NCBI GenBank assembly: GCA_905182715.1
Contig: CAJJCP010000028.1
Location: 12,592-76,591 of the forward strand
Direction: 5' to 3'
Length of the DNA: 64,000 nt
Source: an uncultured Candidatus Poseidoniales archaeon
GTDB lineage: Archaea; Thermoplasmatota; Poseidoniia; Poseidoniales; Poseidoniaceae
The notes under the pieces were generated by a model. The model was not told the origin of the DNA. It ran no database searches and saw nothing but the letters and a program-made list of their open reading frames with translations. Shown here piece after piece: positions 1-64,000 of the stretch; positions within the stretch are counted from its first letter, which is position 1; each line of letters opens with the position of its first letter. A program made the translations under genes and the position numbers.

Positions 1-704
1 TCAAAATGTGCTAACGAAGCGACACCTAATGTTCCGCTCAACCTTTCTGAAGGCTTTGAGTGACCGGTTAATTCTCCAATGATGGATTTACGGGATACTC
101 CCCAGAGTACAGCAAACCCTTCAACACCTCGGAATAATTCATGGCGCTGTAACAGTTCGATATTGTGATCTAAGGTTTTGCCAAAGCCAATTCCCGGGTC
201 GAGTACAATGCATTCGACTGGATGGCCTGCAGCAACCAAACCTCGAGCAGTTTCAAGTAATTGTGAACTGACTTCTTTTGCACAATCGACGTACGATGGC
301 TGCTCTTGCATGGTTTGTGGTGTTCCTTGCATGTGCATGATGCAAACACCGCAACCACTGTTGAGAACGGTTTTGACCATTTCCGGGTCGCGTAATCCGG
401 AGACGTCATTGATCAAATCTGCTCCAGCATCGAGTGCTGCCTGGGCTACTCGTGGCCTGCGAGTATCAATGGAGATGAGTCCCTCTGCGTTTGCTTCACG
501 CAGTGCTTCGATAACGGGGATGACTCGTTGGAGTTCTTCTTCGACCGATACAGCATCCGCATTCGGACGTGTTGATTCTCCACCAATATCAATCCATGTT
601 GCCCCTTGTTGCCACATGCGTAGGCCCGCGTTGACTGCGGAATCTAGTGTGCCTTGGCGACTTTCTTCATGAAATGAGTCTGGTGTGACGTTGAGTATTC
701 CCAT
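1..704 (-). CDS. folP: Dihydropteroate synthase, 3'-truncated at the window edge. The most likely start is the Met at 702-704 (MGILNVTPDSF); an alternative upstream Met lies at 788-790.
   Basis: The reverse-strand translation contains MGILNVTPDSFHEE...GGESTRP...DPGIGFGKT...GVSRKSIIG, all pterin-binding DHPS motifs. The frame stays open to position 1, so it is missing from the ORF table because there is no stop inside the window. Confidence 0.85.
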   Translation of the reverse strand, partial: MGILNVTPDSFHEESRQGTLDSAVNAGLRMWQQGATWIDIGGESTRPNADAVSVEEELQRVIPVIEALREANAEGLISIDTRRPRVAQAALDAGADLINDVSGLRDPEMVKTVLNSGCGVCIMHMQGTPQTMQEQPSYVDCAKEVSSQLLETARGLVAAGHPVECIVLDPGIGFGKTLDHNIELLQRHELFRGVEGFAVLWGVSRKSIIGELTGHSKPSERLSGTLGVASLAHF

Positions 705-827
705 CACATGACAAGAATCAGTTTCTTTTCGATGCAGACCTGCCGAAATTCGGCCTCGGTGAACAATTTGAGGTCGAAATGTACCGCCCATGAACCCTGC
801 GAGTTCGGCAGATTTGATAACATGTGA

Positions 828-1484
828 GTGTCAAGGGTGAATATGTCCGGTGATACTATGGAGAGTTCTTTAGGTGAATTCGGTCATGAAGCAGAAGTTT
901 TCGAGGCGAATGGTCCAAGCGAGCATCGCCGAGAACTCGCAGACCGCTTGATTCGCCGGCTCAATGTTAAAGATCACAACTCGATTTTCGAAATGATATC
1001 TGCAAAGGCTTACTACAGCGGTATTTTACTCGCAATCCTTATCTTTTTTTACTGGATTTTCGTCTCTTCAGCCAACGATGATTCAGAGATTGGAGTCTCT
1101 ATTCTGATGAAAATCGGTTTTGCAGATGTGGCTATTGCGGTTATGCTTCTTGGACTCACTTCCGCCTTCTTCCGAGATTACAGTCGCGAACTCGGGCAAT
1201 TATTACCTTCACTCATATCAGGTGCAATGATTATTGTCTGCGGTTTCTACTTCATCGAACCATTAGTGTATGGTTTTGTATCCGACGAACTTGCCATTGA
1301 AACGGCTATTTGGCGTAGTGCTCGTCTTGGTTTCCTCTGGGGGGGTGTGACATATTGCGCTCATTTCCTTGTTGATGCATCACTTTTATTGTGGTTAAAA
1401 CAATTCTGTGTCAATCATGACATCGATATTTCTCCTGCGGCTGAAGAGCGAACCCGTGACCCTGCATCAGAATCAATCGCTTAA
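828..1484 (+). CDS. Hypothetical integral membrane protein
   Basis: 218-aa ORF with about 4 hydrophobic helices (ILLAILIFFYWIFV, VAIAVMLLGLTSAFF, GAMIIVCGFYFIEPLVYGFV). No family recognised. Confidence 0.45.
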   Translation: MSRVNMSGDTMESSLGEFGHEAEVFEANGPSEHRRELADRLIRRLNVKDHNSIFEMISAKAYYSGILLAILIFFYWIFVSSANDDSEIGVSILMKIGFADVAIAVMLLGLTSAFFRDYSRELGQLLPSLISGAMIIVCGFYFIEPLVYGFVSDELAIETAIWRSARLGFLWGGVTYCAHFLVDASLLLWLKQFCVNHDIDISPAAEERTRDPASESIA

Positions 1485-1505
1485 GACTGCACCTTTCTTG
1501 TAGGG

Positions 1506-2093
1506 TTGACATCTCGTAGCATCATGACAGGTGAGCGAGTGGATGTTTTGCGCCTTGGCTATCGCCTTGGTCGAGACCCCCGAATTACCACTCATCTGGC
1601 TTTAGTCGGTCGTGCACTTGGTGCAGACCGTTTTCTTTTAGCTGGCGATAAAGATCCAAAAATGTTTGAAAACCTCGATTCAGTAGCCAATCGTTTCGGT
1701 GGTGGAATGGATTGTGCGCATATCAAGAATCCTATGGGTTGGCTTCGACGCTTTGTCGAAGAAGATGCAGGAGACGGAATGCCAGGTGTTGCCGTTCACC
1801 TCACCATGTACGGTGAACCATTCCGTGAAGCGATTCCTCGTATTCGCCGTGACCGTCCAATGGTTATTGTCGTAGGTGGCGCTAAAGTACCAGGAGATGT
1901 CTACAAGTACAGTCAATACAACATCGCAGTTGGCAATCAACCGCACTCAGAAGTTGCCGCATTGGCGTTGTTTTTGGATGCCTGGTATGGAGAGGCAGGA
2001 AGTAACCGTTCATTCGACGACGCTCGGCTCATTATCGAGCCATCGGCGAAGGGAAAGAGCGTTCGTGATTTAGACCGTGAAGAAGAAGAGTAA
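1506..2093 (+). CDS. trm56: tRNA (cytidine56-2'-O)-methyltransferase aTrm56 (SPOUT family)
   Basis: RVDVLRLGYRLGRDPRITTHLALVGRALGAD and VHLTMYGE...IVVGGAKVP match archaeal Trm56. The true start may be the Met at 1524. Confidence 0.8.
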   Translation: MTSRSIMTGERVDVLRLGYRLGRDPRITTHLALVGRALGADRFLLAGDKDPKMFENLDSVANRFGGGMDCAHIKNPMGWLRRFVEEDAGDGMPGVAVHLTMYGEPFREAIPRIRRDRPMVIVVGGAKVPGDVYKYSQYNIAVGNQPHSEVAALALFLDAWYGEAGSNRSFDDARLIIEPSAKGKSVRDLDREEEE

Positions 2094-2174
2094 TTATTTA
2101 CTTACTTCCTTGCATGTGTCCGGTTAGACTTTCTTTTAAGCCTTCTTTTTTCGAGTTATTTTCGCACCTGCTTC

Positions 2175-3521
2175 ATGCCAATCATTATGGGGGTTCGTTT
2201 TCGACCAAAACTGATGTCGGCATTGGATGTACAAACCGGCTCATTCAGTCCGGGGGGAAATCAACGCGGAGTTTCCGGTGCTCCATCCTTCCAAGATGCT
2301 GCTGATGGCTTGGTTTACGGCGTCGATTTACCACCCTCTGCAGATGGCCCTGGCGTCCTCCTTACTGCCGATGGGGGTCGCTATTGTGGGACTCTCTTTG
2401 GAGCACGTGGACATGGTGAAGGGGAATTAGTATTCACGACAGGAATGATGGGGTATCAAGAATCGTTAACCGACCCCTCTTTTGCTGGTCAAGTGCTTAC
2501 ATTCACCTATCCCTTGATTGGAAACTATGGCATTCATGCAGGAGCATCTGAATCTGCCGGAGTATGGCCTCGGGGCGTGGTTGTTCGACATGCTATGCAT
2601 CAACCCGATCACCGGTTCTCAATAGGGAAAGTTGAAGATTTACTCCGCTTACACGGTGTACCTGGCATCCAGGGCATTGATACTCGTTCAATTACTCGAA
2701 GAGTTCGAGAACTTGGAACGGTACTTTGTGTATTTGGCCCAGAGTCAGAAGAAGAACTTTTGCAACAACGACTCAAACATCTCACATCTCCCGATCTTGA
2801 GGACTTGGTTGACCAAGTATCGCTCTCATCACCGGTCGTTCTCAATCCAGGTGCACTGGATGCACTCGACCACCCTCTTCCTCGGCTTGGTGTCCTTGAC
2901 TGCGGGATTAAGTACAATATTTTGCGTAATCTCTGTCTTCATTTCGAAGTGATATGGTGCCCTCCGGAAACCTCTTTCGATGTACTTGTCCATGAATATC
3001 AAATCGATGCCTTATTTTGTTCAAATGGTCCTGGTGACCCTGCTCATCCTGGAAAAGCCACACTGGCCCGTAATACACTTGCTCTGGCAGTTCAAGCGAA
3101 ATTACCTGTCATGGGCATTTGTCTTGGACATCAATTGATGGGACTTGCATCAGGATTGCAAACCTACAAAATGCGCTACGGTCATCGAGGAGCAAACCAA
3201 CCTGTTGTCGATTTGAAAACTGGCTTAATCTCCATTACCAGTCAAAACCATGGTTTTGCAGTTGCAGACCCGGAAGCGGGTATGCTTGCAGCCCATCCCA
3301 GTGGTGCATGTTCTCCCCCTGGTGTCAATCAGCACGGAGCTGAAGTCGTTGTTCGCTTTGTCAATGCAAATGACAGAACAGTCGAAGGATTGGACCTCGT
3401 TGGCCATCCTTCGTTTACAGTGCAATTCCACCCCGAAGCTTGTCCTGGTCCTCATGATGCAGCACCTTTGTTCAAACAATTCCGTGATATTGTAGACGCA
3501 GCATTAGGGGGTGTAAACTGA
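2175..3521 (+). CDS. carA: Carbamoyl-phosphate synthase small (glutamine amidotransferase) subunit. The start is uncertain: the roughly 65-aa N-terminal extension may be an artefact.
   Basis: LVFTTGMMGYQESLTDPSFAGQVLTFTYPLIGNYG and the GATase triad region MGICLGHQL are present. The stop TGA overlaps the carB ATG (ATGA at 3518-3521). Confidence 0.9.
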   Translation: MPIIMGVRFRPKLMSALDVQTGSFSPGGNQRGVSGAPSFQDAADGLVYGVDLPPSADGPGVLLTADGGRYCGTLFGARGHGEGELVFTTGMMGYQESLTDPSFAGQVLTFTYPLIGNYGIHAGASESAGVWPRGVVVRHAMHQPDHRFSIGKVEDLLRLHGVPGIQGIDTRSITRRVRELGTVLCVFGPESEEELLQQRLKHLTSPDLEDLVDQVSLSSPVVLNPGALDALDHPLPRLGVLDCGIKYNILRNLCLHFEVIWCPPETSFDVLVHEYQIDALFCSNGPGDPAHPGKATLARNTLALAVQAKLPVMGICLGHQLMGLASGLQTYKMRYGHRGANQPVVDLKTGLISITSQNHGFAVADPEAGMLAAHPSGACSPPGVNQHGAEVVVRFVNANDRTVEGLDLVGHPSFTVQFHPEACPGPHDAAPLFKQFRDIVDAALGGVN

Positions 3522-6500
3522 TGCCACGCCGTGACGATCTCAAGACGATTCTCGTTCTCGGAAGTGGTCCAATTAAGATTGGTCAGGCTGCAGAATTTGA
3601 TTTTTCAGGAAGTCAAGCCGTTCGCGCATTGAGGGAAGATGGCTACGAAGTCATCTTAGTCAATTCGAATCCAGCAACCATTCAAAACGATCCGGAAATG
3701 GCTGATAAAGTCTACATCGAACCATTACTTCCAGATACAGTGCGTCGCATTTTGGAAATTGAACGGCCTTGTGCATTACTTGCTGGAATGGGTGGTCAAA
3801 CCGCACTCAATATTGCCAGCGAACTCGCTCACGATGGCTCACTCGAGCGCCTTGGTGTGGAATTGATTGGTTCGGACTTGGACGCCATCGATAAAGCAGA
3901 AGACCGTGAATTATTCAATCAAGTCTGTAAATCAATTAATCTTCCAATTTCGAATGCCATTGCTTGCAACACGATGGATGGAGTTATCGCCGCTGCTGAA
4001 TCCATCGGAACTTGGCCGATTCTCATCCGTCCTGCTTTCACTCTTGGTGGGCTTGGCGGTGGAACTGCCTGGGATCTGGGGCAATTAGTGGAAATTGCTA
4101 CACTTGGATTACGCAACTCTCGAATCAACCAAGTCTTAATCGAGGAATCAATTCTTGGTTGGCAAGAATTAGAGTATGAAGTCATGCGTGACGGTGCGGA
4201 TAATGCTACTATTGTTTGTACAATGGAAAACATCGACCCTATGGGTGTCCACACCGGTGAATCAACGGTCGTCGCACCATTGCAATCCTTTTCCGATGCG
4301 GACCATCAAATTCTTCGAAATCAAGCACTTGCCCTCATTCGGGAATTAAACATCAAAGGTGGATGTAATGTTCAATTCGCATACAACCAATCAACAGGTG
4401 AGACACGGGTGATTGAAGTTAACCCACGTGTTTCTCGCTCCTCTGCTCTCGCAAGTAAGGCGACAGGATATCCAATCGCCCGTATGGCTGCTAAGATTGC
4501 AGTTGGATACACTTTGGATGAATTGCCTAATCCAATTACCGGTGAGGGTACGACTGCTGCTTTTGAACCGACACTCGATTACTGTGTGGTCAAAATTCCT
4601 CGGTGGCCGTTTGACAAATTCCGAACGGCAGACCGTACTCTTGGAACTTCAATGAAATCCACTGGAGAAGTGATGGCAATAGGACGGAATTTCGAAGAGG
4701 CTTTCCTCAAGGCTTGGGCTTCACTGGAACAGGGCTATGCACATCCTCGACCATTGACTCGGGCCGATGAATCAGAGGGTGAAGGGATGGCTGAACGGGC
4801 CATGTCTGCCTTACCTGATTCAACACTTGTTGAATGGTGTAGAGTTGCAACCGACCGAAGAATGGGTGCATTGATTGAAGCATTCCGAAGAGGCTGGAGT
4901 GTAGAAAAGGTTCACGAAATTACACGAATAACTCGCTGGTTTTTGTATCGGTTTGAACATATTGCGCAAATTGAAAAAGAAATTACCGATACCTCAGCAC
5001 TCCCAACGGAATTGAATCGGGAACAACTCCGTTCATGGAAGAGTCACGGTTTCTCGGACGAGCATATTGCTGATGCATTAGCAGGCTTCCCATCAACCGG
5101 TCCCCGTTCTTTACCAGCCGGTCGAGATGAGGTGGCAGTCATGCGTCGCCGCCACACTCTCGCTTTGCATCCACGTTTCCGAATGGTCGATTCATGTGCA
5201 GCTGAATTTGCTGCGGAAACTCCGTACTACTACTCAACTTACGAGTTGGATGATGCTAAGGGCGTAGATTCGCTTCCTGGTCTTGAATCACGTACAAAGG
5301 AACGACTTGTCACTGTTGGGAGTGGGCCAATTCGAATTGGCCAAGGTATTGAATTTGATTATGGCTGTGTCCATGCCGTTAAAGCAATACGTGCTGCCGG
5401 TAAGGATGCAATTTTAATCAACAATAATCCTGAAACAGTTTCGACTGACTTCGATACCTCTGACCGATTGTATTTCGACCCCTTAACCCTTGAATGCGTT
5501 TCAGAGATTCTTCTGCGCGAACAAGCACATGGGATTCTTTTACAATTCGGAGGGCAAACTGCGATTAATTTGGCCTTGCCATTGAAGGAACGTCTTCCAG
5601 TTCTTGAGCCATTAGGACTGAACTTATCGATTATGGGTACTTCGTGTGATGCAGTCGATGAAGCAAGTGACCGAGAGCGATTTGAAGCATTCGCGAAACG
5701 TTCTGGTCTTCGTATGCCGAATGGAAAGACCGGTACGAGTGCGGAAGATGTCCGCAATGCTGCCTTGGAAATCGGCTTCCCAGTACTTATTCGTCCATCG
5801 TATGTTCTCGGTGGCCGAGGTATGGAGATTCTTTCAAACCAACAACAACTCGATGCGTATCTTACCGAAGCCTATCTCGCTCCCGATAAACCACTCTTAG
5901 TCGACGAATATCTTGGGCATGCAACTGAAATTGATGTCGATGCTGCTTGTGATGGCGAGGATGTCTTGATTGGAGCAATCATGGAACATCTTGAGGAAGC
6001 AGGAATCCACTCTGGCGACTCGACATGTTTCATACCTGCTCAGAATATTTCAGAGCCGATGCTGGAGAAGATTGCTGAACAAACTAAAATCATCGGTCTT
6101 GGTCTCAAAATAAGAGGCTGCTATAACATACAATTTGCACTTCAGGGTGATGATTTGTATGTGCTTGAAGTAAATCCCCGTTCATCACGGACAGTACCTT
6201 TCGTAGCGAAGGCCACTGGCCTTCCGATGGCACGGATTGCAGCAAATATTACCATCGGCATCCCTCTTTCACAGCAAGAAATACCTCGAAGAACTTCCGG
6301 TCAAGTCTGCGTAAAAGCACCTGTGTTCCCCTTTATCAAACTCCGAGGGCTTGATCCAGCGCCTGGCCCGGAAATGAAATCAACCGGTGAAGTGTATGGG
6401 TCTGATGTTTCTGCTGACAAGGCATATCTGAAAGCCAGGTTAGCAACTGAGGTTCCTGTTGCGACATCGGGAGGAGCATATCTCACTGTGCGAAATGAGG

Positions 6501-6865
6501 ACAAGTCCTCTCTTATTCCAATTGCACGTGAACTCGCTGAAATTGGATTTACGCTCTATGCTACGCCGGGTACATGTGATGCCCTTCGAGAGGCTGGAGT
6601 TTCTGCGAATGTTGCCTATCGTATTGCCGATAAAAATCACCCCGACGCCTTGGACCTTATGCGACAAGGTGAAGTTTCATTCATTGTCAACGTTCCAACC
6701 GTCTCGGGTGGCGCTGTCCGTGACGGAAACATGATGCGACGTTTGGCTGTCGAATTGAATATACCATTTGTCACGACCCTTCGTGGTGCTAAAATGGAAG
6801 TCGCTGCAAGTAAAGCAAAATTGAGTGGTCCATTAGAACCACGAAAGTTAACCGTACATTACTGA
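3521..6865 (+). CDS. carB: Carbamoyl-phosphate synthase large subunit
   Basis: 1114 aa with duplicated ATP-grasp halves (ILVLGSGPIKIGQAAEFDFSGSQA and LVTVGSGPIRIGQGIEFDYGCVHA) and a C-terminal MGS-like domain. Confidence 0.95.
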   Translation: MPRRDDLKTILVLGSGPIKIGQAAEFDFSGSQAVRALREDGYEVILVNSNPATIQNDPEMADKVYIEPLLPDTVRRILEIERPCALLAGMGGQTALNIASELAHDGSLERLGVELIGSDLDAIDKAEDRELFNQVCKSINLPISNAIACNTMDGVIAAAESIGTWPILIRPAFTLGGLGGGTAWDLGQLVEIATLGLRNSRINQVLIEESILGWQELEYEVMRDGADNATIVCTMENIDPMGVHTGESTVVAPLQSFSDADHQILRNQALALIRELNIKGGCNVQFAYNQSTGETRVIEVNPRVSRSSALASKATGYPIARMAAKIAVGYTLDELPNPITGEGTTAAFEPTLDYCVVKIPRWPFDKFRTADRTLGTSMKSTGEVMAIGRNFEEAFLKAWASLEQGYAHPRPLTRADESEGEGMAERAMSALPDSTLVEWCRVATDRRMGALIEAFRRGWSVEKVHEITRITRWFLYRFEHIAQIEKEITDTSALPTELNREQLRSWKSHGFSDEHIADALAGFPSTGPRSLPAGRDEVAVMRRRHTLALHPRFRMVDSCAAEFAAETPYYYSTYELDDAKGVDSLPGLESRTKERLVTVGSGPIRIGQGIEFDYGCVHAVKAIRAAGKDAILINNNPETVSTDFDTSDRLYFDPLTLECVSEILLREQAHGILLQFGGQTAINLALPLKERLPVLEPLGLNLSIMGTSCDAVDEASDRERFEAFAKRSGLRMPNGKTGTSAEDVRNAALEIGFPVLIRPSYVLGGRGMEILSNQQQLDAYLTEAYLAPDKPLLVDEYLGHATEIDVDAACDGEDVLIGAIMEHLEEAGIHSGDSTCFIPAQNISEPMLEKIAEQTKIIGLGLKIRGCYNIQFALQGDDLYVLEVNPRSSRTVPFVAKATGLPMARIAANITIGIPLSQQEIPRRTSGQVCVKAPVFPFIKLRGLDPAPGPEMKSTGEVYGSDVSADKAYLKARLATEVPVATSGGAYLTVRNEDKSSLIPIARELAEIGFTLYATPGTCDALREAGVSANVAYRIADKNHPDALDLMRQGEVSFIVNVPTVSGGAVRDGNMMRRLAVELNIPFVTTLRGAKMEVAASKAKLSGPLEPRKLTVHY

Positions 6866-8161
6866 TTAACAAGCACTGTATGCTTCAATGATATACTTGG
6901 TAAGTGGGCTTGTCCATGCGAGTTCACTGATGCCTTCTTCACCTTCAACATCATAGATTCGAACAACATCTCGAACTCGAACATTGCCTGCAGAGGAACG
7001 GGCTAGAATGGTTGCAGCCTTGACTGCTTTACCAGTACCGTGTGGATCGTAGATTGTGTCGAGTGCCTCTTTAAGGAACCAATCGACTTTTCCGCCTGGT
7101 TCGCCTTCGTATGTACGTGTAATTTTCTTAGACCCAAACATTCCACTGGACTTTTTCTTCTTTTGAGTGCCAGCTGCTGCCTTGGTTGCTGCTGCTTTGG
7201 TAGAAGTGCCCGCACTCTTTGCTTTGGTTTCTTTGGGTTTTGATGAAGAACTCGAAGCAGAGCGACCTTTGAATTCTTCTTCAAGTTCTGCTCGAATCTC
7301 CTTTTCTATTTCACTTCGAATACTCTTTTCAAGTTTGGAGCGTAATTTATCCTCTACGGCAGCAGGGTCTCCATTCGCAAGCTTGTTGAGGGCGTCGTCA
7401 CGTTCGTCTTGCATAGCCTGCATGACATTGATGTAGTGCGCAGCAACTTGGATGAGTGAAGTTTCCATTGACGCTTCGAGTTGCATCGATACCACTTCGC
7501 TTGAGGAATCTCTCCACTTCCGCCATTGAAGCATAGTGTTGGCATGAATATCTGAGCCACATTTTGGGCAGAAACTTCGCTTCGGAGGTTTGAGGACCGG
7601 AATTGCTCGCATCGATTCAGGATCGATACCTTCGTGTTCACCACTTGCAACGTCGTGAATGTGAGTTGATGCTTCCATTCCGTTATCCATTGCTTCTCGG
7701 AACAAACCTTCCTTGAGGTCTAATTTACCAGCTTGGATTAAATCCCATCCATTTGTTCCACGAACAACTGCGCGAATTGCTGCATTGGCTGCTGGTGATT
7801 TGCCCCATTCATGGTTTGCAAAAACAGAACTGGACTCATTACCAGTCACTTCAATAGAAAAAGCATCAGAAAGATCGACGTCCTCACCTTCAGCAGGAGC
7901 AGCAATCCCCAATACAATCGGGTTTGCTCCATCTTCAATCTTAGCAATCATGTCGAATTTCTCTGCCATTGAAAGGTCATCACGTATGCGAATGACCTCT
8001 TTGAGTTGGTTCAAATCGTGACCTGTGGCAGTAATTGGTCCTTGACCAGTCAAGTCGTGTCCACACGAGAGACAAAACTTGGCTGCGGCTTCAACACCTG
8101 CTTCACAAGTTGGACAGTAGACTCCCGCCATAGAGGGCAATGGTATCCCACCACTTTTCAA
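6866..8161 (-). CDS. Hypothetical protein with two zinc-ribbon motifs, a coiled-coil region and a Lys/Ala-rich histone-H1-like low-complexity stretch
   Basis: CPTCEAGVEAAAKFCLSCG and CPKCGSD Cys pairs, the repeat KSIRSEIEKEIRAELEEE, and a K/A/T-rich tract (KPKETKAKSAGTSTKAAATKAAAGTQKKKK). Its stop abuts the carB stop with zero spacing. Confidence 0.6.
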   Translation of the reverse strand: MKSGGIPLPSMAGVYCPTCEAGVEAAAKFCLSCGHDLTGQGPITATGHDLNQLKEVIRIRDDLSMAEKFDMIAKIEDGANPIVLGIAAPAEGEDVDLSDAFSIEVTGNESSSVFANHEWGKSPAANAAIRAVVRGTNGWDLIQAGKLDLKEGLFREAMDNGMEASTHIHDVASGEHEGIDPESMRAIPVLKPPKRSFCPKCGSDIHANTMLQWRKWRDSSSEVVSMQLEASMETSLIQVAAHYINVMQAMQDERDDALNKLANGDPAAVEDKLRSKLEKSIRSEIEKEIRAELEEEFKGRSASSSSSKPKETKAKSAGTSTKAAATKAAAGTQKKKKSSGMFGSKKITRTYEGEPGGKVDWFLKEALDTIYDPHGTGKAVKAATILARSSAGNVRVRDVVRIYDVEGEEGISELAWTSPLTKYIIEAYSAC

Positions 8162-8219
8162 GTGTGACGGTCGGATGGAGGCAAAAGTACCCGAAAGAAC
8201 TGCAATTCAGAGGAACCAG

Positions 8220-9827
8220 TTAGTTTCCTAGAACCTGTAGGCATCCATGAAGCAAGTGAAGAATTTCTTCTCTGTCCATTTCGGCAAGAATTGGTGCTAA
8301 TCGAGGTCCCTTTTCGGTGCCCATTAGCGCTGCATATGCTACTTTGAAGGCACTTCGAGGTGATTCATCGAGATCTTTTGCTGACTGAGGGATGGAAGCA
8401 CCAATCGCAGTTGGATTCCAGTCACATGCGTTCAGCGCGACAACCAACGACTTCATGATTCGGCGCTCGACTTCATCGAATGCTTCGAGCATACTGGTGT
8501 TTGGTTCCGTGAGAATATTAATTCGCATTTCATCTGGGAAATGACTTGATTGAATCCAATAACGCATCCTGTTGAGCCTGTCTTGTAATTGAGGAGTGAT
8601 TTCTTCAAGCGCACCAGATGCTTGTAGACTCGCCCAAACATCAGAATCATTTTTCTTGGTTTGAGCTAATAATGCAAGGTGGCGGAAGGTCACTGCGGTT
8701 GCTTCTACCTTTTCACCCGAAGTCACTGTTGCCATTTTCATGGCTCCCGCAGCATCTTCGATTTGCACCTTTTGTCTCCGACTGAGTTCCTCATTGGCTA
8801 ATTCTTGTTGGAAATCTCGTGCAGCAAGTCGTTCAAATTCGTCAGCTAAGGTAACCAGACCCATTCCCGTATCAAATTCAATCGCCTTATTGGGTTTTGA
8901 TTTGGCAACCAAGAGTCGTAATATTTCAGGAGGGACCAATCGTAATGCTTCGATTGGACCGATGGTGTTACCAGCTGATGATGACATTGCACCTTGGCCT
9001 TTGAGACTGATCCATTCATAGACAAGTGGATGAGGTGGTTCATGGCCAAGTATTTGCACGATTTCTCGGCCGGTTGAATAGGAACCTCCAGCAGCACCGT
9101 GGTCTTTGCCAAACGCTTCACATGTTACGCCAATCCATCCCCATTTCGCAGGCCAATCGATTCGCCAGGGCAATTTCCCTTCGCCTTTGGTAATGTCAGA
9201 AGAACCCGAAACTCCGTACTCATCTTCCCAATGAACAAGTGGATATTCGTATCCTGTGACTCGGACTTTGTCAAGTCCTCCACGAGAATTTAACGGGCTC
9301 CATGGGAACCAACCATCGGGTAATTCACGTCCAGATATACGCTCAATGGCCTCACGTATGTCATCAGCACGGTCACATGCTGTTTTGGAAAGTTCGGCGA
9401 AGCGGCCGCTTCTATAGGATTCAAGGTTGTCGATGAGTCGTGGGCGAACACCAATTTCTTCAAGCGCCTTGAGGAATGGTTCGAGGAAGTGATTCGCATA
9501 GGTCCAGCCTTCATTTTGGAACCGTTCCCAATCGGGATTTCCGTCTTCCTTGGGTGCTGGAATCGCACCTAATTGGTTCCCAACAAATTGTTCATATTCG
9601 GGTCCAAGGAAATCATAGACCTTTCGTAAAGGGTCCGCACTGTCGATGATAAACACAAAATCAACAGTAAGTCCTGCATCTTTTGCTGCACGAGCAATCA
9701 TATCTCCGGTGAGGATTTCACGAAGATGTCCAATGTGGAATTCTCCACTTGGCGTGATTCCTGTCGAAACAACATGCGTATCGCTCTTGTGAGCGAGTGC
9801 TTGTGCTGCAACATCTGCCCAGTGCAT
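8220..9827 (-). CDS. lysK: Lysyl-tRNA synthetase, class I (archaeal type)
   Basis: Class I signature motifs HIGH (EFHIGHLREI) and KMSKS-like (AMSSSAGN); the overall LysRS-I N-terminus is ITPSGEFHIGH. Confidence 0.9.
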   Translation of the reverse strand: MHWADVAAQALAHKSDTHVVSTGITPSGEFHIGHLREILTGDMIARAAKDAGLTVDFVFIIDSADPLRKVYDFLGPEYEQFVGNQLGAIPAPKEDGNPDWERFQNEGWTYANHFLEPFLKALEEIGVRPRLIDNLESYRSGRFAELSKTACDRADDIREAIERISGRELPDGWFPWSPLNSRGGLDKVRVTGYEYPLVHWEDEYGVSGSSDITKGEGKLPWRIDWPAKWGWIGVTCEAFGKDHGAAGGSYSTGREIVQILGHEPPHPLVYEWISLKGQGAMSSSAGNTIGPIEALRLVPPEILRLLVAKSKPNKAIEFDTGMGLVTLADEFERLAARDFQQELANEELSRRQKVQIEDAAGAMKMATVTSGEKVEATAVTFRHLALLAQTKKNDSDVWASLQASGALEEITPQLQDRLNRMRYWIQSSHFPDEMRINILTEPNTSMLEAFDEVERRIMKSLVVALNACDWNPTAIGASIPQSAKDLDESPRSAFKVAYAALMGTEKGPRLAPILAEMDREEILHLLHGCLQVLGN

Positions 9828-9836
9828 GAGTTCACC

Positions 9837-10430
9837 TCAGACAGGAACAGCTCGGATCATACCGCGGAGTGGAACTCCATCGATTTCATTGCGAGTCGTT
9901 TTGTTCACGAGGACGATGACTAAGCCAACATCTCCGCCTGCAGCTCGAATCGAACCGATGGTCTTGCTGAGTGTAGTGCCAGAGGACATGACGTCATCGA
10001 TGATGACTACTTTCTTGCCAGACACTTGGCCGTATTTACTCGAAAGAACTCCATGTCCATCATCACCTTCGACATTACGATAGATGGTGTATTCTGAGCC
10101 TAAGCACCGAGCAACTTCGTGAGCAAAACTGATTCCATTGATTGAAATTCCAACAATTGTATCGATGTCGGCTGCTCCGAGTTCTTCATCAGCAATATCG
10201 GCCATAATGGAACCAATCGCTGCGATTCGTTCAGGGCGAACGCCAATGCTTCTCCAACCGATTCGAACATCAGTAGGTCGTTCTCCAGTTTCTCCTTCGG
10301 CTAATAGCCAAGAGATGGTATCTTGCGAAAGAGATAACTCATCGGCAATTTGTTGGGAATTCAACCCTTCTTTTCGCAAACCGAATGCTTGTGCTCGTAG
10401 TTCTTCAATACTTACTGCCATTGTACTCAT
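9837..10430 (-). CDS. GfcR-family regulator: N-terminal HTH fused to an orotate-phosphoribosyltransferase-like domain
   Basis: HTH segment LNSQQIADELSLSQDTISWLL followed by the PRTase motif VVIIDDVMSSGTT. Confidence 0.75.
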   Translation of the reverse strand: MSTMAVSIEELRAQAFGLRKEGLNSQQIADELSLSQDTISWLLAEGETGERPTDVRIGWRSIGVRPERIAAIGSIMADIADEELGAADIDTIVGISINGISFAHEVARCLGSEYTIYRNVEGDDGHGVLSSKYGQVSGKKVVIIDDVMSSGTTLSKTIGSIRAAGGDVGLVIVLVNKTTRNEIDGVPLRGMIRAVPV

Positions 10431-10539
10431 TCGGCGGTAGGGACACTAACTCATCAACCCTTTGCACATTCATGATGTGTAGCCCCCAAGATGGCTTGCA
10501 TCCAAAGGCTTCAAGAAAGAATGACGCAGGGCCTCGTCT

Positions 10540-10950
10540 ATGAGCGACTTTGATTATGAGTCCTTGCTCGACAGAGCACGGGAAAATATCCCTGAAGAAA
10601 TCTCTTCGAGATCCCGATGGCGATTGCCAGAGCCGCAAATTATGATCGAAGGTCAAAACACAATTTTCCGAAACTTTAACGAAGTTGTTTCAATGATGGA
10701 CCGAGATGATAACCACGTGTATCAATATCTTTTGAATGAACTTGGAACATCGGGTTCACGAGATGGACCTCGTGCACGATTCAAGGGACGTATACCTCCA
10801 AAGAGAATCAAGAGAACGCTCGTTAATTACGTCAATTCCTTCATCAAGTGCAGTCAATGCTCTGCTCCTGATACGAATTTCGTCAAGCAAGACCGAACGA
10901 CTTTACTCAAGTGTCAGGCTTGTGGTGCTACTCGTCCAGTGAAACTTTGA
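10540..10950 (+). CDS. eif2b: Translation initiation factor 2 subunit beta (aIF2-beta)
   Basis: 136 aa with a C-terminal zinc ribbon (CSQCSAPDT...LKCQACGA), typical of archaeal eIF2-beta. Confidence 0.85.
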   Translation: MSDFDYESLLDRARENIPEEISSRSRWRLPEPQIMIEGQNTIFRNFNEVVSMMDRDDNHVYQYLLNELGTSGSRDGPRARFKGRIPPKRIKRTLVNYVNSFIKCSQCSAPDTNFVKQDRTTLLKCQACGATRPVKL

Positions 10951-10964
10951 TTCACTTCACGTTC

Positions 10965-11303
10965 TCACTCAAGTTTGAGGCGGTGCTTTTCTGCGATCGT
11001 TCCAGAACGCAGGTGCTCAAGAATATCTTCTACAGCATTTTCATCAGCCACAGTATACCAAACCCCTTCTGGATAAACGACGCATGTCGGTCCAAATTCA
11101 CAATAATCAAGACATCCCGATTTCTGAACCCTTACATGAGGGATGCCAGCTTCTTTCGCAGAGGTTTTCAGTAGCCTCATCAACTCTAAACTGCCTCTCT
11201 TCGAGCAAGATGGGCGGCTCGCACCTTCCGGACGTTCATGGCCGCAAACAAACACATGGCGTTCATAGCCAGGTGTTGTCCGTCCTTTTGGGTCAGTTGG
11301 CAT
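10965..11303 (-). CDS. Thioredoxin-like [2Fe-2S] ferredoxin
   Basis: RHVFVCGHERP...PSCSKRGS...SGCLDYCEFGP gives the four-Cys pattern of the NuoE-like 2Fe-2S ferredoxin family. The start is taken at the Met giving MPTDPKG, which avoids overlap with the PCD gene. Confidence 0.7.
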   Translation of the reverse strand: MPTDPKGRTTPGYERHVFVCGHERPEGASRPSCSKRGSLELMRLLKTSAKEAGIPHVRVQKSGCLDYCEFGPTCVVYPEGVWYTVADENAVEDILEHLRSGTIAEKHRLKLE

Positions 11304-11307
11304 GCTC

Positions 11308-11556
11308 TCACTCCGCTGACATTTGAGAAATCTTTGCAGCAAGGTCGTAATCTTTCTGAGTGACGGCTTCAACTGAATGTGTGAACAGTTCTACGACGAC
11401 ATAGCCCCAGCCAAAGTGAAGTTCAGGGTGATGATTTTCTTGTTCGGAAAGAACAGATACAGCATCGACAAATTGTTTTGCGAGCGCAAAATCTTCAAAT
11501 TCATATTCGGCCATCAGGCGTCCGTCAATGAGTTCCCAGCCATCTGGGACCTTCAT
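11308..11556 (-). CDS. Pterin-4a-carbinolamine dehydratase (PCD/DCoH)
   Basis: 82 aa with DGW...EFEDF..A..FV...AE...HHPE...GWGYVVVELFTHS, the hallmark [EDKH]-x(3)-H-[HN]-P motif. Confidence 0.8.
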   Translation of the reverse strand: MKVPDGWELIDGRLMAEYEFEDFALAKQFVDAVSVLSEQENHHPELHFGWGYVVVELFTHSVEAVTQKDYDLAAKISQMSAE

Positions 11557-11560
11557 TCAA

Positions 11561-12007
11561 TCATCCCCAAAGATGAGCGTCATCACTGCCTTCGCTCTCT
11601 TTCTCCACCTTTTCATGGAGTTTTGAACGTCGCTTCATATCTGCTCGTTCGAAAGCAAGCAAACGCTTGTCATCGATGTATGCAGGTCGAGTGTGTGCAA
11701 CTAAGACAATCTGTGCAATGATGTCTCGTGCAATGTAATGGGTTTGGCCATCTTGCGTCAACAATTCAATACTGGATTTCCCAGAGGAGAGGAGTCGGCC
11801 ACGGAGCCAAGTTTCATCATCAGAAACAATCGATCGAGCATCTACAAGAATCTCTACAAAATCATCGCGTCGCAGACCATGACGTCTTTTGAGCAAATCT
11901 CCATTGTGAACATCTACAAATTCTGAAAGATCCGGAGACCCCATGTCTTCCCAAAGTGCTGTTGCCCAATCGGGTAGTTCGACTCCCTGCCTCTTTTTGT
12001 TCGCCAT
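11561..12007 (-). CDS. Hypothetical protein
   Basis: ORF lying between PCD and the divergent NOG1 gene. The likely start is MANKKRQG at 12007; the longer upstream start would overlap NOG1. No family recognised. Confidence 0.4.
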   Translation of the reverse strand: MANKKRQGVELPDWATALWEDMGSPDLSEFVDVHNGDLLKRRHGLRRDDFVEILVDARSIVSDDETWLRGRLLSSGKSSIELLTQDGQTHYIARDIIAQIVLVAHTRPAYIDDKRLLAFERADMKRRSKLHEKVEKESEGSDDAHLWG

Positions 12008-12054
12008 GTACAGTTCACGGGGCGAGGCTACTTGAACCTCGCTCTTTGAATAGC

Positions 12055-13254
12055 ATGAAACCAACATTGGCCTCATCTTCAACGGATGTCTTCATCAAGT
12101 ATGGGCCGCCGGCTAAGAACGGGGAGAAGTGTATGAAAGTCTCATGGCGTAAACTCCCTACTGTTTTACTCGAGGATGAAGTCCTTGACAAAGCCTTCTC
12201 CAGATCCAAGAAAGCAGCAGACAGAGTCGATGATTCTGACCGAACCTTTCGGGTCCGTAAACAAATGAATCGAATGGTTCAAACCGCTGCTGATATTATT
12301 TCTACAACCCTTCTCGACACTGTCAACACCTGGCCATCTCTGGACCAATCACCTCAATTTGATGTCTCAATGATCGACGCATGTGTTGGTTGTGATGATT
12401 ATCGCCACCACCTTTCCATGCTTCAATGGGGCGCTCGGCAAGTAACGAGTATCGCCATTCAAAACAGCAAAAAAATTGTTCGAACTGCTAATACCGAACT
12501 TATGCATACTGCTCGCAGAGAAGCATACGGGCGAATCTCTTCGATCTTACGTCGTGTCGGACCTTCGTTGTCTTGGTTAAGTGAAGCGCGTGAAACCCTC
12601 AAGCGTCTGCCGACTGTTGACCACATGCTTCCATGTATCGTCGTGTGTGGTGCTCCGAATGTAGGTAAATCTGCTTTCATTTCCGCTTTGAGTTCTGGAA
12701 AGATGGAAGTCAACCACTATCCCTTCACCACGAAACAAATTCACGTTGGGCATTTTATCCACCGGAGATTGCAATACCAATTGGTCGACACTCCAGGTCT
12801 CTTAGACCGGCCCCTTGAAATGCGTAATGCAATTGAATTACAAGCGATTGCCGCGTTAGAAAACATAGGTTCACTGGTGCTTTTCCTCGTTGACGAGAGT
12901 GAAGCATGTGGCACTCCAATCGAAGAACAGCAACATCTGTTAGAAGATGTTCAAAAACTTCTTCCAGGCACTGATATGATGATTGTTACCTCCAAAGCCG
13001 ACCTTTTGAAACCACTTCCCGAAAATTGGGATGAAGTTGTTGCTGCGGAGAAAGAATGGCGAGAAGAAGGCTCAGGCGGAGAACCTGTCTTGCCTCTCTT
13101 GTATGACTTGAAAGGTCGAGTTACGATGTCTGCAACAGAATTTATTGGCATGGATGCAATGCGATTAGAAATCGTTCGTCGAGTGAATCTTGCTCGACCA
13201 GTGAACCCAATGGCACTGCCTGACGGTTGGTATCGAAGAGACAAAGACGATTGA
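12055..13254 (+). CDS. NOG1-family GTP-binding protein
   Basis: NOG1 N-terminal domain (KLPTVLLEDEVLDKAF) followed by a P-loop GTPase (VCGAPNVGKSAF, DTPGLLDRP, TSKADLL). The start at 12055 (ATG) or 12133 is preferred over the GTG at 11956. Confidence 0.8.
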   Translation: MKPTLASSSTDVFIKYGPPAKNGEKCMKVSWRKLPTVLLEDEVLDKAFSRSKKAADRVDDSDRTFRVRKQMNRMVQTAADIISTTLLDTVNTWPSLDQSPQFDVSMIDACVGCDDYRHHLSMLQWGARQVTSIAIQNSKKIVRTANTELMHTARREAYGRISSILRRVGPSLSWLSEARETLKRLPTVDHMLPCIVVCGAPNVGKSAFISALSSGKMEVNHYPFTTKQIHVGHFIHRRLQYQLVDTPGLLDRPLEMRNAIELQAIAALENIGSLVLFLVDESEACGTPIEEQQHLLEDVQKLLPGTDMMIVTSKADLLKPLPENWDEVVAAEKEWREEGSGGEPVLPLLYDLKGRVTMSATEFIGMDAMRLEIVRRVNLARPVNPMALPDGWYRRDKDD

Positions 13255-15036
13255 TCACATTTGTTCGATTGGAACAATACCCAAACCTTCCATGCTGGTT
13301 CGCATGAGGTTACGGGCAATTTCTGAGAGTTGTAGATTGAACACATTGAGTTCTCCATCTTTAAGGATCATACAATCTCGATAGAAACTGTTGAATGAAG
13401 TTGCTAATTGGAGCAATTGATTTGCAAAGAGATGCGGGCGGCGGTCATTGACTGCCTTTGATAACACATCTGAATGGACACAAATGGTCCGTAGTAACTC
13501 GACCATGCCTTTTGGCATCTGTGATGGAACCGCAATCTCTTTGTTTGAAATATTCGCTTCGATATCGATGCCTGCCTTTTCACACTTTCTCACTATAGAA
13601 CATGCCCTTGCATGACTGTACATGACGAAAGGCGCCGAGCCACCTTCGAACGCTAATGCTTCTTCCCAACGGAAGGTGAATCCTTTGTCTGGACTGACCT
13701 TTATGATGTTAAAACGCACAGCTGAAGTTCCAGCAGCCTCAGAGATGGAGGCGACCAGTTCGTCGGCATAGTCCGGGTGGAGTTGACGAACAACTGCTGC
13801 TGCTTGGGCTTGAGCCTCTTCCAGTAAATCATCCATATAGACGACATTGCCTTTTCGAGTTGACATTTTACCTTCTGGTAATTTGATGAATGAATAAAAC
13901 AAAACGTCCGGAGTCTTTTGACCTAATTCCGTCAACGTCATACCAACTTGCTTTGCCTGCAGCTTGTGGTCCTCACCAAGCACATTGATCAGTTGGTCGC
14001 ATTGATTCCATTTCCAGATGTGGTAAGCGATATCTCTGGTCGCATACAATGACGAACCATCGCCTCTGCGGAAGAAGAATTCTGTTTTACCTTTCAAACC
14101 CCGTGCTCCCAAGTCCAAATATTCAGCACCGTTATCTGCAACTCCATGAATCTCAAAGGTCTTGAATTTCTCCATTAATTTGGCAACATCACCATTGGTT
14201 ACAAACATCGACTCTTTGGTAAAGGTGTCAAATCCAATTCCTAGCCGATGTAAAGTAGTGAGCATGCCATCCAATACCGGTTGGTATGCGTCTTGGAATG
14301 CTTGTAAGACCGCTTCATCACCGTGTTCGCTGGCGTGAACCATTCGTCCGATTTCGATTTCGATTTCTTCTTTATCTGAACGTTCTTGTCGAATTGATTG
14401 TGCGGCTTGATACCATCGAACCCGTTCATGGTCCGCTTTCCCTTGCCATTTTGGATTGACAGGGTCTCTTTGGTCGAGCGTTTGCTCAACTTCTACTGCG
14501 GAAAGGTTTGCCAGTGCCCAGGCTAACACACCCACTTGCTTCCCCATATCATCAACATAGTATTCTGCACGGACATTGTTGCCGTGGAGACGATGTAGGC
14601 GAACCAGCGTGTCGCCCAATATGGCGTTACGTGCACGACCTACATGGAACGGGCCGTTTGGGTTCGCTGAAGTATGTTCGATGAGGATTTGTTGTTCAAC
14701 TGCAGGTTTTTTGCCGTATGCATCACCAATTCGAACGCCATTATTCATGACTTGATTTGCTAGCCAATGTGGGTCTGCTTTGATGTTGAGATAACCTGCT
14801 ACGGCATTGACTTCTCCAAGAGCAGGATTACTCGAAAGTGCTTCGGCAAGTTGCTCTGCAATTTCTATCGGAGATTTTCCAAGTTCCTTTGCGAATGGAA
14901 AACAAGGTAATGAGAGATCACCTTGAGCGTGCTCTCTCGAACGTACGAGCATGCTTCGCCAGTGTTGCGAAGTGACACCGATGCTTTGCAGTGCAGTTTC
15001 AAGAAGAGGTTCAAGGACGGTTCTGAGCATTTGCAT
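13255..15036 (-). CDS. argS: Arginyl-tRNA synthetase
   Basis: HTSANPNGPFHVGRARNAILGD is the class I HIGH region of ArgRS; the protein is 593 aa and ends in ...IEQM. Confidence 0.95.
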   Translation of the reverse strand: MQMLRTVLEPLLETALQSIGVTSQHWRSMLVRSREHAQGDLSLPCFPFAKELGKSPIEIAEQLAEALSSNPALGEVNAVAGYLNIKADPHWLANQVMNNGVRIGDAYGKKPAVEQQILIEHTSANPNGPFHVGRARNAILGDTLVRLHRLHGNNVRAEYYVDDMGKQVGVLAWALANLSAVEVEQTLDQRDPVNPKWQGKADHERVRWYQAAQSIRQERSDKEEIEIEIGRMVHASEHGDEAVLQAFQDAYQPVLDGMLTTLHRLGIGFDTFTKESMFVTNGDVAKLMEKFKTFEIHGVADNGAEYLDLGARGLKGKTEFFFRRGDGSSLYATRDIAYHIWKWNQCDQLINVLGEDHKLQAKQVGMTLTELGQKTPDVLFYSFIKLPEGKMSTRKGNVVYMDDLLEEAQAQAAAVVRQLHPDYADELVASISEAAGTSAVRFNIIKVSPDKGFTFRWEEALAFEGGSAPFVMYSHARACSIVRKCEKAGIDIEANISNKEIAVPSQMPKGMVELLRTICVHSDVLSKAVNDRRPHLFANQLLQLATSFNSFYRDCMILKDGELNVFNLQLSEIARNLMRTSMEGLGIVPIEQM

Positions 15037-15045
15037 GAAAACACC

Positions 15046-16293
15046 TCACATCATGGGATAGCGGCAGATGCCAGCAAGCCCTCCAAATCCAAGGAGTAAT
15101 TGCGAGCCTTCTTCGGTGTCAACCGATATATAGACTATTTCAGTATTGCTTTTAGATGCTAAAACTCCGAGTTCATCAATAAGTGAAACGTTCTTCAATT
15201 CTTTTGCAGCATCGCCTGATGCATCACATGAAGGGCAGTTCGGTAATGCTTCCATACGACCAACGCTTGCAGTCCATTCGTGATTACATGAGGCGCATTC
15301 CAAAGTAATCGAATTCTTTCGCAGACCTTCAGATACTAATAAGCGGCCAACAGCGCCTTGTTCAAGTGCTTCACGTATCATCTTCTCACCGTACGTTGCT
15401 TTTGGTGCAGGTTTGACGAGTTCACTAAGGAAGGCATTCATCACTTGACGTTCAGCATCAAGTTCAATTTCGCCCATCATTGCTCCAGCATTCTCGACTA
15501 ATTCACGAACCCCACTGTCGTTTGAGTAACCAACGTCAAACGTAGTCTTAGCGATTTTCTTGACGATCTCGTGGTGAAAATATTCATTTTTGACAACGAA
15601 ATCTTTGGTAGCGCCTGGGCCACCGACGATAATTGCCTGAATGTTCTCTAAATTTGGCAGCCAGTATGAGGAGGCATGTTCAGATGCTCTCTTGAAGAAA
15701 TTATGTGCGGCTTCTTCAATTAACCGTTCGAAACGTTGAGCGGATTGACCACCTTGTCGGTGTTTGCCCATTATATTGGATACCAAGTGTTCTTGAACGT
15801 GAATTCTCTTTCCTGAAGCAATACCAAATGCAGCTTCGGAACGGTCGATAACAAACAAACCGTATGATTTCTTATCGACCAGCATATCTTCGAGTTGCGT
15901 CAACTCAAATACCGAATCGCACCGGTATCGGAATGAAATCAATGGTTGTGGAGGTTCTTCAACAACGACGTTTATCATTCTGTTCTTATTGTTCCCGATA
16001 ATGATTGAACCAACAAACAGAGCAATGCCATGTTCGCCGGCATTTTTGTATTTAGAAAGTGTTGAAAGAGCAGATTCAATTGCACCTTGAACATTTTTTC
16101 GTGTTCCTTTGGATTTGATGTTCGCAGCCTGCCCGTGTTCGTTTTGGAGCAATGAACGTGCATCAGAAACTTGTCGGTCTGGTGGGATAATAATTGTGAC
16201 TAATTCTGTTCCGAATCCCTTCATTTCTCTCAAATCTTCGAGAGCGATTTTCAGACGAAGTCGTCGCGTTGCGAGAACTGCATCATCTGACAT
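15046..16293 (-). CDS. prf1: Peptide chain release factor aRF1 (eRF1 homolog), carrying a mini zinc ribbon in domain 3
   Basis: NIKS motif (AANIKSKGT), GGQ motif (HRQGGQSAQRF), and a C-terminal CASCNHEW...CPSCD. Confidence 0.9.
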   Translation of the reverse strand: MSDDAVLATRRLRLKIALEDLREMKGFGTELVTIIIPPDRQVSDARSLLQNEHGQAANIKSKGTRKNVQGAIESALSTLSKYKNAGEHGIALFVGSIIIGNNKNRMINVVVEEPPQPLISFRYRCDSVFELTQLEDMLVDKKSYGLFVIDRSEAAFGIASGKRIHVQEHLVSNIMGKHRQGGQSAQRFERLIEEAAHNFFKRASEHASSYWLPNLENIQAIIVGGPGATKDFVVKNEYFHHEIVKKIAKTTFDVGYSNDSGVRELVENAGAMMGEIELDAERQVMNAFLSELVKPAPKATYGEKMIREALEQGAVGRLLVSEGLRKNSITLECASCNHEWTASVGRMEALPNCPSCDASGDAAKELKNVSLIDELGVLASKSNTEIVYISVDTEEGSQLLLGFGGLAGICRYPMM

Positions 16294-16445
16294 AGGAGTT
16301 GGCCTCATTTCAATGGCATGGTTGAGGGGTCTTCAACTCTCTTATGCAGTACAATCGTTTCCTTTCAGATTTTCACTCGATTGATGACCGTAACTCTGTG
16401 TTCAAGGGGGATAGTCTCAAAGTATGGAGGCGTAAGGAGTGTTTG

Positions 16446-17150
16446 ATGACCCGTCGTCAAGTCGTTGCTTTGGGAGGTAGCCTCCTGCGCCCTGAAGAGT
16501 CTGAGCAACGTACGGCGTGGTTTGGCCAAATACGGCAACTTGCGGTACACATTGAGGGGAATGGCCGACACCTTGGAATTGTAGTTGGTGGAGGGCTTCC
16601 TGCCCGTGAAGGGATTGAACTTGCCAAGACTATGGTTAGCGACAGTCACCGTCTTGACGAAGTTGGAATTGCTGCAACACGTCTCAATGCAACTATCATT
16701 CAACAAATTCTTCTCGACATCGGCATCGATGTGGCCCCTGTTATTCCTACAACCACGGAGCAAGCCGCAGAACTTCTTGCCAAGCACAACTTGGTCATCA
16801 TGGGGGGAACGACACCCGGCCATACAACCGATGCTGTTGCGGTCGCCTTTGCTCGAGATGCCGGCGCTGGACACTGTATCATTGCCACAAATGTGAGCCA
16901 TGTTTTCGATAAAGACCCTCGAGAACATGAAGACGCCCAATCTTTCAGTACGATGACCTTTGATCAACTCGCAGAAATTACTGGTATCGATGAACCGCTT
17001 GCACCGGGTGCATCTGCAGTCATTGACCCCATTGCGGTTGGATGGGCAAAAAAAGCCGCCATTACTCTTGCTGTCCTTGATGGACGTAATATGCTACTTT
17101 TGGAAGAAGCATTGGATGGAAAATCATTCGAAGGAACACTTATTCAATGA
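16446..17150 (+). CDS. pyrH: Uridylate (UMP) kinase, archaeal type
   Basis: VVALGGSLL...IVVGGG...IMGGTTPGHTTDAVA, an amino-acid kinase fold typical of UMPK. The start is set at MTRRQVV. Confidence 0.85.
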   Translation: MTRRQVVALGGSLLRPEESEQRTAWFGQIRQLAVHIEGNGRHLGIVVGGGLPAREGIELAKTMVSDSHRLDEVGIAATRLNATIIQQILLDIGIDVAPVIPTTTEQAAELLAKHNLVIMGGTTPGHTTDAVAVAFARDAGAGHCIIATNVSHVFDKDPREHEDAQSFSTMTFDQLAEITGIDEPLAPGASAVIDPIAVGWAKKAAITLAVLDGRNMLLLEEALDGKSFEGTLIQ

Positions 17151-17156
17151 GGTGTA

Positions 17157-17441
17157 ATGATGGTAGATGCAAATAAAGTAAAGGAAAACCTCGCCAAAAT
17201 GGGAAATAAAGCACGCAATTCTCTTTCCACAGGTAAAGTACAACCTCACAAACATTGTCGGATTTGTTTCACACCGATTAAGTTGTCATCTGAACCTCGT
17301 GTCTGTAAAGACCAAGCTTGTATTGACAAGAACGGTCGTGATGAACGAAATCAAAAGCAGATGCGAATCTGGATGTTTGTCTTCCTTGGCTTGTTTGCCT
17401 TCAGTTTTATTGGCCCAATCGTACTTCGTTCAGTCTTTTGA
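17157..17441 (+). CDS. Small zinc-ribbon protein with a C-terminal transmembrane helix
   Basis: CRICF...CKDQAC followed by IWMFVFLGLFAFSFIGPIVL; starts 7 nt after the pyrH stop. Confidence 0.4.
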   Translation: MMVDANKVKENLAKMGNKARNSLSTGKVQPHKHCRICFTPIKLSSEPRVCKDQACIDKNGRDERNQKQMRIWMFVFLGLFAFSFIGPIVLRSVF

Positions 17442-17960
17442 ACCGAGGGCGGATTTCCTTCTGAATTCATCAAGCATCTCTTGAGGTTCCTTATCTCCGA
17501 GAGAATCAACCTTTGAAATCGCTTTCATTTGGTCTCCAAGTTTGAACAATTCACTAAAGGCTTCATCTATATTCTGAACTTGCTTCAAGAATCGAATCGG
17601 TGGCCATCCGCAATCGATGACGCCAGGTTCGAGTGTACTTTCTTCAACCCAAGCCGCACAAGCATCACCGTGGCACAGTGCTGAGAAGTTGTCTAAATCC
17701 ATCCAGAAGGTTCGGCGACCACAGACCGGGCAATCCTTGCACTCCATTGTTGAGAGTACATTTACTCCATTTTCGCCGATGACATCGATGTCCCAAACGA
17801 CAACAGTTGAAGAGGTGAGTAACATGAGTTCACTCTTTTTGAGAAAGTTTCGTAAGACTTGCCAAGCCGTATCTTCACTCGAAAAGCATCCAAGTGCCAA
17901 TGAATTACCGCCTTCTTCTACGACTGAAGCAACATAGACACGCTGGACTTCATCGGCCAT
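17430..17960 (-). CDS. Hypothetical Cys-rich protein
   Basis: 176 aa with CKDCPVCG...CHGDAC, a possible zinc finger. No family recognised. Confidence 0.45.
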   Translation of the reverse strand: MADEVQRVYVASVVEEGGNSLALGCFSSEDTAWQVLRNFLKKSELMLLTSSTVVVWDIDVIGENGVNVLSTMECKDCPVCGRRTFWMDLDNFSALCHGDACAAWVEESTLEPGVIDCGWPPIRFLKQVQNIDEAFSELFKLGDQMKAISKVDSLGDKEPQEMLDEFRRKSALGSKD

Positions 17961-17996
17961 AGCATGTCGTGGATGTTGCTGGGTTTCAAGCCTCGC

Positions 17997-18359
17997 TCAG
18001 TTTCGAGTCCATTCCAGTTCAACAACAGCTAAGCCACCTGAGTGGGGGAGAGGTGCTTCTGGCTTTTCGATGCGAACATGTAATGTTTCAACTTGAGCCT
18101 TCACACAGAGTTCATCGACGACCTTTTGGGCCATTGTTTCCATAAGGAGGATTGGCTTTTCCGATTGCAACATCACTTTGTCAATGGCGATTTGGATATC
18201 AGCATAGTTCAATGTTTGATCGAGTTTTTCTTCGATCTGGGAGTTTCCAAGCGTTGCCCAGACGCTGAACACGAATGGTTGATTATGCTCATGTTCATGG
18301 GAGTAATAGCCATGTTTAGCCATCACTGTATAGGACTCTAAAGCAACACGAATTGTCAT
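17997..18359 (-). CDS. folB: Dihydroneopterin aldolase family protein
   Basis: 120 aa; the pattern IRVALESYTVMAKHGYYSHEHEHNQPFVFSVWATL...NYADI...KP.AP...AVVE matches the FolB/DHNA fold. Confidence 0.65.
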   Translation of the reverse strand: MTIRVALESYTVMAKHGYYSHEHEHNQPFVFSVWATLGNSQIEEKLDQTLNYADIQIAIDKVMLQSEKPILLMETMAQKVVDELCVKAQVETLHVRIEKPEAPLPHSGGLAVVELEWTRN

Positions 18360-18367
18360 AGAATCAC

Positions 18368-18655
18368 CTATTCGTCGCGCTCATGGACCCAAATCAAATG
18401 GTAGCCGAATTGAGTTTTGACCGGTTCCGAAACAGTAGCTACTGGCATTGTCCATACCGCTTCTTCGAATTCACGAACCATCTGACCCTTGCGGAACCAA
18501 CCGAGGTCTCCACCTTTTTGGCTTGAAGGGCAGGTGCTCTTTTTACGAGCAAGTTTCTGAAAATCTTTCAATTTCTCAACCTTATCCTTGATTTGAACTG
18601 CTTCTGACTTTGAAGTCACAAGGATGTGAGATGCCCATGCACTTGGAGCGACCAT
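18368..18655 (-). CDS. Parvulin-type peptidyl-prolyl cis-trans isomerase
   Basis: HILV...CPSSQKGGDLGWFRKGQMVREFEEA...FGYHLI gives a PpiC rotamase domain of about 95 aa. Confidence 0.8.
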   Translation of the reverse strand: MVAPSAWASHILVTSKSEAVQIKDKVEKLKDFQKLARKKSTCPSSQKGGDLGWFRKGQMVREFEEAVWTMPVATVSEPVKTQFGYHLIWVHERDE

Positions 18656-18694
18656 GTGGCTACCTGCTGGCTTCAGTTATTGAAACTCTCGCCA

Positions 18695-20500
18695 TCAAAC
18701 ACTCAGGTCGTAGGCGAGCAATCTCATGTAGGTTCCATACACTGTTGTTGAAATGGCTAATGATTCTTCATTAAATCGGTCCATTGTGTCCAGATACGTA
18801 TGGTATTCCCAACTACCGCTTCCGTAACAAACAACGGCACGTCCGTTTTTGCCACCCAAATCATAGACGAAGGGGCAATGGTCGGAATTACAAGGCATTT
18901 GATCGTCGTCTCCTTGGGCTCCATCAAGTAAACTAAATTGAATATCATACTTGTCAGCAATCTCACTTCGTTCTTGTTTATAGAGGTCAGTGATACGGAC
19001 AATGTGCCCGTAATCTTCTTCGTTATTGGTGAATAATTTCAAAGAGTTACCACGGTTCGCAAAATCAGCATCAACGTGATTCATATCGAGATTAATGTAC
19101 AAGCGAAGGTTATCTCTGAGACTGCTTTGCATCTGTTCAACATATGCTCTACTGCCCCACAATCCTTCTTCTTCTCCGCCCCATGTGCAGAATCGAATTG
19201 TACGATCTGGGGTTCCTGTTTCATTGACCACTTCTGCAATTTGGCGGGCCATTTCAAGAATACTCGAAGTTCCAGAAGTATCGTCAACAGCACCTTGTCC
19301 ATGATAGACGGTGTCATGGTGTCCACCAGCGATGACCAATTCAGAAGTTCGTCCTTGAATGGTTCCACACGGCACATATATGGTTCGTTCTTGGTCGTTC
19401 GTCACATCGATAATCAATTCGATGGAGGCAGGTTCAGTTGAATTAATAACCATGGTTTCAAACATTTCACCTGCGTCTTTGGACATCGAGATGAACGGAA
19501 TGTCAGTTGGAAGGTTGCCACCGTTTGCTGCGACCAATGAATCATAGTTGGTACCTTTGAAAATTGGTACACAGTCGTTGCCTTCGATTTGGCCACACTG
19601 GTAATTCTTATTGACACTAATCAGTCCAGCAAGGTCATTGATTGCCGCATTGCTGTAGAGTTCAGTATTACCGACTTTTGAACTGTCTCCACGAACATAG
19701 CCAATGGTTCCAGTAGCAGTTTGCCACAATGCTTCATCGGTTCCGTTGCCGAGGTCGGTCACCGTAATGTCTTCATCAAACATGTATTCAGATTGGCCGG
19801 AGAATCCTTGGATGACGTAATCAACTCGGTGTTGGAAGGGTGTAATTTGAGAACCTCCTGAAATAATTACACCTTCGCAGGCAAGAGAAAATGCACCACG
19901 GACACAGAGTCTGAAACTGGGTTCTGAATTGACATGATGCATAGGAACTTGGAATTCGTTGATTTCTGCAGCATAACCCATCTCTTGGAATTTCTGACTG
20001 ATGTATTGTGAAGTATTTGCTTCTTCTGTTGTCGCACTCATTCGCCCTTCCCAATCAGGATGGCCAAGATTGACGAGGTCTTCTGCAAAGTTCCGAGCTT
20101 GTGTTTGGTCGAAATCAATCAATTCGTAATCATAGTCACGCTCAAATCCTAGCCATGCTGGTTGAATGATAAAAACAGTAGCCGTCACCATGAGTAAAGC
20201 CAATCCGATAGCAACCAGTCCACCGAGATTCAACGGGCCATAGACGGTTGTCGACATGCGTTGTTTGAAGGTAAGAGGAGATTCAAAGTCATCATCTTCT
20301 AAACTCAAATTTGCAGTCATTGTTTCCTCTTTTGCGGTGGAAGCATCATTTCTTTCATCCCAAACACCTTTTGTTGACGCCTCAGATGAAACGAGGCGTT
20401 GAATGAGGAGAGATTTGTTACCACTGACGGCAAGTCCTTGACTGCGTAGCATATCTTTGAGCTCAGCAACAGAGTGCTTTGACAATGCAGATTCGTCCAT
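18695..20500 (-). CDS. Membrane-anchored M28-family zinc aminopeptidase with an N-terminal SAP domain
   Basis: SAP motif SVAELKDMLRSQGLAVSGNKSLLIQRLV, a TM helix GGLVAIGLALLMVTATVFII, and M28 metal ligands (GGHHDTV...DDTSGTS, WGGEEEGLWGS, HTYLD). Confidence 0.8.
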   Translation of the reverse strand: MDESALSKHSVAELKDMLRSQGLAVSGNKSLLIQRLVSSEASTKGVWDERNDASTAKEETMTANLSLEDDDFESPLTFKQRMSTTVYGPLNLGGLVAIGLALLMVTATVFIIQPAWLGFERDYDYELIDFDQTQARNFAEDLVNLGHPDWEGRMSATTEEANTSQYISQKFQEMGYAAEINEFQVPMHHVNSEPSFRLCVRGAFSLACEGVIISGGSQITPFQHRVDYVIQGFSGQSEYMFDEDITVTDLGNGTDEALWQTATGTIGYVRGDSSKVGNTELYSNAAINDLAGLISVNKNYQCGQIEGNDCVPIFKGTNYDSLVAANGGNLPTDIPFISMSKDAGEMFETMVINSTEPASIELIIDVTNDQERTIYVPCGTIQGRTSELVIAGGHHDTVYHGQGAVDDTSGTSSILEMARQIAEVVNETGTPDRTIRFCTWGGEEEGLWGSRAYVEQMQSSLRDNLRLYINLDMNHVDADFANRGNSLKLFTNNEEDYGHIVRITDLYKQERSEIADKYDIQFSLLDGAQGDDDQMPCNSDHCPFVYDLGGKNGRAVVCYGSGSWEYHTYLDTMDRFNEESLAISTTVYGTYMRLLAYDLSV

Positions 20501-20545
20501 GCAGCGCTTAGGGGGGTTTGGTTCAAGAATGCGGCGGTGCGATGC

Positions 20546-21118
20546 TTACTCTATTTCTTCACCAGTCCAGCGTTGACCGAGTGTATGTTCAATGCCAATA
20601 TGGTCGAGGATCCGTGCGACGACAAAATCCACAATGTCATCTAGCGATTTTGGATGATTATAGAATCCTGGAGATGCTGGAATGACGATTGCACCCCACT
20701 GGGAGAGTTTGAGCATGTTTTCCAAATGGACAGTTGCATACGGTGCTTCACGTGGTACAATGATGAGTTTTCTTCGCTCTTTCAAAGCAACAATGGCAGA
20801 CCGAGTAATCAAGTTGTCACCGATTCCAGCACCCAACTTGCCAAGCGTGGTCCCTGAGCACGGGCAAAGAACAACTGCGTCTATGTTTGCAGAACCCGAT
20901 GCGGATTTCGCACCGATGTTTTTGTCACTTTCGAGAAGTGCACCTGTTGATTCTGCCAACTCTTCTTTGGTTGTGTTGCATTCGTGCTTGAGGGTGATTT
21001 CACCAGCATTCGTGACGACTAATCGGACCGGAATATCCTTCTCTCGAAGAACTTGAACCAAACGTTGACCGTATACTGCTCCAGATGCACCAGAGATTCC
21101 TACAACAACTTCGCCCAT
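20546..21118 (-). CDS. ubiX: Flavin prenyltransferase UbiX
   Basis: VVGISGASGAVYGQRLVQVL...LCPCSGTTLGKLGAGIGDNLITR, characteristic of UbiX/Pad1 flavoproteins. Confidence 0.85.
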   Translation of the reverse strand: MGEVVVGISGASGAVYGQRLVQVLREKDIPVRLVVTNAGEITLKHECNTTKEELAESTGALLESDKNIGAKSASGSANIDAVVLCPCSGTTLGKLGAGIGDNLITRSAIVALKERRKLIIVPREAPYATVHLENMLKLSQWGAIVIPASPGFYNHPKSLDDIVDFVVARILDHIGIEHTLGQRWTGEEIE

Positions 21119-21198
21119 GTTTGCTGGTTGGGCTTCTACCTTTTATGCACTTGTTTTCAAGGAACTCGAAGATTCGAGTAGAAATTGAGCGGACTCTC

Positions 21199-21858
21199 TT
21201 ATCTCTTATGACTTCGATGAATCGATTCGTCCATTGTTTGGAGAAGGGCAGCAAGCAATTGGTCATATTCGATGGCATACCCAAGTTGAGCAAGGGAAGT
21301 TGTCGTATCGTTTTCGAGACCGCAACCGGCAAGCATCTCGACTCTTCCTTCTGGAGTGTTGTAATTAATGGTGAAACCATGGCGTGATGTCCATCGCAAG
21401 AACGATAGTCCAATGCTGGAGATTTTTTTATCATCGACCCAGACACCTTGCATTCGTTCATCCCTGTAGCCCTTGATTCCACATGTACCGAGTGCCTTAA
21501 TGATCCATTCTTCAAGAAGTGCTATAATTGCAGCAACAGAGACTTCACCTTCTAAGTCCCATTTGAAAATGGGATAGGCAACCAATTGCCCTGGGCCATG
21601 CCATGTCAAACCACCACCCCTGTCCACTGGGTGCGTGAGGTAATCTTCAGGGGGCAGGATTCCGTCGTTTCGTGCACGTGGTCCAACCGTTACAATTTCA
21701 GAATGTTCCATAATCAACATTGTATCGATTATTTCATCGTCAATTCTCTGCTTTTGCAGTTCCCTCATCAAATCAAGGGCCTCGGTATAGTCGACTAAAC
21801 CAATGAGGCGGACATCGACTTTACGTTCTCCGCTCATGGTTGCTCCAAGGCGCAACAT
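21199..21858 (-). CDS. lipB: Octanoyltransferase (lipoyl(octanoyl) transferase)
   Basis: RGGGLTWHGPGQLVAYP motif plus the BPL/LPL catalytic-domain pattern. Confidence 0.8.
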   Translation of the reverse strand: MLRLGATMSGERKVDVRLIGLVDYTEALDLMRELQKQRIDDEIIDTMLIMEHSEIVTVGPRARNDGILPPEDYLTHPVDRGGGLTWHGPGQLVAYPIFKWDLEGEVSVAAIIALLEEWIIKALGTCGIKGYRDERMQGVWVDDKKISSIGLSFLRWTSRHGFTINYNTPEGRVEMLAGCGLENDTTTSLAQLGYAIEYDQLLAALLQTMDESIHRSHKR

Positions 21859-21877
21859 GGCATCAATTCATGCCTTG

Positions 21878-22330
21878 TCAAAATTGGCCGGTTGAACCAA
21901 AGCCACCTTGGCCACGTTCTGTTTTGCCGAGGTCTTCGACTGAAGTTTCTACAATATTGACCTGAGGGACGGGTGCAAACAAAAGTTGTGCTACCCGCTC
22001 ACCTTTAGCGACGACAAATTCTTCTCCTTCTCCAATCCAGGTTGCAAGAACCATCAATTCTCCACGATAATCAGAGTCAATGGTTCCTACGCCGTTGGGC
22101 ATTATCATTCCCTTCTTACCAAGCGAAGAGCGGCAACGGATTTGTCCTTCCCATCCTTCTGGAATGGCAACTGCTAATCCAGTTCGGATCATCGAACTTT
22201 TTCTTCGAACAACCACGGTTTCTTCAAGTGCATACAAATCCCAACCAGCAGCTTGAGGGGAGCCTTGAGTTGGCAAACGGGCCTCTTCATCAAGTCGTGC
22301 AAATTCTACAGTCAGTTGTACTCTTTCCAT
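21878..22330 (-). CDS. dut: dUTP diphosphatase
   Basis: AAGWDLYA...GTIDSDYRGEL...GERVAQLLF...TERGQGGFGSTG are the dUTPase motifs. The start is set at MERVQLTV. Confidence 0.85.
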   Translation of the reverse strand: MERVQLTVEFARLDEEARLPTQGSPQAAGWDLYALEETVVVRRKSSMIRTGLAVAIPEGWEGQIRCRSSLGKKGMIMPNGVGTIDSDYRGELMVLATWIGEGEEFVVAKGERVAQLLFAPVPQVNIVETSVEDLGKTERGQGGFGSTGQF

Positions 22331-22779
22331 ACCTCTGTTAGGTCTGAGGGGGTTCTTGACGCTTGGCTTCACTTTTCTTGAACCAGTTTTTCCACGTTGG
22401 ATCTTATGCGAAATAAAAATAAACTGACGTGATTGAGAATACGGCAACATACATCAAAGCCTTCAAAGATTGAATCCACCATTCGTTTTCTTCGGCATCA
22501 ATGAACTCTCATATGAACTCTACTGCGGATTGAATAACTCTGGGCCATACATTCTCCAATTCTTCCCTATTACGAAAATTTGGTTGGCTTTGAGCAGTTC
22601 TTCAATTCTTGAAAAAGATTTGAAATCGTTCAATGTTCTGTATTTCTTGCTCTCCGGCTTCTTTTCTTCATTCCATCCCTCTTTCTCGCCACTTTGGAGG
22701 CTATTTGGCCTCTATTGCCTCTTTTCGGCGCAGTAATGTCGTCGAATAATCGTTCTTTTGGAGGGGGTATTACCCACAT

Positions 22780-22789
22780 AGATAATATA
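22780..22789 (+). promoter_or_regulatory. TATA-box-like element about 22 nt upstream of the csp GTG start, possibly driving a leaderless transcript
   Basis: GATAATATA lies at the distance expected for an archaeal TATA relative to a leaderless start codon. Confidence 0.3.
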
Positions 22790-22810
22790 CCACTAGTAAA
22801 ACCACGAAGC

Positions 22811-23002
22811 GTGGCACAAGGTACAGTCAAGTGGTTTAACCAAACAAAAGGATTCGGATTTATTGAAAGAGAAGGTGGCAATGACCTCTTCGTTCACATC
22901 TCAGAAGTAGAAGGCGAAATAACAGACGGGGACACCGTCGAATTCGAAGTCGGCGAAGGTCCAAAAGGACCGAACGCTGTCGGCGTCCGTAAGGTCGAGT
23001 GA
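22811..23002 (+). CDS. csp: Cold-shock protein (CspA family). The GTG start is preferred; the ORF finder's longer ORF begins at 22694.
   Basis: (V/M)[32 protein letters not shown]...[21 protein letters not shown] carries the canonical RNP1/RNP2 cold-shock domain. The GTG at 22811 gives the standard M-x-x-GTVKWFN N-terminus. Confidence 0.75.
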
Positions 23003-23370
23003 AATCACCTCTCGCATACTTTGATGGGCGGAAACGCTCTCCAAGGTTTATGAGCGGAACTCTCTTCATCATTCAAACTACACTTCCACGTTCGTGGGAA
23101 GAATTTGAAATCGGATCATTCTCCCAACTCTTAATAGAAGCTGGCGCAGCATGCGTCCAGAGAACACAGATTCATTCAATGTACAGTTGGGCTGATACGC
23201 TCCATTCTGATTCTGAATGGTCTCTTGAAATTAAAGTGAGTTCCTCAAAAAAAGATACCGTTCTTCTGAAAATAGAAGAACTTCATCCGGATGACACCCC
23301 GCAACTCCTACATTGGGAAGTCCAAGCATCTCAAGGGTACGCTGATTGGACTCAAATAGATCGTAAATGA
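22999..23370 (+). CDS. Hypothetical protein (weak call)
   Basis: 123-aa ORF overlapping the csp stop by 4 nt. No recognisable motifs. Confidence 0.25.
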
Positions 23371-23425
23371 CGATGTTATCATTTTTCCAGATGCTTGATT
23401 CATTGAGGGTCACTCCCTTCAGTTC

Positions 23426-23509
23426 GAGTGGAAACGCACCTCTCTCTCTGAGGATTTCAAACCCAATGGTTTTTGTAAATCAGGGGGGGCTGTTTGGAGT
23501 GGAAACGCA
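23426..23509 (+). repeat. Two exact copies of the 13-mer GAGTGGAAACGCA, 71 bp apart, upstream of nrdB
   Basis: Copies at 23426-23438 and 23497-23509; this is a direct repeat, not a palindrome. Possible operator sites. Confidence 0.3.
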
Positions 23510-23716
23510 ACAAAACATAGTGTACTTATTACAGCAAGAACGAGGCCTTTATACTCTGTGGGTAGATATTGCCTTTGTCGACCGCAAGGGATGTTTTTAG
23601 CAAACCAATATCACTCGCCAAATCGCTATGCTACATGGGGAGATGGGGGTGAACATTATACACTACCTCGGAGGGCAAATGAATTCCAGCAAGTGAAACA
23701 AACGGGGGTACGAGTC

Positions 23717-24763
23717 ATGGTCATCGAACAAGGAAAAAAATCAGCAAGTAATGATGGGTTTGAATTAGACCTCTCCCAGGAACATATCGAACCAATGTTA
23801 CAAGAAAATCTTGACCGCTTTGTTTTGTTCCCTATACAACATGCAGAAATCTGGGAAATGTACAAGTTGCACGCTGCCTCTTTTTGGACTGCAGAAGAAA
23901 TCGATCTTGCTGAAGACGCCAAAGATTGGAAGTCATTGAGCGATGACGAGCGCCATTTCCTCAAACACGTTCTCGCCTTCTTCGCAGCAAGCGACGGAAT
24001 TGTGAATGAGAACCTTGTAACCAATTTCGCTGATGAAGTCCAATGGGCTGAAGCACGTTGTTTCTATGGTTTCCAAATTATGATGGAAAATATCCATGCA
24101 GAGACCTATTCTCTTCTCATCGACACCTACATCACTGATGACAAAGAAAAAGATCACTTGTTTAACGCTCTAGAGACGGTCCCATCAGTGAAGAAGAAGG
24201 GCGACTGGGCTATGCGCTGGTTATCTCGTAAGCAGGGTTCCTTTGCTCAACGATTGGTCGCCTTTGCTGCTGTTGAGGGGATTTTCTTTTCCGGCTCTTT
24301 CTGTGCTATCTTTTGGCTCAAGAAGCGCGCTCTCATGCCAGGGCTCACCTTTTCGAATGAACTGATTTCTCGAGACGAAGGCCTTCACTGTGACTTCGCA
24401 TGTTTACTCCACAATCAATTGATCCGTGGAGCTGGAGAAAATATGATTCACAGAATCATTTCTGAAGCAGTGGAAATTGAAATTGAATTCGTTACTTCTG
24501 CACTGCCAGTCTCATTGATTGGGATGAATGCCGACCTCATGCAAGAATATATCCGCTTCGTTGCTGACCGATTAATGGTCTCACTCGGTGCGACTAAATT
24601 GTATAATGCTACAAACCCATTCCCTTGGATGGAAATGATCTCAATGCAAGGTAAAACGAACTTCTTCGAAAAGAGAGTTGGCGAATACCAGAAGGCTGGT
24701 GTCAAAGACGGCGGAAACCTCGGAAGCGTTCAACAACGCTTCTCAGTAGACGAAGACTTTTGA
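23717..24763 (+). CDS. nrdB: Ribonucleotide reductase class Ia small subunit (R2), eukaryote-like
   Basis: [27 protein letters not shown]...[14 protein letters not shown]...[15 protein letters not shown]...[14 protein letters not shown]...FSVDEDF is colinear with eukaryotic RRM2. Ferritin-like diiron ligands are present. Confidence 0.9.
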
Positions 24764-24823
24764 ACCGTATTGGATGAACTAAAGTTATAGCGCAATCACA
24801 CATGAATTAATGGAGGAAAAAAA

Positions 24824-25516
24824 ATGACAATGCAAGTAGTCAATAGAGAAGGCGAGCGAGAGGATGTTCGTTTCGATGCGATACACGATAAACTCAAAAC
24901 ATTAACCTACGGTCTTGATCCAAATTGGATTGACCCAGGGCATGTTACCAAATTGACCATCGAAGGACTCTATGATGGAGTTACGACCCGTGAACTCGAT
25001 CAACTCGCTGCTGAAACCGCAGCTTCTCTCGCTTCTCAACATCCGGATTATAGCCGCCTTGCAGCACGAATTTGTGTTGATGACCTCCATCGCTCAACCA
25101 AGACCGTCTTCTCAGAAGTCATTACTGATTTGCGTGAATACATTGATCCTGAATCAGGGAAGCACGCACCGCTGATTTCTGAAGAAGTCTATTCAATCAT
25201 CATGGCGAATGCAGAGGTTCTGGATAACCATATTGATTACACTCGTGATCACAATTACGACTATTTCGGATTTAAAACTCTCGAACGTTCCTACTTACTA
25301 CGCTTGTATGGCGAAATTGCTGAGCGCCCACAACACATGTTGATGCGTGTTGCAGTTGGTATTCATCACTCCAATATCACGAAGGCCCTGGAAACATACG
25401 ATTTGATGAGTCAAGGCTACTTCACTCACGCAACACCTACTCTGTTTAACTCAGGGAACCCCAACACCTCAGATGTCATCGTGTTTCTTACTCACCATGC
25501 AAGACGATTCACTTGA
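24824..25516 (+). CDS. nrdA: Ribonucleotide reductase class Ia large subunit (R1), N-terminal fragment (ATP cone plus start of the catalytic domain). A +1 frameshift at about 25454-25457 interrupts it.
   Basis: [20 protein letters not shown] (ATP cone) ...[13 protein letters not shown]. The conserved continuation [13 protein letters not shown] is in the +1 frame. Confidence 0.9.
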
Positions 25517-27218
25517 CGGAATTTACGATACACTCAAGCAGTGTGCTTTGATTTCAAAGTCGGCTGGTGGTATTGGTCTCTCGATTCATCACATTCGTTC
25601 AAAGGGCTCTTACATTAAGGGCACTAATGGGCAGAGCAATGGTATTGTTCCAATGCTGCGTGTCTTTAACGACACAGCGCGATATGTCGACCAAGGTGGC
25701 GGCAAGCGTAAGGGCTCCATTGCCATTTACCTCGAACCTTGGCATCCCGATATCCTTGCCTTCCTCGATTTGCGAAAGAATCACGGAAAGGAAGAACTTC
25801 GTGCACGTGATCTCTTCTATGCTCTGTGGACTCCTGATTTGTTCATGGAGCGTGTTGAACAAAATGCCGACTGGTCTTTCTTCTGTCCAAATGAGTGCCC
25901 AGGACTTCAAGATGCCTATGGTGCAGAATTCAAAGAACTCTTCGAATCCTATGAAGCACAAGGATTGGCCCGAGAAACACTCCCTGCACGAGTTGTCTGG
26001 GACAAATTAGTTGAATCTCAAATTGAAACTGGAACTCCATATATGTTGTACAAGGATGCAGCAAATGAAAAGTCCAACCAAAAGAATCTGGGAACAATTC
26101 GTTCATCGAACCTTTGTACTGAAATTATGGAATACACAGCTAAAGACGAAGTTGCGGTCTGTAACCTCGCATCGATTGCCCTCAACAAATACGTAGATGT
26201 AGCAAATCAATCTTTCAATCATCAACTCTTGTATGACGTGGCTTACCACGCAACTGGGAATCTGAATCGAGTCATCGATGTCAATTACTATCCGGTTGAG
26301 GAAGCTCGTAATTCGAACATGCGCCACCGACCAATCGGTCTTGGTGTTCAAGGTCTTGCTGATACATTTGCTCTTCTAAAGTTGCCTTTCGAGAGCCCTG
26401 AAGCCCGAAAACTCAACAAAGAAATTTTCGAAACAATTTACTTCGCTGCTTGTACCGCTTCGAAGGATGGAGCCATGGTCGAAGGGCCGTACTCAACTTT
26501 CCAAGGTTCACCTGCAAGTAAGGGTGATTTGCAATTCGACCTTTGGGGAATGAATGAACACAGTGGACGATGGGACTGGACTTCTCTGAAAGCAGAGATT
26601 GTTGAGCATGGAATGCGTAATTCACTTCTTGTTGCTCCAATGCCGACTGCTTCGACTTCACAGATTCTTGGAAATAACGAATGCTTTGAAGCGTTCACAT
26701 CGAACCTCTATGTTCGTCGAACTCTTTCTGGTGAATTCATTGTATTGAACAAGCATCTTGTTCGAGATCTCATTGAATTAGGAATTTGGGGAATTGAAAT
26801 GAAAGATGAAATCCTTCGTCACAAGGGCTCAGTTCAGAACATTGCAGGAATTCCTGACCATGTCAAAGAGTTGTACAAAACAACTTGGGAAATCAAGCAA
26901 CGTCACGTCTTGGACATGTCTGCTGACCGCGGTGCATACGTTGACCAAAGTCAATCACTCAACATCCACATGGTCGATGCAAACCCGGCTAAAGTCACTT
27001 CAATGCACTTCTACGGATGGAAGCAGGGACTCAAAACTGGAATGTACTATCTCCGAACCAAGGCTGCAGCAGATGCAATTCAATTCACTGTTGAAGCAAA
27101 GAAAGCTGAAGATCAAACCGTTGGTGGATTAGCTGAGCGTGCTGAAGACATTTCAAGTCTCGAAGCCATCGCTTGTTCACTTGATACGCCTGATGACTGC
27201 CTTAGTTGCGGTTCATGA
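25455..27218 (+). CDS. nrdA: Ribonucleotide reductase R1, C-terminal fragment continuing from the frameshift
   Basis: [47 protein letters not shown]...[15 protein letters not shown]...[15 protein letters not shown]; very eukaryote-like, including the C-terminal CxxC tail. Confidence 0.9.
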
Positions 27219-27348
27219 ATCGATTGATTGAAGTTTATAGATACTCGAGGGTGTAAACCTCCACTCGGGGATTTCAAGTCCTACGGGTGAGGCCCTGAGT
27301 GCGTTTCATCACGCTTCTTTTCCTTGCTCGTAGGCAACTTCTCATTTC

Positions 27349-28164
27349 TTAAGCCGAATGAATCGCATGGCCAAGAGTTGCAAGAACAGCTTCATGGGTC
27401 ATTTCAGTCATGGTCGGATGTGCATGGATTGTTCCAGCAATGTCTTCGAGTAAAGCACCCATCTCAAGAGCGAGCGTCCACTCACCGACCAGCTCACTGA
27501 TGTGAGTACCGACACCTTGGATTCCAAGAATACGATGATCATCTTCCCGTGCGCATACTCGAACAAATCCAGCAGTCTTTTCTGCTTCTTGAGTGAGTGC
27601 GCGTCCGTTTGCTCCCAAGGGGAACTTTCCGATAATCACTGGGTGTCCAGCAGCCTTTGCTTCTTCGGGTGAAAGTCCAACGGATACAATCTCTGGTTCA
27701 GTGAACACAATTGCAGGAACTGCGACTGGATCGTATGCCCGCTTGTGACCGGCGATGATTTCAGCAACCATTTCTCCTTGGAAAGATGCGACGTGGGCCA
27801 ACATTTCTCCTGAATCACATACATCGCCAATTGCATAAACGCCACGCATGTTGGTTTCACAACGGTCGTTGACTTTTACAAACCCACGTTCATCCAAAGC
27901 AACGCCTGTTGGCGCCAGAGATGCTGAGTTTGGTTTTCGGCCAACCGTGACCAGTACTTTGTCGACAATGATGTTCTGCATTTTCGATTCGTCTTTTTCA
28001 TTTTTGTCAATGAAGTTGAGTTGTGTGCGACCGTCTTTTGCTTTTTCAACACCTTTTGCGAAACACACCGAGATGGGTCTTAATTTTCTGCTTCTTAATT
28101 GAAATTTCAAGCGGTCGTCGCAGTTCCTTGTCAAAGATTGGCAGGACACTGTCCATTGCTTCAA
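27349..28164 (-). CDS. lpdA: Dihydrolipoyl dehydrogenase (E3), C-terminal fragment (NAD-binding part, central and dimerisation domains)
   Basis: AKGVEKAKDGRTQLNFID...TVGRKPN...VYAIGDV...HAHPTMTEM match E3. It joins the upstream fragment through a 1-nt frameshift near 28055-28065. Confidence 0.85.
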   Translation of the reverse strand: MKQWTVSCQSLTRNCDDRLKFQLRSRKLRPISVCFAKGVEKAKDGRTQLNFIDKNEKDESKMQNIIVDKVLVTVGRKPNSASLAPTGVALDERGFVKVNDRCETNMRGVYAIGDVCDSGEMLAHVASFQGEMVAEIIAGHKRAYDPVAVPAIVFTEPEIVSVGLSPEEAKAAGHPVIIGKFPLGANGRALTQEAEKTAGFVRVCAREDDHRILGIQGVGTHISELVGEWTLALEMGALLEDIAGTIHAHPTMTEMTHEAVLATLGHAIHSA

Positions 28165-28780
28165 CGACAGTCACTTCAGAACCGAGCATTCGGAATGTGA
28201 TCCCAAGTTCAAGCCCGATGTACCCTCCACCAACGATGGCGACGTGCTTTGGTAATTCTTCAAGCGTCAAAGCCTCACGAGAGGAAATGACGTTTTCGTC
28301 ATAAGGCATGAATGGAAGTTCAATTGGGACTGATCCATTGGCAAGAATGACATGTTCAGCTTGGATGATGGTGGCATCTTTCCCTTCACCGACTTTGACT
28401 GTTTTCGCGTCTTGGAATTCTGCCCACCCGATGATGAGTTCAGCACCTGCATTCTTGAGCAAATGTTCGACGCCTTTGTTGAGCCGAGTGACGATCCCTT
28501 CTTTCCATGAGACTAAGTTCCCCATGTTCAATTCAGCAGGCCCGGGGATTGAGATCCCCATGTGCCCATCATTTGATGCATGCTTTGCTAATTTGTGGAA
28601 TTGATGTGCGGCGTGGATCAAAGCCTTCGATGGAATACAGCCTCTGATGAGACAGGTTCCACCTGCTTTTTCACCTTCGACGATGATGGTTGACAAACCG
28701 AGTTGTCCTGCGCGAATGGCAGCAACATATCCTCCAGGGCCGGCTCCGATGACGAGAACTTGACATTTTTTAGTTTGCAT
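28046..28780 (-). CDS. lpdA: Dihydrolipoyl dehydrogenase (E3), N-terminal fragment (FAD-binding and redox-active disulfide)
   Basis: VLVIGAGPGGYVAAIRAGQLG...GGTCLIRGCIPSKAL...VAIVGGGYIGLELG. The reading frame leaves the conserved sequence at ...DKEL..KKQKIKTHLGVF. Confidence 0.85.
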   Translation of the reverse strand: MQTKKCQVLVIGAGPGGYVAAIRAGQLGLSTIIVEGEKAGGTCLIRGCIPSKALIHAAHQFHKLAKHASNDGHMGISIPGPAELNMGNLVSWKEGIVTRLNKGVEHLLKNAGAELIIGWAEFQDAKTVKVGEGKDATIIQAEHVILANGSVPIELPFMPYDENVISSREALTLEELPKHVAIVGGGYIGLELGITFRMLGSEVTVVEAMDSVLPIFDKELRRPLEISIKKQKIKTHLGVFRKRC

Positions 28781-28791
28781 TTTTTAGCACC

Positions 28792-30072
28792 TCACATGAA
28801 AATTGTAGCCGGATGTTCGAGGTAAGACTTCACCAACTGAACGAGGCTTGCTCCGTCATGGCCATCAACAACTCGATGGTCCCATGATGATGAAAGATTC
28901 ATCATTCGACGAATGACAATGTTGCCATCTCTGACGACTGCACGGTCCTTTGCGTTATGGACGCCAAGAATTCCAACTTCTGGTTTGTTGATGATTGGCG
29001 TTGCACCGAGGCCTCCAAGTCGTCCGAGGCTGGTGATTGTGAAGGTTGATCCTGAAAGGACATCAGCGGTTGCTTTACCATCGCGAGTTGCACTTGTGAC
29101 TCGCATCATTTCTTCAGCAGATTGCCAAATATCCATGGCTTCAACATGTTGGACAACAGGAACAAACAATCCACGGTCAGTTTGAGTTGCAATTCCAAGA
29201 TTGATCGCTTCGTGTCGGGTGACGACGTTTGAATCGTCATCATACACAGCGTTGCATTCCGGACGCTCTCCCAATGCCTTGACCAATGCTTGCATAATGA
29301 AAGGAAGATAGGTCAATTTCGGTGCACCTTCTGGTCGAGTTGCGTTGAGATGTTGACGCAATTCTTCGAGAGCGGTGACATCAACTTCTTCAAAGTAAGA
29401 GAAGTGAGGAATGGTTGTATAGGATGAAACCATGCCTTCTGCAATCTTTCTTCGCAGACCAATGACCTTGATTTCTTCGGTTCCATTTCTCTCAATACGG
29501 GCAGAAGCCCCGATTGGTCGAGCACGGCTTGCGCCACTTGCTCCACCGGCAATGTGAGCATCAAGGTCTGCATGACTGATTCTACCTGCAGGTCCGGACC
29601 CAGCGACCATGTTGAGGTCAATGTTGGCTTGACGTGCACGTTGTCGAACTGCAGGGCTTGACAATGCTTTGGTTCCTGCTGCACGTTGAACGGCGGGTGC
29701 TGCTGCAACCGGTGCTGCTTTTGGAGCAGGTGCGGTTCTGACTTTTGGTGATGCAGGTGCCGGTTCTGCTTTTGGAGCAGGTGTTGGCTCTGCTTTTGGT
29801 GCATCATCAGGTGCTGCAGCGTTTCCATCTCCCTCAACTTCGAATTCGATGCAAACAACGCCAACCGGTAGTGTGTCGCCAGCTTCACCAACGACTCGAG
29901 TTACTTTCCCATCAACAGGTGAAGGGATCTCGACGGTTGCTTTATCGGTCATCACGGAAAGAATTGGATCATCTTCTTTGACAATGTCACCAACAGCGAC
30001 CATCCATTCTACAACTTCGCCTTCGACGACTCCTTCTCCAATATCTGGCATCTTAAATGCAAATGTTCCCAT
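28792..30072 (-). CDS. Dihydrolipoamide acyltransferase (E2) of a 2-oxoacid dehydrogenase complex
   Basis: Lipoyl domain (FKMPDIGEGVVEGEVVEW...SVMTDKATVEIPSP), a peripheral-subunit-binding domain (SSPAVRQRARQANIDL), and the catalytic DHRVVDG. Confidence 0.9.
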   Translation of the reverse strand: MGTFAFKMPDIGEGVVEGEVVEWMVAVGDIVKEDDPILSVMTDKATVEIPSPVDGKVTRVVGEAGDTLPVGVVCIEFEVEGDGNAAAPDDAPKAEPTPAPKAEPAPASPKVRTAPAPKAAPVAAAPAVQRAAGTKALSSPAVRQRARQANIDLNMVAGSGPAGRISHADLDAHIAGGASGASRARPIGASARIERNGTEEIKVIGLRRKIAEGMVSSYTTIPHFSYFEEVDVTALEELRQHLNATRPEGAPKLTYLPFIMQALVKALGERPECNAVYDDDSNVVTRHEAINLGIATQTDRGLFVPVVQHVEAMDIWQSAEEMMRVTSATRDGKATADVLSGSTFTITSLGRLGGLGATPIINKPEVGILGVHNAKDRAVVRDGNIVIRRMMNLSSSWDHRVVDGHDGASLVQLVKSYLEHPATIFM

Positions 30073-30074
30073 AT

Positions 30075-31085
30075 TTATTCCTCCTGTGTTTTCTTTATTG
30101 CTTCAGCTATTCGTGCTGGACTTGGGATATAATCCCATTCCGTAGTGTGAGGGAAAGGTGTATCCCATCCGGTCACTCGAGTAATTGGTGCTTCTAAGTG
30201 GTAGAAGCATCGTTCTTGAATTGATGCACTCATTTCTGCACCAAATCCGCTGGTCTTTGGTGCTTCGTGAACAATCACGCAGCGACCAGTTTTCTTGATT
30301 GAATTGACGACAGTATCTCGGTCCCAAGGTACCAATGTTTGCAAATCGATCAGTTCACAATCAATTCCAGAGTCTTTGATAGCCTGTTCACACATGTGAA
30401 CCATGGTACCCCATGCAATCACAGTACAAGCACTGCCTTCTTGGACGATACGAGCTTCTTCCAAAGGAACGATGTAATGGCCTTCTGGAACTTCAGCGTC
30501 CGGATGACCACTCCATGTAGGAACGTTGTGTGGGTCGCCATAAAATGGTCCTCGGTAGCAACGCTTTGGTTCAAAGAAAATGACAGGGTCGTTGCATTCG
30601 ATCGCAGCGGTCAGTAGGCCTTTGGCGTTGTATGGAGTTGAACAGTAAACAACCTTCAAACCCGGCGTATGGGTGAATTGAGCCTCAGGTGATTGTGAAT
30701 GATGGTGGCCACCTTTGATTCCTCCACCGGCAGGTGTTCTGAATGTCAATGGTGCAGTGAACTCTCCACCGGAACGGTGTCGAACTTTGGCAATTTCATT
30801 GACAATTTGGTCATAGGCTGGGAATATATAGTCTGCAAACTGGATTTCAGCAACAGGTCGCAGGCCATTCAAGCCCATGCCCATTGCAATCGCTGCAATT
30901 CCACCTTCAGCAAGTGGGGAGTCAAAGACCCGGTGTTCTCCGAATTTCTTTTGCAAGCCGTCAGTGACTCGGAATACTCCGCCAAAGAATCCAACATCTT
31001 CTCCAAAGATGACGACGTTCTTGTCCTTCTCAAGTTGTACTTCCAAAGCGGAATTGAGTGCCTTAATCATGTTCATATCAGTCAA
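30075..31085 (-). CDS. Branched-chain 2-oxoacid dehydrogenase E1 component beta subunit
   Basis: EIQFADYIFPAYDQIVNEIAKVRHRSGGEF...HSQSPEAQFTHTPGLKVV... is colinear with BCKDH/PDH E1-beta. Confidence 0.9.
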   Translation of the reverse strand: MTDMNMIKALNSALEVQLEKDKNVVIFGEDVGFFGGVFRVTDGLQKKFGEHRVFDSPLAEGGIAAIAMGMGLNGLRPVAEIQFADYIFPAYDQIVNEIAKVRHRSGGEFTAPLTFRTPAGGGIKGGHHHSQSPEAQFTHTPGLKVVYCSTPYNAKGLLTAAIECNDPVIFFEPKRCYRGPFYGDPHNVPTWSGHPDAEVPEGHYIVPLEEARIVQEGSACTVIAWGTMVHMCEQAIKDSGIDCELIDLQTLVPWDRDTVVNSIKKTGRCVIVHEAPKTSGFGAEMSASIQERCFYHLEAPITRVTGWDTPFPHTTEWDYIPSPARIAEAIKKTQEE

Positions 31086-31096
31086 ATCATCTCACC

Positions 31097-32338
31097 TCAC
31101 TTTCCAAGTTCCTCTCTCTGTTCTTGGACATGCCAAGGTACAGTTTCGTAGACTTCGGTAAAAATAGTTGATGCAGGCGGATAAGGTCCACTTGCCAAAT
31201 CTCCAAACTCACATGCGGCTTTGTATGATGCCATGACTTCATCATCAATTTTCTTAGCCAATGCCGTGTGGCGGGTCTCATTCCACAGTTCTGCTTTCAT
31301 GAGATGATCTTTGAGTCGTTCGATAGGATCTCCACCAGGCCAATATTTGAATTCATCACTTGGGCGGTATACCGAGGGGTCATCGGAAGAAGAATGGCCA
31401 CCAGCACGGTAGGTATACACTTCAATGTGGGTTGCTCCTTTGCCAGCAGCAGCTCGCAAACGTGCCCACTTTGTTACGCTGTAAAGTGCGAGGAAATCAT
31501 TTCCATCCACTCTGAAGGAGGGGATGTCATAGGCTAATCCACGCTCTGCGAAAGTTCGTCCACCTGTTGCAAGGTTGGCGTGAGTTGAAATTGCCCATTG
31601 GTTGTTCACTACATTGAGAATGACTGGTGGCTTAAACGTCGAAGCGAAATTCAATGCGTAGTGATAGTCACCTTGTGCAGATGTTCCATCACCGAGCCAT
31701 GAGATACAAACTTCATCATCGCCTTTGTATGCACTTGCCATCGCTACACCGACTGCTTGGGAGAATTGAGTTCCTACAGGAGATGAAATTGAAATGAATC
31801 GTCCTTGTTTCCAAGTATAGTGGACTGGCATCTGGCGTCCTTTGACATTATCTTCGGTGTTGCCGATGCAATGGCAAATCATACTGACCATGTCGCGTCC
31901 TCGAACAAATTGAGCACCAGGTTGTCGATAGGATGGGAAAATCCAATCTTGTGTTTCAAGCGCCATGGTTTGGGCGATTGCAATTGCTTCTTCGCCAAAA
32001 GACCGCATATAGAACGAAAGTTTACCGGTTCGTTGCATTTTGATCATCCGGTCATCAAATATTCGAAGACGCATCATGTATTCGAGTCCTTGAATCAAGG
32101 TCTCTGCATCCAAGAGAGGGTTCCATTCACCTTCTGCTACACCGTCATCATTGAGAACACGAATCAAACCTGATGCGTGAGCGACTGTATCTTGTGCAGA
32201 ACACTTTGCAGGGTCTGGCCGATTCAAATCGCCGGGCTGCTCAGTAAACTTTCCGCCAAAATCAGCATCTTCACCAGGTCGGAATGGAGGCCGACCGATG
32301 GTGTACGGCTTAGTCGTGGCAGTCACTCTCTCGGTCAT
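31097..32338 (-). CDS. Branched-chain 2-oxoacid dehydrogenase E1 component alpha subunit (TPP-binding)
   Basis: TPP motif region GDGTSAQGDYHYALNFAS...; YRAGGHSSSDDPSVYRPSDEFKYW is typical of E1-alpha. Confidence 0.9.
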   Translation of the reverse strand: MTERVTATTKPYTIGRPPFRPGEDADFGGKFTEQPGDLNRPDPAKCSAQDTVAHASGLIRVLNDDGVAEGEWNPLLDAETLIQGLEYMMRLRIFDDRMIKMQRTGKLSFYMRSFGEEAIAIAQTMALETQDWIFPSYRQPGAQFVRGRDMVSMICHCIGNTEDNVKGRQMPVHYTWKQGRFISISSPVGTQFSQAVGVAMASAYKGDDEVCISWLGDGTSAQGDYHYALNFASTFKPPVILNVVNNQWAISTHANLATGGRTFAERGLAYDIPSFRVDGNDFLALYSVTKWARLRAAAGKGATHIEVYTYRAGGHSSSDDPSVYRPSDEFKYWPGGDPIERLKDHLMKAELWNETRHTALAKKIDDEVMASYKAACEFGDLASGPYPPASTIFTEVYETVPWHVQEQREELGK

Positions 32339-32347
32339 TGTTCCACC

Positions 32348-33376
32348 TCAGTTCATCCCGCCCTTAAGAGGTACGGGTGAATCGTTTTCATCTTGAGCGA
32401 CATACACATATGCGCCAGGCATTACTTCCGAGTTCTCGGCATCCAGTGTTTTTCGCAGTAAAAGTCCAGCCTTGAAGGATGAGCGTACGAGTGGTCCACT
32501 GGCAATTCCAGCAAAACCCATTGTAATCGCTTCCTTTGCCCAGGTGTCATACATCTCCGGCTCCGGGAAACGGTCAACCGTCAAATGGCTTGACGAAGGA
32601 GCAAGATATTGTCCAATGGTGACGAGGTCCACACCGGCATCACGCAGCAGTTGTAATGATTCAGTAATCTCTTCATCACGTTCGCCAACTCCGACCATTA
32701 ACGAAGATTTCGTGATGATATCTGGCCGAAGGATTTTCGCTTGACGGAGAATCTCGAGCGATTGAGAAAAGGATGCTCGGTGGTCACGAACGGTTTTGTC
32801 AAGGCGGGGTACACATTCGACGTTGTGGGCAAAGACCGAAAGTGGACTTCCATCAAGAAGATGAGCAAGAGCCTCATGGTCTCCTGCTAAATCTGAGCAA
32901 AGCAATTCAAGCGTGACATTTGGCTGGCGTTCATGAACAGCAGCAATACATTGCTTGTAGTGATCTGCTCCGCTGTCGGGTATGTCATCTCTGTTGACGA
33001 CCGTAATAACGACGTGTCGAAGATTCATCGATTCAACAGCAGTTGCCAAGTGCGAGGGTTCCTCAAGGTCAAGAGGTGGAGGTGTTTTGATTGTACCAAC
33101 AGCACAAAAACGACATCCACGTGTACATTCTTGCCCAGCAATCATGAATGTTGCATCACCACTGGCCCAGCAATCATGGATATTGGGGCATCGCGCTTCT
33201 TGGCAAACGGTGTGTAAGGCATTGTCTTGAACAGCCGCTTTCGTCTTGTTGAAAAGAGCTTGCTGCTCTCCCGAGGGGAGAGTTGTACGGAACCAATCAG
33301 GTAGCCGTTCACGTTTTGGTTTTGGACGTAAAGCAGGAGGCGTTTTACTCGCCATCGGTAGTTGTTTGCTCGACAT
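32348..33376 (-). CDS. lipA: Lipoyl synthase
   Basis: CEEARCPNIHDCW (auxiliary cluster) and CTRGCRFC (radical-SAM cluster). Confidence 0.9.
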   Translation of the reverse strand: MSSKQLPMASKTPPALRPKPKRERLPDWFRTTLPSGEQQALFNKTKAAVQDNALHTVCQEARCPNIHDCWASGDATFMIAGQECTRGCRFCAVGTIKTPPPLDLEEPSHLATAVESMNLRHVVITVVNRDDIPDSGADHYKQCIAAVHERQPNVTLELLCSDLAGDHEALAHLLDGSPLSVFAHNVECVPRLDKTVRDHRASFSQSLEILRQAKILRPDIITKSSLMVGVGERDEEITESLQLLRDAGVDLVTIGQYLAPSSSHLTVDRFPEPEMYDTWAKEAITMGFAGIASGPLVRSSFKAGLLLRKTLDAENSEVMPGAYVYVAQDENDSPVPLKGGMN

Positions 33377-33530
33377 ACATGTTCCCCCTTGTTTCACCCT
33401 ATGCTTTGCCTTTCAAAAAGATGTGCCGTGGTCTTTTTTTGTCATGTACTATGCAAACCGAGATTCCATGTCATTTTCGCATGATTTTTTTTTGAGAGCA
33501 TTGATGAGGGGCGAACGATTCGAACAGTTC

Positions 33531-34277
33531 ATGGCGCAACGAGTTGCATTGATTACTGGTGGTGGAAAACGTATTGGTGCAGCAACAGTTTCTCTTCTCT
33601 TGGACAATGATTGGTTCGTATTTATTCACGTCCGATCTTCAATCTCAGAAGCCCAAGCAATTCTTCAAACATATGAGCAAAAAAACGGTTCAAAAGCACA
33701 GGCTGAAATCATTCAAGCCGACCTCAATAGCGATGAGGATTTGGCTACGCTCATCGGGGTCGTTCTGAACCATGAAAAAGTAAAATTGAATGGTGGATTA
33801 CATGCTCTAATTCACAATGCTTCAATCTATAGTTCAGAAGACTATGCGTCAGTAAGTCTTGAATCTCTCCGACTTAACACCCGCCTTCATATCGAAGTCC
33901 CCTTCCTTTTGACACAAGGTCTTTTGACGCCTCTCAAATCGGGTCAAGGTTGTGTAATTGGAATGATTGATACTTCATTGGGACGAGCTTGGAAAGGCTT
34001 GTCACATTACACAGCAAGTAAAGCAGGTTTACGTCAATTAATGATGAATTTAGCAGGTGACCTTGCTCCGGAAATCCGAGTGAACTGTGTTGCACCTGGT
34101 GCCATCATTGCCGCCGATTGGGAAAGCGAGCACTTCGCCTCAGTCCTCGAAAAAGTACCCCTGGGCCGTGCAGGTGAACCAACTGATGTTGCTCAAGCCA
34201 TCCTCTTTCTTCTCAATTCCACCTACCTTTCTGGCCAAACAATCAATGTTGATGGCGGCTGGTCAGTTTCACCTTGA
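33531..34277 (+). CDS. folM: FolM/PTR1-like short-chain dehydrogenase (pteridine or dihydrofolate reductase family)
   Basis: ALITGGGKRIG closely resembles the TGGGRRIG / TGAAKRLG fingerprint of FolM/PTR1. IQADLNS, LIHNASIY and YTASKAGL...LAPEIRVNCVAPG match the SDR catalytic YxxxK. The alternative start is at 33504. Confidence 0.7.
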   Translation: MAQRVALITGGGKRIGAATVSLLLDNDWFVFIHVRSSISEAQAILQTYEQKNGSKAQAEIIQADLNSDEDLATLIGVVLNHEKVKLNGGLHALIHNASIYSSEDYASVSLESLRLNTRLHIEVPFLLTQGLLTPLKSGQGCVIGMIDTSLGRAWKGLSHYTASKAGLRQLMMNLAGDLAPEIRVNCVAPGAIIAADWESEHFASVLEKVPLGRAGEPTDVAQAILFLLNSTYLSGQTINVDGGWSVSP

Positions 34278-34328
34278 AGCAATGTGCTTAGGGGTTTTCT
34301 TCAAATCCTCTGTGCAGTTCGGAGGTCT

Positions 34329-34415
34329 GCAGGGGTGGCTGAGGTGGTCAAAGGCGCCGGGCTTAAGATCCGGTCCCGTATGGGTTCGTGGGTTCGTATC
34401 CCACTCCCTGCACCA
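34329..34415 (+). tRNA. tRNA-Leu (anticodon UAA), class II with a long variable arm and a genomically encoded CCA
   Basis: The 87-nt sequence folds by hand into a cloverleaf: acceptor stem GCAGGGG/TCCCTGC (7 bp, one G-U); D stem GCT/GGC; anticodon stem CCGGG/TCCGG with loop CTTAAGA (anticodon TAA at 34364-34366); variable arm with a CCC/GGG stem; T arm GTGGG-TTCGTAT-CCCAC; discriminator A followed by CCA. Confidence 0.85.
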
Positions 34416-34434
34416 CTCTCTCAATACTCATTCG

Positions 34435-34456
34435 CCCCCTCGTAGAGGGGGGTTTT
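34435..34456 (+). terminator. Hairpin plus T-tract downstream of the tRNA-Leu
   Basis: CCCCCTC-gta-GAGGGGG is a perfect 7-bp stem, followed by GTTTTG. Confidence 0.4.
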
Positions 34457-34505
34457 GTTGAACATTCAATGCAAAACCGTTTAACACTCGGTTGAACAGG
34501 CCACG

Positions 34506-37460
34506 ATGGTGAACAGAGTGTCCTCAACGCATGCAACTTCCGTCAACCGCCTTTTACCCGTCCTTTTGGTCATCTTGCTCATCGGCTCAATTCTTCCGAT
34601 GACAGCACCTTCTTCACCCTCGACGTCATTCGATTCTGTTCTCGAAGATGAACCGAGTGTATTGCCCGCAGGAAACGATTGCAATGCGTGCCAATCATAC
34701 GACCTGTATCTCGATGAAATGACCTCAGAGGCTGGCGGAGATGGTTCAATCACCACAGAGGAACCTTCAGGCTCTCACCAAGAAATGAGTGCGCTGGGTG
34801 GAATTCAATTCCGTAGTAATGAAATGATTTCCGATCTCGCAGTGTATGGCCGTGACAATACCGACAAAGTAACTTTGACTGTATTCATGCAATTCAAAGG
34901 TACGGAAGGTTCCACTGCTGATGTTACCTACTCTTTGGACTCTGGTGGCTCAGAAATTGATTCAGTCTCTGAAACTCGAGATGACCCTTGTACCAGCAAT
35001 GTCCTTGGAACAAGCAGTTGTCCCTGGGTGACCACTACAATTGATTTCGAAATACCTTCGAGTGGGTTCATGGTTGAAAACGGTGAGCAACTCGAGTTGA
35101 ACATCGATGCTCAGGCAACATGTGAGAGCAGCACCGGCGGAGTTGGTGGCGGCAGTTGTGAAGTGAATGTCGCTTTCGGCGATGTTGAAGATACTTCTGG
35201 AACTTCCAAACTCGAACTCAAAGCGAATGCTCTTGCAGACTCTTCTGTCCGAGTTCACCGCCCAGGAGCTAGTTTCCTTGACCAAGAAGTGACTGAATGG
35301 TCACCAAATCACCGCCCAGATTTCCGTACCATGCAATTCACTGTTGATGTTCGAAATGCTTTCGGTCGTGATGATATTCAAAACGTTGATTTGATTATGA
35401 GTACACCTAATGGTGCAAATTCTGAGTTCGATAAAACATTCGACGATGATGAACTTAAGTTGGATAATCAAGGATTGATTGGAAATTATACGTGGACGTA
35501 TGACTCTGGAATAAGTGCTGGAGATTATCCATTACGACTTGAAATCAGCGACGTCCAAGGCCATACACTTGTCTTTGAACATTCAGGAATCACTTTTATT
35601 GAGCATGACATCTACCTTTCTCTCCCTTCTTCTCAGCCAGATACTGTTCTGATTGCTCCAGGGCAAACGTCCAGTATTGAATTTTTGATAGAACATACTG
35701 GCTCTACCTCTTCATCAATGAATATCGTCTTTGATTTGGTAGGTTCACCTTTCCCTTCATCATGGTCTGACCCTATATGGGATCAAGCCGGTGGATATAC
35801 GCTCAATGGTGGAGGCACCTTTGCTCGCCCGATACTTTCCTTTGATGTGGTTGATGGTGATCTTACCAATGCTCCAAGCAGTATTGAAATCGAAGCCCGA
35901 GCATATGCAGATACTGAGAATGCCCAAAACGACCAAGTCGCGATTAAGACAATTGTTCTATCGATTGAAGAATCCGATGTCCTCGCGCCACCCCGTATTG
36001 CAGTCTTTGAAGACTTTGAACATCAAATACAAATTGCCGATTCAACTCGTGTTGATGCCTATGATGAGACACTTTCCCATTATGTTGATGCTGGTGATAC
36101 CAAAGGCGAATTCTTTGTTGATGTCTTTAATGCTGGATTTATTACCGATTCGTTCCGATTGCGGGTTACGGATTTACCCGACGCTTGGCAATTCAAATTC
36201 TTCGATAACGACACAGGGATGGAACTGACTGAAGAAGGAATTTATTCAACCACTCCTGACATTGGTTCAAATCAAATTCTCACTCTGCGCATGGAAATAT
36301 TCCCTCCAAATGAGCGCGATGCCCAAGATATTGGTTTGGTTGAGTTTTCAGTTTCCAGTACCGCCGATACCGAACTCAGCACACAAATAGCGTTCACAGT
36401 CCATCGAACCTTTGGTATCTTAGTGGAAGTCATAGCAGACTCTGACGGGGGGACACTCGGGACCGTTGGTCCAGTTTCACCAGGCTCAAGCATGTATTAC
36501 AATATGCGAATCACCGATTCAAGTGAAACACTTGGTCAAACGACATGGCGGATTAAAAATCCTGCTGAATTAGATCGAAACCTCGAAACTCCGGACGGTA
36601 ATCCCGACTATGGTACTTGGGATTATGATATCTCGAATGGGACCGAATCGAACATCGTTGTCGTCTATCTCGAAGCAGATGAGCACGTAGATATCAAGCT
36701 TGATTTGACTTTGCGTTCCAAGGTCGAGGCCGGATTCCATACGATTTATGTCCGTGTCATCGAAGAAGGCGTTGATTCTGAAGAGGCGCGATACTTCGAC
36801 TTACCAATTACTGTTGAAGTCCGAGATGATGTTCAACCAGGGCAACTTGAAATCACCGATGCGAGTACCGAAATTATCCGATTTGAATCGGATGAAGAAC
36901 GTAACATCAACTTCAAGATTGATAATCAAAACAACATACCTCTCGACGTGGTCATCACTTTGGAAGAACCCGATGGCTGGGATGGCTTGATTCGTGCATC
37001 CTCTGACCAAAACGGAGGAAGTTTCCTCCTGCTCACACTTCCTGCTTACTCGAGTAAAGATTTCTCAGTTGCAGTTACGCCACCTTCAAATTTGAAAGAC
37101 GGTGATGATGTGAAATTCACCCTTACAGTTACGCCGATGGATGAGGAAGTACCTTACGATAGTGAATTCACACAAATCATGTCGTTTTCATACCAAACTG
37201 AATGTTCTGGAATCGCATGTCTACTGAATGAGATTATGAATCCAGAACCTCAAACTTTCGCACTTGGAATTGGCCTGGCATTTGTTCTCATCTTTGCAGT
37301 ATATCGTCGTGGACAAAATGCTGGTGTTGGGAGCGAACCTCATCAAACTTGGGTCGACGAAGAGTTCGATTTCGGACTCGAAACAGTCGAACCAGTTGTG
37401 GAACCTGTTGTCGAAGAAGATGATGATTTGGAACTTTTAGATGAACTTGAAGATCTTTGA
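34506..37460 (+). CDS. Large secreted or cell-surface protein (984 aa) with an N-terminal signal/anchor and a C-terminal TM helix plus acidic tail
   Basis: N-terminal LLPVLLVILLIGSILPMTAPS; C-terminal FALGIGLAFVLIFAVYRRGQ followed by an acidic tail (EEDDDLELLDELEDL). Internal beta-rich segments have no enzymatic motifs. Confidence 0.6.
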   Translation: MVNRVSSTHATSVNRLLPVLLVILLIGSILPMTAPSSPSTSFDSVLEDEPSVLPAGNDCNACQSYDLYLDEMTSEAGGDGSITTEEPSGSHQEMSALGGIQFRSNEMISDLAVYGRDNTDKVTLTVFMQFKGTEGSTADVTYSLDSGGSEIDSVSETRDDPCTSNVLGTSSCPWVTTTIDFEIPSSGFMVENGEQLELNIDAQATCESSTGGVGGGSCEVNVAFGDVEDTSGTSKLELKANALADSSVRVHRPGASFLDQEVTEWSPNHRPDFRTMQFTVDVRNAFGRDDIQNVDLIMSTPNGANSEFDKTFDDDELKLDNQGLIGNYTWTYDSGISAGDYPLRLEISDVQGHTLVFEHSGITFIEHDIYLSLPSSQPDTVLIAPGQTSSIEFLIEHTGSTSSSMNIVFDLVGSPFPSSWSDPIWDQAGGYTLNGGGTFARPILSFDVVDGDLTNAPSSIEIEARAYADTENAQNDQVAIKTIVLSIEESDVLAPPRIAVFEDFEHQIQIADSTRVDAYDETLSHYVDAGDTKGEFFVDVFNAGFITDSFRLRVTDLPDAWQFKFFDNDTGMELTEEGIYSTTPDIGSNQILTLRMEIFPPNERDAQDIGLVEFSVSSTADTELSTQIAFTVHRTFGILVEVIADSDGGTLGTVGPVSPGSSMYYNMRITDSSETLGQTTWRIKNPAELDRNLETPDGNPDYGTWDYDISNGTESNIVVVYLEADEHVDIKLDLTLRSKVEAGFHTIYVRVIEEGVDSEEARYFDLPITVEVRDDVQPGQLEITDASTEIIRFESDEERNINFKIDNQNNIPLDVVITLEEPDGWDGLIRASSDQNGGSFLLLTLPAYSSKDFSVAVTPPSNLKDGDDVKFTLTVTPMDEEVPYDSEFTQIMSFSYQTECSGIACLLNEIMNPEPQTFALGIGLAFVLIFAVYRRGQNAGVGSEPHQTWVDEEFDFGLETVEPVVEPVVEEDDDLELLDELEDL

Positions 37461-37551
37461 GTTTTTTGCCGACACTTTGGCTGAGGAATGCTCTACTGCG
37501 GCCCCCTTTCTTTGAAAGTCCCGTCGAGTTAATACTCCGTGAAATGAAGTA

Positions 37552-40512
37552 TTGTATGAACATCGCACCATTTCCCTTATGAGGCATCAAACCAGCCCGT
37601 CAACAGTGAATCCAATGCGCACGACTGTTTCTCCCTCCGAGCCGCGCTTCCAATGGCAGATTCTTCAACATCGGAACGCCTTCAAATCGTTCTCCTTAGC
37701 GGCCTTGATGGTGCTCTCAACATTTGCTGCAATCCCGTATATTTCGATGGATGCCCTCGCCGCTTCTGACCAAGATGGAGATGGTTTGACCTATGGTTTG
37801 GAATACCTCATGAATACCGCTCCAAATGACCCTGATTCTGATAACGACGGTTTGCCTGATGGATGGGAATGGCAATACGGCCTCGATCCTCTTTCGAGTA
37901 ACGGCGGAGATGGCGCAGTTGGCGATCCTGATGGCGATGGGATGTCGAATCTACAAGAGTATTCATACTTACAACCCCAAAATTGGGACAGCTCCTCAAC
38001 ACCTGGAGTTCTTGACATGGGTGTTTGGTGGAACGGTACAGTTCCAGTTAACGATTGGAATGAAGAAGGCGCCCTACAATACAACAGACCTGGCTGCGGT
38101 GATAGTGGCTCAGATGGCGTTGGTAGCGTGATTCTTTGTGACGAAGACCCCGTAGGAAATATTTGCACGAATGGTTTCGATGATGATAAAGACGGCCTTG
38201 TTGATTCTGCTGACCCAGATAATGATGGGGATGCAGATTGTTCTTCCAATGATGATGATGGCGATGGTATTGCTGATGAAGACGTGGCCGGTTGGGATAC
38301 TGACGGCGACGGAATGGATGACGGTTGGGAGGCTGCAAACGGCCTCAATGCCACATCCGCTTCCAATGCAGACGGACCGAACGGCGACCCTGACGGTGAT
38401 GGCTTGACCAACCTCATGGAATATGTCAATCCTTCATGGACAACGATGTGTGGTACTTCTCCTTGTTTCCGTAATGGCCCAGATGGTGTTGTTACTGAAA
38501 CTATTTCACCTTGCGACCCTGTTTCTGGAATTGGACCAGGTGGCTGTGCAACCTCTACTGCCGAAGTTGATGGTATTACGAGCACAAACCCCCAACGCGC
38601 AGATACCGATGGTGACGGATTAAACGACTCCTATGAGGCATTGACGCTCTTGACAGATCCAACATCTGCCGATACAGACCGCGATGGAATCGATGACGGC
38701 GTTGAAGTCAACGGCGCATATGGTATCCCTCCTCAACCCAGCAATCCCCGTGACAACAACACCGACGGTGACGCCTTTGATGACGGTGAAGAAGATACCA
38801 ATTTCAACGGTGTTTTAGATGCAGGTGAAACCGACCCTACGCGAATGGAAGATTCAGGCGATGAAGACAATGATGGTATTCAGAATTGGGAAGAAAATCT
38901 TTCATGCACGACATGGGATATTGCCGATACCGATTTTGGTGGAATAAACGATGGTGATGAGCGCAATATTTCACACGGAACAGACCCTTGTGACTCGATC
39001 ATCAATTTTGATACGACCATCGTCACTTGGAATTCAGGTACCAGCCAACTTCAAGTTACAGATGGAACCGGATTCAATCCAAGTGGTGGTGTCGGATGGT
39101 ACAACACTTCTGGTACATGGATTCCTTTTGCTTATGTGAGTACGGTGAATAATGCCATACAAGGGGTATCAACCGCTCCAAATGCTGGTGTGACGCAAGT
39201 CGCAAACCGCAACGGTTCTTTCTGCCATACATCGGCAACAGCCGCAGGAACGATTGGTACAACTCAGCAATATTGTGACGATGATTATTCTGATTCCGAT
39301 GGTGATGGCCTTGCAGATTGGCAAGAGTTACTGGGAACCTTCGGTTGGTTTTCGAACCCAACACTCGCAGATACAGATGCTGATGGTGTGAGTGATTTTG
39401 ATGAAGTCTTTGACAACACCGATCCGAATCAGCCTTGTACGAATTTACTCGATGAGGATTTAGACGGCTTGAACAATTATTTTGAAACGACAACTGGTTG
39501 TGACCTTTCTTGGATTGGAATCCTCAACGGTTCAACAGATGTGTGGATTACTGATGATGTGACGGGTGATACCGATGCCGGAGGCGTTGGAGACCGTGAT
39601 GAATATTTTGATGGTACTAACCCGCAAAACGATCCGACCGATGACTTATTGCCTGCTGATTTTGATGGCGATGGTATTCCTGATGCTGTTGAAAACCAAA
39701 CAGGAACTGATTGGACCAACCCTGATACTGACGGTGGTGGAATGATTGATGGCCTTGAATGCCCTCAGGAATTCTGGATTATCGGTTGTCAAGGTTCGCC
39801 TTTCGACCCGTTTGATCCAACCGATGATTTGATTTCATCTGAAATTGTCTTTTGGGCAAACAACACCACAGGTGTTGTTGACATTGATTCAATACATCGA
39901 TGGCGCCAAACGACCAATGATTTCTACACCGGTACAACCTATGCTCATCTTGAAGCAGTCCATCCATACGAATCGATGGTTCTTCCTTATTCGAATCTGA
40001 CGCATCTTGCAGACCTTACCTTTTCAAACGAAACTCTGGATTGGATGATTACCTATCAGAATCCATTAAATTCGGGTAATCTTCCCGTCCCATATTCACT
40101 TTCGAACTTATCGTTCTTTGTGGACCTTGCAGGGGAATTACAACGTTCCAATGATACACATAACGTCAATGTGATTACTGGGCCGATTCAAGAAATCTTT
40201 GTTCAGCAACCAGAGTACTTTTTCGATTGGGCAACACTTGCATCAACAACAGTGCCAGGTATAAATTCGAGTTATAATTTGGTTTTGCCACCCACCTTCA
40301 GTGATCCATCACACCCTCACTCCTACCTCCTCAACGTTACGACTGCAGTCATTACTGAGGCTGGTGCGACCAATGCATATGACAGTGCTGCGGCTTTGCA
40401 AACCTTCCTGACTGAAGGAAATGCAACGACTGATTTCAAGCGTAACTACGACGGTTCTGGAATCCCTTCTTCCGAAGATTTGAGCGTGACCTTGGTACAA
40501 GCCACTGCGTGA
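37552..40512 (+). CDS. Giant surface protein, segment 1 of 3: signal peptide plus thrombospondin type-3-like Ca-binding repeats. It probably continues by frameshift into 40490..42127.
   Basis: Signal-like FSLAALMVLSTFAAIPYISMDALAAS, then many D-x-D-x-DG-x-x-D repeats (DSDNDGLPDGWE, DPDGDGMSNLQEY, DTDGDGLNDSYE and others). The frame-1 stop at 40510-40512 lies just upstream of the transglutaminase Cys motif encoded in frame 2. Confidence 0.7.
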   Translation: MYEHRTISLMRHQTSPSTVNPMRTTVSPSEPRFQWQILQHRNAFKSFSLAALMVLSTFAAIPYISMDALAASDQDGDGLTYGLEYLMNTAPNDPDSDNDGLPDGWEWQYGLDPLSSNGGDGAVGDPDGDGMSNLQEYSYLQPQNWDSSSTPGVLDMGVWWNGTVPVNDWNEEGALQYNRPGCGDSGSDGVGSVILCDEDPVGNICTNGFDDDKDGLVDSADPDNDGDADCSSNDDDGDGIADEDVAGWDTDGDGMDDGWEAANGLNATSASNADGPNGDPDGDGLTNLMEYVNPSWTTMCGTSPCFRNGPDGVVTETISPCDPVSGIGPGGCATSTAEVDGITSTNPQRADTDGDGLNDSYEALTLLTDPTSADTDRDGIDDGVEVNGAYGIPPQPSNPRDNNTDGDAFDDGEEDTNFNGVLDAGETDPTRMEDSGDEDNDGIQNWEENLSCTTWDIADTDFGGINDGDERNISHGTDPCDSIINFDTTIVTWNSGTSQLQVTDGTGFNPSGGVGWYNTSGTWIPFAYVSTVNNAIQGVSTAPNAGVTQVANRNGSFCHTSATAAGTIGTTQQYCDDDYSDSDGDGLADWQELLGTFGWFSNPTLADTDADGVSDFDEVFDNTDPNQPCTNLLDEDLDGLNNYFETTTGCDLSWIGILNGSTDVWITDDVTGDTDAGGVGDRDEYFDGTNPQNDPTDDLLPADFDGDGIPDAVENQTGTDWTNPDTDGGGMIDGLECPQEFWIIGCQGSPFDPFDPTDDLISSEIVFWANNTTGVVDIDSIHRWRQTTNDFYTGTTYAHLEAVHPYESMVLPYSNLTHLADLTFSNETLDWMITYQNPLNSGNLPVPYSLSNLSFFVDLAGELQRSNDTHNVNVITGPIQEIFVQQPEYFFDWATLASTTVPGINSSYNLVLPPTFSDPSHPHSYLLNVTTAVITEAGATNAYDSAAALQTFLTEGNATTDFKRNYDGSGIPSSEDLSVTLVQATA

Positions 40513-42127
40513 AGGGAGTTGTTCAGAATTCAACACAGCATTCGTCACTATGGCTCGTCTTGCTGGATTGCCTGCCCGAATGGTGACCGGTTTCTCTGGC
40601 GGTATTTGGAACGGTGATGGTTATTCTGTTTACCCAACACATTTGTCCACATGGGGTGAAGTTCGATTGCAACAAAACTCTGCGAGTGGCGACACTGAAC
40701 TTGGATGGATTGCATTCGATGCCTGCCCCGCTGCTGAAGAAGTTGAAATTGTGAATCAAACTATTTCCTCTTTCACCTTTGACCGAGATGGTACGGTCTT
40801 GCTCAACGTGTCCGGGCAATTGCGCTACAGCGAAAACTTGTCCTCCATTTCAGAACATTCACTTACCGGATATCTTGTCCCAATGGCCTTAGAAAATGAA
40901 ATTCCTGGTCAGGCTGCAGTTCCAAACTTTGAGTTTGGTTCAGACATTACGCTTGCTGATGGAACCTTTACTTTCAACGGAACTCCTCCTGAATTGGACG
41001 GGCCGGGTATGTATCGAGTGGTTGTCAAACTCCTTCAATCAGGCTATGTTGCTGAAGCAGGAGTGATTTTTGAAGGATACATTAACGTGACAGAAGATTC
41101 AGTTCTCAGTCACACTGCTCCAAATGCAATCAATGCTCCAATTGCTGGTGCCGGAGCTTTAACAGTCATTGAAGGTAGGCTTTCATTGGAAAATGCCCCT
41201 ACGAATAATATTGCAAACATTGGAGTCAATGATTTGACGCCACCATCGGTCTGGTTGACCTATACATCTTCCGTGACCGGTTTCACAAACTTGAGCAGTT
41301 TCATGAACATTGACGGTACTTGGAGTTTTGATTTGAATCTCGACCCACTTGAAACGAAGACAAATCTTTCTGCAATTCTTGGATTCTCTGGATGGCAAGA
41401 TACGCAAGCAACCGGTATTACTCCAACTCAATTCCATTTGCGTCCTTCGACCACTTCGATTGTAATTGATGTGCGTGATGCGCCAAACTTGACCGCAACT
41501 CTTGAAGGGCCACTTGCCAATAACAGCGTCCTTCTCATCGGCGATAACCTATGGGTAAACGGTACGACTCTCACGACTGGAGCATCACCTGTGCCAATGG
41601 CAGGTAATCTTTCGCTGTCAATTCGAGAAAACGAGACTTCACAGGATTGGACTCAAGTGTTTAACCAAAGTGTTAACGGAGCGTTTAGCATCCAACATTT
41701 ACTTTTGGCAGCAGATGCTCAAGTCATGGCTGGAATTCTCGAAATTCAGATACGCTTCTTCCCCAACGCTATCGAAGCAACCGATGACGCGAATGTGACT
41801 GCAGGTGGCCCTTACCTACTGCGTGGCACGCTCATTTTCGAAGTACAAGCGAGTGCCCAATTAAGGGGGACAGATGCTACTGTCTTAGTCAGTGCAATCG
41901 ATCATCGTGGTGTGAATACAGACCTTCTTCTCTCTGGTAATTTTGATTTCACCTTCAATGGAAACTGGGTCAACACAACCGTCGATCCGCAAACTGAAAC
42001 AATGACTATCAACTGGTTGATTGATTCAACCCTCTTTGCTGGTGATTATATTTCATCACAATTCCATCAATGGTTCCGATTTGTATCAACCATCAATCGG
42101 CATGAGTACGGTTCGTGTTGCTGCTGA
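40490..42127 (+). CDS. Giant surface protein, segment 2 of 3: transglutaminase-like core and following beta-rich region, in the +1 frame relative to segment 1
   Basis: REGSCFRFNTAFVTMARLAGLPARMVTGF (Cys motif G-x-C...FV..AR.AGLPAR.V.G), then ...PTHLSTWGEV (His) and ...IAFDACP (Asp), a complete TGase-like Cys-His-Asp triad. The Cys lies upstream of the ORF finder's ATG at 40550, and there is no start codon between the frame-2 stop (40487-40489) and the Cys. Confidence 0.65.
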   Translation, partial: PWYKPLREGSCSEFNTAFVTMARLAGLPARMVTGFSGGIWNGDGYSVYPTHLSTWGEVRLQQNSASGDTELGWIAFDACPAAEEVEIVNQTISSFTFDRDGTVLLNVSGQLRYSENLSSISEHSLTGYLVPMALENEIPGQAAVPNFEFGSDITLADGTFTFNGTPPELDGPGMYRVVVKLLQSGYVAEAGVIFEGYINVTEDSVLSHTAPNAINAPIAGAGALTVIEGRLSLENAPTNNIANIGVNDLTPPSVWLTYTSSVTGFTNLSSFMNIDGTWSFDLNLDPLETKTNLSAILGFSGWQDTQATGITPTQFHLRPSTTSIVIDVRDAPNLTATLEGPLANNSVLLIGDNLWVNGTTLTTGASPVPMAGNLSLSIRENETSQDWTQVFNQSVNGAFSIQHLLLAADAQVMAGILEIQIRFFPNAIEATDDANVTAGGPYLLRGTLIFEVQASAQLRGTDATVLVSAIDHRGVNTDLLLSGNFDFTFNGNWVNTTVDPQTETMTINWLIDSTLFAGDYISSQFHQWFRFVSTINRHEYGSCCC

Positions 42128-45100
42128 AGTGGCATGGAATTTGAGTCTCAGTCAAGATTGGACTCACTTGGGCAATTCGAGTTATCTGTTTGGAGATATC
42201 TTTGACGCGCAATATACCAATATGAGTGTGCTTGGTGACAACATCACCATGCTTTCAATTATCATGCTGACACCAGATGGTATGCCAATTGACCTTTCAC
42301 AGGGATTGTTAGACAATACGACCGGAAGTTTCCTCCTCAACTTCACCATTCCAATGACGAACCCTTCCGATTCATACGAATTCCTTCTGAATATGGACTT
42401 CGACTCAATGGCACCGGCTGGCGGAGCATATTTCCGATTTGTCGATTCAGCTGTTCCACCCGCCCCACCCTCGCTTCCTTCAACACTTGTTGGTATTGAA
42501 TCTGAATTTGTTGTTAAAACTGAACGGAGTTCATTAATTGTTGAAGCCAACCAAGCCATCGACTTTAATGCGACCATTACTGATGTTGCAGACCAATCCA
42601 ACGTATCCGGTGCCGTAGTCGAATACATCTTGGACTGGGGCAATACCAATGTTTCACTGGGTCTTGATACTTCAGATTCTGAAGGTAATTCAACCCTCCA
42701 ATGGACTGCAACAGGTATTGCACCAGGCTATTACGATGTATTGGTAATTGTTTATGACGATTTGACCGACGCTCTCGGTCAAGGCAATTCACGCCGAACT
42801 GGTAACTCCTCTCTCGTCAATTTGACTGTACAAGTCCCGAGTGTGATTCGTATCGACTCGATTCCAACTGTTACAACAGCTGGATTGAATTTCAACGTTC
42901 TTGGACAAGTTCTCGATGGAGATAACGCTGCACGACCTCTTACAACTCCAGTTGAAATGTCCGCATTTTGGTTAAATAATCCCGATGAACTGTTGGTTGG
43001 GGCTTACCTCACAACTTCGAATGGAACCTTCAACATGAGTATTCCAACTGATACTTCCGGTAACGGCACTGAGCGTGGAAACAAGATTTTAGTTTTGAGT
43101 GTGAATGAAGATTCTTCGCCTTTCTACCTTACTTCCACTTCGCAGAATGGAATGTTGGTCATGGGTGTGAGTCAGTTTAACAATCTCCAGCCGCTTAATC
43201 CAGTCACAGTGAACCGTGGAGATACCGTCAATATTACAGGACGTTTGATGGAATCCTCTAATCTCTTTGCACCATTATCTGGATTTGATGTCGATATTCA
43301 ATTCCATGAAACATGGTTGGCAGGCACCCAAACAGATGGAGAAGGATATGCAAACTTTAGCCATCAGATCCCTATGTCACATCCACTTGGATTGATTATT
43401 GTATCATTGGTATTCAATGGTTCTTCAGACTTGTTGAATACCCAAGTGAACCTTTCAACCATTACCATTCGCTCGACGACCATCATGGTGGTTGACCCTA
43501 TTGCAGCAAATCCCGTTGCAGGTACTTCCTTCAATGTCACTGGTCGCGTAGTCAGTGATAATGGAAGTGGACTTGAACAACGTGATGGAAGCGTTTTGCC
43601 TTCGAACATTTTGTTCAGCCTTAATGGTCTACCAACAGGGTTCTCAGTCACAGGTGGTTCAGTTACCACTGGCGGTATATGGTCAGCCAACATCCTTCTT
43701 GGAGAAGGCTTTGAGGCTGGAAACAATTCTCTCGAGGCATCCTTTATTCCAAACGTCAACTATTACATTGGTTCGACGGTTAACACCTCGTTTGATAGTC
43801 GAGGGTTTACTTCACTGATCTTCGTTCAACCTTCACTTGATGGCATTGGTTTGCCGTCTTTGAATGACCGTACAGAACGTGGCAACGATGTCCAAATTCA
43901 GGTGCTCTTGCGCGACAATACACAGTCCGCAGTAGCAGCGCAACAGGTCATTGTGACGCTTATCGGTACAGATGTAAGTATCATCCTCACGACCTTTGAA
44001 AACGGAACTGGAGTTGGTATACTTACTGTCCCAAGTAACCAAACGATTGGTTTTAATGATCTTGAAGTGACTTTTGCAGGAACTCCAGGAACAACTGGTT
44101 TGATAGGCTCAAATGCCTCTACTCAATTCGTAGTTCTTGCTCAGACCAATTTGGTGATTTCATCCTCGCCTTCGACGCTTGTTGCAGGTGACTCATTCAT
44201 CGTTCAAGGAATATTGCTGGATGACCTCAACCAAACCCTTGCAATCAATGGCAACTCATCACTTGCAATTGTCCACCTTCTTGTCGATGGAATCCCAGTT
44301 TCGAGTATTGAAACAGATGCATTGACTGGAAACTTTTCCATTGGATGGACATTGCCAGAGGATACCTCTGCAGGTTCACACTTGATTGAAGTTCGTTTCC
44401 TTGGTGGACGTGACTGGGTTGACCCTGTAGGAGTCGGTGACCCTGCGAACCCAGATTTCTATCTTCCAAGCAGTGCTCAAATCAATTTTAACGTAAGTGT
44501 CCCTACGAAAATTATTCTTTTGACACCAACCGGCACAGTGGATCGAGAAGCAACAATGACCCTTGAAGGCCGTTTGCTTGATTTGGTAGATGTACCTTTG
44601 ACGAACCTTACTGTTGAAGTCTGGCTTGATGGACAATGGATGACCAATGTGACGACCGATGATACTGGACTCTTTACAGCCGTTTACCCAGTACCTGCCG
44701 ATGCCAAACTTGGTCCGCTTTCGCTTGAAATACGTTTTACTGGTACAACATTCTATCTGCCGAGTAACGCAACTGGAACCTGGACAATATACAGTCCTAC
44801 ACTGGTCACGGTTTCGATGGAAAGCCCTGTTGCAGTCGGTCAGAACACGACCATTACCGGTACTGTTGTCGATAACCAACTGATTGGGGTTTCTGGCCAT
44901 ACAGTTCAACTTGAAGTCGAAGGTCTCATCATAGCGACCATTGTTACAGATTCTGAAGGCCAATTCACCTTTACTTGGAATGTTCCTGATACCTTTAGTT
45001 TCGGCGACCATCTCCTGTTTGCAAATGTCGATGCTCAAGGTTACTACCGCTCGAACACGGGTAATACTTCCTTTTTCTTAGCCCACCGTTCCGATGTGAC

Positions 45101-46547
45101 GCTTATCTTTGATGAAGGCAAAGATGTAACTCGGGGTAATTTCTGGGCACTTTCGGGTCGTTTGTTTGACATCGACACGGTCAACAACGACGGCTTGAGT
45201 GGAATGGAAATCAGCCTTCGCTTAGATGATGTCGAGATTGCAACCTTGGTTACAGAATCGGATGGTAGCTGGTCAACACTTGTTCCTGCGACATCCGATT
45301 TAACTCGTGGTAACCATATTTTCACCATCTTCTTTGAAGGAACTGAAGCCCATCTTGGAACCGAAGCAACCGGTACTGCTACTGTATGGGCCAATGCAAA
45401 AATCACTATTGATGCAACCTCTGCCAATATTGTGGTACGTTCCGATTCCACCTTTGCACCGATTATACTGACTGGTTCAGTCTCTGAAATCGGCGGACTT
45501 GGTGAAGTGTTTGACAATGTCACACTGTATCTTGGTAACGGCTCACAATGTTTGGCTCAAAAAGACGGTGCACGTTGCTTAGAAAACCTCCTCATTGATT
45601 GGTCGAATGGAAACTTCTCTCTCACGACGACTGCACCTTCTTTCCTTAGTGCTGGAGCGCAATACCTGCATCTTGAAACACCTCGACAAGACGTACATTA
45701 CCTCAACTCGGCAAGTGTGAGTCACTTGATATTCGTCAAGATCAATGCGGATATCCTCGTTTCACTCGATGATGTCATCGAAGATAAACAAGAAGACATC
45801 GGTGGAAGCATTCTCATCACTGCACAAGACACTCAACAGGGCGTTGATGGGATTACAGTGACAATCTATCTCTATACCGAGAATGGGACGCAACTTTCCA
45901 CTCCACTGCAACCTCTTACCGATGCAGATGGTGTTGCAGAGTTTGATTTCAATTCAGACCCTCCTTTTGGCGATACAGATTCTTGGGGCGAATTATACTT
46001 GGAGATTCTTATCAATGACCCTCGTCTCTCAGAACAAACACTCTCTGATTTTGCTTTGCAGTCTGGTGAAGAATTTGCTCCTTCGTATGAATACCAAGAA
46101 GCAGCAACTGAAGTTCCTACATGGGTATACATCCTCACACTTCTCATCTTAGGGTTGGCAGGTGCAGGCACCGTACTTTACCGTCGCCGTAAGTCTTCGG
46201 AATTGATGGAAGAAGCCGCTGAAATCTTTGCCTATACTGCTGAGTTGTTGGCTGCGGGTGATTCCATCCGTGAATCGATCTTCACCTGTTATCAGAGTCT
46301 CTGTGCCACTTTCCAAGAACATGGATTCCTACGCCGTGATTTCGAAACAGTTCGTGAATTCGAGATGGCTATTCGTCAAGCAATGCCTCAAATCTCTGAT
46401 GAAGCGTTACTAGCTCTTGACAACATGTTTGAGCAAGCACGTTACAGTCGTGAGGAAATGGGACAGCAGCATCAAGAAGCAGCTCAACTTGCTTTGGAAC
46501 GAATGGGTCAAGAAATCTCAACACTGAAAGCGATTCCTGCACGTTGA
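42021..46547 (+). CDS. Giant surface protein, segment 3 of 3: more than 12 Ig-like/CarboxypepD_reg-like repeats, a TM helix and a cytoplasmic DUF4129-like tail. It is again in the +1 frame relative to segment 2, with the join at about 42060-42115.
   Basis: Repeating units of about 95 aa (for example TGTVVDNQLIGVSGHTVQLEVEGLIIATIVTDSEGQFTFTWNVPDTFSFGDHLLFANVDAQGYYRSNTGNTSFF). TM helix WVYILTLLILGLAGAGTVLY. The tail ...CYQSLCATFQEHGFLRRDFETVREFEMAIRQ...LALDNMFEQARYSREE resembles DUF4129, which typically follows TGase-like membrane proteins. Confidence 0.7.
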   Translation: MIQPSLLVIIFHHNSINGSDLYQPSIGMSTVRVAAEVAWNLSLSQDWTHLGNSSYLFGDIFDAQYTNMSVLGDNITMLSIIMLTPDGMPIDLSQGLLDNTTGSFLLNFTIPMTNPSDSYEFLLNMDFDSMAPAGGAYFRFVDSAVPPAPPSLPSTLVGIESEFVVKTERSSLIVEANQAIDFNATITDVADQSNVSGAVVEYILDWGNTNVSLGLDTSDSEGNSTLQWTATGIAPGYYDVLVIVYDDLTDALGQGNSRRTGNSSLVNLTVQVPSVIRIDSIPTVTTAGLNFNVLGQVLDGDNAARPLTTPVEMSAFWLNNPDELLVGAYLTTSNGTFNMSIPTDTSGNGTERGNKILVLSVNEDSSPFYLTSTSQNGMLVMGVSQFNNLQPLNPVTVNRGDTVNITGRLMESSNLFAPLSGFDVDIQFHETWLAGTQTDGEGYANFSHQIPMSHPLGLIIVSLVFNGSSDLLNTQVNLSTITIRSTTIMVVDPIAANPVAGTSFNVTGRVVSDNGSGLEQRDGSVLPSNILFSLNGLPTGFSVTGGSVTTGGIWSANILLGEGFEAGNNSLEASFIPNVNYYIGSTVNTSFDSRGFTSLIFVQPSLDGIGLPSLNDRTERGNDVQIQVLLRDNTQSAVAAQQVIVTLIGTDVSIILTTFENGTGVGILTVPSNQTIGFNDLEVTFAGTPGTTGLIGSNASTQFVVLAQTNLVISSSPSTLVAGDSFIVQGILLDDLNQTLAINGNSSLAIVHLLVDGIPVSSIETDALTGNFSIGWTLPEDTSAGSHLIEVRFLGGRDWVDPVGVGDPANPDFYLPSSAQINFNVSVPTKIILLTPTGTVDREATMTLEGRLLDLVDVPLTNLTVEVWLDGQWMTNVTTDDTGLFTAVYPVPADAKLGPLSLEIRFTGTTFYLPSNATGTWTIYSPTLVTVSMESPVAVGQNTTITGTVVDNQLIGVSGHTVQLEVEGLIIATIVTDSEGQFTFTWNVPDTFSFGDHLLFANVDAQGYYRSNTGNTSFFLAHRSDVTLIFDEGKDVTRGNFWALSGRLFDIDTVNNDGLSGMEISLRLDDVEIATLVTESDGSWSTLVPATSDLTRGNHIFTIFFEGTEAHLGTEATGTATVWANAKITIDATSANIVVRSDSTFAPIILTGSVSEIGGLGEVFDNVTLYLGNGSQCLAQKDGARCLENLLIDWSNGNFSLTTTAPSFLSAGAQYLHLETPRQDVHYLNSASVSHLIFVKINADILVSLDDVIEDKQEDIGGSILITAQDTQQGVDGITVTIYLYTENGTQLSTPLQPLTDADGVAEFDFNSDPPFGDTDSWGELYLEILINDPRLSEQTLSDFALQSGEEFAPSYEYQEAATEVPTWVYILTLLILGLAGAGTVLYRRRKSSELMEEAAEIFAYTAELLAAGDSIRESIFTCYQSLCATFQEHGFLRRDFETVREFEMAIRQAMPQISDEALLALDNMFEQARYSREEMGQQHQEAAQLALERMGQEISTLKAIPAR

Positions 46548-46553
46548 AGGAAA

Positions 46554-47054
46554 TCACCAGCGAAGGTGAAGTCGACCATTGAGGAAATGGGCACTGATTT
46601 CACTCGCTTCAGCCGGTAATGGGAGAATGCGTAGCAGGTCGTCATGGCCAGCTTCTTTTACGATAATGCGTAATTGGCGTTGAGTTTCATCTTGGAGAGT
46701 AGAAACTTCGATGTCGGAATTGTTTGCTCCATGCAGTGGTATCATGAGCCCATCCGGGTTCACAGTTCCGTGCAATTGGTCAACCATCCAAGCCAAACGT
46801 CGCTCAGGTTCGATTTCAGCGAGATGGGTTTCTGGAATCATTCCTGATGCAGTGAGGACGCGTTGATGGTTCATTTGGACTTCAGATAAATGTCCGGCTT
46901 GAATATGGAATTCCGCATGGAGTTGTTGAGGTTCTGCTTCAAGTCCCAATGTCTTTCTATCCATCGTTTTTTCAGTGACTTCATCGGAACTTTCTGTTTC
47001 CAAGTGAACTGTTTCCCATGTCGACATGGTGTATCGGTTGTGTGCGGCCTCCAT
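46554..47054 (-). CDS. Hsp20/alpha-crystallin-like small heat-shock protein (putative)
   Basis: The C-terminal LRILPLPAEASEISAHFLNGRLHL fits the LP...V....A.F.NGVL.I signature of alpha-crystallin domains; the N-terminal part is divergent. Start chosen downstream of the XPD stop. Confidence 0.4.
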   Translation of the reverse strand: MEAAHNRYTMSTWETVHLETESSDEVTEKTMDRKTLGLEAEPQQLHAEFHIQAGHLSEVQMNHQRVLTASGMIPETHLAEIEPERRLAWMVDQLHGTVNPDGLMIPLHGANNSDIEVSTLQDETQRQLRIIVKEAGHDDLLRILPLPAEASEISAHFLNGRLHLRW

Positions 47055-47085
47055 GAACCTTCGTCCTCCAACATTTGTATTCCGT

Positions 47086-49191
47086 TCACACTTCTTCAAT
47101 GGTGTGGACTTTTGAAAAGAAGCGACGAGCAAAGCTCGCGGTCGTTTGTGGGTCATTGGTGGAATTCATTCTCAAATCGCTTGGATAACAACTGATGTAG
47201 TTTCGGTCGGTATGTCGCTGATCGAGAAGGAGAATCAATGCTCGGTCACCAACCGAACGTATTGGGCGCCCCATTGCTTGTAAAATCGCATTAATTGCAG
47301 GTTGTGTTACGGTATAACGCCAAGCGTTATTTTTCCCAAACCGGTCTCCCGCATAGGCTTTGAGTGAATCTGAGAGGACGGACGGAGGTGGATTCGGAAT
47401 CCCTATACAAGCTACAGCGTCTAAGATGCCTCCATTGTAGTCGATTCCCTCTGACAGCCGTGCTCCATGAACCCCACACAGCAAGATACGTTGACCAGAT
47501 TCTTTCTCGCTACGGAGCGTTTCAACAATTGAATCTATGTCGTTTTTTGTCCAGTCTCTACTTTCCACAACTTTTCGAATACCTTTGAAGTTGGTTTCGG
47601 AAAGGATCTCTTCCATCATTCGGTATGAAGGTGAAAAAACCGCAATATGTCCGGGGGTTCCATCGATGAGTGCTTGGATATGGTTTCGAATCTTTGCCCA
47701 CATCATCGGTGTTCGCTGACTGTACTTGGTGGTGACATCACCTGCAACTAAAACGGGTCGGCGTTCTCCAGCAAATGGGGATGTATACGCTGTTTTGGTA
47801 GTTTTTCCAGCAGGGAGGTCAAGCATATCCGCATACATTTGAGGGGGATACAATGTTCCCGACATCAATATGGCTCCATGTATGGATGAAAATACAGGGC
47901 CAGACACAAGTCCGGGGTCCAAGAGATGTGAAGTGATTGTCCCATCCTTGCCTTTTTTTGAACTGAATACCAGGCTCAAGGCGGTTGTTTCTCCAAATGT
48001 CTCGATGCATTTTAGAATATGTCCCATTCGATGAGAATCCGGTTCCATTGCATCTTCATCATCTCCTGCTTCCAAATCAATTTCAACTCGGAGGAGAAGG
48101 TCGGAAAGACGGGGTAACCTATGACTTCGTTCTACAGACAAGTCTGCCAAGTCCGGATTGTCAGTCAATGTCTTTTGACCAGTCAATCCTTCATATTCGT
48201 CGCATGAACGGTGAAGAATCTCTAAGAATCTGGACACCTCAACACGTGATTCATTGGAGTCATTCGGTAGATCCGAGTGGAGTTGCCGGAACAAATCAGC
48301 AATTTTTGTTCGAGCAATTTTCATAATTTCAAATGCCCATGTGGCTACATCGAGTTCCAATGCACTTGATACTGAATTCGATTTGAGGTAATGTGCAGTG
48401 AGTGTACCCACATATTCTTCCAATTCCATCGTTGCGTTTCGAGACATGAGGGGCGTGATGATTTTCTCCATCGTCATTCGAATCCTATTTGGTAGGTTGT
48501 GCGCTTCATCGACAACAACAATAATGTCTTCAAGAGCGACTCCCATGGCTTCTAAACTTGATTTGCGAACACCTTCATCAAAGATGTGATTGTAATCTCC
48601 TACGAATATATCCGCATGGCCTGCTGCTTCTCTCGCAGCCTTCCAAGGGCAGGTTTGGGTAATTTCTCCTCCAACTCGGTGAATTTTAGTTAAATCGACT
48701 AATTCATCAACGTGGAGTGGACTGTCAAGAATTCTCTTTGTTAATCCCGGAGCACTGGTAATCCACGGGCGGCACGATTTTGTCTTTCGAGCAGTACTGC
48801 ACATCATGGAGAAAACAAGTGAGGATTCCTTTGCAAAGGGCTGAACACACATTCCCGATTGACCAATCATATCGACCAATGTGATTGGGTCTTTGCCAAC
48901 ACGAATTTGATTTATTCTGCGAACCGTGTCAACAACGATTCGATGTTGGCTCTGGCGAGATGTAAGGAAGAATACATGTTTCTTGTTTGGAGAATTCTGG
49001 GTGATCTCAAGAGCAGCCGCTAATGCAGCAGCCGTCTTTCCGATACCAGTCGGTGCAGCCGCTAAATGATAACCGCCGCTTCGAAGAGCTTCTGTAGACT
49101 CTTGAATCATCTCGATTTGACCGGGGCGGGGCTTTTCATGAGCCAAATAGGAAAACACATGTTCCTTTCCTTGACTCCCCTCCACTGTCAT
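47086..49191 (-). CDS. XPD/Rad3-family ATP-dependent DNA helicase (DinG-like)
   Basis: FSYLAHEKPRPGQIEMI...AAPTGIGKTAAAL (motif I), a 4-Cys FeS-domain region (C...C..C...C), DEAH-like VVVDEAHNL, and C-terminal helicase motifs V/VI. Confidence 0.8.
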   Translation of the reverse strand: MTVEGSQGKEHVFSYLAHEKPRPGQIEMIQESTEALRSGGYHLAAAPTGIGKTAAALAAALEITQNSPNKKHVFFLTSRQSQHRIVVDTVRRINQIRVGKDPITLVDMIGQSGMCVQPFAKESSLVFSMMCSTARKTKSCRPWITSAPGLTKRILDSPLHVDELVDLTKIHRVGGEITQTCPWKAAREAAGHADIFVGDYNHIFDEGVRKSSLEAMGVALEDIIVVVDEAHNLPNRIRMTMEKIITPLMSRNATMELEEYVGTLTAHYLKSNSVSSALELDVATWAFEIMKIARTKIADLFRQLHSDLPNDSNESRVEVSRFLEILHRSCDEYEGLTGQKTLTDNPDLADLSVERSHRLPRLSDLLLRVEIDLEAGDDEDAMEPDSHRMGHILKCIETFGETTALSLVFSSKKGKDGTITSHLLDPGLVSGPVFSSIHGAILMSGTLYPPQMYADMLDLPAGKTTKTAYTSPFAGERRPVLVAGDVTTKYSQRTPMMWAKIRNHIQALIDGTPGHIAVFSPSYRMMEEILSETNFKGIRKVVESRDWTKNDIDSIVETLRSEKESGQRILLCGVHGARLSEGIDYNGGILDAVACIGIPNPPPSVLSDSLKAYAGDRFGKNNAWRYTVTQPAINAILQAMGRPIRSVGDRALILLLDQRHTDRNYISCYPSDLRMNSTNDPQTTASFARRFFSKVHTIEEV

Positions 49192-49533
49192 AATGATGGT
49201 TCAGCGTCGACCCCTCTAAAGGATTGGGGGGAATTAAGTTTGCAGCGGTAGCACTGTTGTGAATAATTGTGCCCAGGTATGTGGGGGTCCTGAGCACGTG
49301 GGAACCATCCAACTTAGGAAGCTGGATTGGAATTGGAGTCCCCCCGCCCGTCTTTCGAGGGGAGGTCTGTTGGGTTTTGTTCTAGTCCAGCGCGTGCAAG
49401 ACGGGCACGCAGACGCAAAGCGGCAAATCCGTACGGACTGGACAAGTCCCGTTCGGCGTTGAAGGTGGCATCGCGAGTCTCGCTAACATCGTTTTGCCAA
49501 TTCATTTTCCATCCCCTCCTGCACTCTCACCCA

Positions 49534-49764
49534 CTATTCGTGGTATTCTTCGCGTCGTATCGTCGAACTCTTGGCTTGAACCAAGAGGTCATCGAGTTGT
49601 TGTGTTAATTCAGAACGAGACTTGATAGCCTGTTCTATGTAGAGTGAAAGCCCTTCTTGGGCAGCTGTTTCTGGTGTTGTGCCTTGGAGTTCGTAGAGTT
49701 GACCAAGAAGCATCTTGTCGCCATGTCCGAGAGGGATCCGGACCGAGTCCATCCCGGTGAGCAT
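49534..49764 (-). CDS. Small hypothetical protein, possibly ribbon-helix-helix-like (weak call)
   Basis: 76-aa ORF with SVRIPLGHGDKMLLGQLYELQ...TPETAAQEGLSLYIEQ. This beta-strand plus two helices pattern is only suggestive. Confidence 0.2.
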   Translation of the reverse strand: MLTGMDSVRIPLGHGDKMLLGQLYELQGTTPETAAQEGLSLYIEQAIKSRSELTQQLDDLLVQAKSSTIRREEYHE

Positions 49765-50159
49765 GGGTTGACCCTTGAGGATATTGTTGGATGGCTGCTC
49801 GGATTACATCCGAGCGGTTTCGGGCACCTTCAAGTCCAACGCGTGCATCGAGTCGATGCAAGTTCTTCCTCAGTAATTCTGAGTGAAACAAGGTTGCTTG
49901 GGGTTGTCATTTTGAGTCCTCCGTATCCATTGGGTAGGTGAGAGGGTATATCAAGGTAGCGCGAATGATGACATTTTGACTTACAGACTGATTACAATTG
50001 CCTTTGCAGTTCAGTGCCGCGTCTGATTCGTTTTGGGCGTGAACACTACCGTTCTCCCAGGTATTGGTCTCGATTTTCTGTATACGGTGGTGGGATTGTG
50101 GTCGCTTCGCCTTGAGTTGGAAGTAGAACCTTCTAATACGGGAAACTTTAGCAGACTTC

Positions 50160-50606
50160 ATGGCTCTTGAACCATCCCGAGGACTCTATCTTTACCTGCG
50201 AACGCTCACCAGTGCCATGGACGATTCGATCATCACTGATGATGAAGCAAGCATTTTGCATGTTCTTGCTCTTGCACTTGGCGTTCATCCAAGTGATACT
50301 GCTTTTTGCCTTGCAGTTGTCCGCGGAGAAGAAACCAATCCCTTCGACGGAACTGAATTTGATTACTCTGGACACCATACTGGGGATGTGACCATTTACC
50401 AATCAGCTCTTATTGCAGCTTTGGATGATGAAGTCATCTCAGAAGATGAATGGTCTATGCTCACAACACTTCGAAACTTTATCGGTATTCAAGAAGATCA
50501 GCACACTATGATTGAAGAAGCAATTCAAGCCATGGCAGATATTGATTCCAATGGTGTTCGCCGACTTGAACGATTAAAGCGATTCAATACAGTGTGTCCA
50601 TATTGA
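50160..50606 (+). CDS. TerB-like domain protein (putative)
   Basis: Two internal repeats, DDSIITDDEASILHVLALALGV and DDEVISEDEWSMLTTLRNFIGI, resemble the acidic helical repeats of the TerB (tellurite-resistance) domain. Confidence 0.4.
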   Translation: MALEPSRGLYLYLRTLTSAMDDSIITDDEASILHVLALALGVHPSDTAFCLAVVRGEETNPFDGTEFDYSGHHTGDVTIYQSALIAALDDEVISEDEWSMLTTLRNFIGIQEDQHTMIEEAIQAMADIDSNGVRRLERLKRFNTVCPY

Positions 50607-50703
50607 ATTGCAAATATAATTCTTGTCTCAAACCAGTGCTATGAAGAGTACTTTCCATGGTAATACTTAGAAAGGGTCTTTCTTTGGCACGGCTAACACA
50701 TAC

Positions 50704-52074
50704 GTGAATGGTGCTATTATGAGTGTAACAAAAGAAATCTATGAGTCAGTGGTCGCCCGAGATCCGAACCAACCTGAATTCCATCAGGCTGTTTGGGAAG
50801 TTTTAGAATCATTGGAACCAGTTATCGAAGCTCATCCGGAATACCGTTCAATCGTTGAACGAGTTGTTGAACCTGAGCGCCTTATTCATTTCAGAGTCCC
50901 TTGGGTTGATGATGCAGGAGTTGTCCAAGTAAACCGAGGATACCGTATTCAATTCAATGGTGCTATTGGACCTTACAAAGGTGGACTTCGTTTTCACCCA
51001 ACCGTCAATGCTTCAATCTTGAAGTTCCTCGCCTTTGAGCAAATTTTCAAGAATTCTTTGACAGGTCTTCCAATGGGTGGCGGAAAAGGTGGCGCAGATT
51101 TCAATCCAAAGGGGAAGTCGGATGGAGAAGTCATGCGCTTCTGCCAATCGTTCATGATGGAACTTTGGCGACACATCGGACATAACTGTGACGTTCCTGC
51201 CGGCGATATCGGCGTTGGTGGACGTGAAATCGGTTACATGTTTGGAATGTATAAGAAACTCCGAAATGAATTCCAAGCAGGCGTCTTAACTGGAAAAGGT
51301 CGCTCATATGGCGGTTCATTGATTCGCCCAGAAGCAACTGGATACGGTTTAGTCTACTTTGCTCGTGAAATGCTTGCCACGAAAGGCAAGTCATTCGAAG
51401 GTGCTACAGTCTCTCTTTCAGGTTCAGGCAATGTTGCTCAATTCGCCTGTGAAAAAGTTCTCGACCTTGGTGGAATACCATTGACCATGTCTGATTCAAG
51501 TGGATTCATTCATGATTCAGAAGGAATTGACCGAGAGAAGTTGGCTTGGATCATGGATCTGAAGAACAACCGTCGTGGACGAATTTCTGAATATACTTCT
51601 AAATTTACCAGTGCTACATTTACCGCATCTGCACCAGAACCATCTTCAAATGCTCTTTGGGGCGTCAATGTGGATGTTGCACTTCCATGTGCAACTCAGA
51701 ACGAAGTAAACGGTGCAGAAGCACAAATGCTTGTTGATAACAATGTGATTGCTGTGGCAGAAGGTGCCAACATGCCGTGCACACCTGAAGCAGTTGAGGT
51801 GTTCCAAAAGAGCGGTGTTATGTTTGCTCCAGGCAAAGCAAGTAATGCCGGTGGCGTTGCTACCTCTGGTCTTGAAATGTCACAAAACTCACTTCGATAT
51901 GGCTGGACTCGTGAAGAAGTCGATGCAAAACTCGACAACATTATGGTCAATATTCACAAGAACGCTGCTGAAACAGCCGAAAAGTATGGCCGCCCTGGCG
52001 ACTATGTTTTTGGAGCGAACGTTGCAGGTTTCTTGAAAATCGCTGAAGCTATGATGGCTCATGGTGTCGTTTGA
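50704..52074 (+). CDS. gdhA: Glutamate dehydrogenase. The start is probably the ATG at 50719.
   Basis: GLPMGGGKGGADFNPKGKSDGEVMRF (catalytic Lys region) and GSGNVAQFA (Rossmann fold). Confidence 0.9.
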   Translation: MNGAIMSVTKEIYESVVARDPNQPEFHQAVWEVLESLEPVIEAHPEYRSIVERVVEPERLIHFRVPWVDDAGVVQVNRGYRIQFNGAIGPYKGGLRFHPTVNASILKFLAFEQIFKNSLTGLPMGGGKGGADFNPKGKSDGEVMRFCQSFMMELWRHIGHNCDVPAGDIGVGGREIGYMFGMYKKLRNEFQAGVLTGKGRSYGGSLIRPEATGYGLVYFAREMLATKGKSFEGATVSLSGSGNVAQFACEKVLDLGGIPLTMSDSSGFIHDSEGIDREKLAWIMDLKNNRRGRISEYTSKFTSATFTASAPEPSSNALWGVNVDVALPCATQNEVNGAEAQMLVDNNVIAVAEGANMPCTPEAVEVFQKSGVMFAPGKASNAGGVATSGLEMSQNSLRYGWTREEVDAKLDNIMVNIHKNAAETAEKYGRPGDYVFGANVAGFLKIAEAMMAHGVV

Positions 52075-52086
52075 GAAGGTGATGAG

Positions 52087-52308
52087 ATGGTTCTTCTCGT
52101 AACGAACCAAAGCGGTAAGGAACGAAAAGTACGTGCCATCGTTGGTATTGTTCTCATTATTCTCGCAGTGAGTCTAAACCTTGCTTCCATGATCACAGTT
52201 GGACTTTTGGCTGCTGCAGGTGCTCTTTTGTTCAATGCCATTTCTGGTAATTGCTTCATTTATCGAGTGCTGGGCTACAGTACATGCCCAATTTCTGATT
52301 CATACTAA
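52087..52308 (+). CDS. DUF2892-family small membrane protein (YgaP C-terminal-like)
   Basis: AIVGIVLIILAVSLNL...VGLLAAAGALLFNAISGNCFIYRVLGYSTCP follows the DUF2892 pattern, including the terminal CP. Confidence 0.5.
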   Translation: MVLLVTNQSGKERKVRAIVGIVLIILAVSLNLASMITVGLLAAAGALLFNAISGNCFIYRVLGYSTCPISDSY

Positions 52309-52766
52309 TCAAGTTCTTTTGGACGTAGTATGTGCTGGCAATGCCATTGCCCATTCTGTTCAATAAGAAGGGCGCATGCAGCAGCCGGCATTCGATGGAA
52401 CTGCTTTGTGATTTCATACAAGACCAATTCCGTTGCAGGGTTGTGGCTGAGAACCAATACAGTTTCACCTTTTTTTGCAGATTCAATACAAGCATGAATC
52501 GTTGCAGTGGTCGGATGATAGAGTTCTTCCATCGTTTGTACAGGAAGTTCTCCAAATTCAGTTTGTAGTAACGCTAGAGTTTCGAGTGTACGTTGTGAAT
52601 CACTGACGAACACTCGGTCGGGAATCCAATCCATCTCCTTCAAAGCCGCAGCGATTCGAGGTGCATCGCTTCTCCCCCTTTTGTTGAGGGGCCTTTGATG
52701 GTCAGTCAGTGCTTTATTCTTCCAACTGCTTTTGGCATGACGCATGATGAGAACTCTGCGAGACAT
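52305..52766 (-). CDS. sixA: Histidine phosphatase SixA-like protein (phosphohistidine phosphatase family)
   Basis: VLIMRHAKSSW...DHQRPLNKRGRSDA...LVLSHNP is the RHG phosphatase motif. The gene sits directly downstream of the giant TSP3 protein gene; the ORF could extend to 52814. Confidence 0.65.
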   Translation of the reverse strand: MSRRVLIMRHAKSSWKNKALTDHQRPLNKRGRSDAPRIAAALKEMDWIPDRVFVSDSQRTLETLALLQTEFGELPVQTMEELYHPTTATIHACIESAKKGETVLVLSHNPATELVLYEITKQFHRMPAAACALLIEQNGQWHCQHILRPKELD

Positions 52767-52814
52767 AACCATGCTTCCTTGGTAAATGGGGTCAATGACT
52801 TTTTTGCACTTCAT

Positions 52815-55800
52815 TTAACCTTGGTATGGAATCCAAGATTCAGATGCAGAATCGTAATACGATAAACTTCCATCAGCAGCTTTTGACCAATTGACGCCAT
52901 TTTCTTCCCATTGTTGAGATTCTTGTTCAATGGCCGGGAGTTCCTTTGTTGTTTCGTATACCATGTTAGAATCAGTTGCCGAATCGGTATAATTCTGCGC
53001 TGCAAATGGTGAATCATCAACAACTGTTTCCTGACCCTTTCGAACAACGAGTAATGCGCCAAGACCACAGAGTGCTAAGAGTGCGAGAATTGCGTAAACA
53101 AGGCCGCCTCCACTGGACTCTGCTTCTTGTTCTGTGCGCGCAGCATCTTCAGGATAGTAATCATAGGTATCTGATACTCCATCTCCATCCGTATCTGTTG
53201 TCTCATTACGGTCCAATGGGAAATCATCTTCAGCATCATTGATGCCGTCTTGGTCAGTATCCATTTGAGTCAAAGCACATCCATCTTCGAACACAATAGA
53301 ACTCGTTGGAGATAATGGGCAATCATCGTCAATATTTTTGACTCCATCTTCATCATCGTCTTTTTGATGTTCTGAGCAACCATCGAGATCGACTCCGTGA
53401 GATTCATCAGTGTCTGGGCACAAATCTTTGTGATTGTTAATGGTGTCATTATCCTCATCAATTTGAGAATCAGCGCAACCTTCAGGATTGACTTGCTCTC
53501 CTGCAGGTGTTGCTGGGCATGTGTCGATGGTATCGTCAATCATGTCGTTATCTGCGTCTTTTTGATTGTCAGCACATCCTGAAGCATCGGTAATGAGGCC
53601 AATTTCGGTATCTGGGCAGTCATCAACATCGTTCATGATGGCATCATCGTCATCATCTCGCTGTGCATCAGAACAACCATTGGAATCCGCTTCATCTTCG
53701 TTCCCAGTCATTGGGCAAAAGTCGTCCATGTCATTGACGCCATCTTCATCTGTATCACGTTCAGCAGATGAACAGCCAACGCCATTGACGAGGGTTGATG
53801 GTGATGTAGTTGGACATTCATCCAGTTGGTCATTGATTCCATCTTCATCGGTGTCACGTTGCATATCTGCACATCCAGCACTGTCAACAGCAGAGCCGAG
53901 TGGCGTCATTGGACAAGCATCGAATGCATCCATGATTCCATCATTATCGCCGTCTTCTTGAGAGCCTGAACATCCAGTAGCGTCGACGTTCTCACCTGCG
54001 GGTGTTGATGGGCAAGCATCGATATCATTGGTGACTCCATCGAGATCATCGTCCTTCTGTTGTTCTGAACATCCCATTGAATCAACGGATTGACCTGCGG
54101 GTGTGTTCAAACAATGGTCAGGAGTATCGCCGTTTGGATTATCACCATAGCTGTCTCCATCTGCATCAAACCATTGTGTTGGTTCAGTAGGGAATCGGTC
54201 AGCCATGTTTCCATTTTGGTTATCTCCGTATCCATCACCATCTGCATCTTCCCATTGAGTGCCGTCCATTGGGAAAGCATCTGGGTCGGTGCCTGCTTGG
54301 TTGTCTCCGTATCCATCACCATCAGTATCTTCCCATTGAGTTGCGTCATTCGGGAATGCATCGCCGTTGTTTCCGGTTGGGTTATCGCCATAGCCATCAC
54401 CATCGGTGTCGGTCCATTGGGTTGAATCAGTAGGGAATTCGTCAGGAGTGGTTCCAGTTGGATTGTCTCCATATCCGTCACCATCCTGGTCAGCCCATTG
54501 AGATGAATCGGTAGGGAAAGCATCACCGTTGTTTCCAGTTGGGTTATCTCCGTATCCATCACCGTCTTGGTCTGCCCATTGGGTTGAATCAGTCGGATAC
54601 TCATCAGCATAATTGCCGGCGGCGTTATCTCCGTAGCCATCTCCATCTTGGTCAGCCCATTGGGTTGAATCGTACGGGAATGCATCAGAGGCATTGCCGG
54701 ATGGGTTGTCTCCGTAGCCGTCCCCATCTTGGTCATCCCATTGGGAACTGTCGAGCGGGAAAGCATCGGGTGAATTGCCATTTGGGTCATCGCCATAGCC
54801 GTCTCCATCCATGTCTGAATATTGGCTGCTGTCGTAAGGGAAATCATCAACCATGTCGTTGTACCCATCACCGTCGGAATCTTTCTGAGAAAGTTCACAA
54901 CCATACATGTCGACTGATGCACCAGCAGTTGTGTTGGCACATAGGTCATATTCATTGGCAACTCCATCATTATCATCATCAATGGTCAGTGAGAAGCAAT
55001 CACTGTCGCCAATTAATTGAACACTTATACTCGAGTAGAGATTGACGACTGCGCAGTAAATACCACTCATGTTTGGAGTCGTATAGGTGAATGTTGGCAT
55101 GCTCATGTTTTGTGCTGTTGCAGTAAAGGTACTGAGGGTCGAAGTAGCCAGTGATGCACCTGAACTATCAGTGACTAATATTTGGTATTTGTAATCGTCT
55201 CCTGTAACAAGGTCGCTGCCTTTGACCATGACATCATTGGTGGCTGAAGTTGAACTTGTTGAATATGAATCAATCAACATGGTCGGCAATTGTGGAATGA
55301 ACTCATCATCATGAACGCCAATAAACCCTTCATTGGAAGTCAGATTAACTTGAGTGTTATTGTATGAAAGGAAAGTAACAAACCCGTGATCATTCATGGT
55401 TGTTGGTCCATTCCATGTGATTTGCCACGATTCTGAGGTGGCCGTATCGGTCGTAAACGTGACGTTCATTTGGTCAATCATTGAGGCTGTGAGTGCCATG
55501 TCGACATCCATCGAAGTCGTGTAATTGTTATCAAATTCGACCATATCATAGACAAGCCACCATACTGTATAATCGGTGTATGTACTGAGGTTTGTTGCAT
55601 ATATTTCACCTGTTGTTGAAGAGGTTACGTAAGCTTCGAGCATTTCGATGTAGATGCAATCTCCATCTTCATCGAGCATTGCTCCAGTAGCGTCTTTCAA
55701 CACTGATACAGAACAGTATTCAGATTCTTGCATTACAGGGCTTGCCGATGTTGCATTGGCCATCATGGTCGTTGCTGTAGCACTGAAGTTACCATTGCTC

Positions 55801-57011
55801 GGCATGGACCAACTTTCAGTGTCATTCAAGAAAAACTGAACATTTGAATGGTTGTAGAGGTATGTATCTCCAATGGTTAATCCCGTGAATTCAAGCATTG
55901 AATCGGTTGTTCCATTCATGGTCACAGTGACGGACTGGAAACTTTGCCCTCCGCCTGGTAAATTTGTAGTTAATGAGATGTCATAATTATTCGTAAGAAC
56001 ACCTCCCCCAAATGATGCGTAATGATATACTTTGAAGTATGCTGTGAAATTTGATAGGGCTGTATATGCTGCTGCTTCATTATCTGAAGAAGAAGACATT
56101 GAAACAAAACTATTGAAAGAAAGTAAACTACCAGTAGCATCTTCTAAAGTTGCATCAATATCGCCACCTGCGTGCAAGAATGTTAAATTGAAGTAGTATG
56201 TGACCCCACTCATCATTTGAATTTCGTAGTAATCATCATTGGCAACTCCAGCAGAATTTATTTCGACACTTAATCCAGTACAAGCAACCGGCAATATGGA
56301 GGCTAAAGTTGCAGTAGCAGGTGTATCATTGGGTTCTAAGATATCCGGGGCATTACCGTTTCCAGTACATGGGCTTGGTATTGCGCTCCCATTACCACCC
56401 GTTCCGTTGCCACCGGTTCCGTTGCCAGTCGAGGTGCTGAATGTCCAGATGTCAAGGGTATAGAATCCATACCCGTCATAACGGTATATTTGTACATAAA
56501 CAGTCCCTCCATGTGGAGTTGCAGAATTATTTGTGCTTACTGATTCGGGGTTAAACATATATGATTCATCGATAAAAGTTCCATTCGCATCATAGATTGC
56601 AAGATCAAAATCGTTTGTATATGTGGAACCGTTTGCAGAAGTATATGTTGTGTTAAAGGAAAGTTGCAGCGCTAATCCTTCATTGGCTGCAAGGTTGACT
56701 GCGACCCAATCTTCATCATCATTGACATCGAGTTCGCCGAAGTCCGAAAAATACACAGGTGCAAACCCTGAAAGGTTTGCAGCAAAGGATGAATTGACTC
56801 CTGACATGTTGTCTGGTAAATCCATGGATAATCCAAAATCGTTTTGATTTGCACCGACTGCAGATACGCTTGGTGCAGTCAATGTCAGCGTCGTTATGAC
56901 AAGCATCAAGGCCAAGAGAATGGAACTCGATTTGTTAGGATTCGTAGAACTCAAGGAAGAGGACATAAACTTGGGACTGAGTGATAGTTTAAGAGACTCT
57001 CTACTCGGCAT
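52815..57011 (-). CDS. Giant cell-surface protein (1398 aa) with a signal peptide, about 10 tandem 33-aa Ca-binding repeats, Cys-containing bacterial TSP3/OmpA-type repeats, a C-terminal TM anchor and a cytoplasmic tail
   Basis: N-terminal ILLALMLVITTLTLTAPSVSA. Repeats FP.DSTQW.DQDGDGYGDNP.GN..DA occur about 10 times. Units of the form D-DGDGV-D--D-CP-TP-G--VD--GC (for example DLDGVTNDIDACPSTPAGENVDATGCS) repeat about 8 times. TM helix LVYAILALLALCGLGALLVV. Confidence 0.8.
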   Translation of the reverse strand: MPSRESLKLSLSPKFMSSSLSSTNPNKSSSILLALMLVITTLTLTAPSVSAVGANQNDFGLSMDLPDNMSGVNSSFAANLSGFAPVYFSDFGELDVNDDEDWVAVNLAANEGLALQLSFNTTYTSANGSTYTNDFDLAIYDANGTFIDESYMFNPESVSTNNSATPHGGTVYVQIYRYDGYGFYTLDIWTFSTSTGNGTGGNGTGGNGSAIPSPCTGNGNAPDILEPNDTPATATLASILPVACTGLSVEINSAGVANDDYYEIQMMSGVTYYFNLTFLHAGGDIDATLEDATGSLLSFNSFVSMSSSSDNEAAAYTALSNFTAYFKVYHYASFGGGVLTNNYDISLTTNLPGGGQSFQSVTVTMNGTTDSMLEFTGLTIGDTYLYNHSNVQFFLNDTESWSMPSNGNFSATATTMMANATSASPVMQESEYCSVSVLKDATGAMLDEDGDCIYIEMLEAYVTSSTTGEIYATNLSTYTDYTVWWLVYDMVEFDNNYTTSMDVDMALTASMIDQMNVTFTTDTATSESWQITWNGPTTMNDHGFVTFLSYNNTQVNLTSNEGFIGVHDDEFIPQLPTMLIDSYSTSSTSATNDVMVKGSDLVTGDDYKYQILVTDSSGASLATSTLSTFTATAQNMSMPTFTYTTPNMSGIYCAVVNLYSSISVQLIGDSDCFSLTIDDDNDGVANEYDLCANTTAGASVDMYGCELSQKDSDGDGYNDMVDDFPYDSSQYSDMDGDGYGDDPNGNSPDAFPLDSSQWDDQDGDGYGDNPSGNASDAFPYDSTQWADQDGDGYGDNAAGNYADEYPTDSTQWADQDGDGYGDNPTGNNGDAFPTDSSQWADQDGDGYGDNPTGTTPDEFPTDSTQWTDTDGDGYGDNPTGNNGDAFPNDATQWEDTDGDGYGDNQAGTDPDAFPMDGTQWEDADGDGYGDNQNGNMADRFPTEPTQWFDADGDSYGDNPNGDTPDHCLNTPAGQSVDSMGCSEQQKDDDLDGVTNDIDACPSTPAGENVDATGCSGSQEDGDNDGIMDAFDACPMTPLGSAVDSAGCADMQRDTDEDGINDQLDECPTTSPSTLVNGVGCSSAERDTDEDGVNDMDDFCPMTGNEDEADSNGCSDAQRDDDDDAIMNDVDDCPDTEIGLITDASGCADNQKDADNDMIDDTIDTCPATPAGEQVNPEGCADSQIDEDNDTINNHKDLCPDTDESHGVDLDGCSEHQKDDDEDGVKNIDDDCPLSPTSSIVFEDGCALTQMDTDQDGINDAEDDFPLDRNETTDTDGDGVSDTYDYYPEDAARTEQEAESSGGGLVYAILALLALCGLGALLVVRKGQETVVDDSPFAAQNYTDSATDSNMVYETTKELPAIEQESQQWEENGVNWSKAADGSLSYYDSASESWIPYQG
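54121..54890 (-). repeat. Tandem coding repeats of roughly 99 bp (about 8-10 units) inside the giant TSP3 protein gene
   Basis: DNA-level periodicity of units such as GTTATCTCCGTATCCATCACCATC...CCCATTGAGT...GGGAA. Sibling-frame ORFs (54107..54982 minus, 54090..54425 plus, 54539..55045 plus) are artefacts of this repeat. Confidence 0.7.
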
Positions 57012-57250
57012 TAAATTGCTGTTGGAGCAACATGGCCCTCTTTTTTGTCTTCTGGTTTACGAACCCGTGACCAAACTCCGCCCATTAATTCATCATGGTG
57101 ATTGCCACAGTAATGGAATCGGCGGTATGCCTCTCGAAATGAGTAGGCTTTTTTTCCAGTTGCTACAAGGAAACCTTCTGGTGAGAGGCGGGATACGATG
57201 GTTCCTTCTTCCCCACAACCAAGGAAATCGCATACTGCTGAGCCGCCCAT
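57011..57250 (-). CDS. Small Cys/His-rich hypothetical protein (putative zinc-binding)
   Basis: 79 aa containing CDFLGCGEEG...HYCGNHHD. Its stop overlaps the giant gene's start codon by 1 nt, suggesting translational coupling. Confidence 0.3.
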   Translation of the reverse strand: MGGSAVCDFLGCGEEGTIVSRLSPEGFLVATGKKAYSFREAYRRFHYCGNHHDELMGGVWSRVRKPEDKKEGHVAPTAI

Positions 57251-57323
57251 GAGAGTGTTAGAGGCTTACAGGTCTTTAATGGTCGTATCGAACCCTAGAA
57301 TTTCACATGAGTTCATGCGAAAA

Positions 57324-57725
57324 TCATTCAGCTTCTGGAATCGGCTCAATAACGACCAATGGAATATTCGCTTCAATTGCTTGACCTTCTTCACAAGTCA
57401 CAGAGATGACGGTTCCGGAGACAGGTGCTTGAATTTCATTTTGCATTTTCATGGCTTCCAGAATGAGAATCACTTGTCCTTCAACAACTTCGTCACCAAC
57501 ATTGACTTCGACAGTAACGACTTTCCCAGGGATATTGGCTGAAACTGTGCCCGACTTTTTCTTTTTCCCACTGGCGTTTCTTTTCTTTTTCGCCACAGGT
57601 GCTGCATCAGGTATTTCGATCTGAAATGTTTTTCCTTCCACAGTCGCAGACCAAGAAGTACCTTCGCCTTCAATGACGACTTCAAATTCGGTTCCATCAA
57701 CAATCACTTTTCTTGTTTCAGTCAT
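57324..57725 (-). CDS. Biotin carboxyl carrier protein / biotinyl-domain subunit of the acyl-CoA carboxylase (carboxyltransferase) complex
   Basis: C-terminal biotinyl domain with EAMKM (biotin-Lys motif) and flanking VEGQVILILEAMKMQNEIQAPVSG. An Ala/Pro/Lys-rich linker (PVAKKKRNASGKKKKSG) precedes it. Confidence 0.8.
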   Translation of the reverse strand: MTETRKVIVDGTEFEVVIEGEGTSWSATVEGKTFQIEIPDAAPVAKKKRNASGKKKKSGTVSANIPGKVVTVEVNVGDEVVEGQVILILEAMKMQNEIQAPVSGTVISVTCEEGQAIEANIPLVVIEPIPEAE

Positions 57726-57729
57726 ACTT

Positions 57730-57924
57730 TCACTTCCAAGGTGAGCGACTTGCTCGTTTCTGCATTAATGAGGAAAGACCCATGTTCATTCTTCGATGAT
57801 CTTGGGACCATGCAAGGCCAGGTTTACGGGCAACTTGACCAGGGTCGTCTCCACTTTGTGAGAGTAGGGAATAGACTGCAGCAATCGCTGCCATTCGCAA
57901 GGTCTCTTCATCGTGGCTTGACAT
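57730..57924 (-). CDS. Small putative accessory subunit of the carboxylase/decarboxylase complex (weak call)
   Basis: 64-aa ORF between pccB and the biotin carrier, with a partly hydrophobic segment LRMAAIAAVYSLL. Position is analogous to small delta/epsilon subunits in mmd/pcc clusters. Confidence 0.25.
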   Translation of the reverse strand: MSSHDEETLRMAAIAAVYSLLSQSGDDPGQVARKPGLAWSQDHRRMNMGLSSLMQKRASRSPWK

Positions 57925-57933
57925 ATGAACGCC

Positions 57934-59487
57934 TCAAAGGGGTATATTTCCATGCTTTCGAGCAGGGCGTAATTCTTCTTTATCCAATAACATCTCGAGC
58001 GCACGACAGAGTTTACTTCGAGTTTGGTTTGGTTCGATGACATCGTCCAAATATCCGAGTGCTGCTGCAGTGTACGGATTTGCAAACTTCTCATTAAAAT
58101 CTTCAGTCAGTCTTTGGCGTTCTTGTTCAGCGTTTCGTGAGTTTGCAATTCGCTTTCGATGAATGATTTCGACTGCACCATCTGCACCCATTACTGCAAT
58201 TTCACCGGTTGGCCATGCGACATTGTAGTCTCCACGGATGTGCTTCGATGACATGACATCATATGCGCCACCGTAGGCTTTGCGAAGAATGACTGTGAGT
58301 TTCGGAACAGTTGCTTCTGCATATGCATAGAGGAGTTTAGCACCGTGTCGAATAATTCCTCCCCATTCTTGACTTGTACCCGGTAAGAAACCTGGAACAT
58401 CTTCAAGGGTAATGATTGGAATGTTGAATGCATCACAGAAACGGACGAAACGTGCTGCCTTGTCGCTTGCATCAATGTCCAAACATCCTGCTAACACCTT
58501 TGGCTGATTGGCAACGACGCCAACAGTATGGCTACCAAGGTGACCAAACCCTACAACGATGTTTTGTGCCCAATCCGCTTGGACTTCAAGGAAAGCACCA
58601 TCATCGAGAACTTCTGAAATAACATCAAGGACATCGTATGCTTTTGTCGCTTGGTCTGGCATGATGGTGTCAAGTGCCTCGCAAGAACGGTCGATTGGGT
58701 CACTGGTTTTCTTATCCGGTGGTCGCTCGAGATTATTTTGTGGAAGTAAGTCACACAAATCGCGTGCCAACTGAATTGCTGCTTCGTCATCTGCTGCTGA
58801 AAAGTGAGATACTCCTGACTTGGTGCCATGCGTTGATGCACCGCCTAAGTCTTCAAAGTTCACTTCTTCATTGGTTACTGTTTTGATGACTTCAGGACCT
58901 GTGATGAACATGTATGAGGATTCCTCTACCATGATGACAAAATCCGTAATTGCTGGAGAATAGACTGCTCCACCTGCACACGGGCCCATAATGACAGATA
59001 TTTGGGGTACTACACCAGAGGCGCGAACGTTTCGGAAAAAGATTTCAGCATAACTGCCGAGAGATGCCACGCCTTCCTGAATACGTGCGCCACCAGAATC
59101 GTTCAAACCGATGACTGGGCGCCCTGTTTTGAGTGCCATGTCGAGAACCTTACAGATTTTGAGCCCGTGCATTTCACCCAGTGAGCCACCGTAGGCGGTG
59201 AAGTCTTGAGCAAAAGTAAACACTTGCCTGCCGTTGATAGAGCCATGACCAGTGACGACACCGTCGCCTGGGATGATGTCCTTGTCCATGCCGAAATCTC
59301 TGCATCGATGCTCAACCAACGCATCAAGCTCTTGGAATGTCCCCTCGTCGAGGAGGACATCTATGCGTTCACGGGCCGTCATTTTGCCCTTGCCGTGTTG
59401 GCGGTCGATTCGGTCTTGGCCTCCGCCCATTTCGCTGCGAGATTTACGATTTCGCAAATCTTGGAGTCGTTCCTCTGATGATGTCAT
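57934..59487 (-). CDS. pccB: Propionyl-CoA / methylmalonyl-CoA carboxyltransferase (PccB/MmdA family)
   Basis: [18 protein letters not shown]...[27 protein letters not shown]...[19 protein letters not shown], an acyl-CoA carboxylase beta (crotonase-fold) protein of 517 aa. Confidence 0.9.
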
Positions 59488-59839
59488 AGGCTTCCCAAAG
59501 GGGTCTACGGAAAACCCGCCCTTATGCGTTGCCTTTGTTTGAGGTCGTATGGAGCGTTCTACAGATACTTCCTGAAAAGCGCTTTTTTGAGTATGAATAT
59601 ACTTCCCATTTCATCAATCCACCAAGCACCTCGACTTGAACGCCATCGAACTGATGTCGAACGTCTGAAGTTTAGGGATGATGATGGTGCCCAATACATG
59701 TTCCAACGGTTCAAGGGATTCCTGGGCTTAACAATTTGATTAGGACCAAGCAAATTGATTCCTCTCCAGAAAACGGTGAAGAGTAAATACTCCGTTCATG
59801 CCTCTTGATGAAGCATAGGAAGAGTGAAACAACACGGTC

Positions 59840-60193
59840 ATGAATGCGTCTAAGGGGTGTGTTGATAGGGAGGAGATGCCTCCAACAACCATGAGCGAAC
59901 CGTGGAGAATCGTGGTTGCAAAGCCCGGCTTAGATGGGCATGACCGAGGTGCCAAAGTCGTTGCACGAGCATTACGTGATGCAGGCAACGAAGTCATCTA
60001 CACAGGTTTGCGACGTAGTGCCCAACAAATTGTCGATACTGTTCGTGATGAGGATGCACGTTTCCTCGGGCTTTCTTCTCTTTCTGGTGCTCATGAGCAT
60101 CTTTTCCCAAAGGTTTGTGAACTCTTGAAACAACAAGGTCTCAACGATGTGATTGTTTTTGGTGGAGGAATCATTCCTACTTGGCGATCGTGA
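59840..60193 (+). CDS. Methylmalonyl-CoA mutase small subunit (B12-binding domain), N-terminal fragment. A 1-nt frameshift near 60180-60195 interrupts it.
   Basis: [35 protein letters not shown]...[17 protein letters not shown]...[10 protein letters not shown] is the classic B12-binding (DxHxxG) domain. The start is probably MSEPWRIV at 59891. Confidence 0.8.
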
Positions 60194-60338
60194 ACCACTG
60201 TATGCTTGTGGTATACGTGCTATTTTCGGCCCAGGTACACCTACTTCTGAGATTTTAGAATTTATAGAACAAGCAACACAGTTGGAAAATACTGGCGTTG
60301 GCCAAGACAGCGATTGGTATTGGACCTCATCGGCATGA
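60153..60338 (+). CDS. Methylmalonyl-CoA mutase B12-binding subunit, C-terminal fragment in the +1 frame
   Basis: [24 protein letters not shown] matches the conserved C-terminus (..D...L...GV..IFGPGT..) of the B12-binding domain, continuing from GGGIIP. Confidence 0.75.
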
Positions 60339-60347
60339 GGTGATGGT

Positions 60348-61257
60348 ATGACGTTCGAGTTCCTTGAGCAAGCCAAATCTGGTGACCGCCGTTCACTTGC
60401 GCGAACATTAAGCAGTCTTGAAAACGGTTTAGTCAAGATTGAAGAAGTACTCGATGTAGATTGGTTCAGTCCCTGCTTCCTACGATGGTGATTGGCAAAC
60501 TTTAGCGATTACCGGAGCACCAGGTGTTGGTAAATCATGCCTTCTTGATGGGTTACTTCGCTCGTGGGCCGAAAAAGGACTCCGGGTTGCAGTCTTGGCC
60601 GTTGACCCTTCATCTCCACGAACGGGTGGCGCTTTACTCGGTGACCGAGTACGGATGACTGTCGTCGATGATAAGGAATTAAATGAATTAATTTATTTGC
60701 GTTCAGTTGCCACTCGTAAAGCATCTGGGAGTGTCCCAGTCATCGTAGAAGACATGACCAAAGTTCTCCTCGCTTTAGGCTGGCAGACGTGTGATTATCG
60801 AGACGGTTGGAGCAGGACAGTCCGAAGTGAGATGTGCAGCATTGGCTGATCGAATTGTGGTTGTTGAAGGGCCGGCACGAGGCGATGGAATTCAAGCTGA
60901 AAAAGCAGGCTTACTCGAATTAGCAGATGCAGTTTTAGTGAACAAATCTGATTTGCCTGGAGCAGAACTTCACGCTGATGAAATACGAGAGTCGTTTGAA
61001 TTGGGTGCAGGAAGTACCCCGCCGTTCTCTTGACTTCAGCCATACAAGGTACTGGTATTTCTGAGGCTGCTGAAATGCTTCTCATGCTTTCATCTTCTGG
61101 TCGCTCAACACGTGCACGATGGCGAGAACGCCTTTTGGCATACCATGAACGAAAAATCCTCGAATCTCCTCAACTCGATGAATTACTCGAAAAACTGGCG
61201 AAGGGTTCAATTCTGTTAGATGAAGCGTTACATATTATTGGTGGTGAACAGCAATGA
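60348..61257 (+). pseudogene. meaB: MeaB/ArgK-family methylmalonyl-CoA-mutase-associated GTPase, disrupted by at least three frameshifts (four frame segments)
   Basis: Frame segments: MTFEFLEQAKSGDRRSLARTLSSLENG; then +1 to ...LAITGAPGVGKSCLLDGLLRSWAEKGLRVAVLAVDPSSPRTGGALLGDRVRM; then +1 to IIETVGAGQSEV...ADAVLVNKSDL; then -1 to ...AIQGTGISEAAEMLL...RARWRERL. All are colinear with MeaB P-loop, switch and NKxD motifs. An SD-like GGTGATGG precedes the ATG. Confidence 0.75.
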
Positions 61258-61878
61258 GTGAACATGTTGAATTAACAAACCCCGTTGAATTATCAGTTGG
61301 TGGAATGGGCGGGCATTTATTTCGTCGTTCAATCCATCTTGGTATGTCCCTTCTGCCTTTGGTCTTCTTTGAATATGGTGAATCACTTGCCGACCTCGTT
61401 GGATTAACAGTCCCTCAATTATTATCATCAATGGTTTTTTTATTGTTTCTTTTAGAAGGCCTTCGTCTTGGTTTTGGGATCACAATCTATGGGCAAAGAG
61501 AGTATGAAGCCCGACAAGTTTCCGCTTTGGGTTGGGGCGCATTTGGTATTGGTCTGGTCTTTTTGTTGGCGCCCGTCGAAGCATACGCATGGCCAATTAT
61601 TCTTTCTTTATCCTTAGGTGACCCCTTTCTTGGTGAAATGAGACGCCGAGGTATTGGAACCCGTAATGTTATTCTTTCATCCGTTGCCTTCTTGTTCCTT
61701 GTTTGGGTTGCATGCTGGCACTTCTTTTGCTACACCATTATGGCTGGCCTTTTTGTTTGCGCCTTTGTGCGTAGCCTCTGAATGGCCTCGTCTGCGGTAC
61801 ATCGATGACAACGCAACCATGGTCCTCATTCCACTTGGAATGATTTTACTGTTCGAGCCCTTTCTCCAACTGATGTAA
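61254..61878 (+). CDS. Hypothetical polytopic membrane protein (possibly dolichol/polyprenol kinase-like), possibly frameshifted near 61650-61780
   Basis: Several TM helices and an LSLGDPFLGEMRRRGIG motif reminiscent of the GD..A..VG...G box of CTP-dependent polyprenol kinases. Two overlapping ORFs (61254..61781 frame 0, 61654..61878 frame +1) are both hydrophobic. Confidence 0.35.
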
Positions 61879-62109
61879 TCAAATTATGTGTAGAAGTTGA
61901 CTCAATATATTCAAATGATGGTTAGCATTGGCAAGGTTGAGGGATACAGATGAGCGAAGAGACCAAGGATTCAGCACCACCACAAATCGCCTACTTTGTT
62001 GTGTTTTCTCTCGGTGTCATTTTCCTCGCAATCTCCATGGTGAGATATCCTCTTTGGGGCCTTTGATTTCTAAGGGATGCTTGAAGAAGGTCACCGTTTT
62101 GGTCACCTT

Positions 62110-63594
62110 ATGTGTGGCATAGGTGGGATGTTCGGTGAGCCGGACCCTGCTGTTGTTCAAAGAATGAATACACTCCTTCACCATCGTGGACCAAATGGCA
62201 ATAATGTCTGGTCTGATGACCATATATCTCTTGGACATACTCGTTTAGCCATCGTTGACTTAGGCGGAAGTGACCAACCTTTGTTTGGCTCAGCACGTGA
62301 AGTCCTTGTAGCGAATGGAGAAATCTATAACTATCGAGAAATCCGGTCTCAGCATCCCTCTTTTTCTTGGAAAACGCAGGGTGACTCTGAGTCGATATTG
62401 GCACTTCTTGATGCCTCGAAATCGAAGCATTCCGGCGTGTTAACTGCTCGACAACACGCACAATGGATCTCACAATTGAATGGAATGTATGCATTTGCTC
62501 TTTGGGATTCTGAGACTCGTCATTTACTTTTAGCGCGTGACCCACTTGGAATTAAGCCACTTGTTCGGACATCAGTTGACGGTTCACTTCTTTTTGCCAG
62601 TGAAAGTAAAGCATTGCGGGCACATGAAGGCCATGTACCTGCACTGGATGAGGAAGCACTTGTTGCTCGTCTTGCATGGGAATACCCGCTTGATGGTACG
62701 ACGTTACTGAAAGATGTCACTCAGATTCGACCAGGTACTGTTGAAGTTTGGGCATTGGACCTTGAAGGTAAAGCCAAACTGTTTGACCGTGCTACCATCG
62801 AACAACAAAAAGTCAATCCTTTGAATACATGGGGTCCTGAAACCGATGCAGAATCCCTGCTGGAAACTTTCGTCGAAGGTGTTTCAGAACGCCTCATGTC
62901 GGATGTACCAGTTGGAATTGTTCTTTCTGGTGGACTTGATTCTTCATTGGTAGCAGCAGTTGCCCATGAGGCTGCAGAACGTGCCCATCAGCCGGTTCCG
63001 GCCTGTTGGACGGTCGCAGAAAGTGAAGAGAACCCTGATTGGATTGCTGCTGAAGAAGTTGCTTCCTCGTTTGATTTGGTCCACCATCAACATATTCTCG
63101 AACCAGATTCATTTGACACGCTCCTTCCAGATTTGTCATGGCATGGTGAAGACCTTGACGTCACCGTACTCTTTTTCCAGCCACTCTTCCAAAAGATGTC
63201 ACAACATGTGACGGTTGGATTGTGTGGACAAGGGGCAGATGAGTTGCATGCAGGTTATCCCCGCTACCGAGATCTCAAGGCACATGGCGAGGTTATTGAT
63301 GCTCGTTTGGCATCGATGGAACATCCTTTTGCACGTCAAATGGAGAATGAAGCATTGCCTGTTGGTGAGCACTGGTATGCGAAGGGTCATGCAGGCGGTA
63401 GCCATACGGGTTCACTGGAAGAGTTCCTTCAATTCGAGCTCGACCACGGGCAACTTTCAAATTTCCAATTACGATTGGTTGACCGCCATTCAATGGCTCA
63501 TTCATTAGAAGTTCGAGTTCCATTCCTTTCTAAGTCTCATCGACAAGCCAGTCATCAATTGCCGATGGAATGGCGACTTCCTGCCGAACGGTGA
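62110..63594 (+). CDS. asnB: Asparagine synthetase (glutamine-hydrolysing), N-terminal and central part. A +1 frameshift near 63580-63590 interrupts it.
   Basis: MCGIGGMFG (Ntn Cys2), ...LAIVDL..GSDQPLF..., and the SGGLDSS PP-loop. After VRVPFL the conserved AsnB sequence continues in the +1 frame. Confidence 0.85.
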   Translation: MCGIGGMFGEPDPAVVQRMNTLLHHRGPNGNNVWSDDHISLGHTRLAIVDLGGSDQPLFGSAREVLVANGEIYNYREIRSQHPSFSWKTQGDSESILALLDASKSKHSGVLTARQHAQWISQLNGMYAFALWDSETRHLLLARDPLGIKPLVRTSVDGSLLFASESKALRAHEGHVPALDEEALVARLAWEYPLDGTTLLKDVTQIRPGTVEVWALDLEGKAKLFDRATIEQQKVNPLNTWGPETDAESLLETFVEGVSERLMSDVPVGIVLSGGLDSSLVAAVAHEAAERAHQPVPACWTVAESEENPDWIAAEEVASSFDLVHHQHILEPDSFDTLLPDLSWHGEDLDVTVLFFQPLFQKMSQHVTVGLCGQGADELHAGYPRYRDLKAHGEVIDARLASMEHPFARQMENEALPVGEHWYAKGHAGGSHTGSLEEFLQFELDHGQLSNFQLRLVDRHSMAHSLEVRVPFLSKSHRQASHQLPMEWRLPAER

Positions 63595-63895
63595 TGAAAA
63601 GCTGGCCTTACGGGCCGCAGCATCGCTCACCTCGTTGCCAAAGCATATTGTTCGCCGCCCTAAACTACCTGCTGGTCGGGCGACATCCCCCACTTTAATC
63701 GATAACCTCCTTGCAGAATACAAGCCCCAAACCGATGCTCTTCTTCGGCGTTACCCCTCATTTTCTGGGGCTTTAAAGACACAGCATGATATAGCCCTGG
63801 GTTTAGGATTGTTTGAGGCAGTTCACATTTTGGATAGAGGGACGAAGAAACCTACGGGTTCGACGATGGATTTACTCAACGAGGTGATTGGTTGA
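63581..63895 (+). CDS. asnB: Asparagine synthetase C-terminal fragment in the +1 frame
   Basis: NGDEKLALRAAASLTSLPKHIVRRPKLPAGRA parallels the AsnB C-terminal region (...K..LR.A....LP..I..R.K..F..P...). Confidence 0.7.
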   Translation: MPNGDEKLALRAAASLTSLPKHIVRRPKLPAGRATSPTLIDNLLAEYKPQTDALLRRYPSFSGALKTQHDIALGLGLFEAVHILDRGTKKPTGSTMDLLNEVIG

Positions 63896-64000
63896 CATTT
63901 GTTCATAATTTAGCACCTGTGCTTGAAAGCAAACGTGAAGAACTCACTGCATGGATGTCCCAAAAAAGAACCGAAGTGCCTATTCCGATCTATGGTAGTG
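63896..64000 (+). CDS. Start of an unidentified ORF running off the window
   Basis: An open frame (LTFVHNLAPVLESKREELTAWMSQKRTEVPIPIYGS) begins at a TTG directly after the asnB stop and reaches the window edge. Identity unknown. Confidence 0.2.

Follow-up and report, generated by a model that had tools for sequence, protein, structure and literature searches.

Frameshifts in the B12-subunit and MeaB genes of a Marine Group IIa archaeal contig are very probably mixed-strain consensus errors, not gene decay

In the collapsed two-haplotype assembly of Trypanosoma brucei Lister 427, nearby allelic variants misled read alignment, leading to INDEL errors and truncated ORFs, and phasing restored the truncated ORFs (PMC8445201). 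The archaeal locus described here resembles that assembly in that it is a two-haplotype mosaic with INDELs at or near allelic variants and with ORFs cut short. In T. brucei, the genes proved intact once the haplotypes were separated, whereas here it is near-identical contigs that carry them intact; furthermore, the two haplotypes (A and B below) are not diploid homologues but co-occurring strains or species-level lineages in a metagenome, ~91% identical where they differ most, and the comparison here is made from sequence alone. The locus also resembles the pseudogenes of reductive evolution, with which it shares several frameshifts in adjacent genes; however, it differs from them in having no excess of nonsynonymous (N) substitutions and almost no private substitutions, in having likely essential genes among those broken, and in having its indels on population SNPs.

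By gene content, the closest described system is the archaeal split methylmalonyl-CoA mutase, with a separate small subunit and a MeaB chaperone. The likeness extends to matches with the corresponding protein models (TIGR00640 for the small subunit, passed, and TIGR00750 for MeaB, the top match), to the DxHxxG and P-loop motifs, to the adjacency of the two genes, and to the adjoining PccB-like carboxyltransferase and biotin carrier, an arrangement common to all Poseidoniaceae relatives compared. The points of difference are that MeaB scores under the NCBI equivalog cut-off and that the catalytic large subunit does not lie within 10 kb. Based on the sequence, no biological difference between this locus and the archaeal system could be shown.

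The stretch of DNA that was analyzed (the window, 64 kb) comes from a Marine Group IIa archaeon (Poseidoniaceae), and the genome closest to it is the MAG FRAM18_bin097 (L001), at ~91% DNA identity. Its genes and indels are listed in Table 1. The block containing the carboxyltransferase, a conserved 64-aa ORF, and the biotin carrier is transcribed divergently from the pair of genes encoding the B12-binding subunit and MeaB. TBLASTN recovered each protein of this block in a single frame, with 100% identity to relatives for both PccB and the biotin carrier and 98.4% for the 64-aa ORF. A public assembly collection has this exact PccB protein in 47 of its blocks. The best model for this “PccB” is the methylmalonyl-CoA decarboxylase alpha subfamily (TIGR01117), at 792.6 bits, under the cut-off of 998.8.

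With base 60178 removed, the B12-binding subunit is restored to 165 aa and passes TIGR00640 with 148.8 bits against a cut-off of 57.45; the relatives’ subunit carries PF02310, and the cobalamin-ligand motif DxHxxG is seen as DGHDRG in the translation of 59840-60178. The MeaB gene starts 10 bases past the stop codon of the B12 subunit, in the same orientation. Once repaired, it encodes 303 aa with TIGR00750 (MeaB) as the top NCBIfam match, at 206.9 bits, which is below the equivalog cut-off of 240.75 bits. Its close relatives are also 303 aa long, carry PF03308, and are named MeaB in some sources. The P-loop GxxGxGKS is present as GAPGVGKS in frame +1.

Table 1. Genes and single-base indels in the window, with window-unique substitutions (N/S) relative to six near-identical contigs
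Feature	Position	Strand	Details	Window-unique substitutions
RNR large subunit, 802 aa in relatives	25453	+	split by extra base	
Dihydrolipoamide dehydrogenase, 476 aa in relatives	28064	-	split by extra base	
Transglutaminase-domain protein, 2945 aa	40507..42050	+	two extra bases (40507, 42050), giving three ORFs	
Cluster of four extra bases at RHH-domain gene (124 aa)	49782..50066	-	extra bases 49782 and 49856 (at least) inside, frame broken	
Biotin carrier, 133 aa	57324-57725	-	frame whole	
64-aa ORF	within 57324..59487	-	frame whole, conserved; same strand as PccB and biotin carrier	
PccB-like carboxyltransferase, 517 aa	57934-59487	-	frame whole	0 N/35 S
Methylmalonyl-CoA mutase B12-binding small subunit	59840..60338	+	165 aa in relatives; one extra base 60178/60179	1 N/29 S
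Insertion 1	60178..60179	+	window CCTA (CC-T-A-CTT); A CCA, B CCT; synonymous Pro-codon SNP, at B-to-A switch	
MeaB-like GTPase	60348..61257	+	303 aa in relatives; extra bases 60458, 60787, 61250; base missing after 61023	9 N/23 S
Insertion 2	60457..60458	+	window AG (GTA-G-ATT); A = G, B = A in one column	
Insertion 3	60786..60787	+	window CAGA (CA-G-A-CGT); A CAG, B CAA	
Deletion	61023..61024	+	third base of Pro codon gone; relatives A, T, C or G; A-to-B switch	
Insertion 4	61249..61251	+	window GAA-CAG-CAA; A GAA-AG-CAA, B GAA-CA-CAA	
Membrane protein, 207 aa (“DolK-like”)	61254..61878	+	extra base 61724 breaks frame	
DolK-like insertion	61724	+	window TTCT (TTC-T-TTT); A TTT, B TTC	
Asparagine synthase-like gene (AsnB)	62077..63895	+	605 aa in relatives; extra base ~63583 breaks frame	5 N/41 S
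AsnB insertion	~63583	+	window GCCG; A CCG, B GCC	

Frame breaks were established by three-frame translation and by TBLASTN with intact orthologues, and the indels were placed by aligning 11 related contigs; these comprise five genomes (L001-L005) and six contigs that are ~98% identical to the window and that were found via the exact PccB protein. The TBLASTN alignment of the B12 subunit runs through aa 1-113 in one frame (59840-60178) and continues through aa 114-165 in the next (60180-60335), with 100% and 98% identity, respectively, to the orthologue in L081. The reading frame of MeaB follows the path 0, +1, +2, +1, and the extra base at 61250 then affects no more than the final residues and the stop codon. 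The DolK-like gene is split in TBLASTN into aa 1-159 and aa 158-207, which lie in different frames. The lesions are more than chance noise among ORFs; every one is a single-base difference from all relatives examined.

The initial annotation, which had been made from the sequence of the window, reported four frameshifts in 1.4 kb, one in the B12 subunit and three in MeaB, and all four were recovered by translation and TBLASTN; it had missed the fifth indel, at the MeaB stop. Its descriptions of pccB and the biotin carrier gene as whole and of the DolK-like gene and asnB as frameshifted also agree with our alignments. The comparison with orthologues in related genomes that it had proposed showed intact proteins: in the six ~98% identical contigs, the B12 subunit (165 aa), MeaB (303 aa), and the 207-aa protein are all whole, as is AsnB (605 aa), except in L085, where a different break splits it. 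The indels of the window occur in none of these six contigs and in none of the five more distant genomes. Exact-sequence look-ups of the window's truncated AsnB product and of its aRF1 product gave no record in the collection searched. At 59851, close to where the B12 subunit is annotated to start, a 1-base difference separates the window, together with the A-type contigs, from L001-L005; it lies upstream of the conserved domain and is a population-level difference, not a lesion specific to the window.

We also surveyed the rest of the window, by a TBLASTN census of 48 genes and by alignment with syntenic contigs; the splits in the 2945-aa protein are based on alignment and ORF boundaries rather than on the census. 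The ribonucleotide reductase (RNR) large subunit, lipoamide dehydrogenase, the 2945-aa transglutaminase-domain protein, and the RHH-domain gene are all broken in the window and whole in relatives. Indels are densest in two clusters. One is the B12-MeaB stretch, with five in 1.1 kb; the other comprises four extra bases in 0.3 kb at the RHH gene, of which those at 49988 and 50066 lie just upstream of the gene or of its last aligned residue. The distribution of indels is patchy (~22.4-28.1, 40.5-42.1, 49.8-50.1, and 60.2-63.6 kb). Between 540 and 20950, there are zero gaps relative to a TARA scaffold at 98.7% identity, and no window-specific indels were found in ~30-40 kb or in 50.1-60.1 kb. Patchy lesions that include likely essential genes fit an assembly problem and do not fit the loss of a single pathway.

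Identity profiles and the labeling of informative sites identified the window between 57.3 and 64 kb as a fine mosaic of A alleles (L081-L086 type) and B alleles (FRAM18_bin097, L001 type), whereas 50.5-57 kb is haplotype A throughout. All seven indels in 59.8-64 kb fall on columns at which A and B are discordant. In each of the six insertions in this region, the A and B alleles stand side by side, and the sole deletion removes a polymorphic column. Under a null computed from these same relatives, both alleles would be present in a random insertion with a probability of 0.063, so that the chance probability of finding this in 6/6 insertions is ~6e-8. For the remainder of the window, we applied the same test after adding relatives recovered by scanning a metagenome; the count leaves out 49988 and 50066, for which relatives are too few or none, as well as 25453 and 28064, where four closely related contigs are available. 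The pattern was present in three of the four informative events, at 49782 (A/T), 49856 (T/C), and 40507 (T/G). Among the relatives compared, which are few at 49988, a second population allele was not found for 42050 or 49988.

Taken together, these observations suggest that the frameshifts are very probably an artefact of mixed-strain consensus and neither decay nor another real biological feature, and that the organism most likely has whole, working copies of the B12-subunit and MeaB genes. In this reading, two or more Poseidoniaceae strains that occur together, with A-like and B-like haplotypes, would have been collapsed into the one consensus of the window. At a strain mismatch, one set of reads may have been treated as carrying an insertion and the other as carrying a deletion. 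If both of the resulting columns passed the vote, both bases would be written, giving a 1-base insertion; if neither passed, the base would be dropped, giving a 1-base deletion. Each such 1-base error would shift the reading frame. We infer this mechanism, along with the sequencing and assembly method, from the sequences themselves. The occurrence of both alleles side by side offers a simple test for mixed-strain consensus errors that is free of reads and requires sequence comparison only.

Within the mosaic, ~20 switches and no indels fall in PccB, compared with ~25 switches and five indels in B12-MeaB; the excess of indels per switch in B12-MeaB relative to PccB is a rough estimate and is borderline. 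Because PccB is mosaic yet free of indels, haplotype mixing by itself does not set where errors fall.

Alternation between haplotypes was also observed beyond this zone. At 57300-64000, ~21000-30000, 40000-42500, and 49000-50100, stretches near-identical to the L081-L090-type population alternate with stretches showing 3-10% extra divergence, and the latter carry FRAM18_bin097-type alleles where a second reference exists. The switches between haplotypes are at times just a few bases apart.

Part of the A/B mosaic could instead be real, belonging to a recombinant Poseidoniaceae strain that has swapped 100-300-bp tracts with a ~9% divergent lineage, with the indels added later by polishing with mixed reads; in a weaker variant of this reading, the mutase branch has just been inactivated. 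We consider this unlikely.

Generic sequencing error that involves no mixing of strains, as where random insertions arise in part of a noisy-read assembly that has low coverage or was left unpolished, could account for the excess of insertions over deletions (14 of the 15 coding indels in the window) and for the patchiness of the indels. It would also be consistent with the split genes in other assemblies with “contig_N” names (AsnB in L085, CarB and LysRS in L095, and E2 in L087). However, such an insertion would match the other allele of the population in ~6% of cases, as opposed to the 6/6 observed; in addition, the indels lie outside homopolymers, and private substitution errors are almost nil. 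This makes generic error quite improbable as the source of the frameshifts. Homopolymer-type errors, whether of the 454 or the nanopore kind, were rejected on the same ground, as the inserted bases are not in runs, albeit with 61724 being ambiguous.

Among the public “contig_N” assemblies of this population, in addition to the cases above, the M28 peptidase is split in L091 and L094, and CarB in L095 is in three pieces. The genes split in these assemblies are whole in the SPAdes- and MEGAHIT-style contigs that we compared. The “contig_N” names may point to long-read assemblers, and frameshift artefacts seem to be common for this population in assemblies of this type.

If taken at face value, the broken genes would mean that an abundant marine archaeon has lost the B12-dependent route from propionyl-CoA to succinyl-CoA, which would in turn sway inferences on vitamin B12 dependence. 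The initial annotation had favored a real loss of the mutase pathway, and a very recent pseudogenization, in which this strain no longer has the methylmalonyl-CoA mutase branch and frameshift mutations are eroding both the B12 subunit and MeaB, would be in keeping with five indels in a functionally linked pair of genes that adjoins whole PccB and biotin carrier genes. It would also be in keeping with the absence of the mutase large subunit from the window, as the initial annotation had correctly noted. We detected no PF01642 large subunit in the 64-kb window and none within 10 kb in the gene lists of syntenic relatives; a scan for the motifs TIRQYAGF and GLSVAFD, which provides a weak negative, also returned no match in the window and 128 related loci. 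Because relatives with an intact B12 subunit and MeaB likewise have no large subunit within 10 kb, its absence here reflects the normal layout and is no evidence of a loss. A search of the literature on methylmalonyl-CoA mutase in Marine Group II or Poseidoniales yielded nothing directly useful.

The substitutions likewise argue against decay. Real mutation accumulation produces substitutions that far outnumber indels. Across 59840-63895, with 20 relatives aligned, the window has one private substitution and seven private single-base indels, which is the reverse of the spectrum of real mutation. We classified as N or S those substitutions that set the window apart from the six near-identical contigs (Table 1), and these counts give no sign of relaxed selection on the B12 subunit or MeaB. 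The whole MeaB genes of these six contigs vary among themselves by 16 N/25 S, and against this the window’s MeaB counts show no relaxation. As judged from these substitutions, the data show the broken B12-subunit and MeaB genes to be under purifying selection.

Given this absence of relaxed selection, the intact B12-subunit and MeaB genes in all close relatives, the breakage of unrelated genes such as those for the RNR large subunit and lipoamide dehydrogenase, and the position of the indels on A/B polymorphic sites with both alleles in the insertions, recent pseudogenization is highly unlikely, and the proposed pathway loss is not supported. The initial annotation had also raised the possibility of a low-quality 3′ region, which was right in spirit in that it pointed to an artefact; however, a poor 3′ end alone was rejected, since similar indels occur at 25.4, 28.1, 40.5, 42.1, and 49.8-50.1 kb, and the errors are patchy across the window and, in 59.8-64 kb and at three of the four informative events elsewhere, track A/B sites. 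Programmed recoding, in which ribosomal frameshifting or transcriptional slippage would read through the breaks, has nothing in its favor beyond the presence of frame breaks in otherwise conserved coding sequence, and it has a negligible probability given that no site has a slippery or homopolymeric context, that the sites are conserved in none of >20 relatives, whose frames are all unbroken, and that three shifts in succession within one 303-aa protein are implausible.

With the frameshifts read as errors of a mixed-strain consensus, anyone reconstructing metabolism from this assembly would mistake the mutase small subunit, MeaB, RNR, lipoamide dehydrogenase, AsnB, and others for pseudogenes.

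Three other regions of the window were distinctive. The region 22400-23500 is hypervariable: it contains several indels, and window-unique substitutions there reach 114 per 500 bp. CutA1 of the relatives has no match of >80% identity within it, which suggests a far more divergent allele or other content. On the minus strand, 52815-57011 contains a 1398-aa ORF (1363 aa as called in relatives) for a secreted or anchored protein with long acidic repeat arrays of the DxDGDGYGD type; its relatives have no recorded Pfam match, and its haplotype is identical to that of the A population. At 50092-50113, A-type relatives carry ~190 extra intergenic bases between the RHH region and a 148-aa ORF.
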